Source: a virus. Taken from it: a stretch of 64,000 nucleotides of DNA. The notes under the pieces are model-generated. The model ran no database searches. It was not told the DNA's origin and was given only the letters and a program-made list of their open reading frames with translations. Positions within the stretch are counted from its first letter, which is position 1, and each line of letters opens with the position of its first letter. This document shows positions 1-64,000 of this stretch, piece by piece. The stretch covers positions 32,770 to 96,769 of the IMG/VR virus record IMGVR_UViG_3300045988_069781, one strand, 5' to 3'. Made by a program: the position numbers and the translations under genes.

Positions 1-123
1 AAGACAAATCAAAGCTATATGAAGATATATAGTACGTCAATAAAGTAGTTGGGATATTGTCGAAATAAGTTAAATGAATAAGGCAAACACTTTCTTTTTA
101 TTTGCATCTTAAAATAATCAAAT

Positions 124-345
124 ATGAAAAGTAAAACGAAATTATTTTTGTGGTTATATGTGCCACAAAATAGTAAAGTACAGTTTGATCCTTACAAGAG
201 TTCTGTAACTCGAGTAGAAGTAGAATGCACTTTCAAAAAAGTGATACGTGGTAAGCATTCACCAGTTGTAGAGTATAATTATACTCATCCACGACTTAAT
301 AAAAAGCTTACAGGTATAGTACCTATGGCTTTGTGGGAGGCATAA
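124..345 (+). CDS. hypothetical protein (73 aa)
   Basis: ATG-initiated ORF in the co-directional + strand block. No recognisable motif. Confidence 0.4.
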   Translation: MKSKTKLFLWLYVPQNSKVQFDPYKSSVTRVEVECTFKKVIRGKHSPVVEYNYTHPRLNKKLTGIVPMALWEA

Positions 346-346
346 T

Positions 347-532
347 ATGATAAAAGAGATTATAGAATATATAGTATTCTTTATATGGATCTTTGGCTTT
401 GTTATGTCATATGCGTTTGGTAATGTTCCTGCGATACTATATATCGTAATCTCTCTTATCATATTGTGTCGTATTCACATACGAGGTTTAAAGAAACTAT
501 TTTTATTAATAATTAAATCAATTAAAGACTAA
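347..532 (+). CDS. small hydrophobic membrane protein (61 aa)
   Basis: The ORF is tightly packed after the previous stop. It has two long hydrophobic stretches (FFIWIFGFVMSYAF, ILYIVISLIILC). Confidence 0.45.
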   Translation: MIKEIIEYIVFFIWIFGFVMSYAFGNVPAILYIVISLIILCRIHIRGLKKLFLLIIKSIKD

Positions 533-537
533 AAAGT

Positions 538-897
538 ATGAGTTGGAGTGATAAAATTGGAGAATCAATTCTCTACAGCTTTGGTAAAGATCCACCAGAA
601 CAAAGAAAGAAAGAGATCAAGAAAAAGATACGAGAAGAATTAAGTAAAAATCCAACATTATCTAACATTCTAAGACAAAATAAAGCTGAAGGTAAATTCA
701 TAAAAGAATTTACTAATCAACTTATGAAACGTACTTCTAATTCTAGAGATATAGGTGATACAATTAATTATATTATAAACCGTGATCCTTATCCAATAAA
801 TACTGCGTTATGTTGGTGTGATACTAGTCAAGGTCATGATTATTGGAGTATGCTTGATTCAATCGTATCAGCAAATCTAAGAAAAACAAAATTTTAA
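538..897 (+). CDS. hypothetical protein (119 aa)
   Basis: ATG ORF 5 nt after the preceding stop. No motif recognised. Confidence 0.55.
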   Translation: MSWSDKIGESILYSFGKDPPEQRKKEIKKKIREELSKNPTLSNILRQNKAEGKFIKEFTNQLMKRTSNSRDIGDTINYIINRDPYPINTALCWCDTSQGHDYWSMLDSIVSANLRKTKF

Positions 898-932
898 ACA
901 CTTATTTATTAACACTTTAAATTATCAAAATT

Positions 933-1331
933 ATGAGCGAAATTAAAGACGAAATTCGTAACGGTAGAATTATCAACAAAGAAGTAGTAACTGCAGCAGC
1001 TGAAGAACTGGCTAAGAAACGTAATGCGAAACTAACGAAGGAAATGATGCGCATTGCCGTTGACTCGGAGTTTGAACGTAAGAATGCGTTATTGAATTTG
1101 CAGCGCAATCGTGATGAAGAAGATCCGATCAAGGCTTGTTTGAAAGCTAAAGAAGCAAATGAAATTGCAGTAAAAGAAGGAAAAATGACGCCGGAAGAAT
1201 TTCGTGAAGCCAATCGTAAAGCTGATGACGAAAAATCCAAAGCTTTACGTAGTATTTCTGATGAATACTACACTCTGCGTAACCAGTTGCAGAAGCAGTG
1301 CTATGACGTCCTGAATGACTGGGATGATTAA
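933..1331 (+). CDS. hypothetical charged/coiled-coil protein (132 aa)
   Basis: ATG ORF with K/E/R-rich helical composition. The opposite-strand ORF 917..1240 looks like a shadow ORF. Confidence 0.55.
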   Translation: MSEIKDEIRNGRIINKEVVTAAAEELAKKRNAKLTKEMMRIAVDSEFERKNALLNLQRNRDEEDPIKACLKAKEANEIAVKEGKMTPEEFREANRKADDEKSKALRSISDEYYTLRNQLQKQCYDVLNDWDD

Positions 1332-1347
1332 TAGCAACTCCAAACCT

Positions 1348-1661
1348 GTGCCGATAAGTCCTGTAAAGCTTATTAATTAGTATTAATGTCTTTACATTTG
1401 TAGAGACACTAATACTAGTTAGTGCCGAAAGTTATTAAACCGAATAGATTTAGTAGGTAATTAAGTTGAATTAACAACTTCCCTCAAGTGCTATATGCCG
1501 TAGGGTGGAAAAACAATGTGCCACTGATCATGTGCCGAAGATCATTACTATTGTTTTAGCTATTGTACTTTATGTCCTGCATAAAAACAATAGGCTCTAC
1601 TTGTAGAGTTTTATAGTAATGGTTATCAAAACACATATAGAAATTGTGCTTTATGCCGAAG
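1348..1661 (+). repeat. array of five degenerate direct repeats (R-TGCCG-W-A-R-G) with associated hairpins
   Basis: GTGCCGATAAG at 1348-1358, GTGCCGAAAG at 1422-1431, ATGCCGTAGG at 1495-1504, GTGCCGAAG at 1532-1540, ATGCCGAAG at 1653-1661. Three copies are preceded by GTGC(T/C). There is a 16-bp hairpin at 1381-1414. TTGTAGAG recurs at 1398-1405 and 1601-1608. The region has no ORF. Confidence 0.5.
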
Positions 1662-1961
1662 TTTTATTTTTAATATATAGTATAAATATTAAGTAAATCA
1701 TATTACCATGCTACTTCTAATTTATATGATTTTTAAAATATTTATACAAACTTCAATTTCTATCAGTCTATCAAAGGCACAGAATCCTAAGTAATATAAT
1801 GCTTTGTGCTTAAATATTATTTATAAAAGACGGAAATGCGTAAAAAGTCACATTCTAATGAAAGCGTCTTTAGACAGTAGAACATAGAATCCGATAACTT
1901 ACGGTCGCTTTATAAAATATATTTAGTATTACTTAGGATAAACTCTTAAAATTCATTAATT

Positions 1962-2093
1962 ATGGATTGGACAAGAGAAGACTTAGAAAATAAGTCAAAA
2001 GAAGAACTTATAGATATCATTATGAATATTCAGGAAGATTTAGAGTATTTTCCAGATCTTTATGATAGTCCATATGATGACTATAAGGAATAG
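1962..2093 (+). CDS. small acidic ORF (43 aa, MDWTREDLENKSKEEL...)
   Basis: ATG at 1962, TAG at 2091-2093, followed by an imperfect hairpin. It is below the ORF-track size cutoff, so coding status is uncertain. Confidence 0.3.
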   Translation: MDWTREDLENKSKEELIDIIMNIQEDLEYFPDLYDSPYDDYKE

Positions 2094-2167
2094 AGAGTAA
2101 GAAGAGAAATCTCCTTACTTTCACGACCTTTTGGTTCATATTATTAAAATTATTAAAAGTAGATATT

Positions 2168-2465
2168 CACAGTATAAGAACTGTACTGTGTCTTATTAGG
2201 CTTATTAATCATTGTTAGGACGAGGGTTCGATTCCCTCCAGCTCCACGCTCACAAGAGCTACAAGGGAAAACAAAACTAGGATTTTTGATCGTGTTGACC
2301 GTGCGCCAAGTTTTTAAATTTTAGAACGGTCAAAAGGGGCTGCATGGTTTTGACTAGCAATTAGAGAGATAAGATAGGTTCATGTGTGTTTAAATGGCAA
2401 CTATTCGTTTGTCACTGATTATTCTTACGTAGCGTAAGAATATGATGCGTGCTAAATACGAAAGT
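2168..2465 (+). ncRNA. ssrA: circularly permuted (two-piece type) tmRNA-like gene
   Basis: The 3' tRNA-like module lies upstream: GGAC (2218-2221), T-arm GAGGG-TTCGATT-CCCTC (2222-2238), acceptor 3' strand CAGCTCC plus A (2239-2246). This is near-identical in pattern to my recollection of the E. coli tmRNA 3' end, GGAC-GCGGG-UUCAACU-CCCGC-CAGCUCC-A. The 5' module lies about 90 nt downstream: GGGGCTG (2336-2342), then CATGGTTTTGAC (compare GGGGCUGAUUCUGGAUUCGAC). The acceptor pairing gives G1-C72, G2-C71, G3.U70, G4-C69, C5-G68, U6-A67, G7-C66. A P2a-like helix, TAGCAAT (2354-2360) with ATTGTTA (2211-2217), abuts GAC and GGAC. ATAAGATA (2369-2376) pairs with TGTCTTAT (2189-2196). Candidate tag frame 2396-2437 reads GNYSFVTDYSYVA-stop, and its stop lies in the 9-bp hairpin 2421-2441. 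The outer ends of the feature are approximate. Confidence 0.6.
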
Positions 2466-2471
2466 TAGGGA

Positions 2472-2540
2472 TACTCTTTAGTTCAACAGGTTAGAATCGT
2501 GATTTATCACGGAATGTGGGTTCGAGTCCCACAAGAGTAA
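2472..2540 (+). tRNA. tRNA-like element with aberrant anticodon arm (69 nt)
   Basis: Acceptor TACTCTT/AAGAGTA. D-arm GTTC-AACAGGTTA-GAAT. T-arm GTGGG-TTCGAGT-CCCAC. The anticodon arm folds only as CGTGA-TTTA-TCACG (4-nt loop) or with a 6-nt loop, so no standard 7-nt loop or anticodon can be assigned. Confidence 0.45.
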
Positions 2541-2576
2541 CAATTAACTTATGTTTAATTTCTTAAAAGTAATCAG

Positions 2577-2954
2577 ATGAAAAAGATGACTTTAAGCCAA
2601 TTGCATGGTAATCTAAAGACTTTCAGTAAAGAATTTATAGGAGCTGGAAGTAGAAATAGTGTAGTTGGATTGTATCGGAAACTTATTGAGTTAGGAGCAA
2701 TTCCATCCAGTAAGGAAAAGGATAATAGTCTTATTAGCTCTAAGCAAAAGATTGTTATTCTATGTGTTAACGATGGAATTAGAAGTAAATTTGCTCGTAT
2801 CTCATTACATGAAAGATCATGGTGGGATTATTGGCATAACAAAGCACACAAGCATTGTAAGCCAGCTTATATTACTTATAACGTACCAAAACAAATGGGT
2901 ACAGTAATAAGTAATTTAAATATTAAAGAATTAGAAACCCTAATCCCAGAGTAA
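2577..2954 (+). CDS. hypothetical protein (125 aa)
   Basis: ATG ORF directly after the RNA island. No motif recognised. Confidence 0.6.
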   Translation: MKKMTLSQLHGNLKTFSKEFIGAGSRNSVVGLYRKLIELGAIPSSKEKDNSLISSKQKIVILCVNDGIRSKFARISLHERSWWDYWHNKAHKHCKPAYITYNVPKQMGTVISNLNIKELETLIPE

Positions 2955-2955
2955 T

Positions 2956-3150
2956 ATGGAACTATCTTATTGGATTTATTTTAAACCAGGTGAAAAAGAT
3001 AAGCTTAAACAAATTATCGATGAAAATCCTAATCCTTTAATGGCAAATATTGCTATTCAAGAGGAATTTGGTGTATCACTCACCGAAGCTGAGAAAATTA
3101 TTGAGGTGTATAACAATAAAATTAATAAAACATGTCATCAAGAATCATAA
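2956..3150 (+). CDS. hypothetical protein (64 aa)
   Basis: ATG ORF starting 2 nt after the previous stop. Confidence 0.5.
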   Translation: MELSYWIYFKPGEKDKLKQIIDENPNPLMANIAIQEEFGVSLTEAEKIIEVYNNKINKTCHQES

Positions 3151-3566
3151 CACTTGATAAACCTGGTGTATATGTAGCAGAACATAATGCTACTAAAAAA
3201 CAATACTTAGTAAGTATTACGGGACAATTACCCATGTTACGAGTTGCTAACATCCTTGATTTATCTAACTTTACTTTTGGACTTAATTCAACAGTAACTG
3301 CTGTAGATAAGTTAAAGGAAGATATGCAGAATGCTCCAAATGACTATACTTATTCTCCTCTTCAGGTTAAACTGGAAAGAAAAGCTGAAGAAGTAAAAGA
3401 GGATATTCTTGATTTATCCAGATATTCAACATTAGCTGAAAACAAGGATAAATTACTGGAAATGGATGATAATATGGCGGTTATTAACATATGTAAAGAC
3501 GAAGGTCTTGACGTAGCTACTGCCACTGAGATTTGGAAACAATTCAAATTATCATTACGACCGTGA
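3132..3566 (+). CDS. hypothetical protein (144 aa)
   Basis: ATG ORF with a short overlap with its neighbours, typical of phage gene packing. Confidence 0.6.
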   Translation: MSSRIITLDKPGVYVAEHNATKKQYLVSITGQLPMLRVANILDLSNFTFGLNSTVTAVDKLKEDMQNAPNDYTYSPLQVKLERKAEEVKEDILDLSRYSTLAENKDKLLEMDDNMAVINICKDEGLDVATATEIWKQFKLSLRP

Positions 3567-4066
3567 ATGCAGATGAAGTAAAGAAATATATTTACGATAG
3601 ATCTGCAAAGCTATCACAGCAGTTTATTGACTTCATTAAACATGAAGGTGTTCCTGATTATTTATTACCATTGTTTGATGATAATAATGGTTATAGATGT
3701 GATTGGAACATAATAGGTGGAGAAGAAGCAAAAGAATATTTTAAACCTTATTATAAACCAATAAGTAATAAATTTATTCTTAGCTTAGAACAAAGAAAAA
3801 ATGTACAAACCTGGTTATCTAGAGTTAGTACTAAACTTTTTCTACCTGAATTGATGGTAGGAAGTACTATCGCAACCGATAAAGTACAGTTACGAATAGC
3901 TACTTCTTTAATCGACAAATTAAACATTCCAAGACAATATCGGGATTATCTATTTGATAATACTATATATTGCTTTTGGATTCGTAAACGAGCGTATAGT
4001 AATTTCTTTTGGCAAGAAATAGTACAGCTTCCGTTTGCGCCAGATTATCGTTTAAATATTAAATGA
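3533..4066 (+). CDS. hypothetical protein (177 aa)
   Basis: ORF followed by a strong hairpin (GTAAGAGAG..CTCTCTTAC, about 4075-4100). The exact start is uncertain. Confidence 0.6.
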   Translation: METIQIIITTVNADEVKKYIYDRSAKLSQQFIDFIKHEGVPDYLLPLFDDNNGYRCDWNIIGGEEAKEYFKPYYKPISNKFILSLEQRKNVQTWLSRVSTKLFLPELMVGSTIATDKVQLRIATSLIDKLNIPRQYRDYLFDNTIYCFWIRKRAYSNFFWQEIVQLPFAPDYRLNIK

Positions 4067-4117
4067 TAATAGGGTAAGAGAGATTGGGTTCTCTCTTACT
4101 CACTAATCCGTAGGCCT

Positions 4118-4684
4118 ATGAAAGAAGAAGAAAAGATTCTAATTGAAAAGGCGAAGCACGGTGATGAAAAGGCCTTTAAGCAATTGTATGATAATTATTA
4201 TCGTTTAATACGATATATTATCTATGATGCGATAAAAGATGAAGAAGCAACAGCTGATTTATTATCTGTTACTTTTACTAAGGCCTTCAAACGTCTCGAT
4301 TATTTTGTTGAAACTATTTCTTTTGAAGCATGGTTAAAAACTATTGCAGTAAATACAGTCATTGACTATATTAGAAAGAATAAGAACCAACAAGATAATA
4401 TCTCTATAGATAATGAGAATAATGCAATTCAAATATCTAGTGATAACGATCCCGAAACTGATTTAATTAAATCAGAGTCAATAGATATTCTTAGAATTGC
4501 ATTAACTCGACTTAGAGCCAAATATAGGAACCTTCTAGAACTCAGATATTTTGGTAATCTAAGTTATGAAGAGTTAAGTGCTGAGCTTGGTATACCAGTT
4601 GGAACTGTAAAGTCTGACTTAAACAAAGCTAAGCATAGACTCAAGTATTATTTTCAAAAAATTTCAAAAACTAACAAAACATGA
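4118..4684 (+). CDS. ECF-type sigma-70 family RNA polymerase sigma factor
   Basis: 188 aa. Region 2-like segment: FKQLYDNYYRLIRYIIYD..., EAWLKTIAVNTVIDYIRK. Region 4 HTH-like segment: LRYFGNLSYEELSAELGIPVGTVKSDLNKAKHRL. Confidence 0.8.
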   Translation: MKEEEKILIEKAKHGDEKAFKQLYDNYYRLIRYIIYDAIKDEEATADLLSVTFTKAFKRLDYFVETISFEAWLKTIAVNTVIDYIRKNKNQQDNISIDNENNAIQISSDNDPETDLIKSESIDILRIALTRLRAKYRNLLELRYFGNLSYEELSAELGIPVGTVKSDLNKAKHRLKYYFQKISKTNKT

Positions 4685-5058
4685 CAACATTCATTGTATC
4701 TATGCTAGTAATTATCGGTATTGTTGCAATTGCACGATATTACGGTAGTTCGTCAATGGCAAGCAATTTATTGCTTACTTTGGCATTTTCTGTTGTCGTG
4801 GGTCTTGGTATTCAATTTGCTACTAAGGGAAACCATAGTAAAAAAGAAAGTACCAAGATTGAAAATTCCATTGCAGTTAGTAATCCTGTATCCACACAGT
4901 CTGTTTGTACAGTGTTGGAACCTGTAAAAACTAGCCATTCTGGGGCTGTGAGTCAGGTACAGGATTATAAAACTGTAGTAAAGGAGTTTCCACGATTAAA
5001 TTCCAAAAAGCTTGCGTATACTGAACGTATAGCTCCACCATTCCCAGATTCATCCTAG
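4681..5058 (+). CDS. membrane protein, possible anti-sigma partner
   Basis: ATGA start/stop overlap with the sigma gene. Two N-terminal hydrophobic helices. The anti-sigma function is inferred from position only. Confidence 0.55.
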   Translation: MTTFIVSMLVIIGIVAIARYYGSSSMASNLLLTLAFSVVVGLGIQFATKGNHSKKESTKIENSIAVSNPVSTQSVCTVLEPVKTSHSGAVSQVQDYKTVVKEFPRLNSKKLAYTERIAPPFPDSS

Positions 5059-5144
5059 ATGAATATAACGGGATCACATTATTAGCTTTATAAAATAATT
5101 TATTAACTTTTAATATTCGAAAAGGCGAATTAAACATTATCAAA

Positions 5145-6542
5145 ATGGAAAATAATAAGAATAAAGGTCAGAAGACTGACGATAAAATAAAGAAAACTAC
5201 TGCCGCTCCTGCGGCTGCACCGGCTGTACAAGCTAAGAAAGAACAGCCGAAGACTGGATTAAAGGAAGATAAAACTCCTAAACCCGCAGCTCCTACAGCT
5301 CCTAAGAAAAAAGAGGAAAAGGAGACAAAAAAGCCTACTACTGATGCTACTGGTACAGTAGAAAATATAGCAGCAGAAGAAGTAAAGAAACCTATAGTTT
5401 CTCCGTTAGAATCGCCTAAAGTAGATTCTCTGATTTCACTTATGGGCCCTAATGATCTGATGGATGCGAATCATGCTGCAGAATTCTTATCGGCGCTTGA
5501 GCGTCGTACTGCCCGGATGGATCGTAGTAAACCTATTACGATTCAGATGGAATCCATGCTAGATTATAATATGATGTGGTATGCTGTACGTTTGTCTGTA
5601 CAATCATTTGCACAGAAACGTGAATGCAATATGCTTACACCAAACGATGAACTTATTGTTCAGCAAGCTATTGATACAGCTGCGTCTATGGGTGTTGCTC
5701 TTGAAGCTCATCCTACAGATGATCCTAATCAGATGCGTCTTGAGTTTAAGGATATTTCTCCTGAAACAAAAGCAGCAGCTGATGCAGAGAATGCCGCATC
5801 AGGTTTAGCTTCAACAGTTAAACCACCTAAACATGTAAAACTTACCGAGGAACAAATGAATCCTCTGAACTGGAAGAATGATGATGAAGCAAAAGCTGCA
5901 ATCACTCAAGATCTTCAAGAATCAGGAGAAACCCCATCTAACAAATTCTTACGCATCTTGGGTAAAATCAAGACATATCGTGAGAATACTACGGAAGATC
6001 CCGTTCAGAAGGGAATCTGGAGTAGTGCTAACTTGGGAGCTCTTGCAAAAGAATATTTCAACATCATTGGTAAGAAAGGTATTGTTGTACTCTCTGGACT
6101 TATGTCTTCTACCACAGCTTCATTGAAGTTAGGTCAGACTATGATCTTTGCACATTCTCTCTTACGGAAGAATATGAAAGGTCTGAATGATCAAGATGTA
6201 GTAGACCTGATTAAAGCGTTTATTGAAGTAATGCACGCAGATCCTGCACAGCCTATCGAACAAGATCCTTGTGTAGTAAAGGGTATTTTGGCTCCAACTC
6301 GTGATACGTTTGTACGCATTGCGTTGCAAAAGCCGGCAAAAGATGAACTAATGGATTGGTTCAAGAAGATTATGGGACCGTTTTATGACATCTATAAAGA
6401 TGAAGTAGGTTCTAAATCTGATGAAGATTTTGCTCTGAAAGCAGCAAACAAAATGATCGAAATACGTAACATGTATGTAGATAAAGAAGCTGCATTCCCA
6501 CTCTTCACAAAAGAAGATTTTAAGGCTGTAATGGGTAAATAA
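5145..6542 (+). CDS. hypothetical protein with K/P/A/E-rich disordered N-terminus (465 aa)
   Basis: Long ATG ORF. About 100 aa of low-complexity N-terminus (AAPAAAPAVQAKKEQPK...) is followed by a globular part. No motif recognised. Confidence 0.8.
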   Translation: MENNKNKGQKTDDKIKKTTAAPAAAPAVQAKKEQPKTGLKEDKTPKPAAPTAPKKKEEKETKKPTTDATGTVENIAAEEVKKPIVSPLESPKVDSLISLMGPNDLMDANHAAEFLSALERRTARMDRSKPITIQMESMLDYNMMWYAVRLSVQSFAQKRECNMLTPNDELIVQQAIDTAASMGVALEAHPTDDPNQMRLEFKDISPETKAAADAENAASGLASTVKPPKHVKLTEEQMNPLNWKNDDEAKAAITQDLQESGETPSNKFLRILGKIKTYRENTTEDPVQKGIWSSANLGALAKEYFNIIGKKGIVVLSGLMSSTTASLKLGQTMIFAHSLLRKNMKGLNDQDVVDLIKAFIEVMHADPAQPIEQDPCVVKGILAPTRDTFVRIALQKPAKDELMDWFKKIMGPFYDIYKDEVGSKSDEDFALKAANKMIEIRNMYVDKEAAFPLFTKEDFKAVMGK

Positions 6543-6555
6543 CCTATTATATCAA

Positions 6556-6939
6556 ATGAAAGGTAAATTTGCTTATTTAGCAGTATTCGTTGTAGGTCTT
6601 ATTATGTCCTACAATACTAACATTTTCAAACCCGAAAGTGTTACGGCAACAGAAACCATTAAAACGGTTCAGTTACCCCCAATTCCAGGTAATTTTAAAC
6701 TTAACCTGGATTTAGAGACAGGTAAAAGTATCGTGGAAAGTAATATACCCGTTACAAGTACTGATATAACTGTCAATCACCCCACGAAAATCGTGGAAAA
6801 GGTAGTGTATAAAAAATCTAAACCCAAAGTAGTATATGAAACAAAAACTGAGGTACAAACGAGACCGGTAATGTTTACTCTACCAACTCCCCGCTCTCAC
6901 AAATTTGTACCTGAGTATCCTAAAAGTGTAGAGAAATGA
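6556..6939 (+). CDS. secreted or membrane-anchored hypothetical protein (127 aa)
   Basis: N-terminal hydrophobic segment FAYLAVFVVGLIMSY. Confidence 0.6.
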   Translation: MKGKFAYLAVFVVGLIMSYNTNIFKPESVTATETIKTVQLPPIPGNFKLNLDLETGKSIVESNIPVTSTDITVNHPTKIVEKVVYKKSKPKVVYETKTEVQTRPVMFTLPTPRSHKFVPEYPKSVEK

Positions 6940-7034
6940 AGCAAAAAATAACTAAAACTAATATAGTATCATTAATTGGTATTATTTTATTCTACTTATT
7001 TTGTTTATTTTTTGCTTATTGTATTAGTGATTAA
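6936..7034 (+). CDS. possible 32-aa transmembrane peptide
   Basis: ATGA overlap with the upstream stop. Sequence MKQKITKTNIVSLIGIILFYLFCLFFAYCISD. Very short, so weak. Confidence 0.25.
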   Translation: MKQKITKTNIVSLIGIILFYLFCLFFAYCISD

Positions 7035-9400
7035 CTGTGTGCTTACCGTAGAATGGCACCGGGGAAAACGAGTCTCTCCCCCGTAGTAAGAAGCAGGGCG
7101 ATTCTATAATAGTGGTATTGTAGCTGTACACTTTAAAAGCAACAAGACAGCATATATATATTAGGAATATCAAAGGCCAAGAGGATTCGTATATATAGAT
7201 AAGTAATACAGGATATGAGAATATGATAACAGCTAACACTGTGATTCAAAAGGTAATATGATAGCTTACTGTGGATTTATTACTTTATCCATGAAACATC
7301 AGTAAGAAAATGGGATAGCGTGCTAAACCCATAAAATCTCAGAGAACCGTCTGGCGGAGATTTAAAAAACGCGATCTAGGTCAGCAGACACGAAGACAAA
7401 TTCAGCAAAGGTATCGGCATCCTAAAGTAAATATAGTTATGAGATGTATTTATGAGTGTATTGAAGTCTACACAAAGGAGAAACCTATGTCCGTGGGTAC
7501 AATCATGTACGAAATCAAGAAGGGACTAAACACGAGTTGCCCCTTAGTTAAACATCCAAAAGTTTACTAAGTTATGACTCCTGACTAACGTTCTTGGGTG
7601 TGTCCAAAACATCCATTCTGAATCTATTACTGGAAGGTGTAGATAGGATAAAATGCTACTGTAGTGTTCTCTATAAGGTACCAAATGGTTTAAATTGGAA
7701 CGTATACTTAATTGTATATAAAAGTAGATATGAAGGCAGAGAGATTAATCGAGGGTGCTATTAGGTGCTACGTGAAGAAGTAAAACGGTACAATTCCGTA
7801 ATCTTTTATTCTTGGAAGTAAAGGATAATAGTCTGTATTATTACTTTGGAACATATGGCTGAGAGGCTATGATCCATACAATGAACTTTAAATTCATTAA
7901 ATATAATAAGAATTCGAGACTTTTATTATATTTAAGTATGATAGATTATCCGGATTAGGTGCCAAACCTATACTTAATAGAACGATTAATACAAATGTGT
8001 CAGTGTTTGCTTCAAGTTATGACACAATAATATATGGAAAGAAGCAGGTTGTAAAAGTGTCCTATAACACTAACTACAGAATAACGACATCCTTTAGCAA
8101 GATGGTTACTTCGCAAGAAGTGAGAGGGATCTCAATAATTTACGTTATCGAAAAGTTAAATACGCCGGTAGAAACACCGTTACCTGAGAAGAAAGGTAGA
8201 AGTACAATCAGATCTCAGTCGGCTTTCCGAGAGATAAAAGGTGAAAGTCGGGCTAATGTATAGTCAATGGGCTAAATTCAAGTCTGTTAATCCAGAGAAA
8301 CGTAAATGTTATGATATTTACCTGAATCCAACGATTCATCACTGGCCCGAGAGTTAACGTCACTCTTAAACAAAAGCGAGGATAATATGTTTAACCTAAG
8401 TAGTGGCTACGCCCACGAAATAACAAATCCAGGGGAGTCCCCGCTAGGGATAGTAGAATCTGCTGTTGTATAGTAGTATATGTTTCCTGACTGCGTCCTT
8501 GGCAAGCCAACCGTTATTGCTAAATAAAACTAATAGAGTATATTGCGCAACAATATACGTTCATTAGAAAGCGTTTCATGAATCTTCATAGACTGGATAC
8601 CTGTCGTGCGGAAAGAGTAGTGAAAAGTAGGTGGAAGTCCTCAATATTCGTGCTTGTAAAACAATCCTATGGACGGTTATATAATAATATATATTGTTAT
8701 ATGTAATTCCGTATAGGAAACTTAAAACCGTTGCTGCATTTGTAGGGCAGAACTAGTTAAGTAACGTTAGAAAACGACCGTATCTGTAACGGATTCGATA
8801 AAGTGGTAAATATTAACTTCTGGGTAATTATAAGTTACATGACAGGCCAATCTGCATGTGCAACTGTCTTGCAAACAGTTATTTGTATTTGTGATTACTT
8901 GCTGAGATTAACCCCGAGACGCCGGGAAATACTAAGTTAATATGATGAGCAATAGTTCCTTTCTCTTAAGCGTAAGAGAATTGTAAAATCTAAAGTAATG
9001 GTATTATAATATGTATATTAAATGTCTTAGATCTCATTAGTCTAAAGAAAAAGCTGTACAGTATCAATAGTATGATAAGCTATTAATTTATTATATGTAG
9101 ACACTCGTATAAATAATATTAATTCTGGTATCCGAACTACTTTGTAGAAACAAGGAATGCAGAAAGGAAGAGGAAGTATCTACCTTGATTTCGATGTAAG
9201 TAAATCATTAATATGAAGATTATGCGTTTAAAACGAAAATATTTATACTTTGTAAAGGATTGTACTTGAATGTACGTAGACGATTAGACATATCCTCTAT
9301 ATAATAAAATCTATACAAAGAGAGCAAAACTCGTTAATTTAAACTCATAAAATATGTAAATCAATTGTTTAACATCTCCGTAGGTGGAATCAACCACGGA
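7035..9400 (+). ncRNA. ORF-free, GC-enriched, hairpin-dense island; candidate large structured RNA(s)
   Basis: About 2.4 kb with only two short track ORFs (71 aa and 88 aa) across six frames, in an otherwise tightly packed genome. It is visibly more G+C-rich than the flanks. Strong local helices include: 7899-7909/7923-7933 (11 bp); 7996-8002/8020-8026; 8108-8121 (ACTTC-GCAA-GAAGT, GNRA loop); 8212-8235; 8538-8558 (8 bp); 8961-8980 (8 bp). Strand and boundaries are not established. Confidence 0.4.
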
Positions 9401-9420
9401 ATCAAAAAAGGAATTTAAAA

Positions 9421-9960
9421 ATGGATAAATCAGTTGTTTTGGCATCACAGTGTGGTGCATCATTAGGTAAATATATTCTCACTATAGAGAAGAACTCAGT
9501 AGATCCGAACTATTCACGGAAAGTACAGAACAATGAATTACGGACTAGTCAGCAGATTAATCTGTATTCAATCAAACCTATTAAGGTTAAACTTGCTCAG
9601 GAAGTAGAAAGTGCCGAAGGTACTAAGTTTGTAGAATATAATGGCGATTCAAAGTTACGGCTTCAGATTTCCGGTATTAACGACATTACGGACATTATCC
9701 CGAAGCCCAACGCCGAAAGTGTAAAGAATGCGATTACTCGGTTTGAAGCAACAGGTGAGATTACAATCTTTATTGATTATCCGGCATTGACAAAAGAAAT
9801 CGTTGCTCTGAATATGGAGTCACGGGCTAAGCTTACAGCATTTGTCAATGAACAGATGCGGTTCATTAAAACATTTGAAACTGCAAACGAAACTGAAATT
9901 GCTGCTTGTAAAACAGCAATGGCCGCTGAAGGTATCGAAATTAATAATTATTTCGGATAA
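9421..9960 (+). CDS. hypothetical protein (179 aa)
   Basis: ATG ORF immediately after the ORF-free island. Confidence 0.7.
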   Translation: MDKSVVLASQCGASLGKYILTIEKNSVDPNYSRKVQNNELRTSQQINLYSIKPIKVKLAQEVESAEGTKFVEYNGDSKLRLQISGINDITDIIPKPNAESVKNAITRFEATGEITIFIDYPALTKEIVALNMESRAKLTAFVNEQMRFIKTFETANETEIAACKTAMAAEGIEINNYFG

Positions 9961-9968
9961 AGTAAACT

Positions 9969-10460
9969 ATGAGTACGCCTTTAACGAAAGAAGCGTTCCT
10001 AGACCTTCAGCATATGTTTGCTGATAAAGACTTTATATCTTTGCTATTCATGGATGAGAAAGAAATAGCTAGATATATTCATGTCGAAAAAGACGGTAGT
10101 GTAACGTTAGGCAGAACAAAATATAAATTTATCAATAGACTCTTTAAAGATGAGAAAGTATTGAGTACTAATGATATTTGTTTACGGCTTATTAAAGTCA
10201 TTACTGGAAAAGGAGGGACGCGAAACAATGAAGCTTTTGATTGTCTTGTAAAAGATTTTACTAAAGCTTTAGATAAGGGAGATTACTCCTATGCTATTAC
10301 TCGGATATTTATTGGTTATCGCTTAGGATATCTAAACGATGTTGCAGCAATGCATACTTCTTCGGAAAAAGGTGAGGTAAGACTTTCGGATAAGCGAGTA
10401 TTGGTACAAGATGGTTTTGGAGATTTCTATGCGATTAAAATAGGTAAGTATCCTAGTTAA
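9969..10460 (+). CDS. hypothetical protein (163 aa)
   Basis: ATG ORF 8 nt after the previous stop. Confidence 0.7.
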   Translation: MSTPLTKEAFLDLQHMFADKDFISLLFMDEKEIARYIHVEKDGSVTLGRTKYKFINRLFKDEKVLSTNDICLRLIKVITGKGGTRNNEAFDCLVKDFTKALDKGDYSYAITRIFIGYRLGYLNDVAAMHTSSEKGEVRLSDKRVLVQDGFGDFYAIKIGKYPS

Positions 10461-10560
10461 TTAAAGTTGACTATTCTAAAGTAATAAGAGTATTAAATGT
10501 ATAATAGCAGATGTAACGCAACAATACAGAAAATATAATTATTACTTTTCAAGATATAAC

Positions 10561-10597
10561 AAAGGACTTGCAGATGTAAGTCAAGTCCTTTCTATTA
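10561..10597 (+). terminator. intrinsic terminator-like hairpin
   Basis: 10-bp stem AAAGGACTTG / CAAGTCCTTT (10561-10570 / 10582-10591), followed by T-rich sequence. Confidence 0.5.
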
Positions 10598-10758
10598 TAT
10601 CTTATAAGGCTATGATAATGTATCTAAGGATACTAAGTGAAGGAAAGCTTCAAGAATAAGACGAAGATGTCATATCGGGATGAACATAGCCACAAAGTAC
10701 AGGTAGTTGATCATATTCAAGTATACTTTTATGTTTAATCAATTAAAATCAAAAGTAT

Positions 10759-11262
10759 ATGAAGAAAATTAAATCAACTGAAATTATTGAAAATCGTAAG
10801 AAGTATGACAAAGAGATTAAAAAGATGTGGAATATTATTCGTACTGAAAATTTAATCGATAAGAATGCTACACGAAATTACGATATGAAAGCGTTGTTGG
10901 ATACGATTACAGAAATGTCCAATAATCGAATTCAGACCAAGCTGGATTCAATTGCTATTAATCTAGGCTTTAAGAGTCGTAAAGACTTTCCTAAAGAAAG
11001 TATCTATCCTATTATTTATACTCTATCTGAAAAGAATGAGTATCTAGTTCAGTTGGGATCTATTCCGACTATTAATCCTGGTTTGAAAGCTAAACTTGGT
11101 AAAAAGAAATTGTTTAAAACTGAAGAAATCACTGCAGATTATATCACTAAATTAAAGAATAAACTGCAGCTAGAAATCAATGCTCTGAAGAAGAAGCTTG
11201 AAGATTTCAACAGTAATGCTGAAATAGATATATCTACTGCATATATGTATCTAGCAGCATAA
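10759..11262 (+). CDS. hypothetical protein (167 aa)
   Basis: ATG ORF. No motif recognised. Confidence 0.7.
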   Translation: MKKIKSTEIIENRKKYDKEIKKMWNIIRTENLIDKNATRNYDMKALLDTITEMSNNRIQTKLDSIAINLGFKSRKDFPKESIYPIIYTLSEKNEYLVQLGSIPTINPGLKAKLGKKKLFKTEEITADYITKLKNKLQLEINALKKKLEDFNSNAEIDISTAYMYLAA

Positions 11263-11269
11263 GGTAAAC

Positions 11270-11394
11270 TGGTCTCCGTAAGTTATTTTAAAGTAGTCCA
11301 AGTATCTCTATTTTATAATTGTGATATATTCTAATAGCATAAAATAAAATTAAAATAATGAGTGGCAAGTGGGGTTCGAATCCCCGGAGATCAA
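11270..11394 (+). other. orphan T-arm/acceptor module (tRNA-like 3' half with a distant 5' partner)
   Basis: T-arm TGGGG-TTCGAAT-CCCCG (11370-11386) plus GAGATCA-A (11387-11394). The only complementary 5' strand, TGGTCTC, is at 11270-11276, which would give a 125-nt AT-rich body with no recognisable D or anticodon arms. Confidence 0.3.
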
Positions 11395-11437
11395 CAAGTC
11401 TCGAAATATTAATATTAACATTTTAAAAAGTAAAGTC

Positions 11438-12778
11438 ATGAAAAAAGATATCAAATCTCAAACAATTGACAATTCTACCAAAAAGTATCCGGTAGAAAGC
11501 AAAACATGGAAGTCTGATGTATATCAGGCTTTGAAATTAGGTTATAAAGTAGAAGCTTTAAACGAAGAGCAAGCTGAATATATTAAGAAGATTGAAACTA
11601 AGCTTGCAGAAAAGGCTGCAAAAGCCAAAGTAAAAGAAGAGATGAAACAAACTCTTCTGAAAAAGATGTCAGATATAATGAAAGCTAAAAAAGCAGCAAT
11701 TGTATCTGCAGCTAATGATCTAGCTGATAGAATTATTCTTCGTGCTATCGAGAAAGAAGAGCAGAAGAAAAAATTCGATGAAGTCGATAAGAAAATTAAG
11801 GATAAGGTCAAGAAAGACAGAATGGCAATAGCCGAAAAGAAATGTAAACGTAAAGCAGAATTACGTAATAAGACTATTCCTAGTCCTGAAGCTATAGCTA
11901 ATGCTAAGAAACAACAAGATTTTCTTGCAAAAGCTCATGCTGTTAAACGTGAAGAGATTGAAGCTCGTCTTAACAAGAAAGAAGAATTTATGAATCAATC
12001 TATAGAAGAGCGAAATAAAAAACATGAAGAACGTGTTAAACGTGATACAGAATATGCTCTTAAACGATTACATCATAAAGAGATCAAACTTAAACGTACT
12101 ACAAAGGCTGAGAGAATTGAAGCAATTAAGGCTAAAAAAGAAGCTGGTAAAGCAGCTTTTAATGCTGAAATGAAACGTCAAGCTTCAGAAATTGCAGCAG
12201 ACCGTCAAGGTTATGCCAATCGCGTAGAGAAACGTAGACGTACTGAAACAGAGCGTCTTGCAAGGATTGCAGAGCGTAGAAAACTACGTAAAGATAAGAT
12301 TTTTACAGAACATCTTAAACAACAAAAGATTCAACAATTGAATCTTAAACGTTTTATAGAATCTGAAAAAGCTCGTCTAGCACGAAAAGAAGAAAAACGT
12401 GTTAAGTATCTTACTACGGGTGGAATAAAAATTCCTAAAGTAAAGAACAATGTTGCTGTAGATAAAACTAGAGCAGAAGAATATATTAAAGCTGCAGAAG
12501 TAAAAATGAAGGATGAAAAAGTACGTTATTTAATACGTATTGCATCAATTGCTTCATCAGAAATTATAAGTGATTCTGTTTGTGCATTCATTTGTAAACC
12601 AGAAGAACTTAACAAACGTATGAAAGAAGCTCATAACAAACACATGAAAGAAGAACCTGATACATATGTAGGTATTTATGCTTACTCTGGCATCGGTAAA
12701 GATCAGAAATGTGTAAGTGAAATGCTAAACGATAAATTTAAAGATCGTAGTAGACTTTCTAAAAGCAATGCAGCATAA
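11438..12778 (+). CDS. K/E/R-rich coiled-coil protein (446 aa)
   Basis: The track ORF starts at GTG 11369, inside the T-arm element. The first ATG, at 11438 (MKKDIKSQ...), is the more plausible start. Confidence 0.7.
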   Translation: MKKDIKSQTIDNSTKKYPVESKTWKSDVYQALKLGYKVEALNEEQAEYIKKIETKLAEKAAKAKVKEEMKQTLLKKMSDIMKAKKAAIVSAANDLADRIILRAIEKEEQKKKFDEVDKKIKDKVKKDRMAIAEKKCKRKAELRNKTIPSPEAIANAKKQQDFLAKAHAVKREEIEARLNKKEEFMNQSIEERNKKHEERVKRDTEYALKRLHHKEIKLKRTTKAERIEAIKAKKEAGKAAFNAEMKRQASEIAADRQGYANRVEKRRRTETERLARIAERRKLRKDKIFTEHLKQQKIQQLNLKRFIESEKARLARKEEKRVKYLTTGGIKIPKVKNNVAVDKTRAEEYIKAAEVKMKDEKVRYLIRIASIASSEIISDSVCAFICKPEELNKRMKEAHNKHMKEEPDTYVGIYAYSGIGKDQKCVSEMLNDKFKDRSRLSKSNAA

Positions 12779-12813
12779 TTATTACAGGGGTGCGACTGTT
12801 CAACGCACAATCT

Positions 12814-12885
12814 AGCGGGATGGCGCAAAGGTAGCGCGTAGCTTTCACGAGGCTGAGGTTGATAGTTCGAATCTATCTCCCGCAA
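12814..12885 (+). tRNA. tRNA, anticodon CAC (Val) by hand fold
   Basis: Cloverleaf: acceptor AGCGGGA/TCCCGCA (A1-A72 mismatch), U8, D-arm GCGC-AAAGGTA-GCGC, anticodon arm TAGCT-TTCACGA-GGCTG, variable AGGTT, T-arm GATAG-TTCGAAT-CTATC, discriminator A. Confidence 0.65.
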
Positions 12886-12954
12886 GGTCACTAAAGTAGA
12901 TACTTCCACGTAGTGTGACTGGATTAAAACTAAAATCTACTTAAAATAAATAAT

Positions 12955-13186
12955 ATGAAATCAGAACCAGAACAAATCGCAGAAGAAAAAGGATATACAA
13001 TAACAGATAAAGGTATTGTAAGAAATTAGGATAAATATATCTAAATACGCTAATATGAAATATGATGAGAATTTAATAAAATCTATAAAAGAAGATAGAT
13101 ATAAAGGAATGTGTTATAAGGAATTAATTACGAAATATAATATTAAAAATAAAAGTTCTTTATCATATATTCTAAATTGCAGATAA
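12955..13186 (+). pseudogene. possible remnants of a homing-endonuclease-type gene (24-aa and 43-aa ORFs)
   Basis: 12955-13029 encodes ...EKGYTITDKGIVRN-stop, which resembles the N-terminal GYxVSxxGxVxS (NUMOD4-type) motif of phage HNH endonucleases. 13055-13186 encodes a small HTH-like peptide (YKELITKYNIKNKSSLSYIL). No nuclease core is present. Confidence 0.25.
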
Positions 13187-13196
13187 CCATAGTACT

Positions 13197-15116
13197 ATGA
13201 AAATTAAAGGAAAGACTTGTGTAGTCTTTGATATTGAAGTTTTAAAGAACGTATTTACTTGTACTTGTAAGAATACTGAAACAAAACAAATTACAGTATT
13301 TGAAATATCTCCAAGAAGAGTAGATATAGAAGATTTAGCTCTTACATTCTTCTATGAAGATTTCTATTTTGTAGGTTATAATAATATACATTATGATAAT
13401 CCTATACTAAACTATATTATAATGTTATATAGAGAACATTATTTTAATAGATATAGTACTAGAGAATTAACTGAATCAATATTTAGAATGAGTCAATTAG
13501 TAATTGATAAAAATTCTGATTTTGATTTATGGAAAGAGTATAAATACGCTAGAAACTTCTTATCAATAGATCTATTAACAATGCTATATTCTAAAGCTTT
13601 ACGAGTATCTTTAAAAGAGATGCAAGTAACAATGCAATATAAGAATGTAGAAGAATTCGTAGTAGATTGGCATCAAGACCTTCCTGAAAAGGATATAGAT
13701 AGATTAATATCATATAATATAAATGATGTAGAATCTACCGAAGAATTACTATATAGATGTAAAGATCTATTAGAATTGCGTATAGAAACTGAAAAAGATT
13801 TTGGATTACCTTGCTTAAGTTTAGATCGAGTAAATCTAGGAGATAGATTACTTCAATTAAAAGTAATGGAAAAGACAGGATTAAATAAGAAGCAATTAGA
13901 GAATATGAAATCTCCAGCTAATTATGTAGATCTTGAAAAAGTAATATTTCCTTGGATAAAATTTGAATCTCCAATATTGCAAAAAAAGTTAACTGATATG
14001 AAAAATCAGCATAATGTATCACCAGGTAGAAAAGGATATATAAATACTTTTATGTTTGGTGAAATGAAAGTAACTATTGGAGTAGGTGGAATTCATGGTG
14101 ATAATGGTACTTGTATTATTAAACCAAATGAAGATGAATTATTATTAGATAGCGATGTTAACTCACTATACCCATCTCTTATGAGAATGTATCATCTTTA
14201 TCCACCTAAGTTAAAGGATGTATTAGGACAAATATTTCCACAAATTATTGATGATCGATTAGAATTTAAGAGGACTGGTCAAAAAAACAAAAACGAAACA
14301 TATAAATACATGTTAAATGGTGTATCAGGTAAAATGCAAGATGAAACATCTTGGTTATTTTCACCATTTACTGTTATGCAAGTAAGAATTAATGGTCAAT
14401 TATTACTTTTAATGCTCGCTGAAAGACTCTTAAAGTTAGGATGCAAATTATATCAGATTAATACTGATGGTATTTTATATAAGCTTAAAAAGTCTAAATA
14501 TGAAGAATTACAGCAAGTATTAAAAGAATGGGAAAAGCTCACTATGCTTACTCTGGAAACTGAAGAATTTACTCAGTTTTATCAATTGGCAATTAATGAT
14601 TATTTTGGAGTAGAACCTAATAATAAAATAAAAAAGAAAGGATTCTTTCTGACTGATATTGAATTAGGTAAAGGTTTAACTCCTAAAATTATACCTGAAG
14701 CAATTATAAATTACTTTGTACATAATATTCCAGTAGAAGATACAATTAAGTCTTGTAAAGATATATGTAAATTCTTACAAGCTGAAAAAACTGGTAAACA
14801 ATGGACAGTTGAGTATAATGAACAAATTCAACAAAGAATTAATCGTTTCTATGTTAGTAATAGTGGATATTATTTATGGAAATGGAAATTAGATGATACT
14901 GGTAGAAAGTCTTATCAAATAATGTTAAAAGATCATGGAGTAAGATTACATAATAAATTTTATTCTGATGAGGATCTTCAATGGAAATACTCTCAAGGAG
15001 AGACATTCCAAAGTATTTATGATATAGATTATCAATATTATATTAATCAGTGTATAAAAGTAATTGAAAAATTAAAACCAAAGCAGTTAAATCTGTTTAA
15101 TTTTGACGAATATTAA
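13197..15116 (+). CDS. family B DNA polymerase with 3'-5' exonuclease motifs
   Basis: Exo I VVFDIEV. Exo II YNNIHYDNPIL. Exo III YNINDVEST. Pol motif A DSDVNSLYPS. Motif B-like KYMLNGVSGK. Motif C-like QINTDGI. Confidence 0.9.
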   Translation: MKIKGKTCVVFDIEVLKNVFTCTCKNTETKQITVFEISPRRVDIEDLALTFFYEDFYFVGYNNIHYDNPILNYIIMLYREHYFNRYSTRELTESIFRMSQLVIDKNSDFDLWKEYKYARNFLSIDLLTMLYSKALRVSLKEMQVTMQYKNVEEFVVDWHQDLPEKDIDRLISYNINDVESTEELLYRCKDLLELRIETEKDFGLPCLSLDRVNLGDRLLQLKVMEKTGLNKKQLENMKSPANYVDLEKVIFPWIKFESPILQKKLTDMKNQHNVSPGRKGYINTFMFGEMKVTIGVGGIHGDNGTCIIKPNEDELLLDSDVNSLYPSLMRMYHLYPPKLKDVLGQIFPQIIDDRLEFKRTGQKNKNETYKYMLNGVSGKMQDETSWLFSPFTVMQVRINGQLLLLMLAERLLKLGCKLYQINTDGILYKLKKSKYEELQQVLKEWEKLTMLTLETEEFTQFYQLAINDYFGVEPNNKIKKKGFFLTDIELGKGLTPKIIPEAIINYFVHNIPVEDTIKSCKDICKFLQAEKTGKQWTVEYNEQIQQRINRFYVSNSGYYLWKWKLDDTGRKSYQIMLKDHGVRLHNKFYSDEDLQWKYSQGETFQSIYDIDYQYYINQCIKVIEKLKPKQLNLFNFDEY

Positions 15117-15161
15117 CAAAAACTATCATACTCTAGAACAGATGAATTAAATTAATTCATT

Positions 15162-15722
15162 ATGATACTAGAAATAGATACAAGTCTATTAAAAAAAATA
15201 GACAATCTTTCATTAAGTCAGCTAGTATTTTTAAATCTTGTATTAGACAATAATCAAAAATCTATCAAAGAGGTCAAAGACATCGTTAGCCAGGTCAGCG
15301 ACAATGATATACAAGATTTAATCGACAGAGGATTTCTTATCAGAGAAGAAAAAGCTAAAAAAGTTTCTTATAAAGAAACCGAACTATTAGTAAACATTAT
15401 TACTGGTAATGCAGATTTATTTGAAGAATTTAAAAAGCATTATCCTATAGTAGTAGTAAGACCTGATGGTACTAAAGGCTTTTTACAAGGTAATTCAAAG
15501 AAATGTAGAACTTTATATAATAAGATCGTTAAAAACGATATTATTTTACATAATCATATTATTCAATGTTTAGAGAAAGAAGTATCGGATAAACTTATGA
15601 GTGGTAAAATAGGTTATATGAAGACTATGTGGAAATGGCTTACTAATTCTGAATGGGAAATTTATGAAGAACAAATTAATGAACCAATAAAAGATAATCT
15701 CTATGGAACAGAACTTATCTAG
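15162..15722 (+). CDS. hypothetical protein, possible replication organiser (186 aa)
   Basis: ATG ORF between the polymerase and the helicase, overlapping the helicase start. Function is inferred from position only. Confidence 0.6.
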   Translation: MILEIDTSLLKKIDNLSLSQLVFLNLVLDNNQKSIKEVKDIVSQVSDNDIQDLIDRGFLIREEKAKKVSYKETELLVNIITGNADLFEEFKKHYPIVVVRPDGTKGFLQGNSKKCRTLYNKIVKNDIILHNHIIQCLEKEVSDKLMSGKIGYMKTMWKWLTNSEWEIYEEQINEPIKDNLYGTELI

Positions 15723-16659
15723 TCCCTTACCATTTAAACATATATCCGTAGCTGCTGATGAAGCAGTTACCTATATAAAACAGCGTAAAAATCATGAAAT
15801 TGAACCACTTAAAAGTAGGTGGAATAAATTTAATTTTATGTGCTGTGGTGGTATTGAACCAGGATGTGTTTATACTATAGTAGGAGCTTCTGGTACTGGT
15901 AAATCATCATTTGTAAATACGCTTGAAACTGATTTAATTGAACTTAATCCTGATAAGGAATTAGTTGTATTATCATTTTCTTTTGAAATGCTCTCTAGTA
16001 GACAAGTAGGAAGAAAACTATCTAATAAGTTGCGTCACACAACTTCAGAGCTATATAGTGCATCAGAAGATGTTTCTGATAGTTTGCTACAGGATATTGA
16101 AAAAGAAGTAGAAGTTATTAAACAATATCCTATCTATTATGTAGATGAATTAGCTACAGTAAGTAAGATAGAAGATACTATAACATATTTTCAAAATACG
16201 ATTGCAAAAGATAAATGGCTTATCATATTTCTAGATCATACATTATTGGTCGAAGGAAATGACACTAATGATGAGCGAAAAATTATAGCAGCATTAGAAA
16301 GAGTATTTATTAGAGCTAAGAAAGTTGGTAAAACAAGTATAATTCAACTTTCTCAAATGAATCGTAATATTGAAATGCCTGAAAGGATTATAAATCCATC
16401 AAGTCATTATCCTATGAGAAGTGACTTATCATCCTCAGATTCTGTATTTCAAGGCAGTGACGTTATAGCAGTTTTATCAAGACCTGAAACATTGGGTATT
16501 ACTGCATACGGACCGTCACGATTACCTGTACAAAATAAAGTATATCTACACTTTTTAAAAGTTAGAGAAGGCAAATTAGCCATACTTGAATATGAGAACG
16601 ATCTGCAATATAACAACTTAATTGAAGTAGATAGATCTGAGAATAAACCACAGTATTAA
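15703..16659 (+). CDS. DnaB-like replicative helicase (RecA-fold C-terminal domain)
   Basis: Walker A GASGTGKSS. Walker B-like IIFLDH. DnaB-type QLSQMNRN motif. Confidence 0.8.
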   Translation: MEQNLSSPLPFKHISVAADEAVTYIKQRKNHEIEPLKSRWNKFNFMCCGGIEPGCVYTIVGASGTGKSSFVNTLETDLIELNPDKELVVLSFSFEMLSSRQVGRKLSNKLRHTTSELYSASEDVSDSLLQDIEKEVEVIKQYPIYYVDELATVSKIEDTITYFQNTIAKDKWLIIFLDHTLLVEGNDTNDERKIIAALERVFIRAKKVGKTSIIQLSQMNRNIEMPERIINPSSHYPMRSDLSSSDSVFQGSDVIAVLSRPETLGITAYGPSRLPVQNKVYLHFLKVREGKLAILEYENDLQYNNLIEVDRSENKPQY

Positions 16660-16675
16660 TTTAATTTTGGCTAAC

Positions 16676-17191
16676 ATGACTACAACATTTTTGAATAAAA
16701 AGGGTAACAATAATAACTTTAACTTTAACACTTACGATTTCTTGAATCCGTATTACGAGAAGATCAGTAAGAAAAAAGATGATAATTATATTGATAATCT
16801 TCTGACAAAAGCTTTTAAGAATTTAGTTCCTTGGGCAAAGAAAGAAGATAAGAAAGATAACATTTATATCATCTTCGGTGATGAACCGACGAAAAAATAT
16901 ACGTTTGAGAAGCCGAGTTTTACAATTACAAATATTTCTCCTACTTCTCTGAATCTGGAATGGAATAAAGCAGCTACACATTTGTTGGAATGTGCATATT
17001 ATGCTAATAATCCTACTTATGATTTTATTATCTGTGATACACCGATTAAAATTCATGGTAATTATATTCAGGTAGGTTCGGAAATTATTCCGACATTTAC
17101 TCGTTCTGATTTCTTTACAACTATGAAAAAAGAAGATCAGATTAACATTTATAATATTGCAGTAGAAATTAACGCTATTTTTGCTGCGTAA
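16676..17191 (+). CDS. hypothetical protein (about 171 aa)
   Basis: The track ORF begins at TTG 16667. The first ATG is at 16676. Confidence 0.6.
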   Translation: MTTTFLNKKGNNNNFNFNTYDFLNPYYEKISKKKDDNYIDNLLTKAFKNLVPWAKKEDKKDNIYIIFGDEPTKKYTFEKPSFTITNISPTSLNLEWNKAATHLLECAYYANNPTYDFIICDTPIKIHGNYIQVGSEIIPTFTRSDFFTTMKKEDQINIYNIAVEINAIFAA

Positions 17192-17282
17192 TTATTAACA
17201 AAACTTTTCAGATTCTTTCAAATTTTATCAAATTCTTTCGTAACTTATCAAACTATATCTGAAAAGGTAAAATTATCTTAAT

Positions 17283-18026
17283 ATGATAGTATTACCTACA
17301 GAAAAAGTAAAAGCAAAAGTAAATAATCCTAGATTTTTGATTATTTACGGTCGACCTAAAACTGGTAAAACTAGTTGTGTAGCAGCTCTGGAAAATAATT
17401 TAATTATTGATCTAGAAGGTGGCTCTGAATTCTTAGATGCATTAGCAGTACAAGCAAGAACTGTTAATGATTTTGCTGATATTGCAAATGCAATTAGAGA
17501 AAAGATCAAAGAAACAGGTAAAAAGCCCTATAAGTATATTACTATAGATAATGCTACACGACTAGAAGAGATATGTCTACCTTACGCAGGTACTCTCTAT
17601 AAAGCTCAACCTCAAGGAAAATCTTGGCAAGGTACTGATATTAGATTGCTTCCACAAGGAGCAGGATATCAATATATTAGACTTGCTGTAAGAAAAGTTA
17701 TCGATATGTTTAAAGAACTTACTGATAACTTAATTCTTATTGGTCATACTAAGGATAAAATGATTAATAAGAATGGTGAGGATATGACGGAAATGTCCTT
17801 AGATCTTGTAGGTAAACTAGGAGATATTATATGTGGTGAAGCTGATGCAGTAGGTTTTATGTATCGAAAAGGTAATGAAACAATTATCAATTTCGATAGT
17901 AAAGATGAAACTACTAAAGGAGCAAGAGCACCTCATTTGCGTGAGCAAAAAATAGTAATTGCAGAAAGCAATGAAAACAATGAATTAACATTTCATTGGG
18001 ACAGAATTTATTTACCAGAAGTTTAA
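17283..18026 (+). CDS. RecA-fold ATPase (AAA_24/Sak4-like)
   Basis: Walker A YGRPKTGKTS. Hydrophobic strand plus H (LILIGHTKD). The size and position next to the SSB-like gene fit the call. Confidence 0.7.
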   Translation: MIVLPTEKVKAKVNNPRFLIIYGRPKTGKTSCVAALENNLIIDLEGGSEFLDALAVQARTVNDFADIANAIREKIKETGKKPYKYITIDNATRLEEICLPYAGTLYKAQPQGKSWQGTDIRLLPQGAGYQYIRLAVRKVIDMFKELTDNLILIGHTKDKMINKNGEDMTEMSLDLVGKLGDIICGEADAVGFMYRKGNETIINFDSKDETTKGARAPHLREQKIVIAESNENNELTFHWDRIYLPEV

Positions 18027-18046
18027 GTTAACCAAAATTAAAGAAT

Positions 18047-18658
18047 ATGTATAGTTCCGAAAGAGCCAAGACTATTGTAAAGAAAGACGTAGCACACTTG
18101 TCAGCAGGTATTGAAGATAACGTAATGTTAACTGCAGTAAGATTTGATAAATCTATTAATGGTAATAGTTTTATTGAATTTAAGTTTGAAAAAGAAGGTA
18201 AATTGCTGACGCATACTGAGTGGGAACCTTCTAAAAGATCTGACGAAACTGAAGAAAGTTTTCAGAATAAATGTGATAATCAATTTTCAAGAATTGAACA
18301 AATTTTGAAATGTTATTATCCTAATGCTGAAGATCGTAAGTTTATCGGCGAAAACTTCACTCAGTTTGCTCAATGGATAACAGAAATGCTTAATAAAGCA
18401 GATTTGACTACTCCGTTAAGAGTTAAAATTGTATATAATAATAGTGGTTATACTACACTACCAAAGTATGCAAAGTATACGTTTATTGAACCAATGTCTT
18501 TGGTAAACGAAAATAAATCCGTTATTGTAAAATTAGGTATCGATCAATTCGAGAAGCCTATTGTAGCAGATTTAGAAAAATCTAATCCAAGTCCTTTCTC
18601 TATGGGAAGTTCTATGGATGAAAATAATAGCGCCGATCCTAATGGATTGCCGTTTTAA
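18047..18658 (+). CDS. putative single-stranded DNA-binding protein
   Basis: The flexible C-terminal tail ends in ...NSADPNGLPF, reminiscent of the D-D-D-I-P-F tip of bacterial SSBs. It lies within the replication cluster. Confidence 0.45.
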   Translation: MYSSERAKTIVKKDVAHLSAGIEDNVMLTAVRFDKSINGNSFIEFKFEKEGKLLTHTEWEPSKRSDETEESFQNKCDNQFSRIEQILKCYYPNAEDRKFIGENFTQFAQWITEMLNKADLTTPLRVKIVYNNSGYTTLPKYAKYTFIEPMSLVNENKSVIVKLGIDQFEKPIVADLEKSNPSPFSMGSSMDENNSADPNGLPF

Positions 18659-18790
18659 GATATAAGCTATTCTGCAGATAGAACGAAGACTTCTCACGCT
18701 TAGCATATTAACAATAAGTTAATGATAGCGTACCAGGAGAACCAGAACGTATGCTGGCACTGACCACACAGGGGGTAATATAAAGGTGGA

Positions 18791-18885
18791 GAAGAGTAAG
18801 CACATAAGCAGATGTGTGAATGGACCTAATACAAATGCTAATTAGCATGTATTTAAATGGGGCGGTTCGAGTCCGCCACTCTTCA
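18791..18885 (+). tRNA. tRNA-like element with non-canonical body (95 nt)
   Basis: Acceptor GAAGAGT/ACTCTTC plus A. T-arm GGCGG-TTCGAGT-CCGCC. There is a 6-bp D-like hairpin. The central arm is a long interrupted helix capped by ATGCT-AATT-AGCAT, so there is no 7-nt anticodon loop. Confidence 0.4.
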
Positions 18886-18890
18886 CTTAT

Positions 18891-19059
18891 GGACAGAATA
18901 TTACATAATTTAAATGAAAATTATATACTAAAGTAACAACACTGTAGGCTAGCAAGGTCTTGTGAAATATATATAGTTAGTAATGTATATTATGAGACTT
19001 TGGTTTAATATAATACAAACTGATCACTTGTATCGTAGGTTCGATTCCTACTCTGTCCA
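18891..19059 (+). tRNA. tRNA-like element with oversized body (169 nt)
   Basis: Acceptor GGACAGA (18891-18897) / TCTGTCC (19052-19058) plus A. T-arm GTAGG-TTCGATT-CCTAC. There is a possible anticodon-like arm TACAA-ACTGATCAC-TTGTA. About 95 extra nt lie between the acceptor and that arm. Confidence 0.35.
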
Positions 19060-19080
19060 CTTTATTTAAATCTATATCAT

Positions 19081-20043
19081 ATGTATGACTCTACAAAAAT
19101 AAAACAGCAAGATACTCCAATTACTTTGGACTATATCTTATCAAAAGTCACAGAATATGATATTTACGCTAGATATATTGGACAATTTAAGATTGGTTTT
19201 ATATATAATAGTCCATTTAGAGAAGATAAAAATCCTTCATTTGGAATATTTAGAAGTAGAAAATCAGGTAAACTACTATTCAAAGATCATGGAAATGGTG
19301 AATGTGGAGATGTCGTTAAATTTGTAGAGCTTTATACAGGTCTAACAAATTATAATGACGTATTAAACAGAATAGTAGCTGATATGTCTATTACTAATAA
19401 TACCAAACTTAAAAGTATAAAGCAATATGAATCTAAAGATACTGTAATAGGTGTTGTTAGACAAGATTGGACAGATGTTGATAAACAATATTGGTCACAA
19501 TTTGGCATTACTAAGGAAACATTAATTAAATTTAATGTATCTAGTATAAAATATTATTTGTGTGATGGTATTGTTAAAGGTATATATAAAGATAATAATC
19601 CTATGTATGCTTATAAAGTATATGATCATTTCAAGATTTATAGACCATTAGCAGATAAATATACTAAATGGCGTAATAATTTAACTCCTTATGATATTCA
19701 AGGATATGAACAATTACCAGAAAAAGGTGATTTATTAATTATTACTAAATCATTAAAAGATGTTATGTGTTTATATGAAATGGGATATACTGCAATATCA
19801 CCATCTTCAGAAAGTACTTTTCTTACTCCAGACATTATAGATGCTCTTAAGCTTCGATTTAAGCGTATTTTAATATGTTTCGATAGAGATATTTCTGGAG
19901 TAAAGAATATGCGTAAAATAAGCCTTAAAACAGGCTTAAAAGGCTTTTTAGTACATAAAAAATGGAAAGCTAAAGATATATCAGATGCGATAAAACTAAA
20001 CGGATTTGAAGTTATTAAAAATTGGTTAAAAGAAACATTATGA
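19081..20043 (+). CDS. DnaG-like DNA primase (Toprim) with degenerate zinc-finger region
   Basis: SPFREDKNPSFGIF resembles the DnaG CPFHxEKTPSF motif, but Cys and His are replaced. ECGDVVKFV follows. Toprim-like segments: LIITKSLKD and ICFDRDISG. Confidence 0.7.
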   Translation: MYDSTKIKQQDTPITLDYILSKVTEYDIYARYIGQFKIGFIYNSPFREDKNPSFGIFRSRKSGKLLFKDHGNGECGDVVKFVELYTGLTNYNDVLNRIVADMSITNNTKLKSIKQYESKDTVIGVVRQDWTDVDKQYWSQFGITKETLIKFNVSSIKYYLCDGIVKGIYKDNNPMYAYKVYDHFKIYRPLADKYTKWRNNLTPYDIQGYEQLPEKGDLLIITKSLKDVMCLYEMGYTAISPSSESTFLTPDIIDALKLRFKRILICFDRDISGVKNMRKISLKTGLKGFLVHKKWKAKDISDAIKLNGFEVIKNWLKETL

Positions 20044-20618
20044 TATGGTTTACTTCAGATCTACATTTCTTTCATGATCGTATCTTAGAATTTCATCCAA
20101 AACGTAAAGAACTATTTGGAAATACTGTTGAAAAAGCTAAAGAAGCTATGATACAGTTATGGAATTCTAGAGTAAATAAGAAAGATACAGTGTATATTCT
20201 TGGTGATTTAGCATTTGGTGAAGTAGAAGATAAAAAAAAACTATTTCAAAGACTAAATGGTAATAAAGTATTAATACTTGGTAATCATGATAAAATACCA
20301 GATCATTTAAAATGTTATTTTAATCATATTACTCAAATTAAGAATATTAAGTTTAAGAAATCTGTATATAATTTCTTATATAAAGATTTAGAAGTGATAA
20401 TGTGTCATTTTCCAATGTTGAGTTGGGAACATAAAGATAAAGGATCTGTTATGATACATGGTCACTGTCATGGAAAAGTAGATCAAATAAATGTAGATTC
20501 TAAAGAATTAAGAGTAGATGTAGGTATAGATGGAAATCTAGCTAACTATGACTTAATATCTTTAGAAAAACTTTCTAAATATTTAAATAAAATAGAAAAA
20601 GATGGTAACAACGTTTGA
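20040..20618 (+). CDS. calcineurin-like metallophosphoesterase
   Basis: Motifs SDLHFFH, GDLAFG, GNHD, GHCHG. ATG 20040 overlaps the primase stop (ATGA). The track start at 20022 is TTG. Confidence 0.8.
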   Translation: MIWFTSDLHFFHDRILEFHPKRKELFGNTVEKAKEAMIQLWNSRVNKKDTVYILGDLAFGEVEDKKKLFQRLNGNKVLILGNHDKIPDHLKCYFNHITQIKNIKFKKSVYNFLYKDLEVIMCHFPMLSWEHKDKGSVMIHGHCHGKVDQINVDSKELRVDVGIDGNLANYDLISLEKLSKYLNKIEKDGNNV

Positions 20619-20695
20619 ATTAGCACTAATTGTATTTATTTCTAATCTTGGTGCTACTTTAGTCTGTGAAGGAATTGAAGCTATAATAATTGCTT

Positions 20696-21097
20696 ATGAA
20701 AACTACAAAAAGAAAAAGAAAGATCTCACAGAACAAGAAGATTAAAAATGCAACTCCTATAGTTCTTGATGGAATTAATTTCCGAAGTAAGTTAGAAAGT
20801 TATATGTATAAAAAGCTAGAAGAAGCAAAAATCTATAATGAATATGAAAAAAATAGATTTGAACTAATTCCAGCTTTTACTTTTTTAGGTAAAAAGATTA
20901 GAGCAATAACATACTTACCAGATTTTGTTGGAAAAAATTTCATAATAGAATGTAAAGGATTTCCTAATGAAGCTTGGCCTCTTAGAGAAAAACTTTTTAA
21001 ATATAAATTATATTTAACTAATGATTCACGACAGTTTTTTATAGTACATAATCAAAAAGAAGTAGATGAATGTATTAGACGAATTCAAGAACTATAA
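20696..21097 (+). CDS. PD-(D/E)XK-type endonuclease-like protein
   Basis: Basic N-terminus. LPDF...IIECKG matches a D...E-x-K nuclease core. The ATG at 20696 is preferred over the TTG at 20690. Confidence 0.5.
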   Translation: MKTTKRKRKISQNKKIKNATPIVLDGINFRSKLESYMYKKLEEAKIYNEYEKNRFELIPAFTFLGKKIRAITYLPDFVGKNFIIECKGFPNEAWPLREKLFKYKLYLTNDSRQFFIVHNQKEVDECIRRIQEL

Positions 21098-21392
21098 AAG
21101 AAAATTCATACAAATATCTCATAGAACTGCAATATTAATGCATATATTCGAGAAAGCTAATGATGATTTTGAAGATATAATTCTAAGTGATCACGAAGAA
21201 TATTATAAACAAAATCATAATATAAATATTTATAAAGAAGCAGCAGATCAATTCTTCAAACAATTTGAAGGAAACGAATGTATTGCTTTTGTAGAATGTC
21301 TAAGAGATAAATGTAATGAAATAATTAAAGAACACGATAAAAAGTGTAAAGAATTAAAACCAACAACTAATGAAAGTAACTGCGATAAGTGA
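21066..21392 (+). CDS. hypothetical protein (108 aa)
   Basis: ATG ORF overlapping both neighbours. Confidence 0.55.
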   Translation: MNVLDEFKNYKRKFIQISHRTAILMHIFEKANDDFEDIILSDHEEYYKQNHNINIYKEAADQFFKQFEGNECIAFVECLRDKCNEIIKEHDKKCKELKPTTNESNCDK

Positions 21393-22062
21393 TATACACG
21401 GTAATTTAATTGATATAGAACCGTGTGATATATTATTAATTTGTGGAGATATCTCACCATTAGAAATTCAAAGAGATTATATACAAATGACCAAATGGAT
21501 TTTTAATGAGTTTTATCATTGGATTATGACTTTGCCATGTGAAAGAGTAATACTTACTCCAGGTAATCATGATTTCTGGTTTGAGAAAATGATTACTCAA
21601 TCACAAACATATTTATTTGATAAATTAACCATTTTAATTAATGGAGAAACAAATATTTATTCAGATAAAGATGATAAATATTATAAGATATTTGGCACAC
21701 CTTATTGTAAATCCTTTGGTTGTTGGGCATATATGCCAGGGAATGAAAAATTACATATGTGTTATGAACAAATACCAAAAGATGTAGATATATTAATGTG
21801 TCATGATTCCCCACAGATAGGATATGTAGCTAATATTATGGAAGAAAAAAGCGAAGAATACCCTAATGGTAGACCTGCTGGTAATTCATATTTATTAGAC
21901 GCAATCATTGATAAAAAACCAAGATATGTATTATCCGGACATATACATTCCGGAGATCATACACTAACTATGTTTGAAAGTATAGGTACTGAATGTGCCA
22001 ATGTAAGCATATTAGATGAATCTTATTCGATTAATTATAAACCACTAACATTTGAACTATGA
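21370..22062 (+). CDS. calcineurin-like metallophosphoesterase (second copy, divergent)
   Basis: Motifs SDIHGN, CGDISP, GNHD, GHIHSG. Confidence 0.8.
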   Translation: MKVTAISDIHGNLIDIEPCDILLICGDISPLEIQRDYIQMTKWIFNEFYHWIMTLPCERVILTPGNHDFWFEKMITQSQTYLFDKLTILINGETNIYSDKDDKYYKIFGTPYCKSFGCWAYMPGNEKLHMCYEQIPKDVDILMCHDSPQIGYVANIMEEKSEEYPNGRPAGNSYLLDAIIDKKPRYVLSGHIHSGDHTLTMFESIGTECANVSILDESYSINYKPLTFEL

Positions 22063-22226
22063 TGAAGACTTACGAAAAGATTAACGTTAATTTGGATGAA
22101 CAGAATATGAATGTAGTAGTAATGCAAGAAGAATTAAACATTATGTTAGAATGTGATGAATACAATGATATGATGTTTTATGCAGACGCTAGTAGATATG
22201 AAAATCTTAACTGTTTAGACGAATAA
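22059..22226 (+). CDS. small acidic protein (55 aa)
   Basis: ATGA overlap with the upstream stop. It ends 1 nt before the next start and exactly fills the gap. Confidence 0.45.
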   Translation: MMKTYEKINVNLDEQNMNVVVMQEELNIMLECDEYNDMMFYADASRYENLNCLDE

Positions 22227-22227
22227 A

Positions 22228-23229
22228 ATGGATATTTCTATACCTTATTATGAAGATATGAGTCGTATATCTAACAGTAATATCGGCTGGTTTTTAAAGA
22301 AAGGCCCTCGATATCTTAAAGATATGTTAGATGGTACGGCAGAAAGCTTAAAAGCTAAATTTTTAGATAAAGGTACAATGATTCATGAATATATTCTTCA
22401 ACCAGACGAATTTTGGAAAGATTATATTATATTGGATTTTACAGTACCCAAAGTAAAACAACAAAAAGATTTGCTAGAATTTTATTCTACAGCAAAGCTA
22501 ACAGATCCTCTTGCTTCAGAAGATGATATATTACTTATGAGTTATAATACTGCATATAGTAATAATAAATCTATTGATAAAAGAATTAAAGAAGCAAAGG
22601 AATTAGTCGAATTATATAAAGACTATATAGAATACTTTCAAAACAAAGATTCTAAAAAGATAATTTCATTTGCAGATTTAAATATGCTTAAAGCCATAAA
22701 AAAGAATATGGAAGAACACAAAAAGGCAAATGAATTATTGTTTAAATTTCCAGAAACATTTGAAGTTCATAATGAGTTTCACATAAATTGGGAATATCCA
22801 AATGCTTCTCCTATGGGAGATTTAGCTTGTAAATCATTACTTGATAGAGTAATGATAGATCACACAAACAAAAAAATAATATTAGTAGATATTAAAACTA
22901 CTGCCGATGTATACAATTTCAAACATTCTATTGAAGAATTTGATTATTGTAGACAACTAGCTTACTATTGGTTAGCTATACATTGGTATTTTAAAAATGA
23001 ACTAAACCTTAAAATTGAAGAGTATGAATACGAATCTTATATTATTGCAGTACAAAGTCATGATGGGTATGAAGTTAGAGTCTTTAAAATCGATCCTAAA
23101 GGAATTGAGGAAAGGCTTGTAACAATTGATCTAGCAATTAAAAGAATAGCTTGGCATAAGGGTAATAACTTATGGAATCACACAAAAGAATACTATGATG
23201 ATGATGGTGCTGAAGTAATATGCTTATAG
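22228..23229 (+). CDS. PD-(D/E)XK (RecB/Cas4-like fold) exonuclease
   Basis: ...DRVMIDHTNKKIILVDIKT... followed by YCRQLAYY, which fits the D / (D/E)xK / QxxxY pattern. Confidence 0.65.
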   Translation: MDISIPYYEDMSRISNSNIGWFLKKGPRYLKDMLDGTAESLKAKFLDKGTMIHEYILQPDEFWKDYIILDFTVPKVKQQKDLLEFYSTAKLTDPLASEDDILLMSYNTAYSNNKSIDKRIKEAKELVELYKDYIEYFQNKDSKKIISFADLNMLKAIKKNMEEHKKANELLFKFPETFEVHNEFHINWEYPNASPMGDLACKSLLDRVMIDHTNKKIILVDIKTTADVYNFKHSIEEFDYCRQLAYYWLAIHWYFKNELNLKIEEYEYESYIIAVQSHDGYEVRVFKIDPKGIEERLVTIDLAIKRIAWHKGNNLWNHTKEYYDDDGAEVICL

Positions 23230-23693
23230 ATAAATATACTAAACATAGTATATTTTCACTTCCTCAAATATTTGGTAATATTTTAAGTAAACGTGACTTG
23301 GATGATAGTGAATTTGTTAACATGTATATGAACGATGTTAATAATCCACTCCTTTCAAGTCACGTTTTTTTAGTATTTCATAATATAAAGCCTTATTTGT
23401 TAAATGCTTTAAAGCAACATCATTTATTTCATTGTAGTTATACTATAACTATGAGTAAGATTAAATATACAGTTCTAGCTTTTAATAGAGCTTACTGTAT
23501 ACACGTCATAACCAGAAAAATTGAGTATGGTTTATACAAATCACTTGGTTATGAAACAAAAATCAAGATATTGAATTTTTGGAATGCTGGAGTAAATGGT
23601 AAACTACATAAGTATTTGTTTGATGAAAATGCTAAAACGATAAAACCATTAAGTGAAAATATTACACTACAAGACACAATAAAGCCCCAATAG
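23220..23693 (+). CDS. hypothetical protein (157 aa)
   Basis: Last gene of the + strand block. Confidence 0.6.
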   Translation: MLIDKYTKHSIFSLPQIFGNILSKRDLDDSEFVNMYMNDVNNPLLSSHVFLVFHNIKPYLLNALKQHHLFHCSYTITMSKIKYTVLAFNRAYCIHVITRKIEYGLYKSLGYETKIKILNFWNAGVNGKLHKYLFDENAKTIKPLSENITLQDTIKPQ

Positions 23694-23712
23694 TATAATA
23701 CTAAAGGGGCTT
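23682..23712. terminator. bidirectional hairpin terminator at the convergence point
   Basis: AAGCCCC (23682-23688) pairs with GGGGCTT (23706-23712). It lies between the convergent gene ends at 23693 and 23748. Confidence 0.55.
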
Positions 23713-23747
23713 CTTATTGTTGCCTTTAAAAAATTTAGGGCCGTAGA

Positions 23748-26700
23748 CTAAAAGATTGAAATCAAATTATCATAATATTCTAACTTAGATCTTGGATCTC
23801 TTGCTTCATATATACTTCTTAAAGGAGTTGCCTTAATTAAGGATCGTTGTAATCGGTTCAGACCTCTATATGGTCCTTTATTTATTTCTTCTGTAGGATC
23901 TTGCAAAGCTACTGTAGTTAAATCACCCCAGTACTGTAACGTAGACCATGCCGCAGTAGGAGTATTAAGCATATTAAATACTTCAATAGGTAATACATTA
24001 CCACGAGTTTCCAAAGAGGCTCTTAACGTAAGATATGCAGCTTCCTTTTTCCACCAGTTATCTCTGTCTTTATCCGCTATAGCACGTATTATGGAAGAAA
24101 TCAACCAGAAACCTAAAGTAGAAAATAAAAATTCATATGTAATTCTTTTTAAGCAACCTTTTTCATAATCATCTAATTCATCATAATGATCTTTGTACAG
24201 TTCTCTTAATTGATCTATTTTACTTTTGTCAAAGTAATGTCTTTTTATATATTCATAAGCTGCCGGTATTTGTGCCTCACTCCACACACCAGTAGAATAA
24301 TTGAACTGTCTCTTAGTTAAGAATTTAGTTTGTAAGTTAACCAAGATAAAGTTACGATAAATAAGTAATAATTGACCAATCAAAGTAGAATGTAATTTTG
24401 ATTTATCTAAATCAGTTAACTGAGTATCGATTCTAGTAGCAATTTGTTTAGTAGTGTTCTTGATTCTATTTAAGGTTTTCTCATCCACTATCTTAGCATA
24501 CTCTGGTCTTACTACTAATTGATTATCTTTAACTTCAAAAGCATCAAAGAATGTGATGTTTAATGCTTTCCAGGCAGCTTTACCTTTTTTCTTATCTTTG
24601 AATTTTCTTAAGAACTGATTCTTATTTACAAATTTACCAGTTTCAGGATCATACTTATTAAAGAAAGCAACAGATAAAGCTGATTTACCTTTAGTAATGA
24701 TATCACCTATTTCGTGGCCAAAATACCAGTAATGTTGATTCAAAGCCCTGAGTAATCGAGACTGATTTAATTTGCTAAATGTCTGTTCATTATCTCTAAC
24801 TACACCTAAAAATTCAAGATAACACAATACCTTGTTTTTATTGTTAGCTTTACCTATATTTTTAATAGCATCTACATAAGCTGGTAACAAGGTTTTAGTT
24901 GCTTTAGCAAGTTCCTCATTTCCAAAGTAAATACCAGACATTGCTTCCAATCTATTTTGAATCTTGTTTGTAATCAAACCTGTTAGAATAACATTAAGAT
25001 TCTGAGATATACCTTGGATTCTTGTATATGCCGCTAAGTTATTTACTAATTTATCAATACTTAATTTAACGTGTTTGCCTTTTGGTAGTTTTATATCAAC
25101 TTCTTTAGCATCTTTCTCCATGCCATAAACAAAACGATCCATTAAGTCTTTCATTTTGTCATAAGTTTTACTTTCTACTCCAGATATTCTACCACCCTTT
25201 TTATCTTTAAAATCCATTCTACTAACGAAATCTAAAGCTAATTCTAATTCAGGAGCAGCTTCACTCATCTTTTCGTAGTTTACAGCCATTTTGTAGTAAT
25301 GAATGATAGAACCTACTACATCGTTTGTAATTGCATCAGGATTATCCAGCATTTTAATATATCTGGTAGGTATTAATTTAACTAAAGATCCATCAGATCT
25401 TTTAGCATTTTCTATCATATACCTATCATCATCATCTTTTACTGTATATAAATCCTGTGCAGCGTAAGCTATACCTTTTAAGAAGTTATCTTTACTACGG
25501 ATTTGAGTCCATGAACCACCTTCAATCTGAGGTAATTTGTATTTATTAGCGTATCTTAAGAATCCAATTTTAGAATTAGATAAATCCATAACATCCACTA
25601 AAGCGTCATATAATGCTTTTAATTTAGGATCACTTGTAATCTTTTTATAAGCGGCGCTATTATCAAAGTATTTGGGATTTGGTATTACAGTTTCACCGCG
25701 ATCTTCGTACTTAGTAAATCTAGGATCATAGAATGGAGATTCTCTATCAATTTCTGCCCAAGACCTATTAGGTATTCTTTCTACGTATTTTGATTTAAAT
25801 TCATCCTTTGGAACTAATTTACGCCAGAAAGAAGCTGGTACAACGTCACCTCTAGAAGTGTATCTAGCATTTACAGAGAACCATGCGTTAAATGCTGCTT
25901 CACCCTGTTTTTCCATACGTTCAAATTCTTCATAGAATTTAGGGTTGATATCCCACTTAGCTATTTCCATTACTCTAGATTTTTTTGATTTATCTCTGTT
26001 AGCAATAGCTTCATCGGATATCATTACGTCATATGTATTTATCATAGACTTAACATTCTCAGGCATGGCATCAGTATTAAATGTACCGTCTTCTCTAGCA
26101 TACAATTTCAAGAGATTCTTTCTAGCGTTTTCATACAATACTTGATTGTCAGATTTAATCGGATTAGAGGATAGCATTTTAACATCTTCCCAGAATTCTT
26201 CTTTAATTCTTTCAACAGAATTTCTCTGCTCCCATTTCTTGAATAATTCTGGAGAAAGATTCTTCTTAGCAACCGCTTTAGCTTTGTTGTACTTTTCCAT
26301 ATTGGGTTTATAGTTCAACTTAGTTCTAAGCTTTTCATTATATTGCTGCATTTCTCTAGCTATTTCCAAATCTAAACCAGCTTTTGTAGTACCATCTGCA
26401 TAAAATGGGTTTGCTAAATTACGTCTACTATTTTCTAATTCTTGTAATTTACCATAGTCTTCATCAGATAATAATTCTCTATGTATATCACCATTTTCAT
26501 CTCTAGTGTTATTAAGAAGCAAATTAATTTCCATATTAATTGTATCTCTTCTTGTTCTAGCTTCTTCACTAAGACTGTTTGTTAATTCATAATACTCTGG
26601 TACAAATCTACGAATACTGTATTTAGCGTGCCATTTATTGTTTTCAGTATTCCAAATTTTTAACTGTTCTTTATTTAATAAACCCGGCACTTCTGATATA

Positions 26701-27890
26701 TCTTTATCTCCGAAGCCTAATTTATCTGCTAAATCTCTTTGATATTTGAAAAGCTTCTGATAATGTTCACCGTAATTCAAATCTCTAGTCATAAACCCTG
26801 TTTTATGACCATCTTTTGTTTTCTCATGGAAATAAGCCAATTTAGCTTTATCTACTTGATCTAATAGATTTAATAATTCTTTACCTTTGATTCTCTCTTC
26901 ATCTGCCACAGCATTTTTAACAGCAATTATTTTATTCATCATAATTCTAACTAATTCACTATTTGAATACTGTGTACTGCCTATCCATTGATCCCACAAG
27001 TTAATATCCAAATCGCCTTCTTCTAGAATGTTTTTCAATTGATCTACAGTATAAGAACCGGCTTTGGTAGCTTCTTTTATGAAATTATCTTTGGCGATTA
27101 TGTCAACTACATTATTGAAATTTCTAACAAGTTCTGCATAATTGCCCATGATTCTTTTTAACGCTACTTTTGTATCATTAATCAATTGTTCATTATTGAA
27201 ATAATCAAAAGTAGTATCATCATCTAGCATATTCTGCAAATTAGTAGCAATATTGTTATAGAATCCAATATAACCTTTTTTAATCAGATCCAATTCAGCA
27301 TTAGAGATTTCATGATCATTACCGTATTTAGCAGCTTCTTTTACTTTGGATAATATTCTTAAAGTTTCATCTAATGCAGAATTGATATCTTGATCCATGT
27401 AATCTATGAATTCTAAAGTAGCTTTATCATTTTCTAATTGATTTAATCTAAATTCTAAAGCTCTCAATTCATCTAGTTTATTTGGATTTGTATATTTAGA
27501 ATACTGGATATCTTTCATTCTACGATGAATAGAAGACATTAATTTGTCATACACATTATTTATAGTAGCTGGTACAAATGTAGGTTTATTAATAGTCTCA
27601 TTGGCTTTTAAAACAACATCTACAGAAGATTCTCCTTTACTTACATTTTCCGGAGTAAACTGGTTGGAGAATACAATAGATTTGGCTTTAATTGCTTTTA
27701 CAGCATCATTTTTATAATGCTTCAACAAGTCATTAAATAGTTTAGAAGACTCTCCATTGGGAGTCTTATCTAAACCATAGCCATTGTTTTCTGAAAGAAC
27801 ATAATATGCGGCATTCTCACTACCTAATATTTCTGTATACTCTTTAAGTAAAGCTGCAACTTCTGGATTTTTAATATTTAAACACTGCAT
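23748..27890 (-). CDS. giant virion-associated protein (1380 aa), function unknown
   Basis: Uninterrupted 4.1-kb ORF immediately downstream of the RNAP gene. A packaged or ejected cargo role is inferred from position only. Confidence 0.85.
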   Translation of the reverse strand: MQCLNIKNPEVAALLKEYTEILGSENAAYYVLSENNGYGLDKTPNGESSKLFNDLLKHYKNDAVKAIKAKSIVFSNQFTPENVSKGESSVDVVLKANETINKPTFVPATINNVYDKLMSSIHRRMKDIQYSKYTNPNKLDELRALEFRLNQLENDKATLEFIDYMDQDINSALDETLRILSKVKEAAKYGNDHEISNAELDLIKKGYIGFYNNIATNLQNMLDDDTTFDYFNNEQLINDTKVALKRIMGNYAELVRNFNNVVDIIAKDNFIKEATKAGSYTVDQLKNILEEGDLDINLWDQWIGSTQYSNSELVRIMMNKIIAVKNAVADEERIKGKELLNLLDQVDKAKLAYFHEKTKDGHKTGFMTRDLNYGEHYQKLFKYQRDLADKLGFGDKDISEVPGLLNKEQLKIWNTENNKWHAKYSIRRFVPEYYELTNSLSEEARTRRDTINMEINLLLNNTRDENGDIHRELLSDEDYGKLQELENSRRNLANPFYADGTTKAGLDLEIAREMQQYNEKLRTKLNYKPNMEKYNKAKAVAKKNLSPELFKKWEQRNSVERIKEEFWEDVKMLSSNPIKSDNQVLYENARKNLLKLYAREDGTFNTDAMPENVKSMINTYDVMISDEAIANRDKSKKSRVMEIAKWDINPKFYEEFERMEKQGEAAFNAWFSVNARYTSRGDVVPASFWRKLVPKDEFKSKYVERIPNRSWAEIDRESPFYDPRFTKYEDRGETVIPNPKYFDNSAAYKKITSDPKLKALYDALVDVMDLSNSKIGFLRYANKYKLPQIEGGSWTQIRSKDNFLKGIAYAAQDLYTVKDDDDRYMIENAKRSDGSLVKLIPTRYIKMLDNPDAITNDVVGSIIHYYKMAVNYEKMSEAAPELELALDFVSRMDFKDKKGGRISGVESKTYDKMKDLMDRFVYGMEKDAKEVDIKLPKGKHVKLSIDKLVNNLAAYTRIQGISQNLNVILTGLITNKIQNRLEAMSGIYFGNEELAKATKTLLPAYVDAIKNIGKANNKNKVLCYLEFLGVVRDNEQTFSKLNQSRLLRALNQHYWYFGHEIGDIITKGKSALSVAFFNKYDPETGKFVNKNQFLRKFKDKKKGKAAWKALNITFFDAFEVKDNQLVVRPEYAKIVDEKTLNRIKNTTKQIATRIDTQLTDLDKSKLHSTLIGQLLLIYRNFILVNLQTKFLTKRQFNYSTGVWSEAQIPAAYEYIKRHYFDKSKIDQLRELYKDHYDELDDYEKGCLKRITYEFLFSTLGFWLISSIIRAIADKDRDNWWKKEAAYLTLRASLETRGNVLPIEVFNMLNTPTAAWSTLQYWGDLTTVALQDPTEEINKGPYRGLNRLQRSLIKATPLRSIYEARDPRSKLEYYDNLISIF

Positions 27891-27892
27891 AA

Positions 27893-30800
27893 TTATTCAC
27901 ATTCTTTTTTACGTTGTTTACCCATTTTATCTAATTCCTCTGTAGCAGAATCATTTGCTGCTTGTTTCAAGTCAGCTGTAGTAGCAGATACAAATTCTTC
28001 ATCTAAATCATAATCCTCTACTACTTGTTGTTTTGCTTTTTCTAAAGTCTGAACCATTACATAGTTCTTTGCTCTAGATACTGCCACATACTTCAATTCT
28101 TGTCTTACTTCTTGACCATTTTTATCATTAAACCCAAAAGTATTTATACTACTGTCGTTAATTAAAACTTTACTATAAGTACCACCTTGAGATTTATGAA
28201 TTGTGTGAGCATATCCGTAATCAAACGATTTTCTAAGCTTTAATCTACCGTTAGCGTCTTTGATATCTCGCATAGTGTGAATTTTATTTTGTATCCTATT
28301 AATTTTTTCAACAACAGATCTAGCTGCAGTCGGATTTCCCTCAGCTAACAATTGCTTACGCATACTCCACAAGGTCTGTATATATTCTTGAACTTTTATG
28401 ATATTTTCATCTGTTTCAAAATTAGATACTACATCAATAGTAAACGAAGAAGCAGAAGTATCTATTGCGTCTTTGAGAGTAACTTTATATCCTTCCATAC
28501 TTATACTTTCTTTTCTGTCAGGATATGTTAAATCAATTTGAATAGTAGTGGGTTTAACACTTTGCACTACGTAGTCTCCACTATTCATTAATTTGTATTT
28601 CTTTCTTAAAGAATCGTATTCTCTATTAGAATAACCCATTACAAGTTCTCCTTCATACAATTGTGCTGGTCTCCTACCATACAGAATTTGTCTTATTGCA
28701 GAGTTATAAGCTTCTACAGAAGCATTTGTTGCAGCCAAGACTCTAAAATATAGAGGATCTTGTGAATCTTTCATTTCTTTTAATGAAGTTTTAACAAATT
28801 CTCTAATTCTAGTTTTGTCTGATGAATATTCAACTCCTTGACCATTAGGAGCAATGTCTGTTTCATAGCTAAAGCCTTCCCCATTTCTTACTCTAGTAGA
28901 TTCTTTTAATATAGGATTATCTCCAGTTCTTTCTACTTTGGTTAACTGCAATTGTGCACCATCATTTCTAAATACTTTAGATATATTATTTGCTCTTACT
29001 GGTCTTAATTGACCTTTATCCCCCACGAATATGATCTGAGCACCTTTTGCTGCAATTTGTTTAAGTAAGAAATCGTATAAACTATCTTGAATCATTGAAG
29101 CCTCATCAACTATAACTATTGAAGCATCTTCTATTTTAACAGCAGCTACTTGTTCAAATTTCAATTTGTGTAGATCAAATACATCTTCAGTAATATCAAA
29201 ATCAGGACGCAATCCCAATAAACTTTGAAGTGTAAATACTTTTGCGTTTGGGGTTTTCTGTATAGTTACAGCGTTCGCTCTATGAGTTGGAGCTGAGAAA
29301 ATAATATCTGCATGTATTCTACGCTTCAAATACTTATTAAATATACCCATAATAGTAGTCTTACCTGTACCAGCATAACCAGACAAAGTAATAGATGTAT
29401 CATCTCCATTAACAAATGCTTCTAACTCTTTCAAAGCAGACTTCTGTTGGTCATTCAATTCAAAATCTAATTTAACTTCTAAACCATCATCAAAAGTATA
29501 TACATATTTATCTTGTATTTGCTTAGTTTCTTCAACAGCTTGTTTTACTTCTTCTACTTTGGGTAAAGCTTCTGTTAAACCTACTTGACTGGCATATTGT
29601 TGAAGTTCAGTAAATGATGCGGCTTCACCGTTTCTCGATTGATAAGTCTTAGACCATAAATCAACATTTTCAGTAGCTACAGTCTGTAAAGCATTTTCAT
29701 TGAATTCTCCAGCTTGGTTGAATATCTTAGTCTGTAAACTAGCTTTGACAGGAGTCAAATCTTGTACATAGGTTATAGCCTTAGATGGTGTAAAGTCTAT
29801 GCCGGTAGGTACTACATTGTTATAACCTACAGAAGATTTCTTAAAGCCAAATTCAACAAGTACATTACCCTTATAACTTAAACCTTTCTTATTAATCAAT
29901 TGATATACTGGTACTTTATTTTCATCTACACCAATATATTTATATAAGAAAGTAGTTCTAGGGTCATTGTTCTTATCTAATTTAACCTTCTTATAAAGGT
30001 AATGTATAGGATCACCTGCTTCATTATAACCTACAATACCTCTGAATTTACTAGATTCATCATAGATTATAGAAGGTATTTCAACTTGTTCTCCTTTCTT
30101 ATTAGTTACAAATAATCCACTACCATCATGAGCAACAGGTCTGTATACCGCTCTACCTTCTTCTTCAATAGTTTCATAGCTAGAATCCAATTTATAGTAT
30201 TCAATAGCAGGAACTACGTGATCATTCCACCACAGATTTCTAATTACTTCTTGTAAGTCTATCTGAGATATAACATTTTCTGGATGCTTTTCTAATTCTC
30301 TAATATAATCAAAATATCCTATTTCCTCTCTTATAGAGTTAGGAACATATCTAAATATATTGTTCTTACCGAAAGCATCTCCAGACGTATAGAAAGAATA
30401 TATTGCAAGATCTTTAGCAAAGTCTCTTACTTCTTTATAATCACTTTCATAAAGTTCTTCCCAAGCACGAATTATTTCATTTTCTAAATTATTATCACCA
30501 CTCTTATTGGGTTTATATGCAATGAAGTCAGGTCCTTGTAATTCTGCAGCATCTTCTTTAGGTCTACTAAAGATGTTGTTAATCAACACATTTGAAAAAC
30601 TACCATCACTCCCAAGTAATGAAGGATATTTGCCTTGTAATATATCAGATTTAAGTCTATCCAATCTTCTAGAAATACTATCATTACCAAATAACATGCC
30701 ACGGAATCCCATTTGATTATCTTTAACATATTGATTAAAGAATTTAGTCTTATAGGATACTTCCATTGCTCTAGTGATATTGTTAATATATGTATCATCA

Positions 30801-32119
30801 CTTACTGCATAGCCTTTGGTATAGTATTCAATTAATGATCGTAAGGTTTCAAATTCTGGAGTAAGTCTAATCATGACATTCTGGAATGCATTTCTAGGAA
30901 ATACTAATCCATCGATCATTTTCTTACCCAAGAATGTATTAGTAAACACTTTCAAAGGATTGTCGAAAACAGCCTGTTCAGTCATATACTGTTTCCATTT
31001 ATCCAAGAATGCGCTTTGTAAACCAAAGTTATTACCAAATCTCTTAGTATCAATTTGAGATAAGTTAGTTAATTCTGACAAACTCTTAGAAAATGGAGTT
31101 AATTCTTCATAAGCCTTAAGAATTAATAATTGATTATAGTACCAATCAAAAGTTTCAGTTTTCTGCAATTGTTTTCTAAGATGTGGTACAGTAAACATAG
31201 TTTTTCTTTGATTAGTACTTACACCTTTATCCTTAAGATAGTTCAGAAGATTCTCTTTCTTACCACCGGATAACTCTTTTGCTTTCTTATAGTAATCGTT
31301 CCAAATTTTAGTAAATGCTAATCTTTCAGGATTTTTACCAGCAGGTATTTCAACACCATAAAAACCAGAATATTTATCATATTCAGTTGCATAGTCTTTT
31401 AATATCTGTTGAGGTAAGAAATAGAATGTACTTTCACCTTTACCACTTCTAATTAAGAAGTTAGTCATGTTAAAAGTTAATTTACGTACATTCAAACGAA
31501 TAATATATGGGTCTTTAGCTACGTCTACGTGAGCATTAATCAAAGCTGATAACCAGTCTAAAACATTGATCTTATTTGTATCTTCACTTTGAATGTGATG
31601 CAAATCACGTATACCATAATCATTCAATACTTTATTTGGTTTGAAATTCAATTTAACTAATTGAGTTAATACTTGATGAGCATTAGCTAACGCAAATGGA
31701 CCAATACCAAACTTACCACCATTCAACTCAGCTTTAGTCCTACTCTGGAATGCTGGAGTAGAGAAATACAATTGAGATTTACTAGTTCTCTTACCTTGAC
31801 CAGTTAATTTATCAACATCCTTAAGAATCTTATCTTTCAGATAATCTGTCACAGTATCAAGAGGCTGTCTAGCTTCTGCAAAGTTCATAGGATTGCTAAT
31901 TACTGACAAATACATATCAAGAAGCATGTTTTCATTTGCTTCTCTACTATTTGCTTCAAAATCAGTTTTACCATTGTATCTCTCATAAGCTTTTCTTACT
32001 ACAGTTTCATCATCTAAACCAATAGCTTTCAATCTCTGAACATACTGATCTTTTGTTTCGAACTTGATTCTATTACCATTATTGTCATAGTTATATCTTG
32101 CTATAAATAATTTATCAAT
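27893..32119 (-). CDS. virion RNA polymerase exon 2 (1408 aa) with C-terminal SF1 (RecD/Dda-like) helicase domain
   Basis: The track ORF starts at TTG 32032, but the frame stays open, with no ATG, up to TAG at 32147-32149. Exon 2 would begin IDKLFIARYNYDNNGNRIKFETKDQYVQRLKAIGLDD... Helicase motifs: GYAGTGKTT, VIVDEASMI, FVGDKGQLRPV, HKSQGGTY, YVAVSRAK. Confidence 0.75.
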   Translation of the reverse strand: MDKLFIARYNYDNNGNRIKFETKDQYVQRLKAIGLDDETVVRKAYERYNGKTDFEANSREANENMLLDMYLSVISNPMNFAEARQPLDTVTDYLKDKILKDVDKLTGQGKRTSKSQLYFSTPAFQSRTKAELNGGKFGIGPFALANAHQVLTQLVKLNFKPNKVLNDYGIRDLHHIQSEDTNKINVLDWLSALINAHVDVAKDPYIIRLNVRKLTFNMTNFLIRSGKGESTFYFLPQQILKDYATEYDKYSGFYGVEIPAGKNPERLAFTKIWNDYYKKAKELSGGKKENLLNYLKDKGVSTNQRKTMFTVPHLRKQLQKTETFDWYYNQLLILKAYEELTPFSKSLSELTNLSQIDTKRFGNNFGLQSAFLDKWKQYMTEQAVFDNPLKVFTNTFLGKKMIDGLVFPRNAFQNVMIRLTPEFETLRSLIEYYTKGYAVSDDTYINNITRAMEVSYKTKFFNQYVKDNQMGFRGMLFGNDSISRRLDRLKSDILQGKYPSLLGSDGSFSNVLINNIFSRPKEDAAELQGPDFIAYKPNKSGDNNLENEIIRAWEELYESDYKEVRDFAKDLAIYSFYTSGDAFGKNNIFRYVPNSIREEIGYFDYIRELEKHPENVISQIDLQEVIRNLWWNDHVVPAIEYYKLDSSYETIEEEGRAVYRPVAHDGSGLFVTNKKGEQVEIPSIIYDESSKFRGIVGYNEAGDPIHYLYKKVKLDKNNDPRTTFLYKYIGVDENKVPVYQLINKKGLSYKGNVLVEFGFKKSSVGYNNVVPTGIDFTPSKAITYVQDLTPVKASLQTKIFNQAGEFNENALQTVATENVDLWSKTYQSRNGEAASFTELQQYASQVGLTEALPKVEEVKQAVEETKQIQDKYVYTFDDGLEVKLDFELNDQQKSALKELEAFVNGDDTSITLSGYAGTGKTTIMGIFNKYLKRRIHADIIFSAPTHRANAVTIQKTPNAKVFTLQSLLGLRPDFDITEDVFDLHKLKFEQVAAVKIEDASIVIVDEASMIQDSLYDFLLKQIAAKGAQIIFVGDKGQLRPVRANNISKVFRNDGAQLQLTKVERTGDNPILKESTRVRNGEGFSYETDIAPNGQGVEYSSDKTRIREFVKTSLKEMKDSQDPLYFRVLAATNASVEAYNSAIRQILYGRRPAQLYEGELVMGYSNREYDSLRKKYKLMNSGDYVVQSVKPTTIQIDLTYPDRKESISMEGYKVTLKDAIDTSASSFTIDVVSNFETDENIIKVQEYIQTLWSMRKQLLAEGNPTAARSVVEKINRIQNKIHTMRDIKDANGRLKLRKSFDYGYAHTIHKSQGGTYSKVLINDSSINTFGFNDKNGQEVRQELKYVAVSRAKNYVMVQTLEKAKQQVVEDYDLDEEFVSATTADLKQAANDSATEELDKMGKQRKKECE

Positions 32120-32395
32120 CGCTTGTACCCACTGTTTCCAGTGGGGCTAGACTATATCTTCACTTTGATAGTGCTCCCCATTTCGCCTTTCGGCTACTCT
32201 ACTTGCTTCTTCGATCATTTTTTGATCTATGCGTTCGATAGTCGTTGAACTTTCCCCTATACGGGGCTTAGCTGCTGATTGTCCAATCTCATTGTTTTTC
32301 AAACATTCGCACATATCTTTTCAGATTATGCTGTAGTAAATGAGCTCTAAGGGGTTTCCAGCAATTAAAGGAGTTTTACTTCAACTATGTTGTTA
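32120..32395 (-). ncRNA. group I-like self-splicing intron (276 nt, no ORF)
   Basis: P1: the last 8 nt of the exon, ACUUCGAU (32403-32396), pair with intron GUUGAAGU (32385-32378), giving a U.G wobble at the splice site. The last intron nucleotide is G (32120). GNRA-capped or stable hairpins include CAUAAUCU-GAAA-AGAUAUG, CCCC-GUAUA-GGGG, GCC-GAAA-GGC and CCCACUG-GAAA-CAGUGGG. Splicing restores GSDFD-IDKL. Confidence 0.65.
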
Positions 32396-35300
32396 ATCGA
32401 AGTCTGACCCAGTAAGGGCTGTAAATTCATCAGGAAGAGTAATAGTATCACCAATCTGTTCAGGATAAACGTCCACCACTTTTAAAGCTGCTGTAGAAGC
32501 TTGACCCTGTGCAGGGATACGATAACCCATAGCTATTGCCTTTGTATCTGGACCAATTATATCGTGGTTTATTAACCACGCTTTAGCTTGACTGAAAGTC
32601 ATTTTATCATAATTAGGTATGATGTGTTTCAATAAGTTAATTGATATAACACAATCCATACTACCATCATTATTAACAAAATTAAGCTTTCTTACATGGT
32701 TGGCATCAGATGTTACAGCTAATCTATTATATAAGATAGAAGACATCTGAATAAACATACCACCAGGTAGATTAGTATCTACTATGGCTTTATTCAACAT
32801 TGATATAAGACCACTTTCAATCCAAGAATTATCGGATAAACCTGAAATAGGAGCATTAGTGTTGCCATCTTCTACAGTAAGACCATTCAAAACATTATCG
32901 TTCATGTTTGAATTTTCTGCTTTTCTCTTAAGAATATTGGCAAACTTAACAATACTAGCTTGTGGATTATTGGCATCAATACCGAAGTCTTTTTCTATAC
33001 TCTTTCTACCAAATTCAGTAATAGCATTATGTGCTCCATTGAAGTTATCAATAACCTCTTGTCCTGAGTAAGATACACCGTTGGGAGTAGTATATGTCCA
33101 AGCTGTTCTAATGTTACCCATAGCTGCTTTTTGAGCCTGAGATACAAACATCTGTCTATCTGCATGGTGTGGATCAGTTACTAGCTGACGTCTAAAATTA
33201 ACTAAAGACTGTTTGTGAGTAGGCATATTCATTAAACCTTCTACGTCTACCTTGGTATTTGATTTATCTGTGTAAATCTTAGATTTAACTTCTTCAACTC
33301 TTTGACCAACTTTAACTGCAGATTCAAACGCAAGCATGTGTATGTTTCTGGCTTGCATTACTTTTAATACTTCTCCCATATCCCCTGTAGAGAATATTCT
33401 ATGAACTGGGAACATAGCCATTTTGTCAAATACGGGTATGTCTCTCTTTGCATTTACATCATAATGATCGCCGAAATACATTAACTTCAAAGGTTTTAAT
33501 GTAACGGCTAAGGCTTCATTATAAGTATCTGCATCAGCTTCATAATCTGTTTCAGGGTTATTCAATATATCAAAAGCTTTAGCTACTTCAGGAGTCCATC
33601 CATCAATTCTTCTAACTAATTCTTTATAGAATTCAGGAGAGATAAGTACTGTAGCATCCGTTTGGTTTACTTTGGTATAACCACCAAATTTACTATCAAC
33701 TACAAGATTAGCAGCATCTTCAACGTCTTGGGGCAATGCTTCACCACTCTCATACATTGCAAGAGCTTCTTCTTGAGTCATATCATGCATTTCCTGTAAC
33801 AGTCTTACTGCAGCTGACTTTTTAGCAAATTCATTGATTCTATCAAGCTGTCTACTAGGTATTACATTATCTGATAAAGTACCTACATTAACTTCAGTTA
33901 AGTTTGATAATTCATTACCTTCTCCATAATCTATTCTAGGAGTAACACCAGTTGACAATACCTCACGAAGACGTTTAATTTTATCTACAGGATCTTTATA
34001 ATATGCAGGATCTTTAATAAATAACTTCTCAAATTCTATTACTGAGGATATAGTATTAGCAAAATAGTTTGCCATTAACTCTGTAGCAGCTAACTCTTTG
34101 CTGTATTTTGATACCTCTTGACGTTTTTTATAGTGATTTTCTGCATCATCCAATGCCTTTTGAGGAAGCGCTAAGCTCTTTACACTAGCAAAATCCTTAC
34201 CATTCCAATCAATTATACCTATTTCTTTTGCATAATCCAATTCGTCTTTAAAAGCATCTGTTAAATATTCATTCATTAACAAAGCTTTATCAGAGTTACT
34301 CATCTTAGCCCAAGCTGCTTTTATTTGATTTACTACGGATAATGCTAAGTCACTACCACCAATGTCTTCAGCAAGTTTAAGAGCTTCATTGAAATTAGAG
34401 AAATCATCTACAAATTCAATACCACCTAAAGTTGGTTGTTCTTTAAGTTTAAAGAACCCGTTGAAATATCTAAATCTGTAACCATTTCTATTACCAATAT
34501 CATAGTTCTTTACTTTTTGTTCCTTTGTCAGATTACCTTCATTCTTATAGTTGAATTCAATAGTATCTAATTCAGTTTCAAAGTAATTAATAAATCTGGT
34601 TAATACTTTGGCATTAAATTTAACTTGATTGTTAGTAGTATCTAAAGGTTGATTGAAATTGTTGATAGCTGTGCCATATAAAGTATTATATGTCTGAGAG
34701 TCACCCATAGTAGGTAAAACAATTCTACCTTTCTGAGTAAGTGTCATTTTAGCAATATAATCTTCCAATGGTGAGATTTCTGTATACTTACGTCCTTTAT
34801 CACCACTACCCTGTTCCTTGAAATAAACCAAAGTTTCAACACCTATTTTACCAGATGCGGTAGGATTATTATAAAGATTTGTAAGTAAATAGGAACCTTT
34901 GAAATAATTAGGGTTAGCATTGTTACCAGTATTATATAATACCTTAGTAAGAGCTTCTACTGTAGCTGGATCATTATCAAGATTCTGAACCATATCTGTT
35001 AAGTAGTTATGATCAGATATAGGATATAACAACTTACCATCAGTAGACAATACAGACAACTCATCTGAGTTAGGATGTGTCATACCATACGTTTCAGACA
35101 ATCTACCTAAGAATTTAGAATCATCATAGTATCTGCTGATATGTCTATTAAATGTACCAGGTACATTACCAGATGGTTCAATTTTCAGTACATCTTTTAA
35201 CTTATTACCAAATAAGAATGATAAACCAGCATTACTACCATCAGTAAACAAATTTACTATTTGCTCTGCAGGATTTGGATCATAATATTCTTTAATCAAA

Positions 35301-38300
35301 AATGAATTTAATGTAGCCATATCTACAGATATGCCGGCTCTACTTAAAAGCGACAATACATTATCTTTTATCTTGATAACATTAGCTTCTACATACTCTT
35401 TGTAAGTCTGACCATTCTTAAGCTTAGCGTTTGGTTTATTCTTATAGTTCTTGAGTAAGTTATTAATCTTGTGATAATCATCTAATAATAATTCTACATT
35501 AGTTTTATTATCAGTAGTTTTCAATGTATAACTATCACCATCAAAATTTATTAACTCAGTCATTCTAAGTAAACCATAGTTCCAACCTTCGATTATATTC
35601 TTAGAAATCTTATTTGCATTCTCATCCTTTACATACAAGTTAGTCTGATCATTACCATTAGTATTCTCAATCTTTTCAGACAAGATACCAATAAGTTTAT
35701 GTTTAGCTTTTCTAAAGGTATTTCTAAATTGAGTCTGTAAATTCTCTCTAGCTATTACTTGGGCTTCTGATTCTCCTGGAACGGTCTTTGATATTTTATA
35801 CAATTCTCTGTATAATGTGTCAAAGATAGGTAATGATTTTGCACATTTAGCACATTTATTCATCATACCTTCAAATGTGTTCTCTGAATGCAATTCATTG
35901 ATTATAGTATTCCATGTAGAATCAAAATCAACCATAAGAGGTAAACCTGTAACAGGACTTAATACCGTTCTAGTTTTCTGTACCTTTGCAACAGAACCAT
36001 CTTCTTTTTTAACATCTGCCTCATAGAATTCTCTTTTAGGCATAGTAGCAATGAAGATCTTAATAGATGCTAAAGCATTATCTTTTACTGAGGTTTCTAA
36101 TGACTCACGGATATATGTAGCCATTTGATCTCCTACAGCAGAACCTTCAGCCTTTTCATCTATTTCTTGGTCGATGTTTTCCTGTTTGTCTACAGCTCTG
36201 ATTTGATATTCATTCAGTTTCCTTATAATTGCTGGTAAGAATACACTATCAAAGGTTTCATATATTTCTTTTCTAGCCTCCCCTTGTTCTTTGGTAATCT
36301 TTCCATTTTCTACAAGTTTATCTGTTAATGAAGGTTCTAATGCGCTCTTTAACAAACTATAATTTAAACCTGTTAAATCATCTCGCATCTTTATGTTATT
36401 CAAAGTAAACAAAGAAGCAACTAATGAATTAACACTTTCTTTAAATTGTGTATTTGTGATATTCTTGAAATTGTGACCACCCAATTTAAATGGAGCTCCC
36501 GCACCTTTATAAGTATTTAAGAACTCCTGTACAGCTGCAGAATTCTGTTTAGATCTACTATAATAACCTGTATTGATCCTATCAAAGATGTTGTCAATAG
36601 TAGTATCAGTTCTCCAAACCCATTTACTAATAAAGTTTTTGATTGCTTTCCAAGCTCTTTTAACGATATTTAAATCAGGTTCAACTTTATTCAGCATATA
36701 CTGCCTAAAGTCTTCTGCAAGAGCTTCTTCAATGTCTTTATCAGTACCGATTAAACCAGTTCTATTTCTATAAGCTTCGTATATCTTACGACGTTCTTTG
36801 GGTGAAATAGTTAACAATGATATTCTATGATATGCTTCATGATATAAAGTACCTATTTCTGCGCCTTTCCACAGTAATGTAGAATCCTGCCTAACAAGAC
36901 CCATAGCATACACATTGTTACCTAGTGATATAGCATCATCTACTATTGTAAGAGAATCGCTTTGGAAACCTAATTTCTTTTTGAACCATTCTATTTCCTC
37001 GTTAGACACCTCTTTAGTTACTTTACCAGTAAGACGTCTCATAGGAATATCAATGTCATCGTCTTCTATAGCAAACGGGTCAATTGTGCCATTCTTGGTA
37101 ATTTCATTAATCTTTTTTGATTCTTCTGTTAATTCTTCTGGCTCTACTGCAGAAGTACCTGTAGGGATATTAGATACATTTTCAACCTTATTTTTAGTTT
37201 CTTCAACTGCCTTATCACTTTCTACTTTCTTAGATATGGTTTGAATATCATCCGCATAAGCAAAAGAATCTTTAAACAATTGATCCTGTAAATCACTTTG
37301 GATTAAATTGTTAGTAACAAACAAACCCATTGTATACATAGGCGTATGTTCTGCATTACCTAAGAAGTCTTCTCTACGTAATATTACGCCAGGAATAGCG
37401 TCTTCCCATATATAAGAACTGTTTTTTGTAAACGCTTCTTTTAAGGAAGGTAAAGCATCACCTATAGGACTAAAGAAATTTTCTCTATTAGCTCTCCAGT
37501 GAAATCCCATTAAATCATTAATAAGATCTTCTTTGTCTTGAGAAGACATATTACCTACATGATAAGATTTTTCTCCTACTACCAGATCACCTTTATCATT
37601 TACATAAAGCTGTTTCTTCTTCATCCAATTGAAGGTAGGAATATCAGATGTAACTTTGGTTTTATCACCGAAACGAACCATAAAGTCAATCAATTCCCCA
37701 GCTACAATTTCTGTATTCTTATAATAAGACTCAGGAGAAGCTCCATAATTCAAAAGTAAATCTGCAAGAAATTCAGCTTGTTTTCTGTCAAATCTTTGTA
37801 AATTAACTTGTACAGGTATCTCTGAATTATTAAGTGTACTAGATTTGGGGGGATAGATAAATAACTGACCACTACCACCAGTACCATTCAATATTTCACC
37901 ACCAGCGCCAAGAATCAAACTGTCAGAAATAATACCATTACTGATACCAAAGGTTACATTTTCTGGAGTAATGTCATACACATTGGATGGAATTGCAAAA
38001 CCTTTTACTTCTTGTACAGGTCTGAATACTGCCTTTTGACCATTTCTATTTACATTATATCTACCTCTAGTTCTACTGATAGTACTTGGTACAATAACTT
38101 CATTCTCTGTCTTATTTTCAATGGCAGTAATGATTGCGTTTCTAAAAGATTTTAAGTCATTTATAGAAACTTCATTAGCTTGTTCAATTGTATTAAGCTC
38201 TTCTGCTGTAGCACTATTACGAATACCTGCAATATCTACATCAAATTTAGTTCTAGCTCCTTTAGGAGTCTTAAGTGCTAAAGCATACTTACCAGTAGGA

Positions 38301-41300
38301 TGTTCTACACTTAATATGATAGAGGCACTATCATATGTAGTCTTATCACCCTTTTTGTATGGCTTACTACCTTTTTCAGTATAAGATTCATTGATAATAA
38401 ATTCACAGAAACTATCTGTAAAGAAATTAGGATCTTTGATTCTTTCTGCTAATTCTTTACCAGATTTATAACCCGGTAATATAGGAGTAGTAGAATCCGG
38501 GGAGAAGAACAGTGTATGTGATACGGTATCTTTAGCTAATTCTTCTACTTCTAAAGAATCTTCATATTCTCTAGATTCAGAATCCATATCTGTTTTACTG
38601 TCATGTTTCTGTTCAGTAGCTAATTTCTTTTTAGCCTGTTCAACTTTCTGTTCTACAGTAATATCCGGAGTAATAGTATCAACTGTTTGTGATACTTTCT
38701 TATCTTCATCTGTAGCAGCAGCTAAAGGATCTGCATCTGCATTGGCAGCTGCTCTCAAATCTTTATCTGTAGCAAAAGCAAACTCTTCATCCTCTTCTTC
38801 AACATCTTCTACTACTGGAGCTTTTGTCTTACTTTCTTCTGCAATCCTTTTACGTTCTGCTTCAAATTCTGCAGCTAGTTCTTCCAAACTCTTTGTAGGA
38901 AATTCTTCATCACGTTTAGTTGCTGGTTCTGTTTTTTCTTCAGGCTGCATTTTAGGTGTTGCTTCAGGAGCAGTAGGTTCTGGTGCAGGTATTTCTGTGT
39001 TTACTTTGGATTTTGCTCTAGAATCCATTACAGGAGATTGTGGTTTTTCAACTTCCTCTCTTTGTACTCCTGGAGCAATTTTACTTGCTGCTACAGTTTC
39101 ATTGTTGTCTGTACCATTATCAGCTACTTCTTTTTCTGTAGAAGCAATATCTTGTTCAACAATCTGCTTGGCGTTATCTTCTGCAATTCTACTAGATTCA
39201 TCTGAATTATTCAGGTAGTTCTCAATTCTCTTTTTGATATTATTTAATACCTTTTTCTTTGATTTATCTGTAGCTTTGTCAAAACTAGTAAGTTTGCCAT
39301 CTTCCAGAGTATTACCGAATATCTCATTCATTTTATGCTCTGCTACCAAAGCATCATGCTGAGCTAACATTAAGTTTGCATAGCTATCTACACCTGTCTG
39401 CATAACATGAGGAGCTGCTACAAAATCTGTACTAAACTTTGTATCAGCAGCTACTTGAGCCAATTGACTATCAATGTTCTTAATAGCTTTAGGTATAGTC
39501 TTTAAAATAGATTTAGCTACAGAATTATCACTATTAGTAATACCAAATTTAGTTTTACCATCTTCTGCTGGAGCTTCAATCGCATTCTTTAACTCCTGTA
39601 AAGCTTCTTTCTGTACATTCAACTTAGTCAAAGTAATAGCTGCTAGCTTTTCTTCTGGAGTGTAATTACTCAATAAAGCATCTTCAGAAAGATCTGCATA
39701 CAATTTATTATCTGCATCCTGAGCTGCTTTTGCATTGTTTACAGCTTCTTGTAAATCTAATTGAGCTACATGCTGTAAACCAATTAATGTATTATATTCT
39801 GTAGTACCTGCAGAATAACCTAATTGTTTACCAATGTTCTTAGTAGTCTTAGACTTAGCTAAGTTAAATACATTATTCGCAGTTTTGATTTCAGCATTTA
39901 TATCTTCCTCAGTAAGACCATCAGGCATATGATATTTAAAATTCTCTAATACTTCAAGTACACTATCTTTGTAATTGAGCATAGATTTTGATGCTTTATC
40001 AGCATATGTTACTGCTTTATTCATAGCATCTTTCTTAGCCATATTATCTGCTACCATATCTCTAACAAAAGTGTTGGCAACAAAGTCTTTACGCATATCA
40101 ATACCAGCATGATACGCAGTAGTAGGACCACCTAAGTACATACCTAATGCGAAACCACCCTTTACATCATTCCAGAATTGAGGATCATTGGCTAATTCTG
40201 ATTCAGTATCTATTCCTGATAAAATTTTTGCAGTACGGTAATTAGCTTCGGCTAACCCAAGTAATGATGAAAATACACCAGAAGAATTTTTATCGTACTG
40301 ATTGTGAATATAATCGTAATCAAATATATCCTGATCACCTTCTTCAAAAGCTTCAACAGTAGCAGCAAAACCCATACGAGCTAGAGCTTTAGCACCCTTG
40401 CTCAACATATTCATTTTGGGACTATTGTAAGCTAATCTAGCATTAAATCCGGTGTAAGCATCAATAAGCTTATTATAATTCTTAGTAGCAGTATCAGATA
40501 ATTTAACTAAAGGCTTTAATGCGCTAGCTATAGGTTTAGTTATAATTTTACCCATAGCTTTACCTAATGGGGCAAATATCAAAGCTGATTGTGCAGCATC
40601 CATTGCAGACAAAGCCATGTTATTATTGTAAACATTTTCTAAGCCATTATCTGCTGAATCTTTTAAAGAGTTTAGAACTTCATCGGAAATTTTAATCTCT
40701 CCAGATAAAGTTCTATCTATAATTTCATCATCTGAAATCTTTGTAACATCTATATTAGGATTCTGTTGTTTCAATTGATCTCTACCCATTTGAACATAGT
40801 CTTGGATAGATACACCTTTACTTTCAAGATCTTTTTCAATCTTAGAACGATATGCTCCATACACTTGCGCCAATGATTCTCTATGTCTACTATAGATATT
40901 ACCTGCTAAACTTAGTGCTGTAGCAGCAATAGCTGAGCTCCAACCAATAAGATTAGATGCTGCACCAATACCAGGAACTGCATTCAAAGCGCCAGTAGTA
41001 GCATAATGTCTACCAAGATATAAAGCACCTGTTGCTAATGCGTCAGCTACATAGGATTCAACAGTAGACATTGATGAACCTGTTAAACCAGGTCCGGCGT
41101 ATAATACATAATCAGAATCATAGAAAGGCTTATCTTGAGCTTTCTGTTCTTTTATTTGAAATCTAGCAGAAGGTTTGTATCTTTCAGATCTAGATGTGAT
41201 AGAATCATAATAATCTTGAATGCTCTTATTTACTTCGGATTGTTCGTTTACCCACCAATCTCTTACCCCATTTAAGTATTCAATTCTCTTATCAACATCT

Positions 41301-41818
41301 GTACCTTCTGAATCATTGTACTTTGCTAATATCGTGTTATACTTTTCAGAATTGGCTTCTAAATTGTTTTTAAGAATTTCATATTGCTGTAAGGTATTTT
41401 GATATTCTTGAGAGCTCTTATCCATAGTAGGTAAGACGCTTTCAAGATTCAAAAGCATTTTCTTATCATTTAAATATTGTAATTCATAATCAATATCTTC
41501 AATAACAGGATTAATGTCTTTTACTAATTTAGCTCTTTCAGACATCAGATTAATTTGATCTCTATTATTAGCAAAAGTAGTCCAAGCATCCCTTAAATAA
41601 CTCTTATCCTTTAGTGTTTCTTCTGGAGTTTCTTTATTTAACAGATACGCATATTCATAATCATCTAATGGAGTTGTTTCTAAGTTCCTATCATAACCTG
41701 TTTTAATATTAGTGATAGGAGAATACTGAGCATTGACCGTATCCATAGCCTTACCTAATAAGGCTGCTTTGCTAGGTGTATTGTCAGTAGGATATTGACC
41801 TAATATAGATTTTTCCAT
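32396..41818 (-). CDS. virion RNA polymerase exon 1 (3141 aa) with zincin-like HExxH domain
   Basis: 9.4-kb ORF ending ...LTGSDFD directly before a TAA that I interpret as intronic. HEAYH metallopeptidase-like motif (GTLYHEAYHRISLL). Long acidic disordered linker. A size and context of this kind are known only for crAss-like virion RNAP genes. Confidence 0.8.
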
Positions 41819-41821
41819 ATA

Positions 41822-43657
41822 TTATTGTAATAAACTGTTTATTAAACTATCATAAGCATCAGTAAATGATTGCTCATAATTATCATTCTGTAATTTTGAA
41901 CCACCATGAATATCATTAACTTCTTGATCAAATGTCATTCTAGTCATACCATGTGGATCAATCGGCTCCATTGTATCAAATGTAAAATATTCACCAGTTA
42001 ATGGTACATTCCCACCATAAGCATCATTGTAATCTTTTTTATCAATAGGCTTGACATTTAAACCTGTTTCTGCAGATATACCCATTGAATTACTAACCAT
42101 AGATTTAAAACTATCTACATCATATCCAGCATTCTTAATAGCTTGTAAAGGTATTCTTACACTTACTCTCTGCATTAATTGAGGAATGCCATCTACCACT
42201 GATGACATGATTCTACCTCTAGGAGTTTTGATAACGTCTTTGAATACTCCAGATTTTAAATCTTCCGCAAAGTTTCTTTCTAATCCATTTGTAGTTTCTA
42301 CATTGTATTTAATAGAAGGAACCTTCATGATTTTATTTACAAAATCAGTAGCTAATATTAAACCACCTGTGTCTGGTGTAACATATCCTTTAGTTACTGA
42401 ACCGCCTAAATTAATATCAATTTCATTAGAACTCTTAACTTTATTGTAACTATTAAGAATCATACCAGAAGAAGGGTATGTAATATCGTTCAGTACTCTA
42501 GTAGCTGCATCGTAATACTGAGGTAATTTATCAGCTCTTACTCCAGTTTTAGGAAATATTTCTCCAGCTTTGGTTGCAAACAGGTTAGCAATATCATTAG
42601 CAGTTGCATCTGACATTTCTTTTCCATAATCCTTTACTAAGGAATTATATTCTTTTGGAGTAATAGTACCGGCCATTAATGCTGATGCAGCTTCTTGGAA
42701 TTTATTAGTTACAAATCTAGTTTGTGAATATACTGGACTATTTTCTAACTGACGTTTTTCAAATACTACTGCATCATTATATAGCTTTTTATAAGCGTCA
42801 GGGTAATCTACAGATTCTTTTTCTGTACCTTTCTTCTTTAATTTAGCAGTTTCTAATGCTTGCTTATATTTCAACGCTTGCATAGCATAAGGATCTACAG
42901 TAGGACTTTTACGAATATATTCTTGATTATCTGTATAAGCTCTTTGCATGAAAGCATTAGCTGCATCTTCTTCTGTTGATCCGGGATGATTTCTCATCCA
43001 CGTTTGCATATGCATTTGTGCTTGCGGAGTAGATAGTATTCCACTTCTATTGGCATCCAGTATGTCTTTAATTTGCTGTCCTGTAACACCGGTCCAAATA
43101 AATCCACCTTCTCTACCAAGATAGCTATCCTTCAAATTATTTACATATTCATTAGTTAAGTCTTTTATAGAAGAATAAGCTAAAGGAACTTCATTAAATA
43201 ATCCTGAAGTAGTAGTATCCCAGTTAGTAAAATCTCTATCATGCCATAGTGAATTATATTTGTCGTGCAACATTAAAATTTGAACTTGCTTTGCATATTC
43301 ATCAAAATTGGCAGCATTCTGTTTTAATGCAGAAAGTTTAGCTCTATCTACATTATTTATTGCGGATTGTAGAGCCATTTGCCATTCCATACTCTTTATT
43401 GCTTCTGGATTCTTAGCAGCTTGATCAATAATCGGAAGTACTTTACCTCTAGTTTCTGCATCCCACGTTTGCATATCTTTCATAGACCTAGAACGAAATT
43501 CAGCCCATGAGTTTGCAGCAGTTCTATAATCTGCTAAAGCTTTGTCAACTCTTTCATTTGCCTGCTTACCCAATGTGTATAATTGTTCAAAAGGAATTGG
43601 AACATAGGTGTCTATAAATTGAGCTTGTGCAGGATTGTCATATCTATTTACTGCCAT
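41822..43657 (-). CDS. virion structural protein (611 aa)
   Basis: ORF packed 3 nt from its neighbours in the late block. Confidence 0.8.
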   Translation of the reverse strand: MAVNRYDNPAQAQFIDTYVPIPFEQLYTLGKQANERVDKALADYRTAANSWAEFRSRSMKDMQTWDAETRGKVLPIIDQAAKNPEAIKSMEWQMALQSAINNVDRAKLSALKQNAANFDEYAKQVQILMLHDKYNSLWHDRDFTNWDTTTSGLFNEVPLAYSSIKDLTNEYVNNLKDSYLGREGGFIWTGVTGQQIKDILDANRSGILSTPQAQMHMQTWMRNHPGSTEEDAANAFMQRAYTDNQEYIRKSPTVDPYAMQALKYKQALETAKLKKKGTEKESVDYPDAYKKLYNDAVVFEKRQLENSPVYSQTRFVTNKFQEAASALMAGTITPKEYNSLVKDYGKEMSDATANDIANLFATKAGEIFPKTGVRADKLPQYYDAATRVLNDITYPSSGMILNSYNKVKSSNEIDINLGGSVTKGYVTPDTGGLILATDFVNKIMKVPSIKYNVETTNGLERNFAEDLKSGVFKDVIKTPRGRIMSSVVDGIPQLMQRVSVRIPLQAIKNAGYDVDSFKSMVSNSMGISAETGLNVKPIDKKDYNDAYGGNVPLTGEYFTFDTMEPIDPHGMTRMTFDQEVNDIHGGSKLQNDNYEQSFTDAYDSLINSLLQ

Positions 43658-43659
43658 AA

Positions 43660-45537
43660 TTATACTGTTAAACTATCAACTAAACTATTTACTGCACCAT
43701 ATCTTAAGAAATTCTGTAAGTAAGGTAATATCTGACGATCTCTACGTGCCTGATTACGCATCTTTTCTTTAGTCTGAGACCATTGACCCAATTGACCAGC
43801 AGCAGTGGCACCAAAATTTCTTGCAGCAGCTCTATTACGAGCGTTTAAGTCATTAGTAAGTACAGTATTCTGTACATATTGTTGACCTAAATTGTTCATC
43901 ATATTTGCGTATTCGCCTAAATATTGATTATTAGCATTATCTCTATTAGCGTATACTGAAGCATTCTGAGCATATTCCCCAGTAGCTAATTGATTTCCAT
44001 ATGCTAAATTCATACCCGTGTTAGGATTGAGTTTAGCCATGTTATTACGAGCGATTGCTCTAGATCTTCTATTAGCTGCAAGAGTGGGTTCTATATTAAC
44101 TCTACGACTAGCCATAGCTCTATTAATAGCCCCAGTATAAGGATTAAGGACTTGATCTTCTGTTTCAGGTCTACGTCTACTTTGAATCCAATTATACAGT
44201 ATAGGAGATAAACCAGACAGACTGCCAAAGTTAGATGAAGACTTACCAGGTGTTTTAATCTCATCTGGTGTTAATGTAGGGTTAAATTCTTCAATATTTA
44301 ACAATGGAGCATAAATAGGATCAGATGTTAAAGACGGATTAAAATCTTCAACATCCAGTAAAGGAGCTTGATTAAGAGAGTTAGTGGCTTTAGCAGACTT
44401 ACTTGCTGGGGTAGGTTTCCTAACAGATTTAACTTTTGTTATGGGTGCTGCACCAGGTAATGATACTTCAGGGAGATCGTATAAAGGTTCATTTACACCT
44501 ACAGGTATTGTCTCCCCAGTAATAGGGTTTACGCCTTGTGTAGGTACAGCTTCTCCATAAGGGGCTGCAGTCATACTAGAATTAGTAGAATTCCAATACT
44601 TTCTACTACCTAAACCACCTCGTTGATTTAAACCATTTATGTCGAATGCTTCATTCATTGCACTATTGGCAGTTGTAGCTTTTGTTGGTTCTGTAAAGAA
44701 CTTTTTTAAAGCATCAGCATAAATACCAAAAGCTTCACCACTCAATAAAGGTATTTCTTTACCCAGTTTTCTAGATTTACCATCTGCATATGCCGGTATT
44801 CCTTTTACTTTGGGTTTGACACCTTTTTTAGCTTTAACTGCTTCTTGTTCTGTAAGCAATTGTTCATACATTGCATTTGCATTTATCTGATTTAATCTAT
44901 CAGCATTGCGAGCAAATCTATCTTTTCCTTTACTTCCTTTAGTCATATTAACTAATTTTTTACCTTCTTGTGCAAATGTTTTATTTGTACCCGGTCTTTT
45001 AATTTTATCAGATAAAACAGAATCAAGATTAGAAGCATTTACTAAATGATTATCTGTACCTGGTTTACTATTAGGTACTTGTTCAATATTACCAAAATCG
45101 TCTCTTATTACTTCATTATTATCTACATAAGCTAAATCTGGTAATATACCACCATTTTCAAAAGTGTAAGCTAGAGAATTATCATCCCAATATTCTTGTT
45201 CAAGTGTGGCTGCGTTACCTTTCCCCATTGCTATTTCTTTAGCATTTGCTTTAATACGTTTTTGCTTATTAATTGCATTCTTTCTAAAGATACCTGATAC
45301 AAGGTTTCCAACACCACCTACAACTCCACCTACCGCTGTACCAATACCAGGAAGAATAGCAGAACCTACAGAAGCACCTTTGGCAGCACCTCCTAGAGTA
45401 CTGCCAGCAATATCTGCACCAGATCCTTCTTCTGTAAAGCCTTGTAAACCAGCTCCCAATATAGAAGCAATTTCTAAACCTTGATCTATACCAAAAGCGT
45501 AAGCTGGAACTTTCTTTTTATTTATTTTCTTTTTCAT
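43660..45537 (-). CDS. virion protein with glycine-rich N-terminus (625 aa)
   Basis: The N-terminus, GAGLQGF...GGAAKGASVGSAILPGIGTAVGGVVGGVGNLVSG, is membrane-active-like. The C-terminus is N/Q/R-rich. Confidence 0.8.
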   Translation of the reverse strand: MKKKINKKKVPAYAFGIDQGLEIASILGAGLQGFTEEGSGADIAGSTLGGAAKGASVGSAILPGIGTAVGGVVGGVGNLVSGIFRKNAINKQKRIKANAKEIAMGKGNAATLEQEYWDDNSLAYTFENGGILPDLAYVDNNEVIRDDFGNIEQVPNSKPGTDNHLVNASNLDSVLSDKIKRPGTNKTFAQEGKKLVNMTKGSKGKDRFARNADRLNQINANAMYEQLLTEQEAVKAKKGVKPKVKGIPAYADGKSRKLGKEIPLLSGEAFGIYADALKKFFTEPTKATTANSAMNEAFDINGLNQRGGLGSRKYWNSTNSSMTAAPYGEAVPTQGVNPITGETIPVGVNEPLYDLPEVSLPGAAPITKVKSVRKPTPASKSAKATNSLNQAPLLDVEDFNPSLTSDPIYAPLLNIEEFNPTLTPDEIKTPGKSSSNFGSLSGLSPILYNWIQSRRRPETEDQVLNPYTGAINRAMASRRVNIEPTLAANRRSRAIARNNMAKLNPNTGMNLAYGNQLATGEYAQNASVYANRDNANNQYLGEYANMMNNLGQQYVQNTVLTNDLNARNRAAARNFGATAAGQLGQWSQTKEKMRNQARRDRQILPYLQNFLRYGAVNSLVDSLTV

Positions 45538-45538
45538 A

Positions 45539-48500
45539 TTATATCAATGAATATCTGTATGCTGTACTAATATAAGGAACTTTAAATGTATTACCACCAT
45601 TACAATCATACTTATAATGACAGATTAAATATTTCCCTTTCATTCTATCTCTATAGGATTTGTTTACTAACTCTTCAGCTTCATTTAATTCTCTACTACT
45701 ACGAGGAACACAGAATTTATAAGTATCTTCTCTATAATCTATATCATCCTGAGTAAGAGTGAAACTAGTTTGCCTTTTAGTTTCAAAGTATATGTTATCA
45801 AAGTTAGTATCGTAAGTAAAGTCACCACCATATTCGACATTATCAAATGTTTTAGTTTGAGGGTACTTATCATTTACTATAAATCTAACATAAGATATCT
45901 TATCTTTACCAGTAAACATATCTAATTCATTACCTGAGTTATACTTATATACAGCTAAATTCTTATATATCATTAGTTTATCTGTAAATTCAGCATACCA
46001 ATCAGGTCTATAAGTATAGAATGAAGTAAAAGCTCCAACTTGTTCATTAAATACTAAAGTCTTATCTTCTAGAGTAAGAAGAACTTCATTATATTTTTTA
46101 TCATATACAGATATAGGATCATTTGTAATTATATCCTTATTATCGTGTAAATAAGATTGTACACCTTTTAATTTAGATACAGTACGTAATTGATTATCAA
46201 AACCACATATTTCATTTCTATCAGCATCATACCAGTATACTGTACTATCTGATTGTGTTGCAGTTCTTAATTGATTCTCTTTAGAACCGTTCTTGGTAGT
46301 AAAGTAATCAAATCTAGTTAATACACCACCAGTACCTAACGTAAGTGCACCTGCATTATTATCTTGGATAAGAGAACGTTCATTTACAGCAAGTGTGCCA
46401 AAAGCGTCAGTTTGCCAGAACAACAAGTTATTTTTAAATAACTTTAAATTGTTTATAGAACCAAATCTGGTATCAACATCTAAGTAATTAGCAACCCTGA
46501 ATTTAGTCCACGAATCAGTTACTTCCAAGTTAGTCTTAGGTTCTGAGTTCATTACTCTGGTGTCTGTATGTAAATTATCTATACTATATATTGATTTACT
46601 AACATAGTTTTTAGCTCTAGGTTGAGCAGAATAAGCATCATTATAAGCATATAATGGCGTATTCTGAACATATATAGAACCTACTTGTACTATATCATTC
46701 TCTACAAAGTGATTTGCATAGCCTGTACCAGACTCATAAGTCTTAGCTGTACCTACGGTATCCGTTCTCAATGAGAGATTAATAGAAGATTCTAACGGTA
46801 TATAAGCACCATTATATGCTCTAATTCTTTCATTATCTGGTTGTTCATAATTATCACTAGCATTATGATATGCAAACATACAATTAGCATAATCTAATAC
46901 ACCAACGTATGTATCACCACCAAATACGTTTACTTTAGTATTACTATTGTCTTTCGCATTGACATAAGATCCTGTACTTATATATACAGAGTTCTGTCTT
47001 GTAGCATAACTATTACCACCATAAGGTGTTACAGATTGTCTTAAATTGGCAATGAGAATTGCATTAGCGCTTTCTGGTCCAGCAGCTAATTCTGGTACTT
47101 CACCAATCATGGTATTACGAGAAGTCATATCTATACTCTGGAATATTGCACATATACCATGAGGTCCTACCTTTCTGACATTGTTATCATCATAATCAGT
47201 GGCTCTAGATACATCACCATATACCCAGTTATAGTACACCATACTACCCACATTAGTAGCTTTGGTTTTCCAAGCGTCATCGTCTAAGTCAAACGGTTCA
47301 GTATTAGTGGCAATAGTAATATCCTGAATAGTTGCTGAGTTATAACCGCCCGTAGTGACCTTATTATAATACTTAGCTAATGTAGCATCATACCAAGATT
47401 CTGCACCCATATAAATAGCATTATCGGCATCAGAGCCTTTCATAGAATCTCCAAAAGCACCTACACGAGTATATGCCCAACCACTGTTCTTAGCCCAGCT
47501 ATTACCGGTATTAGTTGTTACATTCTTTAAATCATGTTTTGAAGCCTTTGCTCCAACTAATACTTTAGCTTTTTCTCCTTCTGGTTTAACTCTATCATTA
47601 GCTGGTGTACCATTACCCATGTCAGGATCTGGAGTAATAGAAGATCTTAGACGATAAATGCCTTTAATCTCTGTAGCTCTACCTGCTACTTCAGCAGCAT
47701 TCTCTCTATTTACACATATCTCTGGCGATATAAACAAGAAATACTCACTAGCATTCTGACTACTGAAATCAAATGCGTGTGCATATTTATTATTCTGTGA
47801 TACCAAACCATGTGAAGTGGAGTAAGTAAGATATGGAAAAGCAGTTAATTGATTTGTATTATCATAATTACAAACACAACTAACAGCTCCTTGCATCAAT
47901 ATTGTCCTATCTGAAATAGTTCTTTCACATCTTACAATCTCATAACCAGTAATCTTCTTACTTTGGATTAAATCACTTGGTATATTAATTGTGAATTGTA
48001 CACCTAATGGATGTGTAACTACTTCTAGACTATTAGTAGTACTACCACCAATATCTACTCGCATACCTGAAGTAAAGATGTTGTAACCAGGTGCACTAGC
48101 TTTAGGCATTCTTATATCTGCAATCCAGTGTGCAGAAGATGCTACATTTTCTTCATTGTAAAATACAATAGCAAAACGATATATTTCATCTCTCATATAA
48201 CCCCTTGCCATTGATTCTACTTCACTATTACTATAGTTTAATACTTTAGCAGTAGCATCAGCAAAAGATAAAGACCCTGCATCTGACCAGGAACCATCTT
48301 CCTCAATGTTATATAAATCTAGAGTAGATGTAGAACGTGCTTTAGAGTTTAATGAGAAAGAATCTTCAGCGAAACCTGTTCTAGATGTAGGGGCATCACT
48401 TTCAATTAGATTTGTTTTTATAAATCTATATGAAATATTTTTACCTATACCGCCATATACATACTTACCTGTAGCATCTGGAGCATATAAATACTGACTA

Positions 48501-49663
48501 GTATCATCATAGTTTGCAGGACAAATACAGTCGTGATTAGTTGGTATATCTTTAGTACTTATTTCTGAAGTAGAAAATGTTATAGAATCTTGTCCAGATG
48601 TAGAAGTTAATAATATTTGACCATTCTTATTACATCTATATGCTCTAGCATCAAATTCATCATCACTAATATCCCAGGTTTGTTCAGTGATATTAGCCGC
48701 AAATAACATATTGTCTTTAGATTCTATTACTTTGGGAGTAAACAAATAAGTACTTAAACCATTGAATTCTTCTAGAGTAAGCTCATCAATAACTGAACCA
48801 CCTTTATCTTCATACACTAAAGTATTATTTGAAATACTTATTTCATCTATTACTGTGATAACTGGTTCTGCAGTATTACTAGAGTAATATAGAGAGATTA
48901 TTCTAGCTCTACTAAAAGAGTTAGTATCAACAGTAGTCTGTAGTTTAATGGACCTATTAGTAGTTTCTTCTTTAGAACTACCATAGATATCTTGGCTGTT
49001 AGTATTTTCTAAACTTCTAGATACTGTAATAATTGGAGATAAAACAGATATGGACGTTTCAGATGTTCTGGGATTAAACAATTGATAACAATATTGATAC
49101 TTACCTGCTTTCAATCCACCTGTACCTAAACCTTTAAAGAATAAAGGTGGTAATTGACTCTTTGGTGATATGTTTAAAGAGTCTACATTAAGATTAGGAT
49201 GAGTTGTAGCTACATTCAATACTCTAATCTGATGTACACCATCACACCAGTATATCTTAACTAAATCGTCAGATTCCCATTTACAAACACTACTAACAGC
49301 ATAATGACCATCTATAATAGGAATATCCAATGCTACATTGGACGCTACTGTAGTCACTATAGGTTCAGTTTCAGATGCACCAAAATCGTATCTATAGATA
49401 TTGAAGTTACTACCTTTCTTAGTAAACACAATTGCCCAATCCCTAATTGTATTTGTATGGACTATTGTTTCACCATTCAAAGTCAATGTAGGATTGAGCT
49501 TACGAACGCCTTCAATATTCTGCATTACTCCAGTAGAACTATTATCATTGGCAATAATACGTATATTTTCTGCCCATTGATACTGGTCTGAACTTATGAC
49601 TGAATAATCTAAGTCACAATTCATACCCTTTGTCCACGTGTTTGTTTGTCTTTGTGCATTCAT
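45539..49663 (-). CDS. large tail/baseplate-like structural protein (1374 aa)
   Basis: 4.1-kb ORF with beta-rich, S/T/N/Y/G-rich composition. Confidence 0.8.
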   Translation of the reverse strand: MNAQRQTNTWTKGMNCDLDYSVISSDQYQWAENIRIIANDNSSTGVMQNIEGVRKLNPTLTLNGETIVHTNTIRDWAIVFTKKGSNFNIYRYDFGASETEPIVTTVASNVALDIPIIDGHYAVSSVCKWESDDLVKIYWCDGVHQIRVLNVATTHPNLNVDSLNISPKSQLPPLFFKGLGTGGLKAGKYQYCYQLFNPRTSETSISVLSPIITVSRSLENTNSQDIYGSSKEETTNRSIKLQTTVDTNSFSRARIISLYYSSNTAEPVITVIDEISISNNTLVYEDKGGSVIDELTLEEFNGLSTYLFTPKVIESKDNMLFAANITEQTWDISDDEFDARAYRCNKNGQILLTSTSGQDSITFSTSEISTKDIPTNHDCICPANYDDTSQYLYAPDATGKYVYGGIGKNISYRFIKTNLIESDAPTSRTGFAEDSFSLNSKARSTSTLDLYNIEEDGSWSDAGSLSFADATAKVLNYSNSEVESMARGYMRDEIYRFAIVFYNEENVASSAHWIADIRMPKASAPGYNIFTSGMRVDIGGSTTNSLEVVTHPLGVQFTINIPSDLIQSKKITGYEIVRCERTISDRTILMQGAVSCVCNYDNTNQLTAFPYLTYSTSHGLVSQNNKYAHAFDFSSQNASEYFLFISPEICVNRENAAEVAGRATEIKGIYRLRSSITPDPDMGNGTPANDRVKPEGEKAKVLVGAKASKHDLKNVTTNTGNSWAKNSGWAYTRVGAFGDSMKGSDADNAIYMGAESWYDATLAKYYNKVTTGGYNSATIQDITIATNTEPFDLDDDAWKTKATNVGSMVYYNWVYGDVSRATDYDDNNVRKVGPHGICAIFQSIDMTSRNTMIGEVPELAAGPESANAILIANLRQSVTPYGGNSYATRQNSVYISTGSYVNAKDNSNTKVNVFGGDTYVGVLDYANCMFAYHNASDNYEQPDNERIRAYNGAYIPLESSINLSLRTDTVGTAKTYESGTGYANHFVENDIVQVGSIYVQNTPLYAYNDAYSAQPRAKNYVSKSIYSIDNLHTDTRVMNSEPKTNLEVTDSWTKFRVANYLDVDTRFGSINNLKLFKNNLLFWQTDAFGTLAVNERSLIQDNNAGALTLGTGGVLTRFDYFTTKNGSKENQLRTATQSDSTVYWYDADRNEICGFDNQLRTVSKLKGVQSYLHDNKDIITNDPISVYDKKYNEVLLTLEDKTLVFNEQVGAFTSFYTYRPDWYAEFTDKLMIYKNLAVYKYNSGNELDMFTGKDKISYVRFIVNDKYPQTKTFDNVEYGGDFTYDTNFDNIYFETKRQTSFTLTQDDIDYREDTYKFCVPRSSRELNEAEELVNKSYRDRMKGKYLICHYKYDCNGGNTFKVPYISTAYRYSLI

Positions 49664-50607
49664 TATATAGTAGCATTATAAATTATTTGACGTTCCCCAG
49701 TATGACTATAAAAAGAATTATGGTCTCTAAATTCAGGTACAATTTTATTCCAATTGTTTTTTATAGATTCTAGACCATCTTCATTAGGCATTAATGCTTC
49801 AGCATATGCTTGATTCCTATAGAAATTCCAAGATCTACGAATATCATAATACACTTCCCTATTCATTCTGCCATTAAGATACTCTGGGTATTTCATTTTC
49901 ATTGTAACATACCAGTAAATAGCTTCTTTATAAGACATTAAGTCTGGTATCAACGGATAACTTTCTTCATCAGTAGGTATAGCACTGTATGATAACTTTA
50001 AGTAACCATTAGGTACATTAGTCATTATAAAACCTGGTTTCACGGTATATTGAAAACCTAAACTAGGATTTGTGGAGCTTATAGAATTTAAACTGTGAAT
50101 ATCATAAGTATGCAAATTAATTAAATTTGATAAGATAGTTCTAAGATTTTGATTACTATTAATCATTTCAATAGCTTCAGTCTTATCAATATTTCCGTAC
50201 ATATCAACCACCAGATTCACCAAAGTATCATTCTGAATGATCATTTCCGGAGTAAGACATTCACAGTTTTTATTTTCACAGCAATTGTCACCACATCCCC
50301 AAACAGCAAATGATCCTGTTGCTTTCCTCATAGGAAACCAAGGACCATTGCAATTAAATGAGTATGCCACTTGATGCAATTGATGTAGATCACAAGGCAG
50401 TGGAGCTTGATGACAATTGATCTTTACTGCGGGAACTCCCTCAACACCGGTAACTTTAGGTATAAATTGAGTAATAGCACCTATTTGTTCAATAGCTTCT
50501 CCACACCATTCTGTGATATCACTAATCTTAGTGTCATCTTCTTTGAGATCTAGGTCTGCTATGATCTTTGCTATTACAGTCTTTACAGATGTTAATTTTG
50601 TAATCAT
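49663..50607 (-). CDS. structural protein with Cys-rich cluster (314 aa)
   Basis: 1-nt overlap with the neighbouring gene. Cys cluster WGCGDNCCENKNCEC. Confidence 0.7.
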   Translation of the reverse strand: MITKLTSVKTVIAKIIADLDLKEDDTKISDITEWCGEAIEQIGAITQFIPKVTGVEGVPAVKINCHQAPLPCDLHQLHQVAYSFNCNGPWFPMRKATGSFAVWGCGDNCCENKNCECLTPEMIIQNDTLVNLVVDMYGNIDKTEAIEMINSNQNLRTILSNLINLHTYDIHSLNSISSTNPSLGFQYTVKPGFIMTNVPNGYLKLSYSAIPTDEESYPLIPDLMSYKEAIYWYVTMKMKYPEYLNGRMNREVYYDIRRSWNFYRNQAYAEALMPNEDGLESIKNNWNKIVPEFRDHNSFYSHTGERQIIYNATI

Positions 50608-50616
50608 ATTGTATAA

Positions 50617-51075
50617 TTATAATTCGATGTAATCTCTTACATGCTGCTTTAATATTTGTGCCAGACGTCTCTTATTATCCCTAGTCATTATCAGTTGATA
50701 TTTTGTTTTATTCTTAGTAAGCATATTCTGTTTATTCCAATAATAACGATACTTATATCCCCCAGTATGTTCATTCAAATGGTATATGATCTTATCATAC
50801 TTCTTACTTTCAGCATAATCCATTCTCAAACTTTTACCAGTATATTCTTTAGGTTTATGCTTTACTATGGATAATGTACCCATTCTACAAGGTAATCTGA
50901 CTTCTTTTCCGTTTTCAATTATCTCGTCTCTTAAGTATCTAAAGTAATCTGAAACAATTTGTCTAAATACTTTATAAGAAACCTGATATAATGGATTGTC
51001 TTCTACGTAATTACAATAACTATCATAGAAATCAGCAATCGTATAAGCTTTTCTATTGTATTTAGTTTCTTGCAT
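50617..51075 (-). CDS. small basic protein, possible HU/IHF-like fold (152 aa)
   Basis: Basic, about 150 aa, in the position where crAss-like phages carry IHF-like genes. The call rests on weak recollection only. Confidence 0.5.
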   Translation of the reverse strand: MQETKYNRKAYTIADFYDSYCNYVEDNPLYQVSYKVFRQIVSDYFRYLRDEIIENGKEVRLPCRMGTLSIVKHKPKEYTGKSLRMDYAESKKYDKIIYHLNEHTGGYKYRYYWNKQNMLTKNKTKYQLIMTRDNKRRLAQILKQHVRDYIEL

Positions 51076-51718
51076 TCAGGTCGTTGTTAACGTCGTTTGT
51101 ACTATTGTTTGTGGTGTCACTAGGGACTCGTAACATGATATTCAATTCTCTTTCAAATATCATCTGTTTAATTATAGGTATCATATTTGCTGGTACCGGA
51201 TATGGAGTATCATCTCTATCAAAACACTCACCAGCTTGGGTAGGATCTTCTAATATACCTTCTATTTTAACATATTCTAAGTGTTCAGGACCAAGTATAT
51301 ACAGATGATTACCTTTTATATAAGCAATGTAATCACTGCAAGTATATTTTCTACTTACTTGATATTTAGCTTTGGTTTCTGTACCTAATTGAATTAAATC
51401 ACCATTCATATCTTTTACAGCAACCAAACCTAAACCAAAATGTAAGTCAATAAAATTAGGTATCTCTTCATCTGATTTGTAGTTATAACCACCAGTACAA
51501 TTACTTACTTTGGATATGTGTAAAGGCCCAATAGTTTGTATATACTCTGGATTTATATCTCTACCCTTATCTAGATCCTGTTTAATTAAATATGCTCTAT
51601 ATTGATGTATCCATTGCTCTATCTGTATGCGGGATAAGTTCTCAGATTCACTGATATTGTTATCACGTATAATTAAAAGGATATCATCTATAATAGTATT
51701 CAATGAATTAAATGTCAT
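51062..51718 (-). CDS. structural protein (218 aa)
   Basis: Start moved to the internal ATG (MTFNSLNT...) so that it overlaps the upstream gene by only 11 nt. Confidence 0.65.
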   Translation of the reverse strand: MTFNSLNTIIDDILLIIRDNNISESENLSRIQIEQWIHQYRAYLIKQDLDKGRDINPEYIQTIGPLHISKVSNCTGGYNYKSDEEIPNFIDLHFGLGLVAVKDMNGDLIQLGTETKAKYQVSRKYTCSDYIAYIKGNHLYILGPEHLEYVKIEGILEDPTQAGECFDRDDTPYPVPANMIPIIKQMIFERELNIMLRVPSDTTNNSTNDVNNDLNARN

Positions 51719-51992
51719 AATCTTCAGTATTTGCACTCCATTTATCTGAAGCAATTAAACTATTGAATTCTGTTGTTGCAGCTTCATATACTGGAAAAGG
51801 ATAATTCGCAGTATTATTATTTTCATCTTCTTCCAGTGTCATTACAGGCGGAAACAACGTATCATAATGCTCGATATGAAGCATAACTTCTGTTCCATCT
51901 GTACTCATTCTTGGACTGTCTATACCTAATTTTTTCTTTATTTCTTCCGGTATAGTATCAAACAGTTCTCTTGGAATTACTATATATCTCAT
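51708..51992 (-). CDS. hypothetical protein (94 aa)
   Basis: ATG ORF packed against the gene at 51994. Confidence 0.6.
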   Translation of the reverse strand: MRYIVIPRELFDTIPEEIKKKLGIDSPRMSTDGTEVMLHIEHYDTLFPPVMTLEEDENNNTANYPFPVYEAATTEFNSLIASDKWSANTEDYDI

Positions 51993-51993
51993 C

Positions 51994-54096
51994 TTATTTT
52001 GATTTTAGGGTTTGTAAATAGTTGTAGGCTTTGATACAGTCGTCTTTGGAGAGGATCTGATTATTATAGATACCTAAATTCTTAAAAGCTATTTGTGCAT
52101 AATTATTTAAGTTAAATCCTATATTCAAACCTGATTTAACGATCTTAAAATTTTGATCTGCGGTATATTCATACTCAACCCAATTTCGATCATATAATCT
52201 ACCATCTGAGCAAATAGCATGCAATGATTTAGTTCCAAAACTTTGTAAACTACGTGGATTATTAATAGATATAAGCAATCCATTAGCAGTGTTATACAGA
52301 TAAACATTTTGAGCTTTTACAATGCCACAATTGATCTGAACATTTGATAACAATTCCCAATCTCCAACAATCGTCCAATCTTCGTTCATTGTAAAACTAG
52401 AGCTCTGAACTTTATCATCCACCCCATCAGTAACTAGATAGCCTTCGTATTCGGGGATTTGCTCAACTAAAACATCTACTTCTTGTGAAGAATTATAACA
52501 TATACCATTTATCGAAGTTGCAGCATACTGTTTTTGGAAAGTATATATACCATCCTTGATTATTTTAATATAATCACCACTTTTATTTGCATTTCCAACT
52601 ATACAGCTATCCCCTTCTTTCATACCTGTGATACGTATCTTCCAGGCAGCAGAATTAGATGTATTTGATAAAACCAAAACATTACCGCTATTCCCAGTTC
52701 CGATTATTCTAAACGAATCTTTTTTTACATCTGTGGGCTTAACTACATTATCTCTAAGATCAAATGAGTTGAAATTATATGCATACAACCCATACCCACT
52801 CCCTTCTGCAAACCCAAAATTAGACAGTACAAGATCATTACCATTACCCGTAATATTTGTAATGGTAGCCCTGTCTGTGTCTTCGTTGGTTTTGCCGGTG
52901 ACTGTCCATGCTTGGTCGGGAAAGAGCCAGGGATATTCCTGTTTGTAATAGTCTTGGATTTTTTGGAGTTCTTCTTCGGTGGCATCGTGATCGAGGATAC
53001 AAATTTCCCAAACGGCTGCGTTGACATAATAGCTTCTGCTCCCCATTCTCCCTACATAAAAAATATCAACTCCTTTTTCTAAAGAACCAATATTTATAGC
53101 TTTACCATTATATGAAGTAGATGTTTGATATGTGAAAGGCATAGAAAGCGTACCTGATTCAACGGTAGTATAGCCACCAAAGCTGAACGAACTTTTAGAA
53201 CCCCTGTTAAAATCCTCAAAGACAAAAGCGCCATCAGTCCTATTGTTTCCATTCGTCATCAAACCATAAAATAGATTATCGTTAGGTGTGGTTATCCATT
53301 GTCTTAAAACCACAACCGTATATCCCTTTTCCTTAGTCAAAATAGGGAAATTCTCACAAACACCATAATCGTCTACTCCGTCAGAAACGAGTGCGCCGGG
53401 GTAGAGGGGAAGTTGTTCGATGGTAATATTGCAATCTATAGGATAGGTTTGGGACATCACTTTCCACTTCATATTATATCTACTATCGTAATCATACGAC
53501 GGCAAAGTATATATACCATCGTTCTTTATTTCTATCCATAATTCTTTCCCATCATTAAATACACCATAATGCAAATATATATCATCCGTTAATCCTTTTA
53601 TCAATACTTTGTACTCAACAGATTTAAGGCTTGCCCTTGTTTCAAATAACGCATTATTTGTTTTAGCACTTGTAATATGGATTGTATTATCAGTAACTTC
53701 ACCTGTACCAAATGTCCCTTGAGTAATATAATTTGCCCAAATGCTAGAATCACCCCAGTTTAATTTATATCCACCTACTCCGGACATCCCACCCCAAAGG
53801 AAGTTCTTCATTTGCAAGTCATGTCCATTACCTGTCTTATCTACCCACACAGGATTTTCTTTCATCTGCTCATTAGTAAGACCGGAAGCGGAATATCTTG
53901 CAATCATACCAGGAATAGATGGGAAATCATCATCGTCGCCTTCTGAAGTAGGGGTATAAAGACCATATTTACGTTGAGCTTGTTCTTCCATTAATTTCCT
54001 GTATTGCTCATACCAAGACTTATAATCTAATACAGGACCTGCTACACTTATAAGCTTATCTGTATCTTCTACATGTGTTTCATAATGTTTCTTCAT
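51994..54096 (-). CDS. tail fibre/receptor-binding-type protein with two LamG-like modules (700 aa)
   Basis: Internal duplication: LPLYPGALVSDGVDDYGV and IPEYEGYLVTDGVDDKVQ. The DGxDD pattern is typical of laminin-G/concanavalin-like jelly rolls. Confidence 0.65.
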   Translation of the reverse strand: MKKHYETHVEDTDKLISVAGPVLDYKSWYEQYRKLMEEQAQRKYGLYTPTSEGDDDDFPSIPGMIARYSASGLTNEQMKENPVWVDKTGNGHDLQMKNFLWGGMSGVGGYKLNWGDSSIWANYITQGTFGTGEVTDNTIHITSAKTNNALFETRASLKSVEYKVLIKGLTDDIYLHYGVFNDGKELWIEIKNDGIYTLPSYDYDSRYNMKWKVMSQTYPIDCNITIEQLPLYPGALVSDGVDDYGVCENFPILTKEKGYTVVVLRQWITTPNDNLFYGLMTNGNNRTDGAFVFEDFNRGSKSSFSFGGYTTVESGTLSMPFTYQTSTSYNGKAINIGSLEKGVDIFYVGRMGSRSYYVNAAVWEICILDHDATEEELQKIQDYYKQEYPWLFPDQAWTVTGKTNEDTDRATITNITGNGNDLVLSNFGFAEGSGYGLYAYNFNSFDLRDNVVKPTDVKKDSFRIIGTGNSGNVLVLSNTSNSAAWKIRITGMKEGDSCIVGNANKSGDYIKIIKDGIYTFQKQYAATSINGICYNSSQEVDVLVEQIPEYEGYLVTDGVDDKVQSSSFTMNEDWTIVGDWELLSNVQINCGIVKAQNVYLYNTANGLLISINNPRSLQSFGTKSLHAICSDGRLYDRNWVEYEYTADQNFKIVKSGLNIGFNLNNYAQIAFKNLGIYNNQILSKDDCIKAYNYLQTLKSK

Positions 54097-54098
54097 AC

Positions 54099-54560
54099 TT
54101 ATAAGTTATTTATTGTTATTGTTATTTGTTCTTTATTATCCATCGCCTTCTGAAGTAGGGGTATAAGCTTGTTATAAGCTACAGTAGAATTAGATATCCA
54201 ATCTTCTTTCATCCCATCCCAAGTACCTACCAGTATACATCCACTTGAATCTTTGGCGCTAGAATTGCCCGTATGAATACGTATACCTAAGAAGTGAGGT
54301 ACATTAAGTATCTCAGGCATAATACGCTTAAAACGGTTAGAATAGCTTAATTTCACCTCATACGTACCAGCAGGTACAGCAGTATCCCCATACACCTTTT
54401 CCTTGCATTTACATGCAATTCCTTTAGGTGTATTAGGACATACTTCAGGTAATGGTCTTACTGGATCTTCAAGTGTATCCGATATATACGCACCATCTAC
54501 ATATAACTCCCCAATAGTATATTCATTAGTACGAAATATTCTATCTAATCTGAGTTTCAT
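54099..54560 (-). CDS. putative cell-wall hydrolase-like protein (YkuD-like H...SxGC motif)
   Basis: 153 aa. IRIHTGNSSAKDSSGCILVG resembles the His ... Ser-x-Gly-Cys catalytic signature of L,D-transpeptidase-fold enzymes. It lies near the holin. Confidence 0.35.
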   Translation of the reverse strand: MKLRLDRIFRTNEYTIGELYVDGAYISDTLEDPVRPLPEVCPNTPKGIACKCKEKVYGDTAVPAGTYEVKLSYSNRFKRIMPEILNVPHFLGIRIHTGNSSAKDSSGCILVGTWDGMKEDWISNSTVAYNKLIPLLQKAMDNKEQITITINNL

Positions 54561-55075
54561 TATGCAGCAGGTGTTTCTAATGCAGCAACTCTCTTTTCTA
54601 AACCGTTTACTTTAAGAGTTAATGCAGCGATTAATTCTCTTACTTCAGAATCATTATAATTAGTCAAACCAGCAAGTCTATTCTTTTCCTCAGTAGTATA
54701 ATCGTTAGTGGATAAACCTTTACCGGTTTGTCTATCTACTTTACCTTCAATAAGTTTCGCATGTGTATTAATAACATCAATTAATTCAGGTAAACTATCC
54801 ATAATTTCAGGAGCATCTCCAATTAAAGCATCAATCTTAGCTTCAATTTCATTTTCACGTCCAGTTGCCCTACTTATTTCAGAAGTAAGATCACTTCTTA
54901 GATCTTTAATATCTGATGTGGCTGTATTATTTACATAAACCCAATCCTTACCATTAAAATATTTCAAATCACCACCGTTAGGATTAGATGCTAAATCAGC
55001 CCAATACTTAACAGATGCAGGATTAGGTTTAATTGTACTCCCTAATATATCGTATTTATTATTATATGTATTCAT
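54560..55075 (-). CDS. fibre protein with coiled coil (171 aa)
   Basis: GKGLSTNDYTTEEKNRLAGL is the same motif seen in the DGR target protein. A heptad-like stretch follows. Confidence 0.65.
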   Translation of the reverse strand: MNTYNNKYDILGSTIKPNPASVKYWADLASNPNGGDLKYFNGKDWVYVNNTATSDIKDLRSDLTSEISRATGRENEIEAKIDALIGDAPEIMDSLPELIDVINTHAKLIEGKVDRQTGKGLSTNDYTTEEKNRLAGLTNYNDSEVRELIAALTLKVNGLEKRVAALETPAA

Positions 55076-55083
55076 AAGTTATT

Positions 55084-55117
55084 AAAATAAAAAAGGTTGA
55101 CTATTTAGTCAACCTTT
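55084..55117 (-). terminator. intrinsic terminator
   Basis: 10-bp stem AAAGGTTGAC / GTCAACCTTT (55092-55101 / 55108-55117), followed on the - strand by a U-rich run. Confidence 0.6.
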
Positions 55118-55122
55118 GTGTT

Positions 55123-55323
55123 TTAGATTTCAATTTGTTTCTCCTCAGCTTGAGGAACCTTTTCATTAACCTCTGGACGAACAGTAGTTACGTTTTGTAA
55201 AAGTTGCTTAAGCTCTTTCACTTCAGCTTTTAATTCATCAAGTTCTTTGAAATCTTTTGTCACATTGGTTGTTATGTCCGGAGTTGTATTAAGTAATTTT
55301 AAGATGTCTTCACATCTCCTCAT
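55123..55323 (-). CDS. small coiled-coil protein (66 aa)
   Basis: ATG ORF immediately upstream of the terminator. Confidence 0.5.
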   Translation of the reverse strand: MRRCEDILKLLNTTPDITTNVTKDFKELDELKAEVKELKQLLQNVTTVRPEVNEKVPQAEEKQIEI

Positions 55324-55427
55324 CTCTTCATCGTATTTTAATACGCTTTTCTTTTTAACTTTGCAGTCATTAAATGCATAGTTTCAATTTATTTATTGAT
55401 TAATATTAAATTGAAATATTTTGCAAA

Positions 55428-56027
55428 TTACTTTGTAATTTTGATAACTCGAGTATCTAATACTCTTATTAAATCATTAGAATTGATAATTTTGTAAGAT
55501 TCGACTTTATCTTTTTTAAAGTCAAAATGTATTAACCGTTGAAACCAGTTTTTATATTTCTTTCTATATACTTTTTCTTCGGTTATAAATAAATCTTGAT
55601 GATTATATATTTCTGGAATACAGGTTATAACTGAATCCATTCTATTTATTTTGATTGTAGTCAATGGATTTGACTGAAGTTCTACATTGAAGTTTCTATC
55701 TATAGGTATTGTCTTTACTATAGTGTCTGTTAATACTGTGGACATACTCATTACTTCTTTTAACTTCTTGTTCTTTATTTTAAGTTGATCTTGTGTTTTT
55801 GATAACTCTTGTATTAAACTATCTTTAGAATGTTTGAAATCTTCTATACTAAGTTTTAATACTCTATTTTCATTTTGTTTATTACTTAGGATCGATTGAT
55901 AAGATTCAATATTATTACGAGCATCTCCCAACTCTTCATCCAGTTTATTTACTTTGTTTCTTAAGACATAATTGGATATTCCTAAGTAAGTTATAATGGT
56001 TATTATCAATACTCTAAGATAATTCAT
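55428..56027 (-). CDS. N-terminally anchored coiled-coil protein, possible lysis accessory or spanin-like (199 aa)
   Basis: N-terminal TM segment LRVLIITIITYLGISNYVL, then a coiled coil. It is adjacent to the holin. Confidence 0.45.
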   Translation of the reverse strand: MNYLRVLIITIITYLGISNYVLRNKVNKLDEELGDARNNIESYQSILSNKQNENRVLKLSIEDFKHSKDSLIQELSKTQDQLKIKNKKLKEVMSMSTVLTDTIVKTIPIDRNFNVELQSNPLTTIKINRMDSVITCIPEIYNHQDLFITEEKVYRKKYKNWFQRLIHFDFKKDKVESYKIINSNDLIRVLDTRVIKITK

Positions 56028-56028
56028 A

Positions 56029-56574
56029 TCATTTAATCTTTTTTACTAATTTCTTAATCTTTGGTAAATCTTCTTTGTCAATTGTGATATCTAAATATTT
56101 CTCACCTTTCTTCTTAATAAACTTGCTGAATATTTTCCACGGTCCAGTAGGATCTAATGTTTGCAAATTCTCTACCATTGACCATAGTTCTACACCAGCA
56201 ACGAGACCAGCAAAGCCTTCAACTAAATGTGCATCAACAGATATTAATATGTATTCATCTACTAGATGACCACAGCTTATCATTAATGAACTAAAACAAA
56301 GCTTTTTAACAGTTGACCAAATTTTTCTAGATTGGATTTTTTTTCCATTGTTTAATGAAACACGAATGCCTAATATCATATCAATGATTATCAGTATTCC
56401 TACTGCAACAATAGGTAACCAAATAGGCAAAAAGAAAGTACTCATAGCACCAGCTAAAGTAGTACTAATGCATGTAAAAAATTTAATTGGACCATCATTT
56501 ATTAGTTCTTTAAAATAATTCACTGTAGAAACACTTGAGGCTTTTATTATAATATCATTTATATATCTAAACAT
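56029..56574 (-). CDS. holin (Phage_holin_4_1/TcdE-like)
   Basis: Several TM helices. ELWSMVENL resembles the conserved E-x-x-S-x-x-EN signature. Basic C-terminal tail. Confidence 0.6.
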   Translation of the reverse strand: MFRYINDIIIKASSVSTVNYFKELINDGPIKFFTCISTTLAGAMSTFFLPIWLPIVAVGILIIIDMILGIRVSLNNGKKIQSRKIWSTVKKLCFSSLMISCGHLVDEYILISVDAHLVEGFAGLVAGVELWSMVENLQTLDPTGPWKIFSKFIKKKGEKYLDITIDKEDLPKIKKLVKKIK

Positions 56575-56746
56575 GATTGAAGATTCGTAAAACTTTGAAA
56601 AAACAAAACGCTAGACAATCTAAAAGAATGCTAGCGTTCTGAAAATTATATGATACTTAGAGCTTGATATATAAAGTAAACGATTGTGTCTAACAAAGGT
56701 TCCTCTTTGTAAGAGGACTATTACATACCTAATAGCGGTTATTAAA

Positions 56747-57985
56747 TTATCTTTCTTTGAAGGGAAGAAGGGTAAAAGGTAAAACTGTATACCCGTCATC
56801 TTTACCTGGTTGAGTAGAAGCCCCGTTCGGCCAATAAAGTACCGCGTTATTATAAGCCCCATACTGGGTGCAAGTTTGAATAGATACACTTCCCCATAAA
56901 GGAAGACCCAACGTGTTCAAAATATCTTCCACTTGTGTTTTGTAAGAATATAAAGTGGTTAACTCACCGAATGAAGGTAAATAACCAAACTGTTCGTTCT
57001 CAAACATATATGTTTTAACGTATTTTGCCGCAGGCGCATTGCTGGGATTTAATTGAAGCAGTATTGCATTGGTATAAATGAAACCATGTGTTGCTCTATA
57101 TATGTTTTGAGTTCCTACACCACTACCTAACATTGGTACATTGGAAATCAAAGTACCTTGACCCCCAAAAGCATAACTTGCAGCACTTTTACTTGTCGAC
57201 ACCATAAACGAATTAGTATCGGTTGAAATGCCTATACCACATACATCAGATGTTCCTTTACCAGACGATACCCATTCTTCTTTTGTGTAACGATTATCGT
57301 CTTTATCATAGATATACACACCATTTGGAACAGGATTGTATTCATAGGTACAGAAAGGACGAACATTAAAAATAGAAGTTTTAGTTGCGTCATACTGTAC
57401 TGCAGAGTTCCAACCGACATAACAAGCTTGTCTTTCGTCACTTTGAGTTGAAGTCCAGTACGAATTACCTTCAATAGCCATTCCGCCAGCCGCACTAATA
57501 GAAGCTTCTATCATTACTTTATTTAATCGAGCTACATTCCATTGTCCACAAGAAGGCAAGAACCAAGAATAGGCACCAAATCCTTCTGTAGAATAAGCCG
57601 AACATTTATGAGCTGCCGTGCTCTGTGTCGGTAGTGCCAATACGATTTTTTGAGAATTTGTCTTGCCTGCAAAATCACAAAGAGCTAAAGATTCACTTTT
57701 TTCAGTTACTATACCCGAAATAAGTTCACTTGTTTGCGCCCAGGGTGACGTGTCTACCTCTCGCAAAGCAATAAAATCAAAATCCTTACTTCTTACATCA
57801 GTGATAACCCCAACACATGTTTTAGTACTATCTAATTCAGCAGACCACGTTTTGTCACTATATACAAAATCACCGATTCCAGGACGCGGAAGAGGCTCTA
57901 CTGGCCACACTTTAGTACTACCCAAATACATAGCTTTTACTTCGGTAGTACCAACATATGCATTTTTAATATCTTTATTAGTCAT
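56747..57985 (-). CDS. fibre/adhesin-like protein with two DUF1566-like (YWTST...VRPF) modules (412 aa)
   Basis: SYWTSTQSDERQACYVGWNSAVQYDATKTSIFNVRPF plus a second, degenerate copy. The overlapping ORF 56620..56889 is discounted. Confidence 0.65.
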   Translation of the reverse strand: MTNKDIKNAYVGTTEVKAMYLGSTKVWPVEPLPRPGIGDFVYSDKTWSAELDSTKTCVGVITDVRSKDFDFIALREVDTSPWAQTSELISGIVTEKSESLALCDFAGKTNSQKIVLALPTQSTAAHKCSAYSTEGFGAYSWFLPSCGQWNVARLNKVMIEASISAAGGMAIEGNSYWTSTQSDERQACYVGWNSAVQYDATKTSIFNVRPFCTYEYNPVPNGVYIYDKDDNRYTKEEWVSSGKGTSDVCGIGISTDTNSFMVSTSKSAASYAFGGQGTLISNVPMLGSGVGTQNIYRATHGFIYTNAILLQLNPSNAPAAKYVKTYMFENEQFGYLPSFGELTTLYSYKTQVEDILNTLGLPLWGSVSIQTCTQYGAYNNAVLYWPNGASTQPGKDDGYTVLPFTLLPFKER

Positions 57986-57987
57986 AG

Positions 57988-58986
57988 TTAACCTATTATT
58001 ATATAAAGGGTATTAGAATCTTTAACAGTAAGTTTATCGTATGCCACTTGATTCAATTTTATTATATTAGTTACAGTGTCACTGGTTACAGGTACACCTA
58101 CGGAATTTATGTATGAAAGCGCATAACCTTTTGAAGAATCGCTTATAATGAGAGCTACTTGACCAACCTTTTTTGAACTCATAATGGAGTAATAATAGTC
58201 ATAAAAAGTAATATTGGATACTATATTTATATTATTACTTGTATCATAATTTAAAAACGCTCCTAAAATAGGCTCATTTGTACCAGATGATCCAAATTTA
58301 CCTGGTTCTGCTTTATCATAATTTATAAAATACATGTAATCATTACTTGGAGTTATCTTACCATCAAAAGCAGATACAATAGCATTATACTCTTGTACTG
58401 TAACTGTAGTTTTGCTCTTATCCTCAAACTTAATAGCATTAATAGCATCAAGAATATTATTCTGAGTTTCTTGTGGTAATACTCCGCTACTGGTTGTTAT
58501 TGCTTTGTATTTACCGTTGTCGGAGAGGTATTTTGTACCGGAGCCAGTATTTTGTAAACTTTGTTGATTAGATACCAAAGTATAGGTCTTGTTACTCTTA
58601 TTAAGAGTAACGGTTACTATGTTCAATTGTATATGGCCATTATCGGGTTTTACCACTAAAAAATCTGATGCAATACTATATGCTTCATCAGAATTATCAA
58701 TTGTTATCGGACCAAAGCCATCAGGGTCCGTCGCAATTCTTGCTGTTGTTATTCCTTTATTTACTACATCAACTACCTTTTGATAATTTTCCTCAGATAA
58801 TGTACCACTTTCATTTGGAAATAAAGTTACTAAATCAAGATACTGATTGCTAGCTATAATCTCTGACCATTGTTTATCTTTCCTACCATATGTCTTACCA
58901 TCTGAAGGTGCATCAGGAAATTCTTCTATACCGTAATTGGGTAGTTTTACCCACTCTCCATCTTTCTTTATTTTTATTGTACCCAT
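57988..58986 (-). CDS. tail fibre-associated protein (332 aa)
   Basis: ORF packed 2-3 nt from its neighbours. Confidence 0.7.
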   Translation of the reverse strand: MGTIKIKKDGEWVKLPNYGIEEFPDAPSDGKTYGRKDKQWSEIIASNQYLDLVTLFPNESGTLSEENYQKVVDVVNKGITTARIATDPDGFGPITIDNSDEAYSIASDFLVVKPDNGHIQLNIVTVTLNKSNKTYTLVSNQQSLQNTGSGTKYLSDNGKYKAITTSSGVLPQETQNNILDAINAIKFEDKSKTTVTVQEYNAIVSAFDGKITPSNDYMYFINYDKAEPGKFGSSGTNEPILGAFLNYDTSNNINIVSNITFYDYYYSIMSSKKVGQVALIISDSSKGYALSYINSVGVPVTSDTVTNIIKLNQVAYDKLTVKDSNTLYIIIG

Positions 58987-58987
58987 A

Positions 58988-59632
58988 TTATACTAAAGTT
59001 ACATAGTTATCTACTAAACTTGACAAATCATGTGAAAGTGGCATTTCACTATTCCTAATACATAAATACACTTTACTGTTCTGTGTATAGTATTTATCCT
59101 TAAATAATTCCATAGGTGGTATATAAGGTATTGGATCTTCTAATGTACCAGCATGATCTTTATCAACCACTTTATATAAAGATGCTGTATCTACTCCAGG
59201 AATCCAATTCTCTTGTAAAGTATGATTCTGTATTACCTCATATAGTACATCTGAATTATCTGTTACTACTCTAAATCTAAAACCCTTAGTAACAGAAGTA
59301 CCATAAGAAGCATCTCCTTTTCCCCATACAGGATAAAGTGTTTTCATTTCTAAAGCTTTATCCGCAGTAAGTGAAGAAGCGTTAATTATAGTTCTAATAA
59401 AATTAATAGCTTGTGCTTGTTCATTATCAAACTGTCCTGTATCAACTATTTTCTTTATTTCGTCATAAGATGGATAATGATTAAATACATGTTCATTGTA
59501 TTTATAATGAATAATATCATCTTCAGTTTCCTTATCCTTATCTACTTGAACGTCCCATCTTACTGCCCATTCATTTAAACCTAAGTATTCAACAGAAATA
59601 GGGATGCTATTACTATGTACAATTCTTGTCAT
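58988..59632 (-). CDS. protein with CBM5/12-like carbohydrate-binding motif (214 aa)
   Basis: LYEVIQNHTLQENWIPGVDTASLY resembles the Y..q.HtSq..W.P......LW motif. Confidence 0.55.
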   Translation of the reverse strand: MTRIVHSNSIPISVEYLGLNEWAVRWDVQVDKDKETEDDIIHYKYNEHVFNHYPSYDEIKKIVDTGQFDNEQAQAINFIRTIINASSLTADKALEMKTLYPVWGKGDASYGTSVTKGFRFRVVTDNSDVLYEVIQNHTLQENWIPGVDTASLYKVVDKDHAGTLEDPIPYIPPMELFKDKYYTQNSKVYLCIRNSEMPLSHDLSSLVDNYVTLV

Positions 59633-60644
59633 AACCTAATAATAAAATTTTAAGTTCTTTTATATTATTTGTTCCTGTGAATTTCTTCCACAAATTAAAG
59701 CAATTACCATATCTACACCATCCCCAGTAAGAAGATAGAGACCTGAATTTCTTATTAAAATTAATGTATTTAGTTTTCCTATAGAACTTCTTTTTCATAT
59801 CCTTTCTTAATTTCATATAACTGTGTCTAAAAACATAGCCTAAGAAATCAATTCCTCTATCATCTACAGGATATATTTGCCAATCATGTTTCACTTCTAA
59901 TTCAAGATGTGAGATCATGTATTCTTGTATCTTTTGTAATGCTTGATGTAATTCTTCTTTATTGGAAGAAAGTAGAACCATATCATCACGATATCTGAAG
60001 TAATGTTTAATCTTTAACTCCTGCTTTACCCATCTATCAAACCATGTTAAATAAAGATTAGCAGCAAATTGTGATATATAATTACCAATAGGTAATCCTT
60101 TATCTGTAGAATAAATTATCTCAGATATTAAATTTAGAAACCTTTTATCTTTGAATATTCTATTAAATAGATCCATCATAATCTTTTGATCTACAGAAGG
60201 AAAGAACTTCTTTACATCTAGTTTCAAACAATATTTAGTATTTTTTGGATCTGTTTTTAATGCATGTTTCAATCTTTTTACTGCTAAGTGAATACCTCTA
60301 CCTTTGATACAACTATAAGTATCTGAAGTAAATCGCTTAACTAAATAAGGTTCTATGACATTCATTATAGCGTGATGAGCTATACGGTCTGGAAAGTAAG
60401 GTAATCTGTATATTTCTCTTTCTTTATGACCTCTATCAGCAATAATAGTATAGATATCATATTCAGATGTTTTATAAGTACCTTCGATAAACATCCTTTG
60501 TAATTTTAATAAATTCTCATGTGAATGTTTATCAAATTTAGCAATACCATAACGTTTAGATTTGTTAAGTCTTGCTTTCTTATCTGCTAGAACAAGATTG
60601 TTAAAATCGATAATTCTATTGAAAATATTACCAATGCGTTTCAT
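59613..60644 (-). CDS. DGR-type reverse transcriptase
   Basis: RT motifs, including the DGR-diagnostic LPIGNYISQFAANLYL ([I/L]GxxxSQ) and the catalytic YRDD (FRYRDDMVLL). It lies immediately 3' of the TR. Confidence 0.9.
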   Translation of the reverse strand: MKRIGNIFNRIIDFNNLVLADKKARLNKSKRYGIAKFDKHSHENLLKLQRMFIEGTYKTSEYDIYTIIADRGHKEREIYRLPYFPDRIAHHAIMNVIEPYLVKRFTSDTYSCIKGRGIHLAVKRLKHALKTDPKNTKYCLKLDVKKFFPSVDQKIMMDLFNRIFKDKRFLNLISEIIYSTDKGLPIGNYISQFAANLYLTWFDRWVKQELKIKHYFRYRDDMVLLSSNKEELHQALQKIQEYMISHLELEVKHDWQIYPVDDRGIDFLGYVFRHSYMKLRKDMKKKFYRKTKYINFNKKFRSLSSYWGWCRYGNCFNLWKKFTGTNNIKELKILLLGYDKNCT

Positions 60645-60757
60645 TGCTATTTTGGTGTTAGGACCCGTTCGTCCAATACTACTAGGGTCCCTTCAAAGCA
60701 CCTGTTATTTTTCACCAAGGGGTGAGGCTGATCTAATTTATACAATAAAAAACTTCC

Positions 60758-60862
60758 AAAATTTCACTGTGAACTGATATTCGAATTCGAATTCGATGAA
60801 TCATAATTAGCATTCGAATAGAAGACTCTGCAATCAGACTCATTGTCTGAATTACCTGACTT
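60758..60862 (-). repeat. DGR template repeat (TR)
   Basis: Non-coding 105-nt copy of the VR. In the VR frame it reads K S G N S D N E S D C R V F Y S N A N Y D S S N S N S N I S S Q stop N F, with nine AAT codons. Confidence 0.9.
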
Positions 60863-60939
60863 ACTTTTTAATACATCTTCATCTAATCAAACCATTCTTT
60901 TAGATCCCGCCTTTGTTAATACTCTAGTTTATTATAGGT

Positions 60940-63900
60940 TTATCCATTAAACCCAGGCTCTAACGCCAAAAATTCATCTTTTGTTTTAACTACGATCTTA
61001 CCATAAAAACCTAACCGCGAACCGATAGCCGAATGCGAATACGAGGAAGCACAATAAGCATACGAACAGAAGACCCCGCAAACAGACCCAGAGTCCGAAT
61101 AACCCGACCGCGCAAAAACTCTGTTATCTGTATTATGATAGTAATAGTCTGCATAATATGTAGTATCTGATCCTCCTGTAGTGTTGCTTGGCATAACATC
61201 AGCGTATTCTCCGTGAGTAATGCCAACAATCCAACCATTAGAAGAGGAAGCAGTAGTATTAGATTCATCAGGGCCAACAATTTGTCTTACGTTTGTATAT
61301 CCTGCAGATGTTAAACCTGAAATATCGGTATTTACTTTAAGACCTCCATCGTACACTATCCATTTTCTAGCAATAACATTGATCCCTTGTACGAATTCAA
61401 ATTTACCATAGTAACAATCCTCAAGACCTAAGAAATTACTACTATTATTAAACGTTCCATCCCTATTACCTAACGGTATTGTGTTACCTGTCACACTACT
61501 CCAAGAACGTGTACCACCAGAACAGGGTATACTACCATTATCTGTACTTATATTAGTATTACCATATTTAGCACAGAATAAATTAGCAATAGTTTTATGG
61601 GCTCTGTAATCAATTAATCCCCAGTTACTCCCATTAGCTTGTGCTTGATTGAAAAAAGTTTCTATAGTTTGGTCTCCTGTACTAACAGATGATTTCCTAC
61701 TGGTTAATTTGCCATCACTATTATATGCTTCAAACACACCAATTAAACATTCTCTCTCCTCTTTATAATTCTCATTAATCTTTTTTTCAGATATATATAA
61801 TTTATATTTGTTTACTGCTGCACCAGAGTTATCCATTCTATAATAATACTTAGGGAAATGAACCATATAATATACATAATGGTAAGCTCCAGTAGGTTCA
61901 ACAGTAGAACCATCTTCCCATTTATTACTATCTGTTGAACCAAGATAAGCAATAGCAGCAGAACCATCATTCTGAGGTAATGCTAAACATCTTTTAAATT
62001 TACTAGTAAGGTTAGTAATGATATCTAAATTACCACCTCTTTCTAGTGTGGTGGTACTTGTGGTTTCGTCAAATTGGACCCACATAGCGTGTGTTTCTTC
62101 ATTGATCTGTTCCCAATCAAGAGTGACCTCTTTCACATCATTCAAACTACTTATTTGAATAGTTTGAATCTCTGGAGTTATGTATCCTGCTATGGGTTTA
62201 GGTTCAATAGTCCAAGTTTCAGTAGTTGGTAATATAAATGTATTTTCATCAGTATCCCTTGTAACCAAAGTGTAGGTACTTTCCTTTGGTACAGTATTAG
62301 AATACACATATACGTCTGCTAAACCGCTAATATCTTTTGCTAATTTTATTTTCAATTTAGCTCCTCGATACATTAATGTTTTTTCTTCAGCTACTCCATT
62401 TGCTGTAGAAGTTATAGAATCTGGTGTGACCCATTTCCTAAAATTAGGAGAACTAAAAACAGATACTTCAGTACCCTCAATAGTATATTGAGCACCAGTT
62501 GGAATTTTTACAGTATAGGTACGATTACCAGAAAGTGTTTTAGTTACATAACCTGATAACTTTACATCAACCTTATTAGAAAGTAATTCAGGATGATTGC
62601 TAGTAACATTAATTGTTACAATTGTGGTATTATAAGTTAATGTTATAATCCTAATATTACCTGCTTCTGCAATAAATGTTTGAGATTGTGGTTTAGCATA
62701 ATCAGTTACATCACTACAAGTAATAGTATATGTAGTATTTACTGGAATTGTGGCAGTAAGTTCAGTTCCTTCCCATGTAAGTACTTTAGAAGTTTCATCA
62801 TAAGCTATAGTAATAGTAACACCATTAATGTTAGAATCTGATAACTGATTACTTGCAACAGTTATTTTAACAGTTTCATCTTTAGGTGCTGCTTCTACTT
62901 CTACCCATGTTCCATTCTGTCTAGCATACTGTTTACCATCTTTAGGTGCTTCTGTAACTACTAATTCATCAAAAGTATTGTCTGATAAGTCAACCCATAT
63001 TTCTTGTTCGCCATCAGGTTGTGTACCTTCGCTTATATATACTTCATCAGATATATCTGTTTTTAAAGCATACTCGTTGCCATGTTTACCATCAAGTAAA
63101 TCGGCATCTAAACCACTACCAACTCCATCCACTGTCTTTACTTTGGATAATACATCTGTAGCAGTATATGCAGAAGAATCTAATTTTGTATTAACCTGAG
63201 TAGTAGTAGCATAACCTTTTGCAGTTAATTCAGTTTCAGTTACATATTCTTCAGGTACTGAAGTAAGATAATTGCCTTTTGGTTGATACGTACTAGCTGC
63301 ATCAGTCTTAGTTAAATACCCACTAAGATCTACTGTTTCACTTAATTTATCCCAATCTGGAGTAGTTGAAGTAGCTACATAATTAGCCCCTGTATCTTCA
63401 AGATTATACACATCACCGATACTTACATCTTCGGTAGGTAAGGCACTATAATTAGCTACAGAACCTTTTACTCTATATACTGAACCTACAGCAGTATTAA
63501 TCTTTTGATCTACCTGTTCCTCAGTAATGATAGTAGGTTTATTAAGTATTTGCGCATCTCCGGATTCAGCATTCCAATCAGCATTGACGTTTACTTCAGC
63601 CCCTGCGGCAATACCAGCTAATTTAGTTTTATCTTCATCAGTATAATCATTTGTGCTTAATTGTTTACCGGATACTTTGTCTACTTTGGTATTTAATTTA
63701 CTATCTACATAAGTCTTATCAGCTTTACCAGAGATTTGTTCGGTAACGTCTACTGCTGCCACAGTATCATCTACATACTTCTTAGTGGCAGGATGATAAT
63801 CTGCAGTAGGTGTATATGTACTAGTATTGCTTTTAGATATATATCTACTGTCGTGATTGTGACTAGTAATGTCCCCAGTAAGTACAGCTTCTACATTCTG

Positions 63901-64000
63901 TTTAGTTACAGAAGCATCACTACCTGGGTCTCCTTTCTCTCCTTTTTCACCAGGATCACCTTTATCTCCTTTAGGTCCAGTTTCACCTTTATCTCCTTTT
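60940..64000 (-). CDS. DGR target: fibre protein with collagen-like N-terminal region and C-terminal variable domain (partial, runs off the window)
   Basis: The track start (GTG 63762) is internal. The frame stays open to position 64000 and there encodes Gly-X-Y repeats (KGDKGETGPKGDKGDPGEKGEKGDPG). It also carries the SGKQLSTNDYTDEDKTKLAGI fibre motif. The C-terminus YYADYYYHN...VR...GFYGKIVV fits CLec-type DGR targets. Confidence 0.85.
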   Translation of the reverse strand, partial: KGDKGETGPKGDKGDPGEKGEKGDPGSDASVTKQNVEAVLTGDITSHNHDSRYISKSNTSTYTPTADYHPATKKYVDDTVAAVDVTEQISGKADKTYVDSKLNTKVDKVSGKQLSTNDYTDEDKTKLAGIAAGAEVNVNADWNAESGDAQILNKPTIITEEQVDQKINTAVGSVYRVKGSVANYSALPTEDVSIGDVYNLEDTGANYVATSTTPDWDKLSETVDLSGYLTKTDAASTYQPKGNYLTSVPEEYVTETELTAKGYATTTQVNTKLDSSAYTATDVLSKVKTVDGVGSGLDADLLDGKHGNEYALKTDISDEVYISEGTQPDGEQEIWVDLSDNTFDELVVTEAPKDGKQYARQNGTWVEVEAAPKDETVKITVASNQLSDSNINGVTITIAYDETSKVLTWEGTELTATIPVNTTYTITCSDVTDYAKPQSQTFIAEAGNIRIITLTYNTTIVTINVTSNHPELLSNKVDVKLSGYVTKTLSGNRTYTVKIPTGAQYTIEGTEVSVFSSPNFRKWVTPDSITSTANGVAEEKTLMYRGAKLKIKLAKDISGLADVYVYSNTVPKESTYTLVTRDTDENTFILPTTETWTIEPKPIAGYITPEIQTIQISSLNDVKEVTLDWEQINEETHAMWVQFDETTSTTTLERGGNLDIITNLTSKFKRCLALPQNDGSAAIAYLGSTDSNKWEDGSTVEPTGAYHYVYYMVHFPKYYYRMDNSGAAVNKYKLYISEKKINENYKEERECLIGVFEAYNSDGKLTSRKSSVSTGDQTIETFFNQAQANGSNWGLIDYRAHKTIANLFCAKYGNTNISTDNGSIPCSGGTRSWSSVTGNTIPLGNRDGTFNNSSNFLGLEDCYYGKFEFVQGINVIARKWIVYDGGLKVNTDISGLTSAGYTNVRQIVGPDESNTTASSSNGWIVGITHGEYADVMPSNTTGGSDTTYYADYYYHNTDNRVFARSGYSDSGSVCGVFCSYAYCASSYSHSAIGSRLGFYGKIVVKTKDEFLALEPGFNG
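61006..61110 (-). repeat. DGR variable repeat (VR)
   Basis: Gap-free alignment to the TR at an offset of 248 nt. There are 27 mismatches, 26 of them opposite TR adenines. It encodes RSGYSDSGSVCGVFCSYAYCASSYSHSAIGSRLGF near the C-terminus of the fibre gene. Confidence 0.9.

Follow-up and report, generated by a model that had tools for sequence, protein, structure and literature searches.

A probable circularly permuted, two-piece tmRNA gene in a Suoliviridae crAss-like phage

The interval 2094-2576 of the window (the whole 64,000-nucleotide stretch of phage DNA analysed here) is not covered by any open reading frame of at least 40 amino acids. Within it lies what is probably a transfer-messenger RNA (tmRNA) gene in permuted order: the 3′ half of the tRNA-like domain (2168-2246), a spacer (2247-2335), the 5′ acceptor strand with the mRNA-like domain (2336-2471), and a tRNA-like element (2472-2540). 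The gene stands at the head of a block of regulator, sigma-factor and replication genes, and a sigma-70 promoter scan found nothing exceeding chance. Its features are as follows.

2168..2246, + strand: acceptor piece (3′ half of the tRNA-like domain), from sequence, ARAGORN, Rfam and covariation, with a predicted 5′ end
2168..2190, + strand: 5′ hairpin of the acceptor piece, stem 2168-2174 / 2184-2190, loop UAAGAACUG 2175-2183
2201-2206, 2211-2217 and 2218-2221, + strand: P2b 3′ strand, P2a 3′ strand and GGAC, within the acceptor piece
2222-2238, 2239-2245 and 2246, + strand: T-arm, acceptor 3′ strand and discriminator A2246, within the acceptor piece
2247..2335, + strand: intervening segment, predicted to be excised, with a hairpin 2295-2302 / 2326-2333
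2336..2471, + strand: coding piece, from sequence, ARAGORN, Rfam and covariation, with a 3′ end predicted from the adjoining tRNA-like element
2336-2342, 2343-2354, 2355-2361 and 2368-2373, + strand: acceptor 5′ strand, D-loop analogue, P2a 5′ strand and P2b 5′ strand
2396..2437, + strand: tag frame GGC...GCG TAA, encoding GNYSFVTDYSYVA*, with resume codon GGC, from ARAGORN and homolog comparison
2421..2441, + strand: helix-5-like hairpin (9 bp around a UAG loop) whose 3′ strand holds the stop codon TAA (2435-2437)
2448..2468, + strand: candidate H-type pseudoknot, CGU 2448-2450 / ACG 2458-2460, loop CUAA 2452-2455 with UUAG 2465-2468
2472..2540, + strand: tRNA-like element adjoining the coding piece, tRNA fold with a 6-nt anticodon loop (AUUUAU)

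The preliminary description of this DNA had proposed a permuted tmRNA gene from the letters alone, and had named ARAGORN in tmRNA mode, Infernal with the Rfam models and covariation in related genomes as ways to check it. All three spoke for the proposal, and the ARAGORN and Rfam results lie far beyond chance. ARAGORN calls the locus 'tmRNA*' (permuted), with a tag identical to the one read by eye; at its outer limits (2157-2528) the call runs over into the tRNA-like element next to it. Infernal matches 2189-2437 to the full-length model RF04321 (tmRNA_permuted) at 58.0 bits (E = 1.2e-8), above the gathering score of 47, which is also passed in 12 homologous loci; one homolog, that of phage cr52_1, is called by ARAGORN and falls below the Rfam gathering score. 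A permissive Rfam scan of 2050-2650, aimed at alpha, beta or cyano subtyping (RF01849-51), returned just RF04321 and a truncated RF00023 match, lower-scoring hits of the same clan being suppressed. The window contains the 5′ motif GGGGY-N4-TGG-N-TTTGAC once, where shuffles predict 0.00 occurrences. Finally, the T-arm and P2 pairings are conserved and covary in related genomes, where the G3.U70 pair is invariant.

Homologous loci number more than 110 and preserve the permuted order; most lie on ~100 kb contigs, the genome size of crAss-like phages. These homologs comprise 64 distinct versions rather than assembly duplicates of one sequence. Among 126 matches to the 5′ acceptor strand, 110 have a complementary 3′ strand upstream, together with G3.U70 and discriminator A, and one has it downstream. 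A first, broader pattern (T-arm plus CTCCAC) had been replaced, since it mostly matched unrelated tmRNA 3′ ends. Across 35 distinct homologs, 99.2% of cells are paired, compared with 46-59% in slid controls; 9 of 18 pairs have changed on both sides, and the covariation score was reached by none of 500 shuffles. This conservation with compensatory change spans three phage subfamilies. When bacterial genomes were scanned with the family pattern, 24 hits were obtained, near the ~30 expected by chance (596 Gb x 2 strands x 7 spacings / 4^19), and no bacterial lineage of this type emerged. ARAGORN found a tmRNA in three of the 24, two permuted (L248 and L252) and one standard (L261). L248, L252 and L246 (the last with a 6-nt-loop tRNA only) lie on ~100 kb contigs in MAGs labelled Bacilli or Gastranaerophilaceae, and these contigs are probably mis-binned phages.

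The tRNA-like domain reads directly from the window as had been described, with GGAC-GAGGG-TTCGATT-CCCTC-CAGCTCC-A at 2218-2246 and, downstream, GGGGCTG at 2336-2342 followed by CATGGTTTTGAC. The alanine identity pair is present (G3 at 2338 with U70 at 2243), as it is in 35 of 35 homologs, and so is discriminator A2246; CCA is not encoded, the genomic sequence being ACGC. An anticodon arm is lacking, and the junction features of tmRNA are in place: GAC (2352-2354) ends the D-loop analogue on the 5′ side, and GGAC leads into the T-arm. Across homologs that arm is 100% paired and includes two compensatory pairs. Acceptor pairs 5:68, 6:67 and 7:66 covary, while the 100% pairing of the acceptor stem is partly circular, because complementarity was the criterion by which the two halves were paired.

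The two halves can pair through the 7-bp acceptor stem and through two further helices, P2a and P2b. The 7-bp P2a helix that had been noticed is present, although its coordinates were off by one: TAGCAAT at 2355-2361 pairs with ATTGTTA at 2211-2217. MAFFT placed P2a out of register between subfamilies, so column counts were dropped and the strand pairs enumerated in Python, which revealed compensatory variants across homologs. An extension of this helix had been placed at 2369-2376 with 2189-2196. That pairing is possible in the window, but only 70.7% of cells are paired family-wide, within or near the range of slid controls, whereas P2b (GATAAG 2368-2373 with CTTATT 2201-2206) is paired in 97.6%, with four of six pairs changed on both sides. 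The latter is thus the conserved extension. The 5′ hairpin of the acceptor piece is specific to Boorivirinae-type genes; its stem covaries over 11 sequence variants (CACAGTA/TACTGTG, TATATCA/TGATATA, TACGATA/TATCGTA and others) and its loop is invariant. Loop residues GAACU (2178-2182) are complementary to GGUUC (2377-2381) and may pair with them, both strands being invariant. A simple scan had marked this hairpin as terminator-like.

The tag frame of the coding piece begins with glycine at the resume codon, has no start codon or Shine-Dalgarno sequence, and ends in a hydrophobic/Ala C-terminus and a stop. The reading of GGC...TAA at 2396-2437 holds on direct inspection, and ARAGORN gives the same tag. 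We compared 42 distinct homologous tag contexts, including upstream sequence, and 34 distinct tag genes. Indels are in frame only, the peptides are 13-15 amino acids long and all end in alanine, and minor-allele sums at codon positions 1, 2 and 3 are 9, 21 and 53, so that variation falls mostly at position 3. Judged by these comparisons, the tag frame evolves under peptide-level constraint, like coding sequence. Its upstream context, AUAACU|GGC, is common to a host-type standard tmRNA (L062, which encodes GENNYALAA). An overlapping ATG-initiated frame, MATIRLSLIILT* (from 2394), was considered and rejected: only Boorivirinae have it, and the pattern of variation agrees with the GGC frame.

Direct reading likewise places the stop codon inside the 9-bp hairpin, as had been stated. 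Of 39 distinct homologous versions, 32 have the stop codon paired, in stems of differing sequence (median z = -3.33 against shuffles). Downstream of the tag, the window may form a pseudoknot at 2448-2468. The equivalent in other subfamilies (ACGGC...GUCGU, loop GCU with AGC) shows one compensatory switch, GCC/GGC, in one lineage. Only ~12-22 nt separate P2 from the resume codon, which leaves no room for a canonical PK1, and a single-sequence fold of the coding piece was no better than shuffles (z = +0.21). This is an unusually reduced tmRNA, with at most one pseudoknot. Reduced pseudoknot sets occur in other tmRNAs, so that a small number does not exclude membership of the family.

Between the two pieces, the spacer contains the hairpin TTGACCGT/ACGGTCAA at 2295-2302 / 2326-2333 exactly as first noted; the single-sequence fold of the spacer is no better than shuffles (z = -0.56). 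In homologs the spacer ranges from 15 to 216 nt and falls into at least 20 unrelated sequence classes, always with C first and with conserved flanks. Such hypervariability fits what would be expected of an excised segment. A tRNA-His lies inside the spacer in some homologous loci, an arrangement that appears not to have been described.

On the other side, the coding piece is adjoined by the element at 2472-2540, which scores 49 bits as an Rfam tRNA and is reported by ARAGORN as 'tRNA-??? (tt)'. Most homologs (about two-thirds of distinct flanks, by ARAGORN or by eye) carry a tRNA, a 6-nt-loop tRNA-like element or an acceptor/T-arm minihelix at this place, beginning 130-148 nt after G1. We propose that the tRNA-like element serves as an RNase P 'punctuation' signal that would set the 3′ end of the coding piece.

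The preliminary description had implied that a gene of this kind was new to crAss-like phages, and this does not stand. Four GenBank/RefSeq genomes of Suoliviridae, cr50_1 (NC_055868), cr10_1 (NC_055875), cr52_1 (NC_055888) and cr114_1 (NC_055897), carry the annotation 'transfer-messenger RNA, SsrA' at a homologous gene in the syntenic place, all four called permuted by ARAGORN, with the tags GNNFVTDYTAIGA, GNNFVTDYTQLAVA, GNTSYVTDYTRLVA and GNFYVTDYTRIAA, respectively. They have in common with the window the succession of acceptor piece, variable spacer, coding piece and tRNA-like element. The window gene is therefore a new member of a known tmRNA type and not a discovery, since sister genomes already annotate the same gene. 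A search of the literature on tmRNA and crAss yielded mostly papers that cite ARAGORN or mention tmRNA in annotation pipelines or feature counts, and no discussion of a crAss tmRNA.

The closest relatives of the window are cr55_1 and cr1_1, ~93% identical at the locus. Their T-loop is interrupted by a group I intron of ~720 nt, which is why neither carries a tmRNA annotation. Compared with these, the window is the exact intron-less allele (sequence GGGTTCGATTCCCTCC), with its own tag variant. Rfam Intron_gpI confirms self-splicing group I introns in the T-loop of the relatives' permuted gene, a combination that appears to be undescribed. Within the clade, such introns occur at two positions and intron-less alleles are also found. 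The presence of T-loop introns together with an exact intron-less allele argues that the sequence of the mature RNA matters.

Taking these comparative data together, we consider it quite probable that this Suoliviridae crAss-like phage has a functional ssrA gene, from which a compact tmRNA in two pieces is made. The product of the gene is likely to be two RNAs, ~2168-2246 (with CCA added) and 2336-2471. These would derive from one precursor, which we expect to be transcribed early because the gene heads the regulator, sigma-factor and replication block. Host RNase P would make two cuts, just before G2336 and just before the tRNA-like element downstream; RNase Z or exonucleases would trim away what lies 3′ of A2246, and the CCA-adding enzyme would finish the end, with the spacer discarded. 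Host AlaRS could then charge the RNA through G3.U70, allowing it, with host SmpB and EF-Tu, to enter ribosomes stalled on the broken or non-stop mRNAs that should abound after host transcripts have been degraded in infection. In cr55_1 no SmpB is annotated, and a Pfam scan found none in 30 ORFs of the window (64 kb of a ~98 kb genome), so the RNA presumably works with that of the host. Translation would resume at GGC 2396 and stop at TAA 2435, and the freed chain would carry GNYSFVTDYSYVA, with a hydrophobic-Ala end like that of known ssrA degrons. Overall, ribosomes and amino acids would be recycled into the making of phage proteins. In Bacteroides fragilis, host SsrA is strongly enriched late in lytic infection by a non-crAss phage (PMC13139388).

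A working tmRNA might nevertheless have been selected for takeover rather than for housekeeping rescue, competing with the host's one-piece tmRNA for SmpB and stalled ribosomes and appending a phage-specific tag whose core, [FY]-[VI]-[TM]-D-Y-[TS], would act as a signal or send chains to another reader (a phage adaptor or a different protease). The length of the tag (13-15 amino acids, against 9 in host-type GENNYALAA) speaks for this, as do the near invariance of its internal motif across subfamilies, the absence of that motif from the host-type tags found, and the retention of the gene in more than 110 phage loci though every host has its own tmRNA. Against it, the tags have C-termini (LVA, IAA, LAA, YVA) that look like those of ordinary ssrA degrons, cellular tmRNAs normally have a conserved tag core too, and there is no candidate adaptor, neighbouring ORFs having no Pfam match; on balance we find selection for takeover rather improbable. 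The RNA could also be a decoy, its tRNA-like domain titrating host SmpB or blocking host trans-translation while the 'tag' goes untranslated. The TLD-only RNA of mycobacteriophage DS6A has been proposed to act in this way, and TLD-only phage molecules exist and inhibit tmRNA (PMC4131195, PMC11915505); the heavy reduction of the present RNA and its lack of PK1 point in the same direction. Yet the tag is conserved in the manner of coding sequence (third-position variation, in-frame indels, always ...A-stop) and so is the helix that holds its stop codon, both of which are unexpected for an untranslated decoy, and we regard this explanation as very unlikely.

The idea that the locus is a relic is hardly credible, whether as a host ssrA fragment left by imprecise excision or an attachment site, or as a detector's false positive from a stray tRNA-like T-arm. 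It is true that ssrA is a common integration site whose fragments occur in prophages (PMC9004378), and that tRNA-like sequences draw false tmRNA calls from ARAGORN and from covariance models (PMC11915505). Here, however, both halves are complete, the permuted order, pairings and tag are conserved with compensatory change in three phage subfamilies, the 5′ motif is not expected by chance, and no integrase is annotated in the close relative cr55_1. More speculatively, and with considerable doubt, we can picture the Suoliviridae tmRNA as a separate, phage-born permutation lineage from the Bacteroidota-type one-piece tmRNA, serving both for takeover and as a landing site for mobile RNAs. It may append a phage-specific tag, with its conserved F/Y-V-T-D-Y-T core, to host nascent chains. 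It may also be the first gene form to unite permutation with T-loop group I introns, its spacer hosting tRNAs and other inserts and its degenerate 6-nt-loop tRNA perhaps being kept only for processing.

In the human gut, crAss-like phages rank with the most abundant viruses, and how they manage host translation is poorly understood. Conservation of a phage tmRNA suggests that infection of Bacteroidales is limited by ribosome rescue. For structure-function work, a natural two-piece tmRNA of very small size (~215 nt, lacking PK1) would be useful, and the clade as a whole offers a natural experiment in RNA gene architecture that combines permutation, T-loop introns, spacer tRNA cargo and tRNA-like punctuation. 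There is also a lesson for annotation in the tmRNA gene missed in the intron-containing genomes cr55_1 and cr1_1.

Two-piece tmRNAs have reportedly been described in Alphaproteobacteria, a betaproteobacterial group and Cyanobacteria (Keiler et al. 2000; Sharkady and Williams 2004), and RF04321 is a merger of RF01849-51. As in these bacteria, the window gene is permuted, and its acceptor and coding pieces are joined by the acceptor stem and P2 helices. In the bacterial systems tRNA-processing enzymes remove the spacer, as is predicted for the window gene. Unlike its bacterial counterparts, the window gene is phage-borne, its predicted hosts (Bacteroidales) have a one-piece tmRNA, and it is much smaller (~215 nt mature), lacks PK1 and has a Gly codon (GGC) for resumption.

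The one-piece Bacteroidota tmRNAs (tag GENNYALAA; L039, L062) are like that of the window in the 12-nt D-loop analogue (..TGGnTTTGAC), the start of P2a (AGCA.../...TTGT), the GGC resume codon after AUAACU, the T-arm GAGGGTTCGAnTCCCTC and the lack of an encoded CCA. They differ in their standard order, length of ~397 nt, full pseudoknot ring and 9-aa tag. Identity of the TLD is 75-82% to Bacteroidota standard tmRNAs and 70-82% to unrelated permuted phage tmRNAs; being no higher to the one-piece form, it does not demonstrate descent from it.

Intron-form tmRNA genes, with a group I intron in the T-loop, are also known (Williams 2002; PMC11915505). In contrast to these, the intron of the window's relatives sits in a permuted gene, and the window itself has none. 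The 2025 tmRNA database treats standard, intron and permuted genes as separate forms and reports no combined form; the supplement of its paper carries no phage breakdown (PMC11915505). Two-piece tmRNAs have been published in marine phages, namely OM43 phage Melnitz, pelagimyophages and cyanophages, with proposed roles in the rescue of hijacked ribosomes or host protein recycling, and of the 53 two-piece tmRNAs from phages surveyed there, 50 were marine or aquatic (PMC9004378). Like the window gene, these are permuted ssrA genes carried by phages, in their case in early regions of lytic phages; they cluster with alphaproteobacterial or cyanobacterial tmRNAs, some with a glutamine riboswitch (PMC9004378). 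The present clade, by comparison, belongs to the human gut and carries a different tag family.

The identification of a circularly permuted tmRNA gene, put forward in the preliminary description, is correct and well supported. Direct reading of the sequence found its component features at, or no more than one base from, the positions originally proposed, with the acceptor 5' strand downstream of the 3' half and thus in permuted order. The 7-bp P2a helix also exists, but its coordinates had been one base off.

Features of the tmRNA gene and of the structured RNAs beside it in the window
1351-1530, +, RAGATH-22 RNA upstream of the tmRNA (120.5 bits, barely over the threshold of 120.3)
2218-2246, +, T-arm and 3' acceptor strand, GGAC-GAGGG-TTCGATT-CCCTC-CAGCTCC-A
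2295-2302 with 2326-2333, +, spacer hairpin
2336-2354, +, acceptor 5' strand GGGGCTG followed by CATGGTTTTGAC, about 90 nt downstream of the 3' half
2355-2361 with 2211-2217, +, P2a helix
2396-2437, +, tag frame GGC...GCG TAA
2421-2441, +, 9-bp hairpin containing the stop codon (helix 5)
tRNA-like domain, +, G3.U70 pair and discriminator A; CCA not encoded
2472-2540, +, tRNA-shaped element with 6-nt anticodon loop AUUUAU (ARAGORN 'tRNA-??? (tt)'; Rfam tRNA, 49 bits)

The 5' motif is found a single time in the 64 kb of the window, where shuffles give an expectation of zero, and no ORF of at least 40 aa covers 2094-2576. ARAGORN reports a permuted tmRNA with the tag GNYSFVTDYSYVA, identical to the predicted one; its outer coordinates (2157-2528) overrun into the adjoining tRNA-like element and are not RNA ends. 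With Infernal, the Rfam model tmRNA_permuted (RF04321) aligns over its full length to 2189-2437, and the score of 58.0 bits (E = 1.2e-8) exceeds the gathering score of 47.

A family-specific pattern recovered at least 120 IMG/VR loci, on contigs mostly of 50-100 kb, many near the ~100 kb of crAss-like genomes. For 110 of 126 5'-acceptor matches, a complementary 3' strand with G3.U70 and discriminator A lies upstream; in a single case, which is an ordinary one-piece tmRNA, it lies downstream. Acceptor variants (5'/3' strand) are GGGGCTG/CAGCTCC, GGGGCAT/ATGCTCC, GGGGTTG/CAACTCC, GGGGCTA/TAGCTCC, GGGGTAT/ATACTCC and GGGGACG/CGTCTCC. When 35 distinct homologs are 'rejoined' and aligned, pairing reaches 99.2% over the acceptor stem, T-arm and P2b, versus 46-59% with slid partners; the first figure is partly circular for the acceptor stem, where complementarity was the criterion for pairing the halves, and independent for the T-arm and P2b. 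Both sides have changed in 9 of these 18 pairs, and the covariation score is higher than in any of 500 shuffles. The T-arm, P2b and P2a pairings are kept in related loci with compensatory changes, P2a through the strand pairs TAGCAAT/ATTGTTA, TAGTAGT/ACTATTA, AGCAAT/ATTGTT and AGCGAC/GTCGTT. The distal P2 extension first proposed (2369-2376 with 2189-2196) did not hold up, being only 70.7% paired across the family; the conserved helix beyond P2a is 2368-2373 with 2201-2206. A third helix (ATTGACT/GGTCAAT) is present in the subfamilies outside Boorivirinae; within Boorivirinae its place is taken by a 5' hairpin (window 2168-2190) whose stem covaries while the loop, UAAGAACUG, never changes. GAACU of this loop could base-pair with GGUUC at 2377-2381, which is likewise invariant.

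The tag frame is similarly constrained. Indels among 34 distinct tag genes (42 with upstream context) are all in-frame, giving peptides of 13-15 aa with the consensus G/D-N/K-x-x-[FY]-[VI]-[TM]-D-Y-[TS]-x-hydrophobic-x-A, and every gene ends in Ala followed by TAA (n=21) or TGA (n=13), never TAG. Within the six-codon conserved core, third positions vary in six of six codons with a minor-allele sum of 53, the sums being 9 for first positions and 21 for second positions, 16 of the latter from a Phe/Tyr switch. In one clade GAC has replaced GGC as the resume codon, and a small hairpin shows a compensating change (GCCA/TGGC to GTCA/TGAC). Of 39 distinct versions, 32 hold the stop codon in a base-paired stem, and these stems differ in sequence (median z -3.33). 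Judging from its sequence evolution, the tag is probably read as protein. In Boorivirinae an ATG starts an overlapping ORF in another frame, MATIRLSLIILT (window 2394-2432, +), with its TAG stop in the loop of helix 5. Other subfamilies lack this ORF and the substitutions follow the GGC frame, which makes it a probable coincidence.

Between the halves, spacers of 15-216 nt make up at least 20 sequence classes with no relation to one another, C always being the first base, and this hypervariability is the pattern expected of a cut-out segment. In three comparison loci (cr114_1, or L005, at 1562-1634; L209; L225) the spacer encloses a whole tRNA-His(GUG) gene, and a possible mini-ORF was seen in two others (L128, L221). 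In most homologs (about two thirds of distinct flanks) a tRNA-shaped element begins 130-148 nt after G1, the first base of the acceptor 5' strand. Some homologs have tRNA-Ile or tRNA-Lys here and others an acceptor/T-arm minihelix. Boorivirinae have the form with a 6-nt anticodon loop at 20 or more loci, the window among them, and its acceptor stems covary; a normal 7-nt-loop tRNA-Lys(UUU) stands at the same place in the close relatives cr55_1, L146, L165 and L189. All share the acceptor/T-arm module needed by RNase P, so we read the element as a putative 3'-end punctuation signal for the coding piece. A host-type one-piece tmRNA gene (L039) is also without encoded CCA, and post-transcriptional CCA addition is therefore expected.

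In cr55_1, cr1_1 and some 15 further loci (including L127, L128, L132, L148, L151, L161, L172, L183, L199, L221, L228 and L235) the permuted gene is split in its T-loop by a group I intron, either between GGGTTCGAT(T) and CCCTCC or between GGGTT and CGACTCCC. Some of these introns carry an HNH endonuclease gene, which in cr55_1 (L001, NC_055869, intron at ~2436-3155) lies on the opposite strand; Rfam confirmed the intron at four loci. Because of this interruption, ARAGORN misses the tmRNA, as do the annotations of cr55_1 and cr1_1. The window has the exact intron-less allele. In a 2025 paper on the tmRNA database, 'intron' and 'permuted' are distinct forms, and the combination is not listed (PMC11915505). 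The surroundings are an island of structured RNAs: Rfam places RAGATH-22, RAGATH-9, RAGATH-7 and Hatchet ribozymes near the locus across the window and its relatives, the latter (L002, L003, L004, L005, L127, L131, L135, L149, L157, L191) having RAGATH-9, -20, -7 and -7-associated RNAs and Hatchet ribozymes in the same neighbourhood. In L135, L157 and L191 a gap of only ~20 nt separates the end of RAGATH-9 from the tmRNA. The island may be one co-processed transcript.

The gene heads a block of regulators, a sigma factor and replication proteins. The annotation of cr55_1, a complete relative, includes no SmpB, and Pfam found none in 30 window ORFs. In the best-supported model, the phage would supply extra tmRNA early in infection, to be processed and alanylated by host enzymes; together with host SmpB it would rescue ribosomes held up on mRNAs that are damaged or lack a stop codon, and the released chains would be tagged for proteolysis. 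Host SsrA is enriched late in lytic B. fragilis infection, which is consistent with such a demand for tmRNA, although RNA stability is put forward as a further explanation in that study (PMC13139388).

Elsewhere in the window, a group I intron (32128-32471, -, 78.6 bits) lies between giant minus-strand ORFs at 32393-41818 and 27893-32032. Both are collinear with the single 4551-aa gene gp070 of cr55_1 (27-33% protein identity), and the intron therefore splits the gp070 equivalent. The structural module diverges from cr55_1 far more than the tmRNA region does. A tRNA-Val(CAC) gene (12813-12886, +, 56.3 bits), also annotated in cr55_1, lies just upstream of ORF 13197-15116, by synteny the counterpart of the cr55_1 DNA polymerase gene.

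The tmRNA region is ~93% identical in DNA to cr55_1 and cr1_1 (Crassvirales, Suoliviridae, Boorivirinae); cr50_1, cr10_1, cr52_1 and cr114_1 are more distant relatives. In all four of the latter, a syntenic feature is annotated as 'transfer-messenger RNA, SsrA', in GenBank submissions and RefSeq copies alike, and ARAGORN calls each permuted, with related tags. A permuted tmRNA in crAss-like phages therefore already exists at annotation level, and the gene is detectable with standard tools. The searchable literature yielded no paper discussing a crAss-like phage tmRNA; matches mostly cited ARAGORN or mentioned annotation pipelines, and the only tmRNA match of substance concerned host SsrA during B. 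fragilis infection by a non-crAss phage (PMC13139388). The remaining interest is moderate, and lies in a clade undescribed in that literature and in its unusual gene-architecture variants.

The crAss-type tmRNA also appears on two GTDB genome contigs (L248, L252), and a third (L246) has the 6-nt-loop tRNA neighbour alone. These contigs are ~98.6-100.7 kb long, come from MAGs labelled Bacilli or Gastranaerophilaceae, and are probably mis-binned crAss-like phage genomes. Similarly compact permuted tmRNAs occur on other IMG/VR phage contigs (L026, L029, L074, L105, L177), with an acceptor piece beginning near (A/G)TTGAC and a spacer of 18-73 nt; the L026 tag is GKVINLFSAPVRLAA, that of L177 ends ...APVRLAA, and those of L029, L074 and L105 were not read to a stop. 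They suggest a wider set of phage-borne two-piece tmRNAs. In one survey the two-piece form made up 53 of 133 distinct phage tmRNAs, 50 of the 53 being of marine or aquatic origin (PMC9004378).

Every tmRNA hallmark that could be assessed is present: a tRNA-like domain with G3.U70, the P2 helix, the tag frame, helix 5 and a curated-model score. Pseudoknots are reduced, with no space for PK1 and one candidate only, downstream of the tag. On sequence grounds the window gene is a member of the permuted tmRNA form, and trans-translation activity is predicted. Bacteroidota one-piece tmRNAs have in common with it the GGC resume codon, the AUAACU context and the start of P2a, while in the tRNA-like domain unrelated permuted phage tmRNAs are as identical to it as the Bacteroidota genes are.

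Follow-up and report, generated by a model that had tools for sequence, protein, structure and literature searches.

A conserved gene-free locus of crAss-like phages as a candidate source of large structured non-coding RNA

What does a phage keep in some 2.5 kb of DNA that lacks a recognisable gene? The question arises from a 64,000-nt viral sequence (positions 32,770 to 96,769 of IMG/VR record IMGVR_UViG_3300045988_069781; hereafter the window), in which the ORF list shows a gap of 2,481 nt (6940-9420) with no long frame, between an ORF at 6556-6939 and another at 9421-9960, both on the plus strand. An earlier note on this DNA had proposed one or more giant structured RNAs here, either a new class or a cluster, and had left room for a decayed region. 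The comparative evidence below supports the proposal of structured RNA, which the cues of G+C content and helix stability do not. We put at about 0.75 the probability that the gap is a conserved locus of one or more structured non-coding RNAs, encoded on the plus strand and belonging to a family not yet described, judging from sequence comparison. That selected, structured RNA of some kind is present at the gap appears highly probable; the chance of a single RNA molecule is rated slightly below even.

Position, coding status and constraint of the gap

The ORF desert described earlier was borne out as the longest of the window. The longest run without open frames of at least 120 codons measures 2,433 nt and lies within the gap, which holds just the two short ORFs then named (Table 1); the second-longest such run (1332-2558) contains known RNA genes. 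TAA, TAG and TGA are all frequent in six of six frames of the gap, and the longest frame opened by reassigning any single stop codon (TAG, TGA or TAA) has 157 codons. In addition, the period-3 substitution bias seen in the neighbouring genes (p = 1e-5 to 1e-10) is absent from the gap, which has zero matches in Pfam and yielded none in a tRNA/tmRNA search. In the nearest distinct relative the 88-aa ORF has a frameshift, and independent gene callers applied to four more genomes found only one 42-aa ORF in the gap. In clade L, the gap has a 131-codon antisense frame, identical in two relatives. The gap encodes no protein, and a gene under alternative decoding, which the earlier note had named as an outcome against its proposal, did not appear.

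The elevated G+C content reported before is a weak feature. The gap does exceed the window mean (34.2% vs. 32.2%), but only at the 78th percentile of same-size windows, and it consists of a core with 36.7% G+C (7035-8950) between AT-rich spacers of 17.7% (6940-7035) and 27.4% (8950-9420). In relatives, the G+C content of the gap roughly equals the locus average.

A gene-free gap of 2.1-2.5 kb recurs at an equivalent syntenic position in three subfamilies of the Suoliviridae, namely in cr55_1, cr50_1, cr10_1, cr115_1 and cr4_1 and in all IMG/VR loci. It stands at one fixed site in every genome examined, with no patchiness, and is always bordered by homologues of the 127-aa and 179-aa genes (the five named genomes and the four further ones), both of which are complete, separate genes in all lineages compared. 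The two flanking proteins are unmatched in Pfam, PHROG and NCBIfam; the 179-aa protein has no match among PDB sequences, and a Foldseek search of the PDB with its AlphaFold model (pLDDT 79) returned zero significant neighbours. Around the gap lie the early/replication genes of these Suoliviridae ('delta') crAss-like phages; DNA polymerase is encoded about 3.8 kb farther downstream, and the neighbouring genes are all on the plus strand, co-directional with the predicted RNA. The gap corresponds to positions 38374-40850 of NC_055869.1. RefSeq records leave the locus unannotated, and at least one carries a probably spurious CDS over the domain termed D1 below; our literature searches found no description of the region.

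Only the 5' 900 nt or so of the gap can be aligned between subfamilies. Over closer distances, the gap is better preserved than its surroundings: in the same unseen genomes its identity to the window is 75-88%, compared with 68-83% for adjacent coding DNA. Divergence per 100-nt bin is mostly 1-12%; the third codon positions of the neighbouring genes have diverged by 22%. A hot spot of 45% occurs in the fast-evolving segment 8240-8339; since it falls inside a closed helix, it represents a variable peripheral element and not a spacer. Among the divergence hot spots, some fall between domains and others inside closed helices. Purifying selection acts more strongly on the gap than on the adjacent genes. 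Decay, one of the options raised before, is excluded because conservation exceeds that of real genes, and divergence is far slower than at their third codon positions.

Covariation and structural parts of the predicted RNA

The alignments used were all sequence-based or fitted to our own model. Two domains, D1 and D2, were subjected to formal pair counts. The D1 pairs are formed in 93.1% of cells, compared with 79.0% after shuffling (0/500) and 35-44% in slid controls, and 151 cells carry double changes vs. 41 in shuffles (0/500), slid controls being 5-8 times lower. This covariation was replicated on 15 independent sequences outside model building. For D2, pairing is 98.4% vs. 93.2% shuffled (0/500) and 26-42% slid, with seven pairs showing double changes against 2.5 in shuffles (0/500) and 0-1 in slid controls. 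The covariance model of D1 (R1) finds a single copy in the window with 173.6 bits; true copies, one per genome, score 110-174 bits and chance matches fall below 25 bits.

For the region as a whole, a shuffle test on alifold-derived structures is circular, and coding DNA 'passes' it too; it was therefore replaced by tests on held-out lineages and unseen genomes, and the whole-region case rests on these together with the excess over controls. Supported helices number 9.5/kb in the core vs. 2.5/kb in coding controls, and the alifold energy of the core is -411 vs. -153 for a coding control. An independent analysis of clade U gave 13.7/kb vs. 4.7 and 1.6, so that helix density is about four times that of coding controls in two independently analysed clades. 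With the whole-gap structure, held-out lineages kept 205 of 342 compensatory cells (coding control, 139 of 341; p = 6e-7), and four unseen genomes kept 56 of 72 double changes (coding control, 21 of 43; p = 0.002). The effect sizes of these tests are moderate (60-78% vs. 41-49%). In every sub-region of 6940-8960, the unseen genomes kept 75-100% of the pairs changed on both sides. Conservation and covariation in related phages, proposed earlier as a check, are thus present, and by this comparison dozens of predicted helices are maintained by compensatory substitutions.

The predicted structure is strand-asymmetric. D1 is paired in 93.1% of cells on the plus strand vs. 88.8% on the minus strand, D2 in 98.4% vs. 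85.3%, and the alifold energies favour the plus strand as well (-411 vs. -364 and -670 vs. -600). D1 and D2 together have 98 G·U cells, which would read as C·A on the opposite strand, and these G·U pairs indicate a putative plus-strand transcript.

Table 1. Features of the gap and its flanks (positions in the window).
Feature	Position	Strand	Evidence
Upstream flanking gene, 127 aa, hydrophobic N-terminus	6556-6939	+	ORF list; syntenic homologues
AT-rich 5' spacer, 17.7% G+C; imperfect 30-nt inverted repeat 6939-6968/6988-7017	6940-7034		Composition
Short ORF, 71 aa	7024-7239	-	ORF list
Predicted structured RNA core, about 1.9 kb; local conserved domains and variable expansion segments	7035-8960	+	Helix density; held-out and unseen-genome tests
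Two 5' hairpins, 7039-7043/7055-7059 and 7060-7064/7079-7083	7039-7083	+	4 and 2 compensatory pairs; 3/80 bad cells each
Hairpin AGUG/CACU 7111-7114/7129-7132, then helix 7153-7157/7193-7197	7111-7197	+	
Candidate pseudoknot, hairpin-loop GCUGU with ACAGC	7123-7127/7147-7151	+	
D1 core, multi-helix pseudoknotted junction, in every lineage	7200-7380	+	Formal pair counts; R1
D1 P1, pseudoknot with P5 loop	7209-7211/7351-7353		
D1 P2	7213-7216/7256-7259		
D1 P2x, weakest helix	7219-7222/7244-7247		
D1 P2a, loop CUAACA	7229-7232/7239-7242		
D1 P3	7265-7271/7300-7306		
D1 P3b, length-variable, outside formal count	7272-7276/7287-7291		
D1 P4	7310-7314/7328-7332		
D1 P5, loop GAGAACCG-N-CUGG	7334-7340/7357-7363		
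Hairpins 7497-7501/7506-7510 and 7597-7601/7609-7613	7497-7613	+	5 and 3 compensatory pairs
9-bp hairpin 7802-7810/7817-7825	7802-7825	+	3 compensatory pairs; 0/99 bad cells; 11/12 cells paired in unseen genomes
D2 core, common to subfamilies	7854-7975	+	Pairing and double-change tests
D2 Ha (GGCU-GAGA-GGCU)	7857-7860/7865-7868		
D2 Hb, encloses variable insert 7879-7936	7872-7878/7937-7946		
D2 Hc, loop GCCAA	7953-7960/7966-7973		
Lineage-specific expansion-segment site, then hairpin UGUGUCA...UGACACA	7976-8030	+	By eye
Short ORF, 88 aa	7997-8263	+	ORF list
Domain helices 8222-8229/8240-8248, 8269-8274/8343-8348, 8283-8286/8293-8296, 8323-8328/8333-8338	8222-8348	+	
D3, clade B-specific in sequence	8429-8656	+	Several helices; 3-5 compensatory pairs; 0 bad cells
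D3 helices	8429-8434/8497-8502, 8447-8450/8485-8488, 8503-8507/8652-8656		
D3 helices	8512-8518/8643-8650, 8530-8540/8556-8567, 8584-8592/8604-8612		
Hairpins 8842-8846/8851-8855 and 8906-8918/8922-8931	8842-8931	+	4 and 7 compensatory pairs
AT-rich 3' tail, 27% G+C; starts with perfect 8-bp hairpin 8961-8980, loop AGCG	8961-9420		
Downstream flanking gene, 179 aa	9421-9960	+	ORF list; syntenic homologues

At the 5' end of the core, the two hairpins of 7039-7083 are paired in 9/9 and 8/9 cells of the unseen genomes, which kept 4/4 and 3/4 double changes. The AGUG/CACU hairpin aligns poorly across clades; the helix that follows it has 0/80 bad cells and two compensatory pairs, with 3/3 double changes kept in unseen genomes. 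The candidate pseudoknot GCUGU/ACAGC becomes GCUGC/GCAGC in L003 and GCUAU/AUAGC in L020. D1 contains the invariant strings ACAGGAU, AUGAUA and GAGAACCG, and D2 always lies 430-650 nt downstream of it, on the same strand and in the same order in every lineage. Together, D1 and D2 combine invariant junction and loop nucleotides with a pseudoknot, always co-occurring in order, and the peripheral stems and expansion segments vary.

Between these domains, the hairpins of 7497-7613 kept 3/3 and 2/2 double changes in unseen genomes, and the block is partly common to subfamilies, with nhmmer matches in clade U at 7480-7660. At the expansion-segment site downstream of D2, cr10-type and clade U genomes appear by eye to have insertions of more than 100 nt, and the stem that follows reads CGUGAUA/UAUCACG in cr50 and AGUGAC/GUCACU in clade U (also by eye). 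The helices of 8222-8348 have 0-5 bad cells and 1-4 compensatory pairs and are kept in unseen genomes, and in the held-out cr10 subclade D3 is paired in 92% of cells with 10/10 double changes kept. Farther downstream, the region 8700-8960 is at baseline in a distant held-out subclade; in closer unseen genomes, 7/9 double changes are kept. The tail (8961-9420) has no detectable conserved structure, being at baseline in both the held-out and the unseen-genome tests. It diverges by 7-21%, and this constrained sequence could hold the RNA 3' end and/or expression signals of the downstream genes.

The well-supported helices all close local domains of at most 290 nt. Between domains there is no well-supported long-range helix, the alifold candidates being invariant or noisy, and the single molecule is therefore only a candidate.

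Thermodynamic z-scores fail to distinguish the gap, whose folding energies do not improve on those of shuffled sequence. In 200-nt sliding windows the mean MFE z is -0.69 in 7000-9000 vs. -2.0 elsewhere, and a second calculation gave +0.37 (7101-7400), -1.54 (8201-8700) and -0.73 (8425-8660, D3) vs. -1.40 for a coding control. The gap has 12 perfect stems of at least 6 bp, compared with 6.1±3.4 in shuffled sequence and 11.6±5.5 in segments taken from elsewhere in this genome. Three GNRA tetraloops occur on 4-5-bp stems (0.4±0.6 in shuffles), and zero cap a stem of at least 6 bp in the gap. The dense, stable and long perfect helices described earlier, several of them said to be GNRA-capped, were accordingly not confirmed.

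Comparison with known RNA families

No family of Rfam 15 (including GOLLD, ROOL and group I/II introns) was found in the gap at gathering or permissive thresholds, the all-Rfam search suggested earlier thus giving no match. With the threshold relaxed to E = 10, cmscan of 6800-9600 gave only a spurious match to RMST_3, and the gaps of five other divergent lineages gave nothing against Rfam. The earlier statement that neither GOLLD nor ROOL can be recognised in the region therefore holds. RF00028 found a group I intron at 32128-32471 and none in 6800-9600, which shows that the group I model works on this window. As for group II introns, the gap has no domain V/VI or D1-D4 match and no intron-encoded protein, and its flanking ORFs are complete; the sole group II-like feature is GUGUG at 7037-7041, which resembles the group II intron 5' consensus. 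Two likenesses noticed by eye were dropped: a hammerhead-like CUGANGA string in clade U, which is not conserved in other clades, and the similarity between GAGAACCG and RNase P CR-V, which has no Rfam support.

GOLLD (RF01998) and ROOL (RF03087) offer the best analogy for the candidate gap RNA, as trans-acting RNA architectures that possibly form assemblies. Like it, they are large, multi-domain, conserved and phage-borne, with pseudoknots, invariant loops and junctions and variable peripheral stems, and neither has a known function or obligatory protein partner, as is also the case here. However, the gap RNA has no sequence or structure match to them (E up to 10), its single-molecule state is a candidate, and it occurs in Bacteroidota-infecting crAss-like phages, a different host range. 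Its core of about 1.9 kb is about two to three times their length, GOLLD and ROOL measuring roughly 0.6-0.8 kb. It also differs in having no tRNA adjacency: the nearest tRNAs (2472-2540 and 12814-12885) lie 4.5 kb upstream and 3.4 kb downstream of the gap, and no tRNA adjoins the gap in any lineage compared. GOLLD, ROOL and OLE form homo-oligomers, seen by cryo-EM as RNA-only assemblies (PMC12286853).

Near-invariant junction strings, covarying helices and lineage insertions of at least 100 nt at fixed sites are shared with rRNA, RNase P RNA and group I/II introns; unlike these, the gap RNA has no homology to them, no identified catalytic motif and no exon context. Large RNAs with catalytic or scaffold roles evolve in this way, with an invariant core and expansion segments. 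Meanwhile, the RNA cluster at 1332-2558 of the same phage (RAGATH-22, permuted tmRNA, tRNA-like) is also ORF-free, with structured RNAs on the plus strand; its members, each 70-250 nt long, belong to known Rfam families, whereas the gap is unrecognised and twice as long as the cluster.

Alternative explanations and proposed nature of the RNA

The gap might hold a cluster of independent small structured RNAs (D1, D2, D3 and the other hairpin modules), separately made or processed. This is possible but doubtful. The supported helices are all local, with no convincing pairing between domains, divergence hot spots separate some of the domains, the 5' domains are common to subfamilies and the 3' half is clade-specific in sequence, and 1332-2558 of the same phage is just such a cluster; nevertheless, the order, strand and spacing of D1 and D2 and the total gap length are constant, constraint is near-continuous with some hot spots inside closed helices, and internal terminators and promoter-like sites are not above chance. 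Searches for sigma-70-type promoters and intrinsic terminators gave chance levels throughout the gap, with no canonical terminator in the tail, and no Bacteroidota-type promoter (TTTG...TAnnTTTG) is conserved at the gap. A location inside a co-directional gene array without a recognisable promoter or terminator of its own, always between the same two gene families, could also suit a cis element, such as a very long, structured 3' UTR belonging to the upstream operon, or a 5' leader of the downstream genes, controlling translation, stability or transcription (antitermination, processing platform). We consider this improbable, as the gap is more conserved than the genes to be regulated, an AT-rich tail with no supported structure (8960-9420) lies between the core and the start codon of the downstream gene, and a multi-domain structure of about 1.9 kb with invariant loops is too long for a leader; we know of no bacterial or phage leader that approaches this extent of conserved multi-domain structure.

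It is quite improbable that the hairpins act in DNA, as a replication origin, packaging site or protein-binding region, although the region is long, non-coding, AT-rich at its flanks and close to replication genes, including that of DNA polymerase. The strand asymmetry described above and the compensatory upkeep of about 25 different helices would be unexpected for duplex DNA sites; in addition, the gap contains no internal repeats, iterons or repeat families and no skew inflection, cumulative skew being monotonic there with its sole switch at about 23.5 kb. That the gap is a self-splicing intron (group I or II) lacking an ORF, another mobile RNA element, or what is left of one, is very improbable: the core starts near the group II 5'-like GUGUG and such phages are intron-rich (PMC7886860), as the group I intron of the window illustrates, but no group I, group II or other Rfam model matches, the flanking ORFs are complete and separate, the site is fixed in every genome and no intron-encoded protein exists. 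A last alternative is a gene for an unusually decoded protein, or a pseudogene in decay. Delta-group crAss-like phages often reassign stop codons (PMC7886860), and the antisense frame of clade L might be cited in favour. This reading is scarcely credible given the stops in all six frames, which no reassignment clears into a long frame, the missing period-3 bias, the frameshifted 88-aa ORF and the want of Pfam matches, and a pseudogene is at odds with conservation above that of real genes.

Under the preferred reading of a plus-strand structured RNA locus, the product would most likely be one long multi-domain transcript of about 1.9 kb (approximately 7035-8960), made during infection by co-transcription with the upstream plus-strand genes or from an unrecognised phage promoter. 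It may adopt a compact tertiary fold in which the invariant loops and junctions of D1 and D2 set the organisation and the variable arms lie outside. By analogy, such an RNA would act in trans, as a scaffold, an RNA-only or RNA-protein particle or a ribozyme, and not as a regulator of the flanking genes; trans action as RNA is likewise supposed for GOLLD and ROOL. Its retention in all genomes of the family makes it probable that the locus does something of importance for the phage life cycle, so far missed by protein annotation. A bolder version, which we regard as tentative, is that one RNA of about 1.9 kb would be the largest non-ribosomal, non-intron phage structured RNA known, with D1 and D2 as its pseudoknotted, invariant catalytic or assembly core, and would act as a ribozyme or self-assembling particle essential to Suoliviridae, given its presence in every genome and a conservation above that of the neighbouring genes.

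To our knowledge, a large, conserved structured RNA without known function is a rarity, and only a handful of classes exist (GOLLD, ROOL, OLE, raiA and HEARO). Each of these opened new structural and functional RNA biology, and the gap locus would contribute another, much larger one. The human gut virome is dominated by crAss-like phages. Of crAss-like reads, 13-18% belong to the Delta group alone (PMC7886860). The abundance of the phage in public metatranscriptomes should let transcript ends be defined without a cultured host, and D1 and D2 are small enough to be probed and to have their structures solved. In our own scans, the metagenome pattern required a 3-nt spacer and so caught only clade U- and L-type copies. 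A pattern scan of bacterial genomes gave 120 matches, 118 of them due to chance and two real, one showing phage synteny (L274) and the other a clade L-type score (L282).

Extent and distribution of the gene-free gap

The gap lies between two + strand ORFs (6556-6939 and 9421-9960), and spans 2,481 nt; nowhere else does the window run as long without an open frame of at least 120 codons. A BLAST search against phage records showed that the region is 97% identical to the crAss-like phages cr55_1 and cr1_1 (Suoliviridae, Boorivirinae, Culoivirus), in whose records the matching 2.48 kb is unannotated. The Suoliviridae are the 'Delta' group of crAss-like phages (PMC7886860).

The earlier note had proposed one or more candidate giant structured RNAs here from an ORF desert, raised G+C and dense, GNRA-capped helices. 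We consider this observation partly confirmed, because the desert is real, with just the two short ORFs already noticed inside it, but the physical cues are weak. G+C content is raised only modestly (34.2% versus 32.2%, 78th percentile), with a core of 36.7% (7035-8950) flanked by AT-rich spacers. The dense stable helices did not hold up: folding-energy z-scores are about zero, no better than those of coding DNA, perfect hairpins are no commoner in the gap than elsewhere in the same genome, and the GNRA hairpins number just three, all short.

In five genera, which belong to the three subfamilies Boorivirinae, Uncouvirinae and Loutivirinae, homologues of the two small flanking genes likewise enclose a gene-free gap, 2.1-2.5 kb long. 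All complete IMG/VR loci retrieved carry this arrangement, as do four further genomes, in which independent gene callers placed one 42-aa ORF and nothing else. Similarity between genomes along the gap is collinear but patchy, and the signature ACAGGAT...ATGATA...GAGAACCG (7208-7349) occurs once per genome. With chance matches removed, the sequences form 13 clusters in three clades (B, U and L); identity is about 60% from one subclade to another and about 47% from clade to clade. A pattern scan of bacterial genomes gave 120 matches, just two of them real (L274 and L282); the contig of L274 is phage-like and shares the synteny of the phage gap. Two IMG/VR records, 3300045988_096239 (195,667 bp) and 3300045988_084730 (200,391 bp), each contain two versions of the locus about 100 kb apart, one window-type and one cr50-type (loci L010/L033 and L038/L076, L013/L029 and L040); each of these ~200-kb 'viral genomes' is probably two ~100-kb phages joined in assembly, either as a chimera or by concatenation.

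Covariation in the core domains and the rest of the gap

RNAalifold first picked out the helices of core domain D1 (7200-7380) in 26 sequences spanning all clades; single pairs in them show as many as 9 double changes. It also predicts that ACAG (of ACAGGAU) pairs invariantly with CUG of the GAGAACCG-N-CUGG loop, forming a pseudoknot with the hairpin that closes this loop. Over 31 pairs and 35 distinct sequences, 93.1% of cells are paired, versus 79.0% when shuffled (0/500) and 35-44% with slid partners; double-change cells number 151 versus 41 shuffled (0/500), and the covariation score is 0.443 versus 0.188. The result was replicated on 15 sequences outside the model (16 pairs with double changes versus 7.1; 0/500). 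The D1 covariance model gives 110-174 bits to true copies and <25 bits to chance pattern matches; in the window it detects just one copy.

In core domain D2 (7854-7975), near-invariant strings alternate with covarying stems around fixed loops in clades B, U and, weakly, L, as exemplified by UAGGU-GCCAA-ACCUA, CAGAU-GCCAA-GUCUG and CAGGA-GCCAA-UCCUG, which share the fixed loop GCCAA. The formal count is 98.4% paired versus 93.2% shuffled (0/500), with double changes in 7 pairs versus 2.5 shuffled (0/500) and 0-1 slid. A D2-based pattern retrieved the phage contigs found before, along with lineages new to the set, and D1 lies 430-650 nt upstream on the same strand in every D2 contig with enough sequence. 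Beyond D2, particular lineages carry insertions of >100 nt at fixed sites. Owing to G·U pairs the structures are strand-asymmetric, with pairing on the - strand falling to 88.8% in D1 and 85.3% in D2. Alifold energies favour the + strand in both clades B and U, and the neighbouring genes are all on +; searches of the gap for promoters and terminators returned none above chance.

For the gap as a whole, the clade B alifold energy is -411 kcal/mol (+) and -364 (-), versus -153 and -107 in adjacent coding DNA of the same genomes, and helices counted as supported (two or more compensatory pairs, <8% bad cells) reach a density of 9.5/kb versus 2.5/kb in the control. A separate analysis of clade U gave -670 versus -288, and 13.7 supported helices per kb, spread across the whole 2 kb, versus 4.7 and 1.6/kb in controls. 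Because a whole-region shuffle test on alignment-derived structures is circular, coding DNA passing it too, held-out designs were adopted. When the structure was derived from two clade B subclades and scored on the third, 64-71% of pairs were kept (control 46-54%, slid ~39%), and both-sides-changed cells were kept in 205/342 cases versus 139/341 in the control (p = 6e-7). Scored on four unseen genomes, the clade B structure kept 56/72 versus 21/43 (p = 0.002), with support in all sub-regions of 6940-8960 and baseline values in 8960-9420. Among the 3' domains, D3 (8429-8656) has the best support: in the held-out subclade, 92% of its cells are paired and 10/10 double changes persist. Conservation and covariation in related phages, whose absence the earlier note had listed among the outcomes that would count against its proposal, are borne out in D1, D2 and the held-out and unseen-genome tests.

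Alternative readings and the nature of the locus

A protein-coding gap is rejected: TAA, TAG and TGA are all frequent in the six frames, and reassigning any one of them opens nothing substantial; period-3 substitution bias is absent from every 400-nt block, whereas adjacent genes do show it (p = 1e-5 to 1e-10); and a frameshift interrupts the 88-aa ORF in the closest distinct relative. Open frames of at least 90 codons are almost absent from the gap in other clade B and U lineages. A decaying region is likewise rejected. Compared with a ~91% relative, the gap diverges by 1-12% in most 100-nt bins, near codon positions 1+2 of neighbouring genes (5.5%) and far under third positions (22%), and its few hot spots sit within closed helices; the four unseen genomes are 75-88% identical to the window in the gap and just 68-83% in adjacent coding DNA. 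A replication origin is also very unlikely, there being no iterons in the gap and no skew inflection there; the sole G+C and A+T skew switch of the window coincides with the convergent +/- gene-block junction at 23229-23748. In none of the lineages does the gap match an Rfam 15 family, GOLLD and ROOL, which had been raised earlier, included, even with permissive thresholds, although the same library detects the group I intron, tmRNA, tRNAs, RAGATH-22 and Hatchet ribozyme elsewhere in these genomes. GUGUG at 7037-7041, the start of the G+C-richer core, matches the group II intron 5' consensus; a search of the gap for other group II features found none, and the resemblance is probably coincidence. 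The flanking proteins match no family, the predicted fold of the 179-aa downstream neighbour has no informative neighbour, and the searchable literature holds no description of the region.

These comparisons, all made on sequence, support a previously undescribed + strand candidate structured RNA locus with a core at ~7035-8960, conserved across Suoliviridae and under strong selection. The locus evolves like large scaffold or catalytic RNAs: junctions and loops are invariant, stems covary, there is a pseudoknot, and expansion segments keep to fixed sites. We tentatively read the core as one RNA molecule of ~1.9 kb (probability about 0.45), the size of which would be exceptional; several adjacent RNAs instead of one molecule are somewhat less likely. 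The phage-associated ornate RNAs GOLLD and ROOL are the closest functional analogues, but the candidate belongs to neither family, and we rate it as a new class among large structured non-coding RNAs of phages.

Two annotated or open frames overlap the locus in particular lineages. The RefSeq 61-aa 'hypothetical protein' KNV33_gp22 of cr10_1 (NC_055875.1 20963-21148; 4044-4229 in the retrieved locus L003) overlaps the start of D1, which occupies 4097-4242 of that locus, and is probably not a real CDS but a gene call made on RNA sequence. In clade L (cr4_1-like), a 131-codon antisense frame within the gap (L005 4475-4864, - strand; L113 4524-4913) is identical in two relatives whose overall identity is 88%. 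It matches nothing in Pfam, lacks a counterpart in the other clades and is unannotated in RefSeq; it could have arisen by chance within a highly conserved stretch of RNA or be a small gene particular to this clade.

Other RNA features of these phages

Suoliviridae-like phages are unusually rich in structured RNAs. The second-longest stretch of the window without frames of at least 120 codons, 1332-2558, contains three + strand RNA features.

RNA features detected in the window outside the gap
Feature	Position	Strand	Remark
RAGATH-22	1351-1530	+	120.5 bits, barely above gathering (120.3)
Permuted tmRNA	2189-2437 (ARAGORN 2157-2528)	+	tag peptide GNYSFVTDYSYVA*
tRNA-like gene	2472-2540	+	anticodon undetermined; overlaps tmRNA
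tRNA-Val(CAC)	12813-12886		inside intergenic gap 12779-13175
Group I intron	32128-32471	-	ORF-less; 78.6 bits

The group I intron lies between very large - strand ORFs at 27893-32032 (1379 aa) and 32393-41818 (3141 aa), suggesting that these are one giant gene split by the intron. The divergent Suoliviridae-like contig L164 has two RNA features upstream of its gap copy (1297-1421 and 4233-4467), namely a Hatchet ribozyme scoring 88 bits (E = 4e-17) and a permuted tmRNA. In the window, other intergenic gaps, 286-397 nt long and searched for RNAs by an Rfam gathering scan, lie at 10461-10758, 12779-13175, 18659-19038 and 55079-55427.

Follow-up and report, generated by a model that had tools for sequence, protein, structure and literature searches.

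What kind of element lies beside the tail-fibre gene of this phage genome, and does this copy still work? In the window (the whole 64,000-nucleotide stretch of DNA analysed here), we recognize, with a probability of about 0.93, a complete diversity-generating retroelement (DGR) that lacks Avd, is carried by a human-gut crAss-like phage (Crassvirales, Suoliviridae/Boorivirinae-like), and diversifies a collagen-like tail fibre. The cassette type is already known, and what is peculiar to this copy is a mutation in the catalytic box of its reverse transcriptase (RT). The order target with variable repeat (VR), template repeat (TR), structured spacer and RT, as given in the initial annotation, holds. 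The features are as follows.

60940..64000, minus strand: target gene, encoding a collagen-like tail fibre; the window edge cuts off its 5' end, and its frame is open to base 64000
60943..61899, minus strand: C-terminal 319 aa of the target, a variable-protein domain of C-type-lectin/FGE fold containing the VR (AlphaFold2 and Foldseek)
61026..61110, minus strand: VR, mutagenised zone (repeat index 0-84), delimited by the pairwise A-bias and the columns variable across loci
61002..61025, minus strand: fixed, undiversified 3' end of the VR, IMH-like, ...GGTTCGCGGTTAGGTTTT, encoding GSRLGF and holding the non-A mismatch at 61013
60900..60912, minus strand: upstream strand of a cPRT-Stop-like duplex, AGGC..GATCTAA, ~40 nt 5' of the TR
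60778..60862, minus strand: TR, template zone, non-coding, with AAT-rich codon equivalents, near-invariant across related contigs
60754..60777, minus strand: TR 3' end, IMH*-like, with a TGA in frame; its differences from the VR are fixed
60642..60751, minus strand: structured spacer RNA from TR to RT (RNAalifold covariation, Rfam, covariance model)
60736-60725, minus strand: Sp strand of the stop duplex, within the spacer
60724-60713, minus strand: spacer hairpin P1, CACC-CCTT-GGTG
60712-60704, minus strand: A-run after P1, followed by a single-stranded linker
60690-60685 with 60666-60661, minus strand: interrupted, RT-proximal P2 stem, GGACCC/GGGTCC
60684-60680, 60679-60671 and 60670-60668, minus strand: UAGUA, inner hairpin P3 and GAA, all inside P2
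59613..60644, minus strand: DGR reverse transcriptase, 343 aa (Pfam RVT_1, 2.4e-19; IGNYISQ; structure and sequence matches)
58988..59632, minus strand: 214-aa ORF (context), in 20-nt overlap with the RT stop, with an acidic N-domain and a carbohydrate-binding-like C-terminal module

The relation between VR and TR is specific for adenine. On the minus strand, VR 61110..61006 and TR 60862..60758 align without gaps at a constant offset of 248, and 26 of the 27 mismatches fall on TR adenines, of which 26 of 34 differ (A to G, 14; A to C, 6; A to T, 6); the sole non-A mismatch is G/T at 61013/60765. All of these values had been given in the initial annotation and were reproduced exactly. With the repeat extended to 109 nt, the association between mismatches and TR adenines gave p = 1.2e-15 (Fisher). 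When the whole window was scanned with an A-masked TR, the VR was the single match (70/73 non-A positions), and the runner-up reached 36/73. The VR translates to the peptide previously reported, RSGYSDSGSVCGVFCSYAYCASSYSHSAIGSRLGF(Y). The variable repeat itself stands, but it does not form the last ~35 codons of the fibre as had been stated, since 21 codons come after this peptide in the target frame. Similarly, the TR had been described as built from AAT, AGT and GAT codons; in the VR frame AAT is indeed dominant (8 codons), but AGT occurs only once. The template zone holds 29 adenines, counting the index 87 and 91 bounds, and the VR has 17 diversifiable codons, corresponding to a computed repertoire of ~10^15 protein variants. 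The TR adenines at index 87 and at index 92 or higher have the same base fixed in all 22 VRs, and the TR 3' end (60754..60777) is apparently not transferred to the VR. The IMH-like segment varies by synonymous lineage drift only (TTA/TTG, GGT/GGC). This segment is AT-rich, whereas the Bordetella IMH is GC-rich.

The target gene is truncated here. Its frame has no stop between 63999 and 63762, and the listed GTG at 63762 is not a genuine start. The label "collagen-like" proved apt: a (G-X-Y)9 collagen repeat lies at 63916-63996, and the full-length homologue in a related contig (L004, 1339-5706; 1455 aa) has long collagen tracts. PHROG matches of the target are to tail protein and tail fibre, and two relatives (P0106 and P0109) match Pfam Collagen PF01391. 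For the C-terminal domain, AlphaFold2 with a 72-sequence alignment gave a confident model (pLDDT 87.3, pTM 0.89). A Foldseek search of this model against the PDB found Thermus TaqVP, a DGR variable protein, as the best match (5vf4; E 4.8e-10, probability 1.00), followed by Bordetella Mtd (1yu0-4), Treponema TvpA (2y3c) and FGE/EgtB. The C-type lectin fold expected for the fibre C-terminus is supported by this model, with DGR variable proteins as its best PDB matches.

We compared VR variation between assemblies of different samples, using 33 related contigs, of which 23 loci were usable for the VR comparison. The TR was near-invariant over the 33 contigs, and the mean pairwise difference was 1.6% for the TR versus 18.8% for the VR; the 23 loci, with near-identical TRs, carried 22 distinct VRs. 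The scaffold of the lectin domain upstream of the VR also differs by 11-16% between relatives, so raw VR divergence alone is indecisive and it is the A-specific pattern that decides. Variable columns made up 29 of the 38 TR-A columns versus 7 of the 71 non-A columns (p 2.6e-12), as had been predicted for VR variation at TR-adenine positions. Furthermore, all 17 TR polymorphisms from A to another base, including G27 and T57 of the window, were mirrored in the VR of the same genome. Information flows from TR to VR in natural populations. A VR/TR pair lies directly upstream of nearly all 70 RT relatives that were fetched.

The RT was assigned from several comparisons. The IGNYISQ motif, read initially as DGR-specific, is confirmed at 60089-60069 and aligns with IGSLTSQ of Brt from Bordetella phage BPP-1; GxxxSQ occurs in 136 of the 150 nearest RT representatives. 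The best PDB match is 8ub7_A (328 aa; E 1.1e-39, full length), versus 5e-13 for a group II intron RT, and a direct full-length alignment with BPP-1 Brt (328 aa) gave 31% identity (E 3e-45). On this sequence evidence, the RT groups with DGR RTs and away from group II intron or retron RTs, as placement in the DGR clade would have it. One might still argue that the repeats are an ordinary diverged duplication beside an RT of retron, group II intron or defence-system origin, as the only NCBIfam matches of the RT, to models for group II, Drt and retron RTs, were sub-threshold, and no DGR-specific model matched it. We consider this extremely improbable. The A-specific mismatches (p 1e-15), the population variation at A sites, the copying of TR alleles to the VR, the closeness of the RT to 8ub7_A, its alignment with BPP-1 Brt and the variable-protein fold of the target refute it, and no intron RNA domain was found at the cassette.

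The RT nevertheless has an aberrant catalytic box, YRDD at 59993-59982, which the initial annotation had taken as normal. All 22 loci sharing the TR have YCDD. Of the 150 nearest representatives (distant DGR-type RTs), 131 have a readable box, and here too Arg is never found at X, the residue being M, C, A, V, S, G, L or I. The YRDD of the window is a private TGT-to-CGT, Cys-to-Arg change (Arg codon CGT at 59990-59988), which makes the current activity of this copy uncertain. A genuine DGR may thus have been silenced or impaired recently, with the substitution crippling or altering polymerisation and the VR being the frozen product of earlier activity. Cassettes do decay in relatives, where the RT is N-terminally truncated in two loci (L010 and L016), one of which (L016) also has a 9-nt VR deletion, and alpha and epsilon crAss phages carry fragmentary cassettes (PMC12386605, PMC7290462). 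However, the RT ORF is otherwise intact and retains both catalytic Asp residues, the effect of Arg is a prediction, and the Arg itself may reflect an error of sequencing or assembly, or else a minor variant. In addition, the VR bears the window's own TR alleles G27 and T57, so homing was recent in this lineage. Taken together, we regard impairment as possible but somewhat doubtful. The earlier description "apparently active" is borne out for the lineage and for the past of this genome: this copy has certainly been active since the TR gained its present alleles, and it may now be impaired.

The cassette lacks Avd. None was found by Pfam, NCBIfam, BLASTP or tblastn, and an examination of sense-strand ORFs in the 295-nt gap between target and RT found none of Avd size, as had been noted before. 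Only ~30 nt separate the TR end from hairpin P1, which leaves no room for a 31-nt Avd-binding stem-loop. The ORF at 58988..59632, which the initial annotation had suggested searching for an Avd-like bundle, showed no similarity to Avd. Could its conserved N-domain nevertheless be a functional DGR accessory in place of Avd? The 20-nt overlap with the RT stop would suit such a role, and at that stop the N-domain is the commonest neighbour after RT and target, with 28 loci from 13 of 32 RT groups. However, the ORF is missing from about half of the RT groups, and it is acidic (pI 4.8-4.9, versus 9.55 for Avd). In cr50_1 a second copy of the N-domain comes after another tail gene, and in the window and one other locus (L072) it is fused to the carbohydrate-binding-like module, which also occurs away from RTs, cr1_1 among them. 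An accessory role is accordingly unlikely; the copy after another tail gene and the fusion are compatible with a tail-module adaptor or chaperone.

The spacer between TR and RT encodes a conserved structured RNA. In the RNAalifold analysis of 40 loci, 10 of the 11 spacer pairs carry compensatory changes. Paired cells amounted to 93.8% in the spacer; shuffles gave 68% and slid controls 32-46%, and none of 500 shuffles attained the observed values. The two spacer stems reported initially are real by this covariation, but the second had been placed ~10 nt off; they lie at 60724-60713 (CACC/GGTG) and 60690-60661 (GGACCC/GGGTCC). In Rfam, the full RT-18 model matched the spacer with 39.1 bits (gathering cutoff 41.3) and RT-17 with 30.7 bits, and the spacer of one relative (L028) exceeds the RT-17 threshold. 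The covariance model that we built had one match in the window (E 3.5e-12) and TR-adjacent matches in ~50 other loci. Upstream of the TR, 60900..60912 pairs with 60736-60725 over 11 bp. An equivalent duplex with differing sequences was found in 31 of 37 loci (mean z -3.0 versus shuffles), and the BPP-1 positive control recovered the published avd:Sp duplex (bioRxiv 10.1101/2023.10.23.563531). A template:primer pairing of TR 60770-60762 with spacer 60750-60742 (9 bp) is predicted in the window (z -2.3), but it is not general across loci (mean z +0.25).

We propose a transcript that would cover the ~50 nt preceding the TR, the TR itself and the 110-nt spacer, and would probably extend into the RT gene. 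In this transcript, the sequence upstream of the TR would pair with the spacer as the "stop" duplex, followed by the short hairpin, the adenosine run and the interrupted RT-proximal stem. The RT would bind the folded RNA and copy the TR into cDNA from ~60771-60778 back to ~60862 and slightly beyond, misincorporating opposite template adenines. The cDNA would then replace VR 61110-61026 in the fibre gene and leave 61025-61002 unchanged. In this way, 17 codons (~10^15 variants) would be re-randomised on the ligand-binding face of the lectin-fold domain at the tip of the 1455-aa fibre, and the host-receptor specificity would therefore change. By analogy with the Bordetella BPP-1 DGR, we infer the cis-priming, the start and stop sites of the cDNA, what the individual RNA elements do, and that the fibre tip binds the receptor.

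Compared with known systems, the closest structural match of the target domain, TaqVP of Thermus aquaticus (5vf4), shares an identity of only 14-15% with a TM-score of 0.40-0.47, and is a cellular protein, whereas the window target is a phage fibre. The BPP-1 DGR (Mtd/Avd/TR/Brt) belongs to the same mechanism class, with an RT 31% identical over its full length and a lectin-fold variable protein, and in both systems the TR 3' end is untransferred. Its spacer (bioRxiv 10.1101/2023.10.23.563531) shares the order of upstream:spacer duplex, short hairpin with adenosines, single-stranded stretch and interrupted RT-proximal stem. However, BPP-1 has an Avd gene and a 31-nt Avd-binding stem-loop, both lacking in the window; its spacer is 144 nt long versus ~110 nt, and its stop duplex lies ~8 nt rather than ~40 nt upstream of the TR. 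A covariance model detected no homology between the two spacers, so the element-by-element mapping is an analogy. The spacer matches over its full length the Rfam motifs RT-18 (RF03021) and RT-17 (RF03020) of Weinberg et al. (2017; PMC5737381), RT-18 scoring just below its cutoff, and shares with them the 4-bp tetraloop hairpin, A-run, outer helix, 7-bp stem, UAGUA, inner hairpin and GAAA. No function is assigned to these motifs in Rfam, and Weinberg et al. speculated that RT motifs besides RT-10 act in DGRs (PMC5737381). The lack of avd, the target-TR-RT layout and the CLec3-like VR ending in ...GSRL are shared with "Lineage 3" of Wu et al. (2018; Bacteroides and relatives, PMC5758913), and from these features rather than from phylogeny we infer membership in this lineage. 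The CLec3-type VR end has been described with SRL, which the window VR ending matches (PMC7290462).

DGRs without Avd on tail fibres of crAss-like phages have been published since 2020 (PMC7290462, PMC12386605, PMC5758913). Those of crAssphage LMMB (Intestiviridae) and of the zeta and epsilon groups (PMC7290462, PMC12386605) likewise have the order target(VR)-TR-RT without avd, a tail fibre target with a C-type-lectin-type VR of ~35 codons and an RT with GxxxSQ, and likewise come from the human gut. The LMMB RT is 43% identical to that of the window. The nearest genomes of the window are Suoliviridae/Boorivirinae (cr1_1, cr55_1, cr50_1, cr10_1), whereas LMMB belongs to Intestiviridae; the window type targets a collagen-like fibre of 1455 aa, the LMMB type a tail-collar fibre of 486 aa; and the SRL ending is kept in the window VR but lost in LMMB-type VRs. 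Unlike the RTs of these DGRs, the window RT has the aberrant YRDD.

The variable repeat (VR) of the fibre gene and the template repeat (TR), read on the - strand at 61110..61006 and 60862..60758, respectively, aligned without gaps at a constant offset of 248. The initial annotation had counted 27 mismatches, and realignment reproduced this count exactly: 26 of the 27 fell at TR adenines (14 A-to-G, 6 A-to-C, and 6 A-to-T), so that 26 of the 34 TR adenines differed, and the sole non-A mismatch was the G/T pair at 61013/60765. When the repeat was extended to 109 nt, the association between mismatches and TR adenines gave a Fisher p of 1.2e-15. The mutagenesis leaves no exact 9-mer shared by the VR and TR, so a generic repeat finder did not detect the pair in the window; VR/TR detection was based instead on a custom A-masked scan. 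On both strands of the 64-kb window, the A-masked TR matched the VR alone (70/73, next best 36/73), and we therefore assign a single VR to the window. Between the VR and the stop codon of the fibre gene lie 21 codons. The TR is non-coding, with a stop in its frame, and the reverse transcriptase (RT) lies 110 nt downstream of it. With the 17 codons that the TR makes diversifiable, eight of them AAT, ~10^15 proteins can be encoded.

The repeats were divided by the limits of variation, where index is the position within the repeat, counted from 0 at 61110 (VR) or 60862 (TR):

VR 61110-61026 and TR 60862-60778, - strand: mutagenised zone, delimited by the variation at TR adenines
Last ~24 nt of the repeats, - strand: IMH/IMH*-like segment, non-diversified, AT-rich, with fixed VR/TR differences

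The TR adenines at index 87 and at index ≥92 were fixed in every VR compared, and the variation in this 3' zone of the VR was synonymous drift only (TTA/TTG, GGT/GGC). The single non-A mismatch is explained by its position in the fixed IMH/IMH*-like segment. Downstream of the VR, the search for a cruciform yielded nothing more than an inverted repeat of 6 bp at the stop codon (60937-60953).

The A-masked TR pattern was used to collect related loci, with index 27 masked (the G at this index is a TR base private to the window), and 7 viral contigs and 26 human-gut metagenome contigs were retrieved. The TR was almost invariant across these contigs, and 22 different VRs were found in the 23 loci with an ungapped VR. 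With variation measured between samples (assemblies), 29 of the 38 TR-A columns were variable, many with three or four bases, versus 7 of the 71 non-A columns, mostly as singletons (Fisher p = 2.6e-12). Pairs of loci differed on average by 18.8% in the VR zone, compared with 1.6% for the TR and 3-4% directly 3' of the VR; the spacer and RT were left out of this comparison because 1-2 nt indel offsets inflate their figures. Where a TR had changed from A to another base, the same base was present in its own VR in 17 of 17 cases, and the columns of these changes contained up to four bases in the VRs of genomes that kept the TR adenine. The VR of the window likewise holds both TR alleles of the window, G at index 27 and T at index 57, which indicates that it was written from the present TR. 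The loci form an unusually clear natural dataset, in which one TR is paired with 22 VR variants and the VRs follow the TR polymorphisms.

Between the window and L004, a relative with a 99% identical RT, the scaffold of the lectin domain on the 5' side of the VR (61200-61900) was 11-16% diverged, whereas the stretch from the VR 3' end through the RT was 98-100% identical. The scaffold differences are attributed to ordinary divergence or recombination, and the pattern suggests that recombination or exchange of modules took place in the fibre tip besides DGR activity. Because the scaffold diverges too, it is the A-specific pattern and not raw VR divergence that we take as evidence. Three relatives (L086, L087, and L107) had TR differences at index 28, 33, and 35, and in some TRs a fixed A-to-G change was present at index 33 and 35, where nearly all VRs have G; it looks as if the template at these two positions had evolved to cease randomising strongly selected positions. 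Decayed cassettes were also seen in close relatives, in which the RT was N-terminally truncated and the TR and VR were kept: the RT match began at residue 128 in L010 and at residue 166 in L016, L081, and L096. The VRs of the latter three had a 9-nt deletion, and that of L016 lacked one TCGAAT repeat unit.

The RT reading frame (59613..60644) and its IGNYISQ and YRDD motifs were as first described, as was the VR translation, and the assignment of the RT to the DGR clade held on profile comparison. The Pfam RVT_1 match had an E-value of 2.4e-19. The closest solved structure was 8ub7_A (328 aa), matched over the full length at E = 1.1e-39, versus 5e-13 for group II intron RTs. Brt, the RT of Bordetella phage BPP-1 (328 aa), was 31% identical to the window RT (E = 3e-45), and IGNYISQ, an instance of the DGR motif [I/L]GxxxSQ, aligned with IGSLTSQ of Brt; 8ub7_A would itself be Brt, judging only from the equal length (328 aa) and the matching alignment statistics. 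When 1.84 billion representatives were searched exhaustively with the window RT, 1268 proteins were found at E < 1e-30, and GxxxSQ was present in 136 of the best 150 representatives. In nearly all of the 70 viral-contig loci fetched, an A-biased VR/TR pair lay directly upstream of the RT.

The catalytic YXDD box of the window RT keeps both Asp residues and has Arg at X. The Arg codon (CGT, 59988-59990, - strand) is a private T-to-C change from TGT, which converts YCDD to YRDD: in the other loci that share this TR, Cys (TGT) occupied X in 22/22 and Arg in 0/22. Among distant DGR-type RTs, Arg occurred at X in 0/131, and X was M, C, A, V, S, G, L, or I in the 150 nearest representatives. The change may mean that the window RT is now impaired, with a box that departs from all of these relatives at X and retains the two Asp residues. 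The changed base in CGT may instead be an assembly error. The cassette had initially been described as apparently active. For the recent past this stands, and we conclude that the window copy was active then, since the VR carries the alleles of its own TR, but present activity is uncertain in view of the private YRDD. As a natural variant, the YCDD-to-YRDD change may bear on fidelity or activity.

No stop interrupts the fibre reading frame up to the window edge, and (G-X-Y)9 occurs in it at 63916-63996; a full-length homologue in L004 has 1455 aa and long collagen tracts. Over its 5' part, the fibre gene shows 90-93% identity to the genomes cr1_1 and cr55_1 (Suoliviridae/Boorivirinae). A 75-nt stretch with 72% identity occurs both in the fibre gene (63613-63687) and at 54668-54742 (-), where it lies within a second small fibre-like ORF (54560-55075); it encodes GK.LS.NDYT.E.K.KL. 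Sequence methods (Pfam, NCBIfam, phmmer, and profile comparison with the PDB) found nothing significant for the target, and 5vf4 came up at no better than E = 0.12. An AlphaFold model based on 24 close homologues had a pLDDT of 43 and was unusable. With 72 diverse homologues, the model of the last 319 aa reached a pLDDT of 87.3 and a pTM of 0.89, and its best PDB match in Foldseek was TaqVP of Thermus (5vf4, E = 4.8e-10, probability 1.00), followed by Mtd of Bordetella and TvpA of Treponema, and then FGE and EgtB. The fibre C-terminus, for which a check for a C-type lectin fold had been suggested at the outset, is on this model a DGR-type C-type-lectin domain, on which the variable residues are displayed.

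No gene for the accessory protein Avd was found in the whole window by Pfam, NCBIfam, BLASTP, or tblastn, which agrees with the initial annotation. Avd is present in most DGRs, not all. It is lacking in lineage 3 (PMC5758913) and in crAss DGRs (PMC7290462, PMC12386605), and because lineage 3 is without it, Avd is not a universal DGR feature. Two protein families that overlap the RT stop were considered in this connection:

58988-59632, - strand: 214-aa ORF overlapping the RT stop, with an N-domain that is acidic and conserved (P..IE.LG...W.VRWD)
ORFs at the RT stop of L017-L043, e.g., L026 6947-7243: ~98-aa family, encoded as a separate ORF

The N-domain of the 214-aa ORF occurred at the RT stop in 28 loci (13 of 32 RT groups), counted on RT-anchored loci; a word-indexed protein search gave 3 matches only. 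It was also found after another tail gene in cr50_1; the places noted with it were L001 (1572-1916 and 4264-4650) and L072 (7199-8008). No family annotation was found for the N-domain, which in the window is fused to a mobile carbohydrate-binding-like module (phrog_30034/27545). The ORF is unlikely to substitute for Avd because it is acidic, duplicated after another tail gene, and fused to this module; a role in the tail module is more likely than one as an RT accessory. The ~98-aa protein (phrog_19665) is basic (pI 9.5); its reading frame overlaps the stop of the RT gene in 21 loci with environmental DGRs, and in L011-L015 the same module is fused to the RT C-terminus (RT residues 322-421). 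This Rosetta-stone fusion suggests that the protein, which the window lacks, is an accessory associated with the RT in Avd-less DGRs.

The gap between the TR and RT was 95-150 nt in the relatives. The consensus of 40 spacers comprised a 4-bp hairpin (P1) with an A-run after it, a linker that varies, and an interrupted stem whose UWGUA and GAA junctions are conserved. Compensatory changes were found at 10 of the 11 spacer pairs, and 93.8% of cells were paired, compared with 68% after shuffling and 32-46% with slid partners; 0 of 500 shuffles reached the observed values. In 31 of 37 loci (mean z = -3.0), the 14 nt directly 5' of P1 paired with a segment that lies 10-45 nt upstream of the TR; in the window the duplex strands are 60912-60900 and 60736-60725. 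As a positive control the same duplex procedure recovered the published avd369-380:Sp58-70 pairing of BPP-1. A 9-bp template:primer pairing between the TR and spacer was predicted in the window (z = -2.3), but this pairing had no general support across loci (3/37, mean z = +0.25). Structured RNA flanking the TR is present, in the form of covarying helices and the upstream:spacer duplex.

Our own covariance model matched the window once (60642-60751, E = 3.5e-12) and also matched ~50 other loci; in L030 and L032 the match adjoined the TR and not the distant RT, and there was no match in the BPP-1 spacer or in the DGR-less cr1_1 locus. From Rfam, RT-18 (RF03021) aligned with the window spacer over the full model (1-84) with 39.1 bits and E = 1.7e-5, below the gathering threshold of 41.3, and RT-17 scored 30.7 bits; the spacer of L028 passed the RT-17 threshold. 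On these scores, the spacer structure is related to RT-18 and RT-17 and is not new as a motif. RT-10 was located to the BPP-1 spacer by Weinberg et al., who also raised, as speculation, a DGR role for other RT motifs (PMC5737381).

Besides the spacer, the Rfam matches in the window were a group I intron, a permuted tmRNA, tRNAs, and RAGATH-22. The group I intron (32128-32471, -; 78.6 bits) lies between a 3141-aa ORF (32393-41818) and a 1379-aa ORF (27893-32032) on the same strand, and probably splits one giant gene. The permuted tmRNA and RAGATH-22 RNA region is at 2157-2540 (+) / 1351-1530 (+). A tRNA-like element whose anticodon loop is odd overlaps the permuted tmRNA (ARAGORN tag GNYSFVTDYSYVA*), and RAGATH-22 is exactly at its Rfam threshold (120.5 vs. 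120.3 bits). A tRNA-Val(CAC) is at 12813-12886.

Taken together, the locus is well supported as a genuine Avd-less DGR acting on the tail fibre of a crAss-like phage. The crAss-like phages are the most abundant human-gut viruses, and tropism switching by DGRs helps to explain their persistence against the surface variation of Bacteroidales. The locus adds a Suoliviridae-like case that is well documented and in which the collagen-like fibre is long. We consider two by-products more useful than the instance: the RNA architecture of Avd-less DGRs, which covariation supports, and the YRDD variant. This architecture would give Rfam RT-17 and RT-18 a role and predicts Avd-independent priming, and compact Avd-free DGRs would be attractive for engineered targeted mutagenesis.

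In Bordetella, the elements described occur in the same order, namely the "cPRT Stop" (duplex, stem-loop, and A-minor adenosines), the Thumb Ring, and the bRT-binding stem-loop (bioRxiv 10.1101/2023.10.23.563531); the survey in that study by Handa et al. was restricted to Avd-containing DGRs. The role of each RNA element in the window would follow by analogy with BPP-1. Synthesis of the cDNA is predicted to begin near TR 60771-60778 and to end directly 3' of the upstream duplex strand, at about 60895-60899. The Bordetella RNA also has a 31-nt Avd-binding stem-loop, whereas the window has ~30 nt from the TR end to the P1 hairpin, and so leaves no room for it. We give a probability of about one half to the joint reading that Avd-less DGRs share the cis-priming RNA logic of Bordetella (an upstream:spacer stop duplex, a hairpin with A-minor adenosines, a single-stranded "thumb ring," and an RT-binding interrupted stem) minus a lost Avd-binding hairpin, so that RT and RNA would form a self-sufficient RNP; that the orphan RT-17 and RT-18 motifs are their spacer RNAs; and that a sister clade may obtain an Avd-like function from the basic ~98-aa module, either separate at the RT stop or fused to the RT. 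Among annotated RTs, those of cr50_1 and cr10_1 are the nearest (62-64%), and the window RT has 43% similarity to that of crAssphage LMMB, which has been placed in lineage 3 (PMC7290462). Like Lineage 3 of Wu et al., the window is without avd and has the target-TR-RT order and a CLec3-type VR; its VR ends in GSRLGF, in keeping with the SRL VR end of CLec3 (PMC7290462). The kind is thus already known, and the window adds one member to it.
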